The position numbers were made by a program, and so were the translations under genes. The notes beneath the pieces are model-generated. The model was not told the origin of the DNA. It was given only the letters and a program-made list of their open reading frames with translations, and made no database searches. A DNA stretch of 23,647 nucleotides, taken from IMG/VR virus record IMGVR_UViG_2706794675_000002. The stretch is one strand, 5' to 3'. This document shows, one piece after another, positions 1-23,647 of the stretch. How positions within the stretch are numbered: position 1 is the stretch's first letter; every line of letters begins with the position of its first letter. The stretch comes from a virus (lineage: Duplodnaviria; Heunggongvirae; Uroviricota; Caudoviricetes).

Positions 1-200
1 CCACGGGAATATCTGCGGCAGCGGGCTTGTAATGGGTTAAGTGATAACAGATGTCTGGAAATATAGGGGCAAATCCAATCGTCGCCGTATTCCCGTATTA
101 ACAGAGACCGTAGCCCGACGGGGAACTCCTTCTGCGCGAGTGTGCGGGAATAATCAAAAACGATGCACACCGGGGTTACCGGGTACACATATTTCATCAT
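1..200 (-). CDS. partial ORF running off the left edge of the window (first 66 codons), function unknown
   Basis: Reverse strand is open from ATG (complement of 198..200) to position 1 without a stop: MMKYVYPVTPVCIVFDYSRTLAQKEFPVGLRSLLIREYGDDWICPYISRHLL... An in-frame stop lies just upstream of the ATG. Several rare codons and no clear SD, so this could be a chance ORF. Confidence 0.2.
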   Translation of the reverse strand, partial: MMKYVYPVTPVCIVFDYSRTLAQKEFPVGLRSLLIREYGDDWICPYISRHLLSLNPLQARCRRYSR

Positions 201-245
201 GCCAGCGAGTCCGGTTCTGGCACGGAAGAAACCGGACGTTATGAT

Positions 246-656
246 TTAGTGCGGAAATATTTGTGTAGTGTTCTGTATGTTCTCAGTAAAGAGTAATGAA
301 TTATCAAAGGTATAGTAATACCTTTTGTTTTCGTGGATATTTGTAATCCATCTGAAAACCCCTGCTGTAGCAAGATTTTTCCTGTATTCGTAAAATGATA
401 ACTCTCCTGATTTGAATCCTTTTAAGGTGGCTTCTATAAGGCATTTATTTTTTGAAAATCTTACATTTACAACCTTACCCTGTCCTTTTATTAAAACCGT
501 ATTATCGTTTTCAAGAACAAGATGAATATTCTCTGTGGCTAAATAGTAAATGTAATGTGAGACATTGTGACGTTTTAGTTCAGAATAAAACCAGTGATAG
601 TTTAAATTATTTCGCACTTTATCGAATATTTGTTTAAAAATGGCAACCTGAGCCAT
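246..656 (-). CDS. hypothetical protein, AT-rich moron gene (136 aa from the SD-preceded ATG at 656; 141 aa if the first ATG at 671 is used)
   Basis: A 141-codon ORF in visibly AT-rich DNA, where stops are frequent by chance, so the open frame is significant. The second ATG is preceded by GAAGG at the right spacing. Composition contrasts sharply with the GC-richer structural genes. No recognisable catalytic motif and no recalled homolog. Confidence 0.6.
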
Positions 657-713
657 TGTAGTACCTTCCATGTGATATGAGGGGGCGTAGTCTGCACGAT
701 TATCTAAATTGCT

Positions 714-947
714 TCAATCTGGTCTAACCTGTTTTCTGAGCAATTCAGTAATGTCACTCTTTTCTTTGTTTGCTTCAGGCGAAACTCTTTTTTCTGAGCA
801 CAGTCTCCGGCGGCAGGCTTCAATGACCCAGGCTGAGAAATTCCCGGACCCTTTTTGAACAAGAGCGATGTTAATTTGTTCAATCATTTGGTTAGGAAAG
901 CGGATGTTGCGGGTTGTTGTTCTGCGGGTTCTGTTCTTCGTTGACAT
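714..947 (-). CDS. ribbon-helix-helix (Arc/MetJ/CopG-like) DNA-binding protein, 77 aa
   Basis: Translation MSTKNRTRRTTTRNIRFPNQMIEQINIALVQKGSGNFSAWVIEACRRRL... has the RHH layout: N-terminal beta-strand (RNIRFP), helix A, G-S-x-N-x-S turn, helix B. From memory, the DNA for the first ~50 codons is near-identical to the right end of phage lambda, which encodes a 64-aa ORF in the same place; the C-terminus here differs. Confidence 0.55.
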   Translation of the reverse strand: MSTKNRTRRTTTRNIRFPNQMIEQINIALVQKGSGNFSAWVIEACRRRLCSEKRVSPEANKEKSDITELLRKQVRPD

Positions 948-1114
948 GAGGTTGCCCTGTATTCAGTGTCGCTGATTTGTATTGTCTGAAGTTGTTTTTA
1001 CGTTAAGTTGATGCAGATCAATTAATACGATACCTGCGTCATAATTGATTATTTGACGTGGTTTGATGGCGTAGATGCACGTTGTGACATGTAGATGATA
1101 ATTATTATCATTTT

Positions 1115-1335
1115 GCGGGTCCTTTCCGGCGATCCGACAGGTTACGGGGCGGAAGGCGCGCGGGTTTTCGCTATTTATGACAATTTTCCGGTTTAAGGCG
1201 TTTCCGTTCTTCTTCGCCGTAACCTAATGTTTTTATTTAAAACACCCCCTGAAAAGAAAGGAAACGACAGGTGCTGAAAACGGGCTTTTTGGCCTCTGTC
1301 GTTTCCTTTCTCTGTTTTTGTCCGTGGAATGAACA
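1115..1335. other. cos: cos DNA-packaging site (cosQ / cosN / cosB with R3, R2, R1 terminase-binding elements)
   Basis: Sequence ...ccgacaggttacg|gggcgg...cgcgggttttcgctatttatga...ggcgtttccgttcttcttcg...gaaaggaaacgacaggtg...ctgtcgtttcctttctctg... matches the lambda right-end/left-end junction and the repeated CGTTTCC-type R elements immediately upstream of nu1. The presumed nick position is at 1146/1147. Confidence 0.85.
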
Positions 1336-1855
1336 ATGGAAGTCAACAAAAAGCAGCTGGCTGACATTTTCGGTGCGAGTATCCGTACCATTCAGAACTG
1401 GCAGGAACAGGGAATGCCCGTTCTGCGAGGCGGTGGCAAGGGTAATGAGGTGCTTTATGACTCTGCCGCCGTTATAAGATGGTATGCCGAAAGGGATGCT
1501 GAAATTGAGAACGAAAAGCTGCGCCGGGAAGTTGAAGAACTGCGGCAGGCCAGCGAGACAGATCTCCAGCCAGGGACTATTGAGTACGAACGCCATCGAC
1601 TTACGCGTGCGCAGGCCGACGCACAGGAGCTGAAAAATGCCAGAGACTCCGCTGAAGTGGTGGAAACCGCATTCTGTACTTTCGTGCTGTCGCGGATCGC
1701 AGGTGAAATTGCCAGTATTCTCGACGGGATCCCCCTGTCGGTGCAGCGGCGTTTTCCGGAACTGGAAAACCGACATGTTGATTTCCTGAAACGGGATATC
1801 ATCAAAGCCATGAACAAAGCAGCCGCGCTGGATGAACTGATACCGGGGTTGCTGA

Positions 1856-1881
<26 letters not shown>
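1336..1881 (+). CDS. nu1: terminase small subunit (181 aa)
   Basis: ORF translation MEVNKKQLADIFGASIRTIQNWQEQGMPVLRGGGKGNEVLYDSAAVI... is almost identical to lambda Nu1, with the same length and position directly after cosB. Confidence 0.97.
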
Positions 1882-5571
<3,690 letters not shown>

Positions 5572-5591
<20 letters not shown>

Positions 5592-6891
5592 TCTCCCGCA
5601 TATTGCCAGCATGGCTTTTAATGAGCCGCTGATGCTTGAACCCGCCTATGCGCGGGTTTTCTTTTGTGCGCTTGCAGGCCAGCTTGGGATCAGCTGCCTG
5701 ACGGATGCAGTATCCGGCGACAGCCTGACTGCCGGAGAGGCACCCGCGGCGCTGGCGTTATCCGGTGATGATGACGGACCACGACAGGCCCGCAGTTATC
5801 AGGTAATGAACGGCATCGCCGTGCTGCCGGTGTCCGGCACGCTGGTCAGCCGGACGCGGGCGCTGCAGCCGTACTCGGGGATGACCGGTTACAACGGCAT
5901 TATCGCCCGTCTGCAACAGGCTGCCAGCGACCCGATGGTGGACGGCATTCTGCTCGATATGGACACACCGGGCGGAATGGTGGCGGGAGCATTTGACTGC
6001 GCTGACATCATCGCCCGTGTGCGTGACATAAAGCCGGTATGGGCGCTGGCCAATGACATGAACTGCAGCGCAGGTCAGCTGCTTGCCAGTGCCGCCTCCC
6101 GGCGTCTGGTCACGCAGACCGCCCGGACAGGCTCCATCGGCGTCATGATGGCTCACAGTAATTACGGCGCTGCACTGGAGAAACAGGGCGTGGAAATCAC
6201 GCTGATTTACAGCGGCAGCCATAAGGTGGATGGCAACCCCTACAGCCATCTACCGGATGATGTCCGGGAAACATTGCAGTCCCGGATGGATGCAACCCGC
6301 CGGATGTTTGCACAGAAGGTGTCGGCATATACCGGCCTGTCCGTGCAGGCTGTGCTGGATACCGAGGCTGCAGTGTACAGCGGTCAGGAGGCCATTGATG
6401 CCGGACTGGCTGATGAACTTGTTAACAGTACCGATGCGATCACCGTCATGCGTGATGCACTGGATGCACGTAAATCCCGTCTCTCAGGAGGGCGAATGAC
6501 CAAAGAGACTCAATCAACAACTGTTTCAGCCACTGCTTCGCAGGCTGACGTTACTGGCGTGGTGCAAGCGACGGAGGGCGAGAACGCCAGCGCGGCGCAG
6601 CCGGACGTGAACGCGCAGATCACCGCAGCGGTTGCGGCAGAAAACAGTCGCATTATGGGGATCCTCAACTGTGAGGAGGCTCACGGACGCGAAGAACAGG
6701 CACGCGTGCTGGCCGAAACCCCCGGTATGACCGTGGAAACGGCCCGCCGTATTCTGGCCGCAGCACCACAGAGTGCACAGACGCGCAGTGACACTGCGCT
6801 GGATCGTCTGATGCAGGGGGCACCGGCACCGCTGGCTGCAGGTAACCCGGCATCTGATGCCGTTAACGATTTGCTGAACACACCAGTGTAA
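5572..6891 (+). CDS. C: prohead (capsid maturation) protease C, ClpP/S49-like (439 aa from GTG start)
   Basis: GTG at 5572 preceded by gaggaggagaag, overlapping the end of B as in lambda. Translation from VTAELRNLPHIASMAFNEPLMLEPAYARVFF... matches lambda gpC. The ORF-track start at 5437 is an upstream in-frame extension inside B. Confidence 0.93.
6286..6891 (+). CDS. nu3: capsid scaffolding protein Nu3, translated in the C frame from an internal start
   Basis: In-frame ATG at 6286 (…SRMDATRRMFAQKV…) at the position equivalent to lambda nu3, which is nested in the 3' part of C. Confidence 0.8.
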   Translation: MDATRRMFAQKVSAYTGLSVQAVLDTEAAVYSGQEAIDAGLADELVNSTDAITVMRDALDARKSRLSGGRMTKETQSTTVSATASQADVTGVVQATEGENASAAQPDVNAQITAAVAAENSRIMGILNCEEAHGREEQARVLAETPGMTVETARRILAAAPQSAQTRSDTALDRLMQGAPAPLAAGNPASDAVNDLLNTPV

Positions 6892-6900
6892 GGGATGTTT

Positions 6901-7233
6901 ATGACGAGCAAAGAAACCTTTACCCATTACCAGCCGCTGGGCAATAGTGACCCGGCTCATACCGCAACCGCGCCCGGCGGATTGAGTGCGAAAGCGCCTG
7001 CAATGACCCCGCTGATGCTGGACACCTCCACCCGTAAGCTGGTTGCGTGGGATGGCACCACCGACGGTGCTGCCGTTGGCATTCTTGCGGTTGCTGCTGA
7101 CCAGACCAGCACCACACTGACGTTCTACAAGTCCGGCACGTTCCGTTATGAGGATGTGCTCTGGCCGGAGGCTGCCAGCGACGAGACGAAAAAACGGACC
7201 GTGTTTGCCGGAACGGCAATCAGCATCGTTTAA
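6901..7233 (+). CDS. D: head decoration protein D (110 aa)
   Basis: AGGGA SD 5 nt upstream of ATG 6901. Translation [43 protein letters not shown]... is near-identical to lambda gpD. Confidence 0.96.
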
Positions 7234-7288
7234 CTTTACCCTTCATCACTAAAGGCCGCCTGTGTGGCTTTTTTTACGGGATTTTTTT

Positions 7289-8314
7289 ATGTCGATGTAC
7301 ACAACCGCCCAGCTGCTGGCGGCAAATGAGCAGAAATTTAAGTTTGATCCGCTGTTTCTGCGTCTCTTTTTCCGTGAGAGCTATCCCTTCACTACGGAGA
7401 AAGTCTATCTCTCACAAATTCCGGGACTGGTAAACATGGCGCTGTACGTTTCGCCGATTGTTTCCGGTGAGGTTATCCGTTCCCGTGGCGGCTCCACCTC
7501 TGAATTTACGCCGGGATATGTCAAACCCAAGCATGAGGTGAATCCGCAGATGACCCTGCGTCGCCTGCCGGATGAAGATCCGCAGAATCTGGCGGACCCG
7601 GCTTACCGCCGCCGTCGCATCATCATGCAGAACATGCGTGACGAAGAGCTGGCCATTGCTCAGGTCGAAGAGATGCAGGCAGTTTCTGCCGTGCTCAAGG
7701 GCAAATACACCATGACCGGTGAAGCCTTCGATCCGGTTGAGGTGGATATGGGCCGCAGTGCGGCGAACAACATCACACAGTCCGGCGTCACGGAGTGGAG
7801 CAAGCGTGACAAGTCCACGTATGACCCGACCGACGATATCGAAGCCTACGCGCTGAACGCCAGCGGTGTGGTGAATATCATCGTGTTTGACCCGAAAGGC
7901 TGGGCGCTGTTCCGTTCCTTCAAAGCCGTCAAGGAGAAGCTGGATACCCGTCGCGGCTCTCATTCCGAGCTGGAGACAGCGGTAAAAGACCTGGGCAAAG
8001 CGGTGTCCTATAAGGGAATGTATGGCGATGTGGCCATCGTCGTGTATTCCGGACAGTACGTGGAAAACGGCGTCAAAAAGAACTTCCTGCCGGACAACAC
8101 GATGGTGCTGGGGAACACTCAGGCTCGCGGTCTGCGCACCTATGGCTGCATTCAGGATGCGGACGCACAGCGCGAAGGCATTAACGCTTCTGCCCGTTAC
8201 CCGAAAAACTGGGTGACCACCGGCGATCCGGCGCGTGAGTTCACCATGATTCAGTCAGCACCGCTGATGCTGCTGGCTGATCCTGATGAGTTCGTGTCCG
8301 TTCAACTGGCGTAA
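7289..8314 (+). CDS. E: major capsid protein E (341 aa)
   Basis: Translation from MSMYTTAQLLAANEQKFKFDPLFLRLFFRESYPFTTEKVYLSQIPGLVNMALYVSPIV... is near-identical to lambda gpE. The ORF-track start at 7262 is a 9-codon upstream extension. Confidence 0.97.
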   Translation: MSMYTTAQLLAANEQKFKFDPLFLRLFFRESYPFTTEKVYLSQIPGLVNMALYVSPIVSGEVIRSRGGSTSEFTPGYVKPKHEVNPQMTLRRLPDEDPQNLADPAYRRRRIIMQNMRDEELAIAQVEEMQAVSAVLKGKYTMTGEAFDPVEVDMGRSAANNITQSGVTEWSKRDKSTYDPTDDIEAYALNASGVVNIIVFDPKGWALFRSFKAVKEKLDTRRGSHSELETAVKDLGKAVSYKGMYGDVAIVVYSGQYVENGVKKNFLPDNTMVLGNTQARGLRTYGCIQDADAQREGINASARYPKNWVTTGDPAREFTMIQSAPLMLLADPDEFVSVQLA

Positions 8315-8355
8315 TCATGGCCCTTCGGGGCCATTTTCTCTCTGTGGAGGAGTTC

Positions 8356-8754
8356 ATGACGAAAGATGAACTGATTGCCCGTCTTCAGGAGCTGGGTGAG
8401 CAATTGAACCGCGATGTCAGTTTGACGGGAACGAAAGAAGAACTGGCGCTTCGTGTGGCAGAGCTGGAAGAAGAGCTTGATGACACGGATGAAACTGCCG
8501 GTCAGGACACCCCTCTCAGCCGGGAAAATGTGCTGACCGGGCATGAAAATGAGGTGGTATCAGCGCAGCCGGATACCGTGATTCAGGATACGGCTGAACT
8601 GGTCACGGTCGTGGCACTGGTGACGCTGCATACTGATGCACTTCACGCCACGCGGGATAAACCTGTGGCATTTGTGCTGCCGGGAACGGCGTTTCGTGTC
8701 TCTGCCGGTGTGGCAGCCGAAATGACAGAGCGCGGCCTGGCCAGAATGCAATAA
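8356..8754 (+). CDS. FI: DNA-packaging / head assembly protein FI (132 aa)
   Basis: GGAGG SD before ATG 8356. Translation MTKDELIARLQELGEQLNRDVSLTGTKEELALRVAELEEELDD... matches lambda gpFI. Confidence 0.93.
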   Translation: MTKDELIARLQELGEQLNRDVSLTGTKEELALRVAELEEELDDTDETAGQDTPLSRENVLTGHENEVVSAQPDTVIQDTAELVTVVALVTLHTDALHATRDKPVAFVLPGTAFRVSAGVAAEMTERGLARMQ

Positions 8755-8765
8755 CGGGAGGCGCT

Positions 8766-9119
8766 GTGGCTGATTTCGATAACCTGTTCGATGCTGCCAT
8801 TGCCCGCGCCGATGAAACGATACGCGGGTACATGGGAACGTCAGCCACCATGACATCCGGTGAGCAGTCAGGTGCGGTGATACGTGGTGTTTTTGATGAC
8901 CCTGAAAATATCAGCTATGCCGGACAGGGCGTGCGCGTTGAAGGCTCCAGCCCGTCCCTGTTTGTCCGGACTGATGAGGTGCGGCAGCTGCGGCGTGGAG
9001 ACACGCTGACCATCGGTGAGGAAAATTTCTGGGTAGATCGGGTTTCGCCGGATGATGGCGGAAGTTGTCATCTCTGGCTTGGACGGGGCGTACCGCCTGC
9101 CGTTAACCGTCGCCGCTGA
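8766..9119 (+). CDS. FII: head-tail connector protein FII (117 aa)
   Basis: Position and translation MADFDNLFDAAIARADETIRGYMGTSATMTSGEQSGAVIRGVFDDPENISYAGQGVRVEGSSPSLFVRTDEV... match lambda gpFII. Confidence 0.94.
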   Translation: MADFDNLFDAAIARADETIRGYMGTSATMTSGEQSGAVIRGVFDDPENISYAGQGVRVEGSSPSLFVRTDEVRQLRRGDTLTIGEENFWVDRVSPDDGGSCHLWLGRGVPPAVNRRR

Positions 9120-9130
9120 AAGGGGGATGT

Positions 9131-9709
9131 ATGGCCATAAAAGGTCTTGAGCAGGCCGTTGAAAACCTCAGCCGTATCAGCAAAACGGCGGTGCCCGGTG
9201 CCGCCGCAATGGCCATTAACCGCGTTGCTTCATCCGCGATATCGCAGTCTGCGTCACAGGTTGCCCGTGAGACAAAGGTACGCCGGAAACTGGTAAAGGA
9301 AAGGGCCAGGCTGAAAAGGGCCACGGTCAAAAATCCGCAGGCCAGAATCAAAGTTAACCGGGGGGATTTGCCCGTAATCAAGCTGGGTAATGCGCGGGTT
9401 GTCCTGTCCCGCCGCAGGCGTCATAAAAAGGGGCAGCGTTCATCCCTGAAAGGTGGCGGCAGCGTGCTTGTGGTGGGTAACCGTCGTATTCCCGGCGCGT
9501 TTATTCAGCAACTGAAAAACGGCCGGTGGCATGTTATGCAGCGTGTGGCCGGGAAAAACCGTTACCCCATTGATGTGGTGAAAATCCCGATGGCGGTGCC
9601 GCTGACCACGGCGTTTAAACAGAATATTGAACGGATACGGCGTGAACGTCTTCCGAAAGAGCTGGGCTATGCGCTGCAGCATCAACTGAGAATGGTAATA
9701 AAGCGATGA
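9131..9709 (+). CDS. Z: tail completion protein Z (192 aa)
   Basis: Position and length as lambda gpZ; basic protein, translation MAIKGLEQAVENLSRISKTAVPGAAAMAINRVASSAISQSASQVARETKVRRKLV... Confidence 0.93.
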   Translation: MAIKGLEQAVENLSRISKTAVPGAAAMAINRVASSAISQSASQVARETKVRRKLVKERARLKRATVKNPQARIKVNRGDLPVIKLGNARVVLSRRRRHKKGQRSSLKGGGSVLVVGNRRIPGAFIQQLKNGRWHVMQRVAGKNRYPIDVVKIPMAVPLTTAFKQNIERIRRERLPKELGYALQHQLRMVIKR

Positions 9710-10101
9710 AACATACTGAACTCCGTGCAGCCGTACTGGATGCACTGGAGAAGCATGACACCGGGGCGACGCTTTTTGATGGTCGCCCCGCTGTTTTTGA
9801 TGAGGAAGATTTTCCGGCAATTGCCGTTTATCTCACCGGCGCTGAATACACGGGCGAAGAGCTGGACAGCGATACCTGGCAGGCGGAGCTGCATATTGAA
9901 GTTTTCCTGCCTGCTCAGGTGCCGGATTCAGAGCTGGATTCGTGGATGGAGTCCCGGATTTATCCTGTGATGAGCGATATCCCGGCACTGTCAGATTTGA
10001 TCACCAGTATGGTGGCCAGCGGCTATGACTACCGGCGCGACGATGATGCGGGCCTGTGGAGTTCAGCCGATCTGACTTATGTCATTATCTATGAAATGTG
10101 A
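9706..10101 (+). CDS. U: tail tube terminator protein U (131 aa)
   Basis: ATGA overlap with Z. Translation [72 protein letters not shown]... matches lambda gpU. Confidence 0.95.
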
Positions 10102-10108
10102 GGACGCT

Positions 10109-10849
10109 ATGCCTGTACCAAATCCTACAATGCCGGTGAAAGGTGCCGGGACCACCCTGTGGGTTTATAAGGGGAGCGGTGACCCTTATGCGAACCCGCT
10201 TTCAGACGTTGACTGGTCGCGTCTGGCAAAAGTTAAAGACCTGACGCCCGGCGAACTGACCGCTGAGTCCTATGACGACAGCTATCTCGATGATGAAGAT
10301 GCAGACTGGACTGCGACCGGGCAGGGGCAGAAATCTGCCGGAGATACCAGCTTCACGCTGGCGTGGATGCCCGGAGAGCAGGGGCAGCAGGCGCTGCTGG
10401 CGTGGTTTAATGAAGGTGATACCCGTGCCTATAAAATCCGCTTCCCGAACGGCACGGTCGATGTGTTCCGTGGCTGGGTCAGCAGTATCGGTAAGGCGGT
10501 GACGGCGAAGGAGGTGATTACCCGCACGGTGAAGGTCACCAATGTGGGACGTCCGTCGATGGCAGAAGATCGCAGCACGGTGACGGCGACGACCGGCATG
10601 ACGGTGACACCCGCCAGTGCTTCCGTAGTGAAAGGGCAGAGCACCACGCTGACCGTGGCATTCCAGCCGGATGGCGCAACCGACAAGAGCTTCCGTGCGG
10701 TGTCTGCGGATAAAACAAAAGCCACCGTGTCGGTCAGTGGTATGACCATCACCGTGAAAGGTGTTGCTGCAGGCAAGGTCAACATTCCGGTCGTATCTGG
10801 TAATGGTGAGTTTGCTGCGGTTGCAGAAATCAACGTCACCGCCAGTTAA
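10109..10849 (+). CDS. V: major tail tube protein V with C-terminal Ig-like domain (246 aa)
   Basis: Translation from [50 protein letters not shown]... matches lambda gpV. The ORF-track start at 10079 is an upstream extension overlapping U. Confidence 0.96.
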
Positions 10850-10864
10850 TCCGGAGAGTCAGCG

Positions 10865-11287
10865 ATGTTCCTGAAAACCGAATCATTTGAACATAACGGT
10901 GTGACCGTCACGCTTTCTGAACTGTCAGCCCTGCAGCGTATTGAGCATCTCGACCTGATGAAACGGCAGGCAGAACAGGCGGAGTCAGACAGCAACCGGA
11001 AGTTTACTGTGGAAGACGCCATCAGAACCGGCGCTTTTGTGGTTGCGATGTCCCTGTGGCATAACCATCCGAAGAAGACGCAGATGCCGTCCATGAATGA
11101 AGCCGTTAAACAGATTGAGCAGGAAGTGCTTACCACCTGGCCCACAGAGGCAATTTCTCATGCTGAAAACGTGGTGTACCGGCTGTCCGGTATGTATGAG
11201 TTTGTGGTGAATGATGCTCCTGAACAGGCAGAGGACGCCGGGCCTGCAGAGCCTGTTTCTGCGGGAAAGTGTTCGACGGTGAGCTGA
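10865..11287 (+). CDS. G: tail assembly chaperone G (140 aa)
   Basis: Translation MFLKTESFEHNGVTVTLSELSALQRIEHLDLMKRQAEQAESDSNRKFTVEDAIRTGAFVVAMSLWHNHPKKTQ... matches lambda gpG. Confidence 0.95.
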   Translation: MFLKTESFEHNGVTVTLSELSALQRIEHLDLMKRQAEQAESDSNRKFTVEDAIRTGAFVVAMSLWHNHPKKTQMPSMNEAVKQIEQEVLTTWPTEAISHAENVVYRLSGMYEFVVNDAPEQAEDAGPAEPVSAGKCSTVS

Positions 11288-11703
11288 GTTTTGCCCTGAA
11301 ACTGGCGCGTGAGATGGGGCGACCCGACTGGCGCGCCATGCTTGCCGGGATGTCATCCACGGAGTATGCCGACTGGCACCGCTTTTACAGTACCCATTAT
11401 TTTCATGATGTTCTGCTGGATATGCACTTTTCCGGGCTGACGTACACCGTGCTCAGCCTGTTTTTCAGCGATCCGGAGATGCATCCGCTGGATTTCAGTC
11501 TGCTGAACCGGCGCGAGGCTGACGAAGAGCCTGAAGATGATGTGCTGATGCAGAAAGCGGCAGGGCTTGCCGGAGGTGTCCGCTTTGGCCCGGACGGGAA
11601 TGAAGTTATCCCCGCTTCCCCGGATGTGGCGGACATGACGGAGGATGACGTAATGCTGATGACAGTATCAGAAGGGATCGCAGGAGGAGTCCGGTATGGC
11701 TGA
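10865..11703 (+). CDS. G-T: tail assembly chaperone G-T fusion produced by -1 programmed ribosomal frameshift at 11263..11269
   Basis: The T frame (11269..11703, ...VFDGELSFALKLAREMGRPDWRAMLAGMSSTEYADWHRF...) is -1 relative to G. The heptamer G GGA AAG sits in the G zero frame at 11263..11269, just before the G stop. Layout is identical to lambda G/G-T. Confidence 0.9.
11263..11269 (+). promoter_or_regulatory. -1 programmed frameshift slippery heptamer G GGA AAG
   Basis: Codon phasing checked against the G start at 10865: GCG GGA AAG TGT in frame 0; slipping back one base reads GGG AAA GTG TTC ... into the T frame. Confidence 0.88.
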
Positions 11704-14257
11704 ACCGGTAGGCGATCTGGTCGTTGATTTGAGTCTGGATGCGGCCAGATTTGACGAGCAGATGGCCAGAGTCAGGCGTCATTTTTCCGGTACGGAAAGT
11801 GATGCGAAAAAAACAGCGGCAGTCGTTGAACAGTCGCTGAGCCGACAGGCGCTGGCTGCACAGAAAGCGGGGATTTCCGTCGGGCAGTATAAAGCCGCCA
11901 TGCGTATGCTGCCTGCACAGTTCACCGACGTGGCCACGCAGCTTGCAGGGGGGCAGAATCCCTGGCTGATCCTGCTGCAACAGGGTGGTCAGGTTAAGGA
12001 CTCCTTCGGCGGGATGATCCCCATGTTCAGGGGGCTTGCCGGCGCGATCACCCTGCCGATGGTGGGGGCCACCTCGCTGGCGGTGGCGACCGGTGCGCTG
12101 GCGTATGCCTGGTATCAGGGCAACTCAACCCTGTCCGATTTCAACAAAACGCTGGTCCTTTCCGGTAATCAGGCGGGACTGACGGCAGATCGTATGCTGG
12201 TCCTGTCCAGAGCCGGGCAGGCGGCAGGGCTGACGTTTAACCAGACCAGCGAGTCACTCAGCGCACTGGTTAAGGCGGGGGTAAGCGGTGAGGCTCAGAT
12301 TGCGTCCATCAGCCAGAGTGTGGCGCGTTTCTCCTATGCATCCGGCGTGGAGGTGGACAAGGTCGCTGAAGCCTTCGGGAAGCTGACCACAGACCCGACG
12401 TCGGGGCTGACGGCGATGGCACGCCAGTTCCATAACGTGACGGCGGAGCAGATTGCGTATGTTGCTCAGTTGCAGCGTTCCGGCGATGAAGCCGGGGCAT
12501 TGCAGGCGGCGAACGAGGCCGCAACGAAAGGGTTTGATGACCAGACCCGCCGCCTGAAAGAGAACATGGGCACGCTGGAGACCTGGGCAGACAGGACTGC
12601 ACGTGCATTCAAATCCATGTGGGATGCGGTGCTGGATATTGGTCGTCCTGATACCGCGCAGGAGATGCTGATTAAGGCAGAGGCTGCGTTTAAGAAAGCA
12701 GACGACATCTGGAATCTGCGCAAGGATGATTATTTCGTTAACGATGAAGCACGGGCGCGTTACTGGGATGATCGTGAAAAAAAACGCCTGGAGCGGGATG
12801 CAGCCCAAAAGAGGGTAGATCAACAGCGTCAACAGGACAAAAATGCGCAGCAGCAGAGCGATACCGAAGCGTCACGGCTGAAATATACCGAAGAGGCGCA
12901 GAAGGCTTACGAACGGCTGCAGACGCCGCTGGAGAAATATACCGCCCGTCAGGAAGAACTGAACAAGGCACTGAAAGACGGAAAAATCCTGCAGGCAGAT
13001 TACAACACGCTGATGGCGGCGGCGAAAAAGGATTATGAAGCGACGCTGAAAAAGCCGAAACAGTCCGGCGTGAAGGTGTATGCGGGCGATCGTCAGGAAG
13101 ACAGTGCTCATGCGGCCCTGCTGACGCTTCAGGCAGAACTCCGGACGCTGGAGAAGCATGCCGGAGCGAATGAGAAAATCAGCCAGCAGCGCCGGGATTT
13201 GTGGAAGGCAGAAAGTCAGTTCGCGGTACTGGAGGAGGCGGCACAACGTCGCCAGCTGTCCGCACAGGAGAAATCCCTGCTGGCGCATAAAGACGAGACG
13301 CTGGAGTACAAACGCCAGCTGGCTGCACTTGGTGACAAGGTTACGTATCAGGAGCACCTGAATGCGCTGGCGCAGCAGGCGGATAAATTCGCACAGCAGC
13401 AACGGGCAAAACGGGCAGCCATTGATGCGAAAAACCGGGGGCTGACTGACCGGCAGGCAGCGCGGGAAGCCACGGAACAGCGCCTGAAGGAACAGTATGG
13501 CGATAATCCTCTGGCGCTGAATAACGTCATGTCAGAGCAGAAAAAGACCTGGGCGGCTGAAGACCAGCTTCGCGGGAGCTGGATGGCAGGCCTGAAGTCC
13601 GGCTGGAGTGAGTGGGAAGAGAGCGCCACGGACAGTATGTCACAGGTTAAAAGTGCAGCCACGCAGACCTTTGATGGTATTGCACAGAATATGGCGGCGA
13701 TGCTGACCGGCAGTGAACAGAACTGGCGCAGCTTCACCCGCTCCGTGCTGTCCATGATGACAGAAATTCTGCTTAAGCAGGCAATGGTGGGGATTGTCGG
13801 GAGTATCGGCAGCGCCATTGGCGGGGCTGTTGGTGGCGGCGCATCCGCGTCAGGTGGTACAGCCATTCAGGCCGCTGCGGTGAAATTCCATTTTGCAACC
13901 GGGGGATTTACGGGAACCGGCGGCAAATATGAGCCAGCGGGGATTGTTCACCGTGGTGAATTTGTCTTCACGAAGGAGGCAACCAGCCGGATTGGCGTGG
14001 GGAATCTCTACCGGCTGATGCGCGGCTATGCGGAAGGTGGTTATGTGGGCGGTGCCGGAAGTCCGGCGCAGATGCGGCGGGCTGAAGGCATTAATTTTAA
14101 TCAGAACAATCACGTGGTGATTCAGAACGACGGTACGAATGGTCTGCCAGGTCCACAGATGATGAAGGCCGTGTATGACATGGCCCGCAAGGGTGCCCGT
14201 GATGAAATTCAGACACAGATGCGTGATGGTGGCCTGTTCTCCGGAGGTGGACGATGA
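11696..14257 (+). CDS. H: tail tape measure protein H (853 aa)
   Basis: 853-aa ORF starting directly after T (same length as lambda gpH), with long Ala/Gln/Glu-rich helical regions and a Gly-rich C-terminal part. ATGA overlap with M at the 3' end. Confidence 0.96.
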   Translation: MAEPVGDLVVDLSLDAARFDEQMARVRRHFSGTESDAKKTAAVVEQSLSRQALAAQKAGISVGQYKAAMRMLPAQFTDVATQLAGGQNPWLILLQQGGQVKDSFGGMIPMFRGLAGAITLPMVGATSLAVATGALAYAWYQGNSTLSDFNKTLVLSGNQAGLTADRMLVLSRAGQAAGLTFNQTSESLSALVKAGVSGEAQIASISQSVARFSYASGVEVDKVAEAFGKLTTDPTSGLTAMARQFHNVTAEQIAYVAQLQRSGDEAGALQAANEAATKGFDDQTRRLKENMGTLETWADRTARAFKSMWDAVLDIGRPDTAQEMLIKAEAAFKKADDIWNLRKDDYFVNDEARARYWDDREKKRLERDAAQKRVDQQRQQDKNAQQQSDTEASRLKYTEEAQKAYERLQTPLEKYTARQEELNKALKDGKILQADYNTLMAAAKKDYEATLKKPKQSGVKVYAGDRQEDSAHAALLTLQAELRTLEKHAGANEKISQQRRDLWKAESQFAVLEEAAQRRQLSAQEKSLLAHKDETLEYKRQLAALGDKVTYQEHLNALAQQADKFAQQQRAKRAAIDAKNRGLTDRQAAREATEQRLKEQYGDNPLALNNVMSEQKKTWAAEDQLRGSWMAGLKSGWSEWEESATDSMSQVKSAATQTFDGIAQNMAAMLTGSEQNWRSFTRSVLSMMTEILLKQAMVGIVGSIGSAIGGAVGGGASASGGTAIQAAAVKFHFATGGFTGTGGKYEPAGIVHRGEFVFTKEATSRIGVGNLYRLMRGYAEGGYVGGAGSPAQMRRAEGINFNQNNHVVIQNDGTNGLPGPQMMKAVYDMARKGARDEIQTQMRDGGLFSGGGR

Positions 14258-14583
14258 AAACCTTCCGCTGGAAAGTGAAACCCGGTATGGATGTGGCTTC
14301 GGCCCCTTCTGTAAGAAAGGTGCGCTTTGGTGATGGCTATTCCCAGCGAGCGCCTGCCGGGCTGAATGCCAACCTGAAAACGTACAGCGTGACGCTTTCT
14401 GTCCCCCGTGAGGAGGCCATGGTACTGGAGTCGTTTCTGGAAGAGCACGGGGGCTGGAAAGCCTTTCTGTGGACGCCGCCTTATGAGTGGCGGCAGATAA
14501 AGGTGACCTGCGCAAAATGGTCGTCGCGGGTCAGTATGCTGCGTGTTGAGTTCAGCGCAGAGTTTGAACAGGTGGTGAACTGA
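14254..14583 (+). CDS. M: minor tail protein M (109 aa)
   Basis: Translation MKTFRWKVKPGMDVASAPSVRKVRFGDGYSQRAPAGLNANLKTYSVTLSVPREEAMVLESFLEEHGGWKAFLWTPPYEWRQIKV... matches lambda gpM; same position and length. Confidence 0.95.
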   Translation: MKTFRWKVKPGMDVASAPSVRKVRFGDGYSQRAPAGLNANLKTYSVTLSVPREEAMVLESFLEEHGGWKAFLWTPPYEWRQIKVTCAKWSSRVSMLRVEFSAEFEQVVN

Positions 14584-15281
14584 TGCAGGATATCCGGCAG
14601 GAAACACTGAATGAATGCACCCGTGCGGAGCAGTCGGCCAGCGTGGTGCTCTGGGAAATCGATCTGACAGAGGTCGGTGGAGAACGTTATTTTTTCTGTA
14701 ATGAGCAGAACGAAAAAGGTGAGCCGGTCACCTGGCAGGGGCGACAGTATCAGCCGTATCCCATTCAGGGGAGTGGTTTTGAACTGAATGGCAAAGGCAC
14801 CAGTACGCGCCCCACGCTGATGGTTTCTAACCTGTACGGTATGGTCACCGGGATGGCGGAAGATCTACAGAGTCTGGTCGGCGGAACGGTGGTCCGGCGT
14901 AAGGTTTACGCCCGTTTTCTGGATGCGGTGAACTTCGTCAACGGAAACAGTGACGCCGATCCGGAGCAGGAGGTGATCAGCCGCTGGCGCATTGAGCAGT
15001 GCAGCGAACTGAGCGCGGTGAGTGCCTCTTTTGTACTGTCCACGCCGACGGAAACAGATGGCGCTGTTTTTCCGGGACGTATCATGCTGGCCAACACCTG
15101 CACCTGGACCTATCGCGGCGATGAGTGCGGTTATCACGGTCCGGCGGTCGCGGATGAATATGACCAGCCAACGTCCGACATCACGAAGGATAAATGCAGC
15201 AAATGCCTGAGTGGCTGTAAGTTTCGCAATAACGTCGGCAACTTTGGCGGCTTCCTTTCCATTAACAAACTTTCGCAGTAA
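14583..15281 (+). CDS. L: minor tail protein L (232 aa)
   Basis: TGATG overlap with M. Translation MQDIRQETLNECTRAEQSASVVLWEIDLTEVGGERYFFCNEQNEKGEPVTWQGRQYQPYPIQGSGFELNGKG... matches lambda gpL. Confidence 0.95.
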   Translation: MQDIRQETLNECTRAEQSASVVLWEIDLTEVGGERYFFCNEQNEKGEPVTWQGRQYQPYPIQGSGFELNGKGTSTRPTLMVSNLYGMVTGMAEDLQSLVGGTVVRRKVYARFLDAVNFVNGNSDADPEQEVISRWRIEQCSELSAVSASFVLSTPTETDGAVFPGRIMLANTCTWTYRGDECGYHGPAVADEYDQPTSDITKDKCSKCLSGCKFRNNVGNFGGFLSINKLSQ

Positions 15282-15286
15282 ATCCC

Positions 15287-15451
15287 ATGACAGAGACAGA
15301 ATCAGCGATTCTGGCGCACGCCCGGCGATGTGCTCCAGCGGAGTCGTGCGGCTTCGTGGTAAGAACGCCGGAGGGGGAAAGATATTTCCCCTGCGTGAAT
15401 ATCTCCGGTGAGCCGGAGGCGTATTTCCGTATGTCGCCGGAAGACTGGCTG
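15287..15451 (+). CDS. K: tail tip assembly protein K, N-terminal 55 codons only, truncated by N-run
   Basis: MTETESAILAHARRCAPAESCGFVVRTPEGERYFPCVNISGEPEAYFRMSPEDWL then N. Starts 6 nt after L. The classical lambda K annotation begins at the internal Met (MSPEDWL), 48 codons downstream. Confidence 0.85.
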
Positions 15452-15701
15452 NNNNNNNNNNNNNNNNNNNNNNNNNNNNNNNNNNNNNNNNNNNNNNNNN
15501 NNNNNNNNNNNNNNNNNNNNNNNNNNNNNNNNNNNNNNNNNNNNNNNNNNNNNNNNNNNNNNNNNNNNNNNNNNNNNNNNNNNNNNNNNNNNNNNNNNNN
15601 NNNNNNNNNNNNNNNNNNNNNNNNNNNNNNNNNNNNNNNNNNNNNNNNNNNNNNNNNNNNNNNNNNNNNNNNNNNNNNNNNNNNNNNNNNNNNNNNNNNN
15701 N
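15452..15701. other. run of 250 N; junction between K N-terminus and an unrelated tape-measure C-terminus
   Basis: Literal n characters. The flanking coding sequences cannot be contiguous parts of one gene. Confidence 1.
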
Positions 15702-15917
15702 GCTGATGGTAAGCTGGGGGGTGTGGCGGATACTGGTGGTTCAGGCATGGTGATGTTTGCCCCGCAGTACAACATTGAGATCAATAACGATGGCACGAAC
15801 GGGCAGATAGGTCCGGCTGCCCTGAAGGTGGTTTATGACCTCGGGAAAAAAGCGGCCGCGGACTTTATGCAACAGCAGGCCCGTGATGGTGGCCGGTTAA
15901 GTGGAGCATACCGGTAA
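15702..15917 (+). CDS. C-terminal ~71 codons of a second, divergent tape measure protein (H-like), 5' part missing in the gap
   Basis: ...GVADTGGSGMVMFAPQYNIEINNDGTNGQIGPAALKVVYDLGKKAAADFMQQQARDGGRLSGAYR parallels the C-terminus of H at 11696..14257 (...HVVIQNDGTNGLPGPQMMKAVYDMARKGARDEIQTQMRDGGLFSGGGR) at roughly half identity. Followed by an M-like gene with a TAATG overlap. Confidence 0.75.
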   Translation, partial: ADGKLGGVADTGGSGMVMFAPQYNIEINNDGTNGQIGPAALKVVYDLGKKAAADFMQQQARDGGRLSGAYR

Positions 15918-16246
15918 TGGAGACGTTTCACTGGAAAGTGCGCCCGGATATGAATGTGGTATCAGAGCCGAAAGTGGTGACAGTGAAGCTGGGCGATGGT
16001 TATGAACAGCGTCGTGCGGCGGGACTGAATAACCAGTTGTCGACTTACAGCGTGAAGATACGTGTTCGTAAAGGTGAACACCCATTTTTAAAAGCCTTTC
16101 TGGAACGGCACGGTGGCGTCCGCGCATTTCAGTGGACGCCACCTTATGACTGGAAGCCGATCAGGGTGGTTTGTCGTAAATGGTCGGCAAGCGTGGGGGC
16201 GTTGTGGGTAACCATAACGGCAGATTTTGAACAGGTCGTGGCATAG
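15917..16246 (+). CDS. minor tail protein M, second divergent copy (109 aa)
   Basis: Same length as M; clearly homologous but substantially diverged by eye (METFHWKVRPDMNVVSEPKVVTVKLGDGYEQRRAAGLNNQLSTYSV...FQWTPPYDWKPIRVVCRKWSASVGALWVTITADFEQVVA). Confidence 0.9.
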   Translation: METFHWKVRPDMNVVSEPKVVTVKLGDGYEQRRAAGLNNQLSTYSVKIRVRKGEHPFLKAFLERHGGVRAFQWTPPYDWKPIRVVCRKWSASVGALWVTITADFEQVVA

Positions 16247-16255
16247 GAGGCTCTG

Positions 16256-16954
16256 ATGCAGGATATTCCACAGGAAACACATCATGAGACGACACGCCTC
16301 ACTCAGTCAGCCCAGGTGGTGCTCTGGGAAATCGATCTGACAGAGGTCGGTGGTGAACGTTATTTTTTCTGTAATGAGCAGAACGAAAAAGGTGAGCCGG
16401 TTACCTGGCAGGGGCGGCAGTATCAGGCATACCCCATTCAGGGGACGGGATTTGAACTGAACGGCAAGGGCAGTGCTGCCCGTCCGACACTGACGGTTTC
16501 TAACCTGCACGGAATGGTCACCGGGATGGCGGAAGACCTGCAGAGTCTGGTCGGCGGAACGGTGGTCAGGCGTAAGGTTTACGCCCGTTTTCTGGATGCG
16601 GTGAACTTCGTCAACGGAAACAGCGACGCCGATCCGGAACAGGAGGTGATCAGCCGCTGGCGCATCGAGCAGTGCAGCGAACTGAGCGCGGTCAGTGCCT
16701 CTTTTGTGCTGGCCACACCAACGGAGACGGATGGCGCGGTTTTCCCGGGGCGTATCATGCTGGCGAATACCTGTATGTGGACTTACCGTTCTGATGAGTG
16801 TGGTTACACGGGCAGGGCAGTGGCTGACGAGTTCGACAAACCAACGACGGATATCCGGAAGGACAAATGCAGCAAGTGTATGCGCGGGTGTGAGTTGCGC
16901 AACAATACCGGTAATTTCGGCGGTTTCCTTTCCATCAATAAACTTTCTCAGTAA
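16256..16954 (+). CDS. minor tail protein L, second copy (232 aa, highly similar to the first)
   Basis: GGAGG SD before ATG. The protein is highly similar to L at 14583..15281, with long stretches of identical DNA (e.g. gtggtgctctgggaaatcgatctgacagaggtcggtgg). Confidence 0.93.
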   Translation: MQDIPQETHHETTRLTQSAQVVLWEIDLTEVGGERYFFCNEQNEKGEPVTWQGRQYQAYPIQGTGFELNGKGSAARPTLTVSNLHGMVTGMAEDLQSLVGGTVVRRKVYARFLDAVNFVNGNSDADPEQEVISRWRIEQCSELSAVSASFVLATPTETDGAVFPGRIMLANTCMWTYRSDECGYTGRAVADEFDKPTTDIRKDKCSKCMRGCELRNNTGNFGGFLSINKLSQ

Positions 16955-16958
16955 ATCC

Positions 16959-17702
16959 ATGACACAGACAGAATCAGCGATTCTGGCGCACGCCCGGCGA
17001 TGTGCGCCAGCGGAGTCGTGTGGCTTCGTGGTAAGAACGCCGGAGGGAGACAGGTATCTTCCCAGCGAGAATATCTCCGGTGAGCCGGAGGAACGGTTCC
17101 GGATGGCTCCGGAGGACTGGCTGCGGGCACAAATGCAGGGTGAGATTGTGGCGCTGGTCCACAGTCATCCCGGTGGTCTGCCCTGGCTGAGTGAGGCTGA
17201 CCGGCGGCTGCAGGTGCAGAGTGATTTGCCGTGGTGGCTGGTCTGCCGGGGGGCGATTCACAAGTTCCGCTGTGTGCCACATCTTACCGGGCGGCGCTTT
17301 GAGCACGGGGTGACGGACTGTTACACGCTGTTCCGGGATGCTTACCATCTGGCGGGGATTGAGATGCCGGATTTTCATCGTGAGGATGACTGGTGGCGTC
17401 ACGGTCAGAATCTCTATCTGGATAATCTGGAGGCCACAGGGCTGTATCAGGTGCCGTTGTCAGCGGCGCAGCCGGGCGATGTGCTGCTGTGCTGTTTTGG
17501 TTCATCGGTGCCGAATCATGCCGCCATTTACTGTGGTGACGGCGAGCTGCTGCACCATATTCCTGAACAACTGAGCAAACGAGAGAGGTATACCGACAAA
17601 TGGCAGCGACGCACACACTCCCTCTGGCGTCACCGGGCATGGCACGCATCTGCCTTTACGGGGATTTGCAACGATTTGGCCGCCGCATCGACCTTCGTGT
17701 GA
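16959..17702 (+). CDS. tail tip assembly protein K, full length (247 aa) with JAB/MPN-like motif and NlpC/P60-like C-terminal part
   Basis: ATG at 16959, 5 nt after the second L copy. MTQTESAILAHARRCAPAESCGF... contains HSHPGGLPWLSEAD (HxH...S..D metal-binding motif typical of JAB/MPN). The C-terminal half carries the Cys/His residues seen in lambda gpK. The ORF-track start at 16695 is an upstream extension inside L. Confidence 0.88.
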   Translation: MTQTESAILAHARRCAPAESCGFVVRTPEGDRYLPSENISGEPEERFRMAPEDWLRAQMQGEIVALVHSHPGGLPWLSEADRRLQVQSDLPWWLVCRGAIHKFRCVPHLTGRRFEHGVTDCYTLFRDAYHLAGIEMPDFHREDDWWRHGQNLYLDNLEATGLYQVPLSAAQPGDVLLCCFGSSVPNHAAIYCGDGELLHHIPEQLSKRERYTDKWQRRTHSLWRHRAWHASAFTGICNDLAAASTFV

Positions 17703-17847
17703 AAACGGGTGCCGAAGCCATCCGGGCGATGGCCACACAGCTCCCTGCGTTTCGTCAGAAGCTGAGCGACGGCTGGTATCAGGTGCGTATTGCCGGGCAG
17801 GATGTTAGCACGTCCGGATTAACGGCACAGTTACATGAGGCTCTGCC
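17600..17847 (+). CDS. tail tip assembly protein I, N-terminal 83 codons, truncated by N-run
   Basis: MAATHTLPLASPGMARICLYGDLQRFGRRIDLRVKTGAEAIRAMATQLPAFRQKLSDGWYQVRIAGQDVSTSGLTAQLHEAL then N. Overlaps the 3' end of K by ~100 bp as in lambda. Confidence 0.85.
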
Positions 17848-18112
17848 NNNNNNNNNNNNNNNNNNNNNNNNNNNNNNNNNNNNNNNNNNNNNNNNNNNNN
17901 NNNNNNNNNNNNNNNNNNNNNNNNNNNNNNNNNNNNNNNNNNNNNNNNNNNNNNNNNNNNNNNNNNNNNNNNNNNNNNNNNNNNNNNNNNNNNNNNNNNN
18001 NNNNNNNNNNNNNNNNNNNNNNNNNNNNNNNNNNNNNNNNNNNNNNNNNNNNNNNNNNNNNNNNNNNNNNNNNNNNNNNNNNNNNNNNNNNNNNNNNNNN
18101 NNNNNNNNNNNN
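17848..18112. other. run of 265 N; junction between I N-terminus and a third K 3' fragment
   Basis: Literal n characters. Confidence 1.
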
Positions 18113-18113
18113 T

Positions 18114-18416
18114 AACGGTCAGAATCTCTATCTTGACAATATGGAGGTGACGGGTTTTTACCGTGTCGCACTGACAGAGGCACAGCCGGGCGATGTGCTG
18201 CTGTGCTGTTTTGGTTCATCGGTGCCGAATCATGCCGCCATTTACTGCGGTGACGGCGGGCTGCTGCACCATATTCCTGAACAACTGAGCAAACGAGAGA
18301 GGTACACCGACAAATGGCAGCGACGCACACACTCCCTCTGGCGTCACCGGGCATGGCGCGCATCTGCCTTTACGGGGATTTACAACGATTTGGTCGCCGC
18401 ATCGACCTTCGTGTGA
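18114..18416 (+). CDS. C-terminal ~100 codons of a further K copy, 5' part missing in the gap
   Basis: NGQNLYLDNMEVTGFYRVALTEAQPGDVLLCCFGSSVPNHAAIYCGDGGLLHHIPEQLSKRERYTDKWQRRTHSLWRHRAWRASAFTGIYNDLVAASTFV is near-identical to the C-terminus of K at 16959..17702. Confidence 0.85.
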   Translation, partial: NGQNLYLDNMEVTGFYRVALTEAQPGDVLLCCFGSSVPNHAAIYCGDGGLLHHIPEQLSKRERYTDKWQRRTHSLWRHRAWRASAFTGIYNDLVAASTFV

Positions 18417-18955
18417 AAACGGGGGCTGAAGCCATCCGGGCACTGGCCACACAGCTCCCGGCGTTTCGTCAGAAACTGAGTGACGGCTGGTATCAGGTGC
18501 GCATTGCCGGGCGTGATGCAGGTGAAACCGAATTGTCTGCCCGTCTTAATGAGCCGCTGGCAAATGGTGCAGTGATCCACATAGTACCGCGTCTGGTGGG
18601 AGCTAAAAGTGGCGGTGTGTTTCAGGCGGTGCTGGGGGCGGCTGTTATGGCGGTTGCTATATGGATGCCGGGGGTAGGAATTATGGCGAGTAATCTGCTG
18701 TTTTCTCTCGGTGCCAGTATGACGCTTGGCGGTGTTGCACAGATGCTGGCACCGAAAGCCAGAACTCCCCGTACACAGACAACGGATAACGGTAAGCAGA
18801 ACACGTATTTCTCGTCACTGGATAACATGGTTGCCCAGGGCAATGTTCTGCCCGTTCTGTACGGTGAAATGCGCGTGGGGTCACGTGTGGTTTCTCAGGA
18901 GATCAGCACGGCAGACGAAGGGGATGGTGGTCAGGTTGTGGTGATTGGTCGCTGA
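18314..18955 (+). CDS. I: tail tip assembly protein I, full length (213 aa)
   Basis: Same N-terminus as the truncated I copy; hydrophobic Gly/Ala-rich middle and the C-terminal ...NVLPVLYGEMRVGSRVVSQEISTADEGDGGQVVVIGR as in lambda gpI. Confidence 0.93.
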   Translation: MAATHTLPLASPGMARICLYGDLQRFGRRIDLRVKTGAEAIRALATQLPAFRQKLSDGWYQVRIAGRDAGETELSARLNEPLANGAVIHIVPRLVGAKSGGVFQAVLGAAVMAVAIWMPGVGIMASNLLFSLGASMTLGGVAQMLAPKARTPRTQTTDNGKQNTYFSSLDNMVAQGNVLPVLYGEMRVGSRVVSQEISTADEGDGGQVVVIGR

Positions 18956-18973
18956 TGCAAAATGTTTTATGTG

Positions 18974-18994
18974 AAACCGCCTGCGGGCGGTTTT
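18974..18994 (+). terminator. GC-rich hairpin followed by T-run between I and J (terminator or attenuator-like)
   Basis: aaaccgcc-tgcg-ggcggttt: 8-bp stem, 4-nt loop, then T. Located in the 60-bp I-J spacer. Confidence 0.4.
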
Positions 18995-19015
18995 GTCGTT
19001 TATGGAGCGTGAGGA

Positions 19016-22000
19016 ATGGGTAAAGGCAGCAGTAAGGGGCATACCCCGCGCGAAGCGAAGGACAACCTGAAATCCACGCAGTTGCTGAGTGTGATTGATG
19101 CCATCAGCGAAGGGCCGGTTGACGGTCCGGTGGATGGATTAAAAAGCGTGCTGCTGAACGGTACGCCGGTCCTGGACAGCGAGGGGAAGACAAACCTTTN
19201 NNNNNNNNNNNNNNNNNNNNNNNNNNNNNNNNNNNNNNNNNNNNNNNNNNNNNNNNNNNNNNNNNNNNNNNNNNNNNNNNNNNNNNNNNNNNNNNNNNNN
19301 NNNNNNNNNNNNNNNNNNNNNNNNNNNNNNNNNNNNNNNNNNNNNNNNNNNNNNNNNNNNNNNNNNNNNNNNNNNNNNNNNNNNNNNNNNNNNNNNNNNN
19401 NNNNNNNNNNNNNNNNNNNNNNNNNNNNNNNNNNNNNNNNNNNNNNNNNNNNNNNNNNNNNNNNNNNNNNNNGGAAAAAGACATCACCATTAAGGGCAAA
19501 ACCACTTCGCAGTATCTGGCCTCGGTGGTGGTGGGTAACCTGCCGCCGCGCCCGTTTAATATCCGGATGCGCAGGATGACACCGGACAGCACCACAGACC
19601 AGCTGCAGAACAAAACGCTCTGGTCGTCGTACACCGAAATCATCGATGTGAAACAGTGCTACCCGAACACGGCGCTGGTCGGCGTGCAGGTGGATTCAGA
19701 GCAGTTCGGTAACCAGCAGGTGAGTCGCAATTATCATCTTCGCGGGCGCATTCTGCAGGTGCCGTCGAACTATAACCCGCAGACGCGGCAATACAGCGGT
19801 ATCTGGGACGGAACGCTTAAGCCAGCATACAGCAACAACATGGCCTGGTGTCTGTGGGACATGCTCACTCATCCGCGCTACGGCATGGGGAAACGTCTTG
19901 GTGCGGCAGATGTGGACAAATGGGCGCTGTATGTCATCGGCCAGTACTGCGACCAGTCAGTGACGGACGGATTTGGCGGCACGGAGCCGCGCATCACCTG
20001 TAACTCTTACCTGACCACACAGCGTAAGGCGTGGGATGTTCTCAGTGATTTCTGCTCGGCGATGCGCTGTATGCCGGTATGGAACGGACAGATGCTGACG
20101 TTCGTGCAGGACCGACCGTCGGATAAGGTGTGGACCTATAACCGCAGTAATGTGGTGATGCCGGACGATGGCGCGCCGTTCCGCTACAGCTTCAGCGCCC
20201 TGAAGGACCGCCATAATGCCGTTGAGGTGAACTGGATTGACCCAGATAACGGCTGGGAGACGGCGACAGAGCTTGTGGAGGATACGCAGGCCATTGCCCG
20301 TTACGGTCGTAATGTCACGAAGATGGATGCCTTTGGCTGTACCAGCCGGGGGCAGGCACACCGAGCCGGGCTGTGGCTGATTAAAACGGAACTGCTGGAA
20401 ACGCAGACCGTGGACTTCAGCGTGGNNNNNNNNNNNNNNNNNNNNNNNNNNNNNNNNNNNNNNNNNNNNNNNNNNNNNNNNNNNNNNNNNNNNNNNNNNN
20501 NNNNNNNNNNNNNNNNNNNNNNNNNNNNNNNNNNNNNNNNNNNNNNNNNNNNNNNNNNNNNNNNNNNNNNNNNNNNNNNNNNNNNNNNNNNNNNNNNNNN
20601 NNNNNNNNNNNNNNNNNNNNNNNNNNNNNNNNNNNNNNNNNNNNNNNNNNNNNNNNNNNNNNNNNNNNNNNNNNNNNNNNNNNNNNNNNNNNNNNNNNNA
20701 CGGCGTTGCAGAATACAGCGTGTGGGGGCTGAAGCTGCCGACGCTGCGCCAGCGTCTGTTCCGCTGCGTGAGTATCCGTGAGAACGACGACGGCACGTAT
20801 GCCATCACCGCCGTGCAGCATGTGCCGGAAAAAGAGGCCATCGTGGATAACGGGGCACACTTTGACGGTGACCGGCGCGGCACGGTGAATGGTGTCACGC
20901 CGCCAGCGGTGCAGCATCTGACCGCCGAAGTCACCGCAGACAGCGGGGAATATCAGGTGCTGGCGCGATGGGACACGCCGAAGGTGGTGAAGGGTGTGAG
21001 CTTCCTGCTTCGCCTGACCGTGGCAGCGGACGACGGCAGTGAGCGGCTGGTCAGCACAGCCAGGACGACGGAAACCACATACCGCTTCAGGCAGCTGGCG
21101 CTGGGGAATTACAGTCTGACAGTCCGGGCGGTAAATGCCCGGGGGCAGCAGGGCGATCCGGCGTCGGTATCGTTCCGGATTGCGGCACCGGCAGCGCCTG
21201 TCACTATTGAACTGATACCGGGGTATTTTCAGATAACGGCGGTCCCGAAACTGGCTGTATATGACCCGACGGTGCAGTTTGAGTTCTGGTTTTCGGAAAA
21301 GCGGATTGCGGATATCAGGCAGGTTGAAACCAGCGCCCGCTATCTTGGCACGGCGCTGTACTGGATAGCCGCCAGTATCAATATCAGGCCGGGCCATGAT
21401 TATTATTTTTACGTTCGCAGTGTGAACACCGTTGGCAAATCGGCATTTGTGGAGGCCATCGGTCGGGCGAGCGATGATGCAGAAGGTTATCTGAATTTTT
21501 ATAAAGGGTTGATCAATAAAACGCATCTCGGCAAGGAGTTGTGGACGCAGATTGATAACGGTCAGCTTGCGCCGGACCTGACTGAAATCAGGACGTCCAT
21601 TACGAATGTCAGCAATGAAATCACGCAAACCGTCAATAAAAAACTGGAAAATCAGAGTGCTGCAATCCAGCAGATACAGAAAGTTCAGGTTGATACAAAT
21701 AATAACCTGAACAGCATGTGGGCTGTGAAGCTGCAACAGATGAAGGACGGACGCCTTTATATTGCGGGTATCGGTGCCGGTATTGAGAATACGCCAGCAG
21801 GAATGCAGAGTCAGGTGCTGCTGGCGGCAGACAGGATTGCGATGATTAATCCTGCGAATGGCAACACAAAGCCGATGTTTGTTGGTCAGGGCGATCAGAT
21901 ATTCATGAACGACGTGTTCCTGAAATGCCTGACGGCTCCGACCATTACCAGCGGCGGTAATCCTCCGGCATTTTCCCTGACACCTGGCGGACGGCTGACG

Positions 22001-22528
22001 GCGAAAAATGCCGATATCAGCGGTAACGTGAACGCGAACTCCGGGACGCTCAACAACGTCACGATTAATAAGAACTGTCGGGTTCTGGGAAAATTGTCCG
22101 CGAACCAGATTGAAGGCGATCTCGTTAAAACAGTGGGCAAACCTTTCCCACGGGACTCCCGGGCACCGGAGAGGTGGCCATCAGGGACCATTACCGTCAG
22201 GGTTTATGACGATCAGCCGTTTGATCGGCAAATTGTTATTCCCGCGGTGGCGTTTCGCGGTGCTAAACATGAGCGGAAGAATAACAATATTTATTCGTCA
22301 TGCCGCCTGATAGTGAAGAAAAACGGTGCTGAAATTTATAACCGAACGACCCTGGATAATACGCTGATATATACGGGTGTTATTGATATGCCTGCCGGTC
22401 ACGGTCACATGACGCTGGAGTTTTCTGTATCGGCATGGCTGGTAAATGGCTGGTATCCCACAGCAAGTATCAGCGATTTGCTGGTTGTGGTGATGAAGAA
22501 AGCCACTGCAGGCATCACGATTAGCTGA
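19016..22528 (+). CDS. J: tail tip fibre / host specificity protein J, interrupted by two N-runs (19200..19472 and 20426..20699)
   Basis: Three ORF-track pieces (19016.., 19525..20781, 20720..22528) in different frames align in order with lambda gpJ: [34 protein letters not shown]...; ...[19 protein letters not shown]...[18 protein letters not shown]...ETQTVDFSV; ...[54 protein letters not shown]... The C-terminal ~350 aa are divergent from lambda J. Confidence 0.93.
19200..19472. other. run of 273 N inside J
   Basis: Literal n characters; the J reading frame is not preserved across it. Confidence 1.
20426..20699. other. run of 274 N inside J
   Basis: Literal n characters; the J reading frame is not preserved across it. 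Confidence 1.
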
Positions 22529-22546
22529 ATTTTATAACCCAGATAC

Positions 22547-22571
22547 GGGCACCAGAAATGGTGCCTTTTTT
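22547..22571 (+). terminator. rho-independent terminator after J
   Basis: gggcacc-agaaat-ggtgcc followed by tttttt, immediately 3' of the J stop. Confidence 0.7.
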
Positions 22572-22595
22572 ATTGCAGAAAAGCGAGAGGTAATT

Positions 22596-23195
22596 ATGCG
22601 TAAAGTTTGTGCAGCCATTTTGTCCGCAGCCATCTGTCTGGCCGTATCCGGTGCGCCTGCATGGGCGTCTGAACATCAGTCCACGCTGAGCGCCGGGTAT
22701 CTTCAGACCCATACTGATATGCCAGGCAGCGATGACCTGAAGGGCATTAACGTGAAATACCGTTATGAGTTTACGGACACGCTGGGGCTGATTACGTCAT
22801 TCAGTTATGCCAACGCTGAAGATGAGCAAAAAACGCATTACAGCGATACCCGCTGGCATGAGGATTCCGTGCGTAACCGCTGGTTCAGCGTGATGGCGGG
22901 GCCGTCTGTGCGCGTGAATGAATGGTTCAGCGCGTATGCGATGGCGGGCGTGGCTTACAGCCGTGTGTCGACCTTCTCCGGGGATTATCTCCGCGTAACT
23001 GACAACAAGGGGAAAACGCACGATGTGCTGACCGGAAGTGATGGCGGTCGCCACAGCAACACGTCTCTGGCGTGGGGGGCTGGCGTGCAGTTTAACCCGA
23101 CCGAATCCGTGGCCATTGACCTTGCTTATGAAGGTTCCGGCAGTGGTGACTGGCGCACTGACGGTTTCATCGTGGGTGTCGGTTATAAGTTCTGA
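22596..23195 (+). CDS. lom: Lom/Ail-family outer membrane beta-barrel protein (199 aa), lysogenic-conversion moron
   Basis: N-terminal signal peptide (MRKVCAAILSAAICLAVSGAPAWA) and a C-terminal ...GVGYKF aromatic terminus typical of OMP beta-barrels. Resembles lambda Lom and sits in the same position after J. GAGAGG SD before the ATG. Confidence 0.92.
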   Translation: MRKVCAAILSAAICLAVSGAPAWASEHQSTLSAGYLQTHTDMPGSDDLKGINVKYRYEFTDTLGLITSFSYANAEDEQKTHYSDTRWHEDSVRNRWFSVMAGPSVRVNEWFSAYAMAGVAYSRVSTFSGDYLRVTDNKGKTHDVLTGSDGGRHSNTSLAWGAGVQFNPTESVAIDLAYEGSGSGDWRTDGFIVGVGYKF

Positions 23196-23222
23196 TTAGC
23201 CAGGTAACACAGTGTTATGACT

Positions 23223-23247
23223 GCCCGCTGGTTCAGGCGGGCTTTTT
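23223..23247 (+). terminator. rho-independent terminator after lom
   Basis: gcccgc-tggttcag-gcgggc followed by ttttt. Confidence 0.7.
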
Positions 23248-23258
23248 GTGGGGTGAAT

Positions 23259-23585
23259 ATGGCAGTAAAGATTTCAGGTGTACTGAAAGATGGGGCGGGT
23301 AAACCTGTCGTAAATTGTGCGATTGAACTGCGGGCCAGAAGAACCAGTCCGACCGTTGTGGCACACGTTGTTGCCACTTGCGTGACGGACAATAACGGTG
23401 CTTATGTGATTGAGGCTGAGCCGGGGTATTACGAGGTTGCGCTTCACTGTAACGGCTGGCAGCCAACCCGTGTCGGGGATATTGATGTGGCACCGACTGA
23501 TGCACCGGGGACACTGAACGCGTTTCTGAATGCACCAAAGGATGGTGATTTACGTCCGGAGGTGATGAAGTGTCAGCGCCAGTGA
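23259..23585 (+). CDS. side tail fibre (Stf) N-terminal-domain-like protein, 108 aa, ending at an in-frame stop
   Basis: MAVKISGVLKDGAGKPVVNC...PGTLNAFL...RPEV... parallels the N-terminus of lambda Stf as recalled (MAVKISGVLKDGTGKPVQNC...PGTLNDFL...RPEV...), but stops after 108 codons. The ORF-track start at 23217 would read through the lom terminator hairpin, so ATG 23259 is preferred. Confidence 0.7.
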   Translation: MAVKISGVLKDGAGKPVVNCAIELRARRTSPTVVAHVVATCVTDNNGAYVIEAEPGYYEVALHCNGWQPTRVGDIDVAPTDAPGTLNAFLNAPKDGDLRPEVMKCQRQ

Positions 23586-23647
23586 TATAAGACGGTAATT
23601 CGCCATTTGGATTGTCCGCTCCACCCAACATGTTGTTTCCTTAAGGT

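Follow-up and report, generated by a model that had tools for sequence, protein, structure and literature searches.

The window, a 23,647-nucleotide stretch of Caudoviricetes DNA (IMG/VR record IMGVR_UViG_2706794675_000002), carries near its left end two open reading frames on the minus strand, one encoding 77 amino acids and the other 136 (Table 1). The first is a YnfO-type gene of the DUF3950 family and the second belongs to DUF1398. As both genes are catalogued and are carried by phage lambda and by most E. coli genomes, this ynfO-ydfO-type pair is an ordinary lambdoid locus that was already known; it is neither new cargo nor a toxin-antitoxin pair. DUF1398 matches were found in 5376 of 5426 complete E. 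coli genomes, at full length in 3011, and the N-terminal part of DUF3950 was found in 4184 of the 5426. Both families are counted in the E. coli ‘y-ome’ (PMC11551758), and both reading frames are under purifying selection. As the initial annotation stated, the genes are antisense to late transcription, since cosQ, cosN, and nu1 all lie to their right, and both are AT-rich, with 31.4% GC in the 136-aa gene and 44% in the 77-aa gene compared with 56% in the remainder of the window.

Table 1 Features of the cos-proximal region, in window coordinates
Feature	Position	Strand	Evidence or remark
IS2 end (terminal 77 bp), inserted downstream of the DUF1398 unit and outside the cassette	1..77	.	L051 match
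Conserved element of ~110 nt downstream of the leftward genes	78..190	-	Present in lambda, DLP12, BP-4795, and prophage L008
DUF1398 gene (YdfO/YbcV/lambda p78 family), 136 aa	246..656	-	GGAAGG 7 nt before ATG 656
Putative DUF1398 promoter (element 699..733)	-35 TAGACC 726..721; -10 GATAAT 704..699	-	Promoter scan, 9/12
YnfO-type DUF3950 gene, 77 aa	714..947	-	PF13132, YlcI_YnfO_N; 97% identical to K-12 YnfO
PdhR-box-like palindrome AACAGGTTAGACCAGAT	733..717	-	Overlaps the putative promoter and the last codons and stop of the RHH-like gene
Qin-type-specific 54-nt segment (codons 55-72 of the RHH-like gene)	731..784	-	In place of the 613-bp ybcW/p79 segment of lambda/DLP12
cosQ GGGTCCT	1117-1123	+	Read from the sequence, aligned to the lambda right end
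cosN with variant 12-nt cohesive end GGGCGGAAGGCG	1147-1158	+	Aligned to the lambda right end
nu1, terminase small subunit, first late packaging gene	1336..1881	+	Open reading frame; Nu1/nohD in matching records

The 136-aa protein had been described as lacking any recognised motif, a description that profile searches overturned. It matches Pfam PF07166 (DUF1398) with an E value of 3e-43 and 147 bits (cut-off 22), and the NMR structure of E. coli YdfO (PDB 2HH8) with an E value of 1e-69, which assigns it to the YdfO fold. An alternative in-frame ATG upstream, at 671, would give a 141-aa form, of which residues 13-131 correspond to positions 1-119 of the 119-position profile. The 136-aa protein is ~76% identical to E. 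coli YdfO, YbcV, and lambda p78. The initial annotation would be refuted by a match to a well-characterised family of known function, and by that standard it is only half refuted, since the matches give a named family and a solved structure but not a function. The fold is an orphan one. Its secondary structure is a tandem of two helix-helix-three-strand units, a duplication visible only in the order of the elements; the internal sequence repeat was not significant at the sequence level (P 0.06). An AF2 model built on a shallow alignment (23 sequences, 65-88% identity) reached a pLDDT of 55 and was discarded; this was remedied by a deeper alignment that included homologues of 21-35% identity. 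The protein is soluble and lacks hydrophobic segments, a signal peptide, and membrane segments; the labels attached to lambda p78, ‘putative envelope protein’ and ‘head protein’, found no support in our analyses and are misleading.

The DUF1398 frame is conserved: dN/dS is 0.18-0.35 in comparisons with lambda, YbcV, and YdfO, and the allele of the window recurs in 80 IMG/VR loci at 99-100% protein identity. Phages that carry it include PhiR49_1, Kati, Chlobot, and ev099. The typical position of the gene is leftward, between the lysis cassette or bor and cos-Nu1, as seen in lambda, DLP12, Qin, IH5, prophages L008-L010, and 72 of the 80 IMG/VR loci.

The 77-aa protein scores 72.8 bits against Pfam PF13132 (DUF3950; cut-off 25) and 35.2 bits against NCBIfam YlcI_YnfO_N (NF041551; cut-off 30). 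A basic N-terminal arm is followed by a ribbon-helix-helix (RHH)-like strand-helix-helix at residues ~13-50; the N-terminal 50 residues are the conserved part, and the C-terminal tail is variable and junction-derived. When the YnfO profile was compared by hhalign with Arc, Mnt, CopG, NikR, and RelB, the strand and helix A aligned in the correct register with a score of 20 (P 0.0015, probability only 17%); 200 column shuffles of the same comparison gave 8.9 +/- 2.1, and none reached 20. No RHH family was returned by a Pfam scan of 17 DUF3950 family members at E <= 10, nor did the RHH profile match any PDB sequence at E <= 10. YnfO is similar to the Arc/Mnt/CopG repressors in its small size, its basic N-terminal arm, and its strand-helix-loop(G-x-N/S)-helix register, but it differs from them in having no significant sequence-family membership and in an arrangement that is not immI-like divergent. 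The initial annotation called it a clear RHH protein; judged by the register match, the assignment is plausible but not clear, as Pfam and NCBIfam place the protein in DUF3950/YlcI_YnfO only. An analogy with immI (Mnt/Arc-ant) was rejected: ant, where it occurs (BP-4795), is convergent with the RHH-like gene but separated from it, and it is absent from lambda. Inverted repeats lie upstream of the RHH-like gene of the window, at 1017-1049 and 1095-1111, and a search there for a leftward promoter gave nothing convincing, the top candidate scoring 8/12.

On the other side of the pair, locus L051 is identical to window positions 1-260 and runs on into complete IS2 orfA/orfB, and the homology to lambda and 79 other loci begins at 77/78. 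The conserved element that follows is kept whichever leftward gene precedes it. On the minus strand it contains a terminator-like hairpin (189-164) followed by a U-run (163-149), with a fold z of -2.8, a consensus-level prediction; a further hairpin lies at 237-209. Covariation within the element was slight and nowhere convincing, and Rfam returned nothing credible within window positions 1-1500. The open reading frame at 41-244(+), which has a PHROG ‘Rz-like spanin’ match, was rejected as a gene, since its start falls within the IS2 end and its frame overlaps the conserved non-coding element. To the right, the variant cohesive end is common to 5 of 68 fetched loci.

The closest known counterpart is ynfO-ydfO (b4533, b1549) in the K-12 Qin prophage, with the same order, orientation, 57-nt spacer, and Nu1-homologue neighbour. 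It differs from the window in three respects: the DUF1398 alleles differ at 24% of residues, the pair in the window belongs to a prophage whose lambda-like late operon is complete whereas Qin is a deleted remnant, and in the window IS2 is inserted just downstream of the pair. Lambda itself carries both genes. The initial annotation had taken the 136-aa gene to be foreign to lambda, the product of a cargo swap; in fact lambda p78 is its orthologue, 82.6% identical in nucleotide sequence over window 77-730, 76% identical in protein, and equally AT-rich (32.6% GC). The DUF3950 protein is 94.5% identical to its lambda counterpart over 55 aa; the lambda ORF is ylcI-like and is not annotated in NC_001416. 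In both lambda/DLP12 (ybcV-ybcW-ylcI) and the window, both genes point leftward and are located between bor/Rz and cos, and low GC and the upstream palindrome of the DUF1398 gene are shared. However, lambda/DLP12 have 613 bp with the rightward ybcW/p79 between the two genes where the window has 54 bp, and their RHH-like protein has 64 aa rather than 77 and a different C-terminal tail, with bor downstream, which the window lacks. The BLAST blocks place window 77-730 at L001 1501-2153 and window 785-1400 at L001 2767-3382. Alignment to lambda, proposed as a way of finding the replacement boundaries, thus located the difference at window 731-784, and the 136-aa gene is not part of what was replaced.

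Several elements surrounding the DUF1398 gene suggest that it may have its own transcription. The promoter scan yielded four sites where 3.5 are expected by chance, and the promoter is a consensus-level prediction. The palindrome that overlaps it is conserved in front of ydfO, ybcV, and lambda p78, where it forms the boundary of the shared block. PdhR SELEX-chip peaks have been reported at both K-12 copies, in the ybcV-ybcW spacer and at the ynfO/ydfO locus (PMC7660256); the Qin peak was placed on the palindrome by our own coordinate conversion between K-12 genome versions. In a pdhR mutant, ybcV mRNA was down 10-fold (PMC7660256), and ydfO was induced 12- to 116-fold by ionic liquid (PMC4077768). 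The K-12 copies are thus transcribed from cryptic prophages under host control, through PdhR and ionic-liquid stress (PMC7660256, PMC4077768); these qPCR and microarray data concern ybcV and ydfO, which are another allele than that of the window. YdfO overexpression is cited in PMC4077768 as protective, raising oxidative-stress resistance; the statement could not be traced in the main text of PMC3105296, its presumed source. Lambda p78 was non-essential by CRISPRi (PMC10695390).

The DUF1398 block comprises a gene of low GC, an upstream palindrome with a promoter-like site, and a downstream hairpin with a U-run, which travel together, and it looks like a self-contained moron, with promoter and terminator both predicted from sequence. 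Its base composition deviates as in a moron (31% against 56% GC), and its presence at the junction is variable: lambda and the window have the gene there, and phage 434 and BP-4795 lack it. In lambda, bor occupies a slot of the same kind, antisense to the late operon like the genes of the window, and bor/lom and the DUF1398 gene have in common deviant base composition, dispensability for lytic growth, and a self-contained unit anatomy, which for DUF1398 is a predicted one. Bor and Lom are outer-membrane proteins whose phenotypes are serum resistance and adhesion. Unlike them, the DUF1398 protein has neither a signal peptide nor a membrane segment. The moron layout proposed earlier thus survives in part, in the leftward, antisense genes, the bor-type slot between lysis cassette and cos, and the anatomy of the DUF1398 unit; the cargo swap and an obligate paired system do not.

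Whether the two genes form a system depends on how they travel. In phage records, tblastn found DUF1398 in 43 and DUF3950 in 155. In phage 434, DUF3950 is followed directly by bor, with no DUF1398; in BP-4795, it lies without DUF1398 beside an HNH/TerS packaging module of another type, and the Stx phages also have DUF3950 without DUF1398. Conversely, prophages L008-L010 carry a 27%-identical DUF1398 between Rz and Nu1 with no DUF3950, and the chromosomal DUF1398 genes of Pseudocitrobacter and its relatives have no RHH gene nearby. Each gene thus occurs without the other, and in lambda/DLP12 ~600 bp with an opposite-strand gene part them, which contradicts an obligate pair. On the sequence comparisons made here, the region is probably two separate catalogued accessory genes in the Qin-type order (nohA-ynfO-ydfO), not a coupled two-gene system. 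With the allele of the window, DUF3950 adjoins DUF1398 in 77 of 80 IMG/VR loci, the other three showing no RHH match, which may reflect missing flanks. Since the genes are always adjacent in this allele, co-transcription or a regulator-target relation may still hold in the Qin-type arrangement. A read-through fusion was also considered, as in the window no further stop intervenes between the RHH stop and the in-frame DUF1398 start and databases contain 233-aa ‘fusions’ with W at the RHH stop (P0014). It was rejected because the frame is lost in 37 of 77 related loci, where the spacer is 1 nt shorter; the W is most likely due to gene calling that reads TGA as Trp on short contigs.

The alternative that survives best is a regulator-effector pair in which YnfO represses or activates the downstream DUF1398 gene, the two acting as a single unit where the order is Qin-type. 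The genes are co-oriented, no terminator lies in the 57-nt spacer, they are adjacent in all 77 IMG/VR loci showing both and in K-12 Qin, and the palindrome between them is in a possible operator position. We nevertheless consider this reading unlikely. The palindrome matches the box of PdhR, a GntR-type regulator with peaks at the K-12 copies (PMC7660256), and in lambda/DLP12 it stays with the DUF1398 gene while the RHH-like gene is ~600 bp away across the opposite-strand gene. Moreover, more than 100 phages without DUF1398 retain DUF3950, and DUF1398 is found without DUF3950.

There is also a slim chance that the DUF1398 protein is a lysogen-expressed anti-phage effector, acting in superinfection exclusion or abortive infection, or an anti-defence effector. 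Its place in the moron slot next to bor, the strong divergence of its alleles at the same position (27% to 100% identity), the several paralogues per genome, the orphan fold, and the fairly relaxed dN/dS would all be consistent with such a role. However, the defence function suggested for the cassette gained nothing from PADLOC-DB 2.0, which returned no defence family, its sole match being Csx23 at E 0.025 for DUF1398, with nothing for the RHH-like protein. Chromosomal homologues lie in non-defence contexts, beside an aryl-polyene cluster or a fimbrial operon, and the literature searched did not link DUF1398, ybcV, or ydfO to phage resistance, apart from one phage-resistant APEC mutant in which ydfO had been lost along with several other genes (PMC8711792).

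A type II toxin-antitoxin system, in which an upstream RHH antitoxin would be paired with a downstream DUF1398 toxin, is very improbable. The gene order does resemble that layout, both genes being small and on one strand with the RHH-like gene first, and the RHH-like protein has a weak PHROG match to a HicB-like family (E 0.055). Against this, such systems are tight bicistronic operons whose genes co-occur obligately, whereas here each gene occurs alone, the 57-nt gap contains a promoter-like site, and in lambda/DLP12 the coding regions are 656 to about 670 nt apart, 613 bp of this being unique to that arrangement, with an opposite-strand gene between them. Neither protein matched a toxin family in Pfam, NCBIfam, or PADLOC, and chromosomal paralogues such as ycgX stand alone. 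YdfO was made in amounts sufficient for an NMR structure (2HH8), and its overexpression is cited as protective, not toxic (PMC4077768).

Hardly tenable, finally, is the idea that the 77-aa ORF is conserved through overlap with cis-acting DNA near cos and not as a protein: cosQ is ~170 bp away, the 785-1400 block matches lambda at 95% of nucleotides, non-coding parts included, and NC_001416 does not annotate its counterpart, but minimal cos function needs cosQ-cosN-cosB only, Pfam and NCBIfam families exist for the protein, dN is below dS in 7 of 10 pairwise comparisons over the first 50 codons (the remaining three, all with IH5, contain no synonymous differences), and the frame and the strand-helix-helix motif are kept both in 66%-identical homologues with another packaging module (Stx phages, BP-4795) and in a 40%-identical homologue in vB_KppS-Ant.

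From a biological perspective, we favor two accessory genes for which the following model can be proposed. YnfO would be a small dimeric DNA-binding protein with a predicted RHH fold, which probably regulates leftward cos-proximal transcription; in the Qin-type arrangement, transcription under its control could read through into the DUF1398 gene. The latter would be expressed from the repressed prophage through its own sigma-70 promoter, with host control via the PdhR box, and would be silenced during lytic growth by convergent late transcription. Its product may bind a host or phage macromolecule in the cytoplasm and may give a conditional, stress-related benefit; it would be neither a toxin nor a virion or envelope component. 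One can imagine, as an outside chance, that the DUF1398 protein is a lysogen effector directed against incoming phages or a host stress pathway and controlled by YnfO in the Qin-type arrangement. If so, most E. coli genomes would carry, in the cos-proximal slot, a conditional module for defence or fitness that has gone unrecognised.

As a finding, the region itself carries little weight: it is a standard ynfO-ydfO/ylcI-ybcV region. What the analysis does provide is a correction of the labels of lambda p78, and the interest that remains is general, as the DUF1398 fold has been solved and is yet an orphan. Because lambda carries both genes, learning what they do would close one of the few gaps left in the lambda map.

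Both genes of the cassette belong to known families. The 136-aa protein, in which the initial annotation recognised no motif, covers the entire DUF1398 profile (Pfam PF07166, E 3e-43), and has a match in PDB 2HH8, the E. coli YdfO structure solved by NMR (E 1.4e-69). Its sequence identity is 76% with both YdfO and lambda p78 and 78% with YbcV of DLP12. The 77-aa protein is a member of the YlcI/YnfO family (Pfam PF13132, DUF3950, 72.8 bits for a cut-off of 25; NCBIfam NF041551, 35.2 bits for a cut-off of 30) and is 97% identical to K-12 YnfO. The ynfO-ydfO pair of the K-12 Qin prophage equals the pair in the window in order, orientation, 57-nt spacer, and Nu1-homologue neighbour. The ORF scan and the GC content (31.4% for the 136-aa gene and 44.4% for the 77-aa gene vs 56.4% for the remainder of the window) bore out the positions, strand, and AT-richness first assigned to both ORFs. 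An alternative in-frame ATG at 671 would extend the DUF1398 protein to 141 aa; the ATG at 656 has GGAAGG 7 nt upstream and is also the start chosen in the lambda and K-12 annotations.

Features of the cos-proximal region, with positions in the window
Feature	Position	Strand or place	Basis and remarks
IS2 terminal 77 bp	1-77	left window end	100%-identical IMG/VR contig L051 runs on into IS2
Conserved element, ~110 nt	78-190		holds hairpin 2 and U-run on (-)
Hairpin 2	189-164	(-)	then UCGUUUUUGAUUAUU (U-run) at 163-149
Hairpin 1	237-209	(-)	downstream of DUF1398 stop; fold prediction
136-aa ORF (DUF1398)	246-656	(-)	ORF scan
Promoter-like site	-35 TAGACC 726..721; -10 GATAAT 704..699	(-)	promoter scan, 9/12
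Palindrome AACAGGTTAGACCAGAT	733..717	(-)	overlaps -35; matches PdhR box AATTGGTnnnACCAATT
77-aa ORF (DUF3950)	714-947	(-)	ORF scan
cosQ GGGTCCT	1117-1123	left of nu1	read from sequence; placed by alignment to lambda right end
cosN	1147-1158	left of nu1	placed by alignment to lambda right end
nu1	start 1336	(+)	ORF

The window is a segment of a lambda-like prophage, with the large terminase subunit gene after nu1 in the ORF scan. Its 12-nt cosN cohesive end reads GGGCGGAAGGCG vs GGGCGGCGACCT in lambda, with five of the last six bases different; cosQ and the cos flanks are lambda-like. The cosN variant is common to 5 of the 68 related loci examined. The IS2 end marks an insertion that separates the DUF1398 unit from the lysis-side genes. 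Beyond the match, contig L051 carries complete IS2 orfA/orfB, followed by ORFs of 85 aa and 165 aa (the latter of KilA-N-like appearance, judged by eye), Rz, and lysozyme. Five runs of N, 250-274 bases each (3140-3389, 15452-15701, 17848-18112, 19200-19472, and 20426-20699), are masking, not biology, the first of them breaking the large terminase gene.

Both genes are present in lambda and DLP12 too, arranged differently from the window: DUF1398 (p78/ybcV) is followed by a rightward ybcW/p79, a 64-aa DUF3950 gene (ylcI), and cos, the ylcI-type gene being unannotated in lambda NC_001416. Two BLAST blocks align the window to lambda, 77-730 at 82.6% identity and 785-1400 at 95.0%. The stretch that separates them is 613 bp in lambda and 54 bp (731-784) in the window, where it codes for residues 55-72 of the 77-aa protein. 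The palindrome GGT(C/T)AGACC, then AGATTGAA, is exactly where the left block starts; in the window this palindrome forms the last codons and stop of the DUF3950 gene, whereas in lambda it is non-coding and upstream of p78. The initial annotation had proposed a cargo swap, and the alignment does map a replacement, but at 731-784, where it affects the tail of the DUF3950 gene and the segment with ybcW. The 136-aa gene was not swapped: its counterpart is p78, which lies in the 82.6% block and, at 32.6% GC, is as AT-rich.

The 77-aa protein had been described as a clear ribbon-helix-helix (RHH) protein. Conservation in the DUF3950 family is limited to the first ~50 residues, with C-terminal tails that vary among 61-, 64-, 66-, 74-, and 77-aa versions. 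In the conserved part, the basic arm MSTKNRTRRTTTRN leads into a short strand (IRFP); the helix NQMIEQINIAL comes next, and a G-x-G-N turn joins it to a second helix, FSAWVIEACRRRL. This order reads as the RHH pattern. In a profile-profile comparison (hhalign) with the N-termini of Arc, Mnt, CopG, NikR, and RelB, five sequences entered by hand, residues 11-40 aligned to Arc 8-37 in the right register. The score was 20.0 vs 8.9 +/- 2.1 (maximum 16.6) for 200 column-shuffled templates, but the hhalign probability was only 17%, and the family had no match among Pfam RHH models or PDB sequences. The protein is likely RHH-like, although not proven to be so, and "clear" was too strong a word.

We favor two independent accessory genes over one coupled system. 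The 136-aa protein is encoded at 99-100% identity in 80 IMG/VR loci, and the window gene, its lambda counterpart, YbcV, and YdfO give pairwise dN/dS values of 0.18-0.35; the frame is kept intact in relatives and is under purifying selection. This allele is always next to the DUF3950 gene, with both genes in 77 of the 80 loci and the complete order nu1, DUF3950, DUF1398, Rz in 72. Beyond this allele, either gene can be found without the other. In phage records, tblastn located DUF1398 in 43 and DUF3950 in 155. DUF3950 is followed directly by bor in phage 434, stands without DUF1398 in BP-4795, divergent from an HNH-TerS-TerL packaging module of another type, and is represented in vB_KppS-Ant, a 16.5-kb induced element, by an unannotated homologue (40% identity) at a long distance from any DUF1398. 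A 27%-identical DUF1398 occupies the equivalent Rz-Nu1 slot without DUF3950 in E. coli prophages (L008-L010), chromosomal DUF1398 genes adjoin an aryl-polyene cluster (Pseudocitrobacter-like genomes) or a fimbrial operon with no RHH gene, and the third K-12 paralogue, ycgX, stands alone.

A regulator-effector pair is an unlikely reading of the locus, and an anti-phage or anti-defence effector is somewhat less likely again. Neither protein matched a toxin or defence family (Pfam, NCBIfam, PADLOC). The toxin-antitoxin module suggested at the outset is very improbable, since each gene is found alone in the wider family, ~670 nt plus an opposite-strand gene separate the pair in lambda, no toxin or defence family matched, and YdfO was overproduced for NMR. 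That the DUF3950 gene is instead conserved non-coding DNA is just as remote. The DUF3950 stop TGA (716-714) and the DUF1398 start share one frame with no further stop between them (656-716), and public protein sets hold 233-aa and 177-aa "fusions" with W at the TGA (P0014, 761 members; P0010). Read-through of this UGA was rejected on account of a length polymorphism in the spacer C-run, which is 1 nt shorter, with the frame broken, in 37 of 77 related loci; the W most likely reflects code-4 gene calling on short contigs.

The vB_KppS-Ant homologue (LR881103.1; L095 2501-2674) is 58 aa long with an intact motif, in a satellite-like element; it sits antisense inside an annotated 324-aa hypothetical CDS, and one of the two overlapping gene calls is probably wrong. 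The DUF1398 homologues of Pseudocitrobacter and relatives (L005-L007 and L011 gene 6001-6468; 26-27% identity) directly follow the aryl-polyene cluster (MMPL, DUF3261, KAS, ApeP-like, KR, ACPS). Most of them as called, not that of L011, have an N-terminal hydrophobic segment that the phage proteins do not have; it may serve as a membrane anchor, or the start may have been called wrongly. In the 136-aa protein no hydrophobic segment was found (highest 19-residue Kyte-Doolittle mean, 0.39).

The DUF1398 gene may have its own regulatory signals. The promoter-like site lies between the end of the DUF3950 gene and the DUF1398 start, in a scan that as a whole was at chance level (4 found vs 3.5 expected). 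By SELEX-chip in K-12, PdhR was located at the corresponding ybcV-ybcW spacer sequence AtcTGGTctgACCtcTT and at the ynfO/ydfO locus sequence AAcaGGTcagACCAgaT, and ybcV mRNA was down 10-fold in a pdhR mutant (PMC7660256); the placement of the Qin peak, at the 3' end of ynfO, depends on our own conversion between K-12 coordinate versions. No convincing leftward promoter for the DUF3950 gene was found between 948 and cosQ (top candidate, 8/12); inverted repeats upstream of this gene (1017-1049 and 1095-1111) are candidate operators. The downstream hairpin region has a fold z-score of -2.8. In lambda, DLP12, BP-4795, L008, and further prophages, the conserved element immediately follows Rz or bor regardless of the leftward gene beside it (counterparts at 1501-1615 in L001, the lambda sequence, 2930-3075 in L093, and 6430-6600 in L008). 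Its minus-strand hairpin plus U-run is conserved, covariation is low, and Rfam gave no match. We read it as a leftward terminator; it may also be a bidirectional one, or something else or more. Low GC, a putative private promoter region and terminator, and presence/absence polymorphism give the DUF1398 unit the anatomy of a moron. The original observation is borne out in part; of its interpretation, the moron slot is partly supported, but not the cargo swap, toxin-antitoxin, or defence roles.

DUF1398 is a small, essentially enterobacterial family (189 clusters at 50% identity among 1.84 billion representatives, E <= 0.001). Many database entries of DUF1398 and DUF3950 (P0019-P0119, P0135, P0147, P0179, and P0202) are on ~3.5-kb contigs or carry attributions to Bacillus, Staphylococcus, a Campylobacter phage (CJLB-4), or a spider. 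Their near-identity to lambda suggests contamination with lambda control DNA (~3.6-kb right-end amplicon) plus sequencing errors, which inflates the taxonomic range that the two families seem to have. Lambda p78 carries the label "putative envelope protein" in GenBank and, from PHROG 413, the label "head protein", now on NC_001416; the gene is labelled in these ways in other RefSeq phage records as well. Nothing tested here supports these labels: signal peptide and membrane segment are both absent from the protein, the gene is not part of the head gene cluster, and CRISPRi showed it to be dispensable (PMC10695390).

Both ynfO and ydfO were among the uncharacterised K-12 genes in a 2024 list (PMC11551758), and no consistent inference was reached for ycgX in 2025 (PMC12356324). 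In exponential phase, the ionic liquid [C2mim]Cl induced ydfO 12-fold by microarray and 116-fold by qPCR (PMC4077768). Overexpression of ydfO is cited there as raising oxidative-stress resistance, a statement that we did not find in the main text of its presumed source paper. In the model that we propose, DUF1398 is a moron under host regulation, expressed in the lysogen, whose soluble, internally duplicated product would bind some host or phage macromolecule in the cytoplasm. Its benefit would be conditional and stress-related, and convergent late transcription would shut it off in lytic growth. YnfO would be a small RHH-type DNA-binding protein regulating leftward, cos-proximal transcription, and its transcript may, where the genes are arranged as in Qin, continue into DUF1398. 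What is shown is the family identity and the independence of the two genes; promoter, terminator, RHH fold, and all functional statements are inferred. The locus itself is already known and ordinary, and lambda itself carries both families.

Follow-up and report, generated by a model that had tools for sequence, protein, structure and literature searches.

Apparent triplication of a tail-tip module in a prophage scaffold is very probably the product of serial assembly of two similar prophage regions

The tail-tip module of phage lambda (H, M, L, K, I and J) has the same gene order, gene sizes and Pfam families as the tail genes of the window, by which we mean the whole 23,647-nucleotide stretch of DNA analysed here. 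The nearest isolated phages, at about 92-93% match, are mEp332, mEp460 and their relatives, and the gene order is colinear with that of annotated E. coli prophages and phages. Recombination and inversion between paralogous lambdoid prophages are well known in E. coli O157:H7, and a real duplication of related genes is present in the finished S. sonnei genome CP019689.1, where a 9,417-bp unit of the prophage remnant here called R occurs in tandem; each readable junction carries an IS copy, and the repeats share 99.96% identity. Genome rearrangements in Shigella are the stated subject of another paper (PMC8072062). With regard to draft genomes, the published Sanger pipeline, which combines Velvet (k set to 66-90% of the read length) with SSPACE and GapFiller, makes N gaps at its joins; its authors state that greedy assumptions can yield false joins, and the species that it left in the most pieces was S. 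sonnei, at 405 contigs on average (Page et al. 2016, PMC5320598).

The window is the entire public draft record CWTP01000056.1 (GCA_001249755.1), whose source organism is almost certainly Shigella sonnei and whose annotated genes terminate at the edges of N-runs. Five N-runs were found in it (250, 250, 265, 273 and 274 nt), and the stretches that they separate were named S1 (1-3139), S2 (3390-15451), S3 (15702-17847), S4 (18113-19199), S5 (19473-20425) and S6 (20700-23647). Finished S. sonnei chromosomes contain two separate loci to which the blocks correspond; each block matches one of the two at 99.9-100% identity, save the hybrid S3, which matches both. Locus A is a complete lambdoid prophage with head genes, H-M-L-K-I, a 1165-aa J and a fibre gene, and locus R is an IS-truncated remnant comprising an IS, the C-terminus of H, M'-L'-K-I'', a 1159-aa J and Lom. 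In finished genomes the two differ in neighbours and gene content, and each occurs once. The draft record, together with the presence of each K allele on about 1000 S. sonnei contigs, suggests that A and R coexist in one cell, the two loci having been located in different finished genomes. The features of the window that bear on the tail genes, with the terminase gap, are as follows.

3140-3389: N-run of 250 nt that interrupts the gene for the large terminase subunit, a scaffold gap of the usual kind apart from the tail finding
11696-14257, plus strand: H, tape measure gene of prophage A (Pfam TMP_2 and Tape_meas_lam_C), within 4583-15451 (10,869 bp), an exact match in CP000038.1 locus A
14254-14583, plus strand: M, A-type (Pfam Phage_min_tail), exact in CP000038.1 locus A
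14583-15281, plus strand: L, A-type (Pfam Phage_tail_L)
15287-15451, plus strand: first 55 codons of K (Pfam Prok-JAB), at the end of the A-left contig
15452-15701: N-run of 250 nt that conceals the apparently false junction of the K N-terminus with the H' C-terminus
15702-15917, plus strand: C-terminal 71 codons of H', R-type, exact in CP023645.1 locus R from position 8103
15917-16246, plus strand: M', R-type (Pfam Phage_min_tail), exact in CP023645.1 locus R
16256-16954, plus strand: L', R-type (Pfam Phage_tail_L), exact in CP023645.1 locus R
16959-17702, plus strand: K', full length (247 aa), hybrid (Pfam Prok-JAB and NLPC_P60)
17199-17278: 80-nt tract identical in A and R, within which S3 switches from R to A (SNP table and exact matches)
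17600-17847, plus strand: first 82 codons of I', A-type, exact in CP000038.1 locus A
17848-18112: N-run of 265 nt that conceals the apparently false junction of the I' N-terminus with the K'' C-terminus
18113-18416, plus strand: last 100 codons of K'' (residues 148-247), R-type (Pfam NLPC_P60), 99.9% identical to CP023645.1 locus R from position 9800
18314-18955, plus strand: I'', full length, R-type (Pfam Lambda_tail_I)
19016-22528, plus strand: J'', R-type, in three pieces that match CP023645.1 locus R, with the frame shifted by N-runs
19200-19472 and 20426-20699: N-runs of 273 and 274 nt that interrupt J''

Open reading frames and Pfam matches give the order H-M-L-K(55 codons) / 250 N / H'(71 codons)-M'-L'-K'-I'(82 codons) / 265 N / K''(100 codons)-I'', exactly as in the preliminary description of this DNA. 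That description counted the module three times, which is too many: M and L occur only twice, K is present as one full copy and two fragments, and I as a complete copy and a fragment. The window thus contains two modules, the second of which interrupts the first. The H' fragment gave no match of its own in the Pfam search; it corresponds to the 3' part of a reading frame with a tape measure annotation in E. coli genomes, and in finished genomes it is the 3' end of the IS-truncated tape measure gene, within a 127-aa ORF downstream of IS copies. The exact L protein is present in prophage A of finished genomes, followed there by full K, I and the 1165-aa J, and the exact I'' protein is present in remnant R of finished genomes. 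Rightward of the second tail N-run, 18113-19199 matches CP023645.1 locus R with one mismatch (at 19196), and 19473-20425 and 20700-23647 are exact in the same locus. The copies of L and K had been called near-identical, which overstates their likeness: L and L' share 84.4% of nucleotides (87.9% of amino acids) and the pieces of K 88.5-91.4% of nucleotides, with M and M' at 62% nt (55% aa) and the H tails at 67% nt. Exact tracts do exist, of 40-65 nt between module copies within the window and of up to 80 nt in K between the two loci.

Both non-canonical junctions are unread, lying within N-runs, and the positions of these runs bear out the earlier remark that each novel junction is hidden in one. 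The sequences beside the first of them cannot be parts of one gene, as had also been noted, with codon 55 of K on one side and the C-terminus of H' on the other, 250 nt apart. The K fragments that flank the insert are complementary and do not overlap, covering residues 1-55 and 148-247.

We consider, with a probability of about 90%, that the triple tail-tip module is an assembly product in which two similar prophage regions were strung in series, and not a real arrangement, the false joins having been deduced by comparison with other genomes. With equal assurance, the tandem order H-M-L-K / H'-M'-L'-K'-I' / K''-I'' would not exist in the cell, because S3 appears to have been wrongly placed serially between S2 and S4. 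The scaffolding of contigs from similar prophages that had been put forward as the likeliest explanation is supported by the assignment of each block to A or R at 99.9-100%, and the same reading draws on the complementarity of the K fragments, on N-runs of inexact length and on a layout that other assemblies do not reproduce.

In the proposed course of events, a short-read draft scaffold would have put in series contigs that derive from a pair of paralogous lambdoid regions on the same chromosome. S2 is the left part of A, up to K nt 165, and S4-S6 correspond to R rightward from K nt 441. S3 joins the left part of R to the right part of A, of which it carries the initial 649 nt (K nt 241 to I nt 248), and it thereby includes the middle segment of K that neither S2 nor S4 contains. 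Read pairs, or reads aligned to shared K tracts, may have tied S3 to both neighbours, and a greedy scaffolder would then have inserted it in series, with N-runs of estimated length. The lengths of the runs are indeed estimates, because the J reading frame changes across the J'' N-runs, which measure 273 and 274 nt versus true gaps of 262 and 252 bp in CP023645.1 locus R; the terminase N-run is 250 nt long versus 241 bp for the equivalent stretch in E. coli Z226-1. The longest exact tracts shared by A and R fall in the K gap (80 and 59 nt) and in the first J gap (86 and 74 nt). Identity between A and R is nevertheless insufficient on its own to account for every gap, because the shared tracts of the third J gap are merely 56 and 47 nt long and tracts of 79 and 86 nt lie inside S6 without a break there. 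The A-left contig stops at K nt 165 although A-specific SNPs extend to K nt 240, and CP000038.1 locus A runs on from this point into an intact K.

Other assemblies place the same blocks differently. S3 (2146 bp) is 100% identical inside gap-free 11.3-kb contigs from at least six other assemblies, in which I' extends exactly as A for more than 7.8 kb, through a full I, the 1165-aa J and the fibre region. The suggestion that 15702-17847 belongs elsewhere is thus supported by contigs that carry it in a normal context, with the refinement that it is an R/A hybrid rather than a piece of a single prophage, 15702-17278 being exact in R and 17199-17847 exact in A. The flanks of this segment, S2 and S4, are linked directly by 275-276 nt, with no N, in three gap-free contigs from other assemblies, a K spacing of approximately one N-run. 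In two sister scaffolds (ENA accessions of similar style), the K-I-J region is chained six to seven times with 1-21 N, at junctions unlike those of the window, with A-right sequence repeated and with blocks that are mosaics of A and R. S3 is a single colinear match in 1,817 complete E. coli genomes, and each finished E. coli prophage, A locus and R locus inspected has one tail module. Among phage records, 269 match, at 277 places; all of these carry the module once, and none covers at least 80% of the 5.2-kb query; all 12 of the phage records listed have a single place, and the three query pieces map there on one span of about 2.8 kb. The triple layout was absent from the finished S. sonnei loci, E. 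coli loci, phages and other drafts examined.

Within the reading of a scaffold assembled in series, the hybrid gene K may reflect either a phase switch by the assembler or a real exchange between the two prophages. K' carries R alleles up to K nt 240 and A alleles from K nt 321, and the reciprocal hybrids, K_D and K_E, both switch between these positions. The exact K' protein is found on 61 contigs (longest 36,167 bp) and the other hybrid on 32 (longest 37,091 bp), and neither hybrid allele was seen in any finished genome; the parental alleles K_A and K_R are found on about 1000 contigs each, including chromosomes of 4.9-5.0 Mb.

We lean slightly towards retention of the parental arrangement (A-left with A-right, R-left with R-right), with S3 as a chimeric contig and the join of S2 to S4 as false. 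That adjacency may be another false join because finished genomes, in every one seen, pair A-left with A-right and R-left with R-right. A Velvet k of 66-90% of a 75-100-nt read is at most about 90, so that an 80-nt identical tract can be ambiguous, and the sister scaffolds do contain chimeric blocks. Less easily accommodated are the occurrence of the same hybrids in gap-free contigs elsewhere, presumably produced by other assemblers, and the spacing of S2 and S4 in the scaffold, which fits the reciprocal hybrid exactly.

In a second scenario, which we hold to be rather doubtful, homologous recombination within the 80-nt tract of K truly swapped the right halves of A and R in this strain, as a chromosomal inversion between the two prophages, for instance, would do. 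S2-(275 nt)-S4-S5-S6 would then be a true A-left plus R-right locus, and S3 the correct reciprocal contig, misinserted into the K gap. Both reciprocal hybrids are present as gap-free contigs in many independent assemblies, R-left plus A-right as 11.3-kb contigs (one exact contig is recorded in 17 samples) and A-left plus R-right as 21.06-kb contigs among the matches listed, with 21 further similar places; contig sizes are consistent across assemblies, suggesting a clonal group, the switch falls in the identical 80-nt interval in both hybrids, and single reads of 100-250 nt can phase such a tract. Such recurrence is however not proof, since any phase switch in an identical tract gives the same hybrid sequence. 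The restriction of the hybrids to contigs of at most 37,091 bp, set against the abundance of the parental alleles in contigs and chromosomes, also speaks against a swap, as does a sister scaffold that holds both parental K_A and hybrid K_D, so that A-right sequence is present twice in it; the mosaic blocks of the other sister scaffold are obvious chimeras. Tentatively, an S. sonnei sublineage, possibly including the source strain, could have undergone a reciprocal A/R exchange in the 80-bp K tract, most simply by inversion. Prophage A would then have acquired the J/Lom/fibre end from the remnant, and the other locus would carry the reciprocal product. Even so, the module in triplicate would remain an assembly artefact, while the hybrid K' (16959-17702) would mark a genuine site of recombination, which would extend modestly the knowledge of prophage-mediated rearrangement in Shigella.

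A genuine tandem partial duplication or insertion in the cell, of the form H-M-L-K(truncated)-H'(truncated)-M'-L'-K'-I'(truncated)-K''(truncated)-I'', is very improbable, and this alternative of the preliminary description found no support. Both junctions are unread, the IS-mediated tandem duplication of the R unit in CP019689.1 is real, and in S. flexneri the copy number of IS-flanked prophage segments, with a Lom gene among their contents, is variable (PMC8092226). Against these precedents, the layout would require two illegitimate junctions, each exactly in an assembly gap and each truncating two essential tail genes, and would have to leave exactly complementary K fragments. It is not a recent duplication, because the supposed copies are only 62-91% identical; they are alleles of two different resident loci, none of the finished genomes, phages or other drafts examined shows the layout, and the junctions differ in sister scaffolds, whereas the CP019689.1 case has readable IS junctions and 99.96% identical copies.

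Least probable of all is that the N-runs mask real sequence of exact length, as the terminase N-run by chance preserving the reading frame might suggest, or that the extra block came from a second strain in a mixed culture: exact-length masking is refuted by the J N-runs, whose lengths depart from those of the true gaps by 11 and 22 nt and disrupt the reading frame, K aa 55 cannot reach the H' C-terminus within 250 nt, and a second strain is unnecessary because A and R are normal residents of single S. sonnei chromosomes.

Draft scaffolds of genomes rich in prophages and IS, such as that of Shigella sonnei, can show paralogous prophage pieces serially, and tail genes then appear in the automated annotation as truncated and "duplicated", as on CWTP01000056.1. 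Counts of prophages, tail-gene copies or pseudogenes taken from such records would mislead.

Compared with the lambda tail-tip module, nothing functional differs in the window, and the sole oddity is the concatenation of pieces of two paralogous copies. The duplication in CP019689.1 involves the same genes (the H' C-terminus, M', L', K, I'', J'' and Lom), but shows no truncation of genes in mid-ORF and contains no A-type sequence. Homologous recombination or inversion between lambdoid prophages has in common with the present case the switch of the hybrid K in an 80-nt tract of identity and the presence of both reciprocal products in drafts, although the K hybrids were seen in no finished genome and thus possibly reflect a phase switch by the assembler. 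The likeness to the pathology of Velvet, SSPACE and GapFiller assemblies lies in the false joins, which sister scaffolds with accessions of the same style also show; the N-runs of this record are 250-274 nt long versus 1-21 in those scaffolds, and this record may have come from a different pipeline.

The order of tail-tip genes given in the preliminary description, H-M-L-K(N-term), N, H'(C-term)-M'-L'-K'-I'(N-term), N, K''(C-term)-I'', was borne out by open reading frames (ORFs) and Pfam matches. The module was also said to appear three times; here the layout stood and the triple count fell, M and L each being present twice.

Blocks and N-runs of the window
1-3139: block S1
3140-3389: N-run, 250 nt, in the terminase large-subunit gene, reading frame kept by chance
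3390-15451: block S2
15452-15701: N-run, 250 nt, K N-terminal fragment to H' fragment
15702-17847: block S3
17848-18112: N-run, 265 nt, I' fragment to K'' fragment
18113-19199: block S4
19200-19472: N-run, 273 nt, in J
19473-20425: block S5
20426-20699: N-run, 274 nt, in J
20700-23647: block S6

Tail-tip genes and gene fragments, with the basis of each call
11696-14257: H (ORF, Pfam)
14254-14583: M (ORF, Pfam)
14583-15281: L (ORF, Pfam)
15287-15451: K, first 55 codons (ORF, Pfam)
15702-15917: tape measure gene (H'), last 71 codons (ORF)
15917-16246: M' (ORF, Pfam)
16256-16954: L' (ORF, Pfam)
16959-17702: K', full, 247 aa (ORF, Pfam)
17600-17847: I', first 82 codons (ORF)
18113-18416: K'', last 100 codons (ORF, Pfam)
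18314-18955: I'', full (ORF, Pfam)

Three J pieces lie downstream of I''. The K N-terminal fragment covers residues 1-55 and K'' covers residues 148-247, so the two share no part of the protein. The copies of L and K, previously called near-identical, proved to be related only, with nucleotide identities of 84% (L/L') and 88-91% (K pieces), alongside 62% for M/M' and 89% for the I pieces; the longest exact runs shared between copies in the window are 40-65 nt.

An exact-protein look-up with K' returned the record CWTP01000056.1 (GCA_001249755.1; 23,647 bp), which matches the window in genes and N-runs, the protein itself being labelled Shigella sonnei in the source databases. Gene calls on this record break off at the N boundaries, which shows that the N-runs are part of the public record. 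A finished E. coli prophage (L001) carries the counterparts of blocks S1, S2, S4, S5 and S6 in colinear order, spaced by 241, 275, 262 and 252 bp. The two J gaps measure 262 and 252 bp in finished S. sonnei, versus N-runs of 273 and 274, so that the latter exceed the true sequence by 11 and 22 nt, and the annotation breaks J into three frame-shifted pieces; these features mark the N-runs as scaffold gaps of estimated size. Masks of exact length were ruled out by the same frame change and length differences, and masking is also contradicted by the gene calls stopping at the Ns.

Exact-protein look-ups with L and I'' in finished chromosomes identified two source loci, in different genomes. Locus A is a complete lambdoid prophage with head genes and H-M-L-K-I, followed by J (1165 aa), a fibre protein (1027 aa) and a tail-fibre assembly protein; an IS1 comes next in those finished genomes that show the following gene, as in L013. 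Locus R is a remnant consisting of phage early genes and Q, IS copies, a tape measure gene reduced to its final 127 codons, M'-L'-K-I'', a 1159-aa J, Lom and further IS copies. Block origins were assigned by direct string comparison with locus A in CP000038.1 (L022), which we take to be S. sonnei Ss046, and locus R in CP023645.1 (L024). The source of the left part of S3 and of S4-S6 in finished genomes is thus a degraded prophage, in which (L024 1-8320) the early genes and the Q antiterminator give way to IS copies that replace the lysis and head genes through most of the tape measure gene.

Window positions 4583-15451 are exact in A (L022 1-10869; 10,869 bp identical to CP000038.1), whereas 19473-20425 and 20700-23647 are exact in R, as is 18113-19199 save for one base, 4 nt short of its end. 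This C/T difference at 19196 is the only departure of S4-S6 from finished R sequence and probably reflects an error at the end of contig S4. S3 matches R exactly over 15702-17278 (L024 8103-9679) and A over 17199-17847 (L022 10945-11593), and is thus a hybrid, R-left up to K nt 240 (window 17198) and A-right from K nt 321 (window 17279), with the switch inside an 80-nt tract (17199-17278) identical in both loci. The scaffold therefore runs A-left, N, R-left plus the start of A-right, N, R-right. With the E. coli reference L001 alone the window had the appearance of one normal prophage with one foreign insert, a picture dropped because S2 and S4-S6 match two different S. sonnei loci exactly.

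Other assemblies bear directly on the serial order. S3 occurs at 100% identity within gap-free 11.3-kb contigs in at least six of them (one such contig being recorded exactly in 17 samples), where I' continues into more than 7.8 kb of exact A sequence, J and fibre genes included, with no K fragment after I'. In three gap-free 21-kb contigs from other assemblies (L032, L034, L035), 275-276 nt separate the end of S2 from the start of S4, approximately the length of one N-run, and exactly supply the missing K residues 56-147. Two sister scaffolds, CXFN01000043.1 (L002) and CXFK01000048.1 (L033), whose accessions are similar in style to that of the window record, chain the K-I-J region 6-7 times with spacers of 1-21 N; their junctions differ from those of the window, A-right sequence is repeated, and several overlapping K-I-J blocks are 94-99% mosaics of A and R. 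Such chains make the problem look systematic for that assembly set, beyond a single record. On these sequence comparisons, we put at about 0.9 the probability that the tandem triple layout is a scaffolding artefact and not real biology, under either reading of the hybrid K discussed below. The interpretation preferred beforehand, that contigs of similar prophages had been scaffolded together, gains support from the block matches to loci A and R.

The Sanger pipeline is a candidate for the one behind CWTP01000056.1. It runs Velvet (k = 66-90% of read length), followed by SSPACE and GapFiller, tools that its authors describe as greedy, with false joins possible; joins yield N gaps, contigs below the fragment size are discarded, and no species in the paper's table is more fragmented than S. 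sonnei (PMC5320598). Short-read graphs would be unable to phase A/R tracts when k is no larger than the tract length. S3 carries the middle segment of K that truly separates any K N-terminus from any K C-terminus; S2 and S4 would thus each be expected to have links to it, and serial placement between the two is what a greedy scaffolder would produce.

In K, the longest exact A/R tracts, of 80 and 59 nt, both fall within the gap, and tracts of 86 and 74 nt lie in the first J gap, whereas those in the second J gap are only 56 and 47 nt and S6 contains unbroken tracts of 79 and 86 nt. The proposal that every gap lies at the longest A/R tract is thus true for the K gap and the first J gap and false for the second J gap, and identity between A and R, as judged from these tracts, explains the gaps in part only. 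S2 stops at K nt 165 (window 15451), with A-specific differences extending to K nt 240, and S3 (from 15702) begins 121 nt further in than its counterpart contigs from other assemblies do. These ends find no explanation in the A-R comparison, which suggests that further paralogous tail-gene copies in the genome contribute to the contig breaks.

The hybrid K of S3 (K_D, 16959-17702) was found in 61 contigs (longest 36,167 bp) and its reciprocal (K_E) in 32 (longest 37,091 bp), versus at least 1000 contigs for the parental K_A (longest 5.03 Mb) and 999 for K_R (longest 4.94 Mb), both including finished chromosomes. Neither hybrid lies on a long contig, all 61 and 32 being about 37 kb or less. We lean slightly towards the parental arrangement for this strain, with S3 chimeric and the S2-S4 join false: a switch anywhere in the identical tract gives the same hybrid sequence, and the rarity and short contigs of the hybrids are consistent with occasional phase switches during assembly. 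Against this, each hybrid turns up repeatedly, in many independent assemblies, on gap-free contigs whose length stays constant, at 11.3 kb for one and 21.06 kb for the other; GCA_003891555.1 and GCA_014033175.1 are examples of assemblies with such contigs. Further, an 80-nt tract is within phasing range of ordinary 100-250-nt reads, so that a real reciprocal A/R recombination in a sublineage, for example by inversion, is possible, if less likely given that finished genomes pair A-left with A-right and R-left with R-right.

Genuine tandem structure in the cell is very improbable, as it would require two illegitimate junctions, each falling exactly in an unread gap and cutting two tail genes, yet leaving precisely complementary K fragments. 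Across 1,817 finished E. coli genomes S3 aligns as one colinear piece, and one module was present in each finished E. coli prophage inspected. The module lies at one place in each of the 12 phage records listed, and in the 269 matching phage records, with 277 places in total, coverage of the 5.2-kb query always stays below 80%.

The genes in the window are ordinary lambda-type tail-tip genes, and mEp332 and mEp460 are among the closest phage isolates, with matches of about 92-93%. A real-looking tandem duplication of the whole R unit (H' C-terminus, M', L', K, I'', J'', Lom, IS) is present in the finished S. sonnei chromosome CP019689.1 (4621455-4651513; L025/L026), where the repeated sequence amounts to 10,685 bp (99.96% identity, period 9,417 bp) and 1.27-kb IS copies lie at its boundaries. 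In S. flexneri, a PacBio study reports variable copy number of an IS1-flanked 8-kb prophage segment with a Lom gene (PMC8092226). Both cases have readable IS junctions and near-identical copies, whereas the window has neither, and the one point in it worth pursuing is whether the hybrid K is a true recombination joint.
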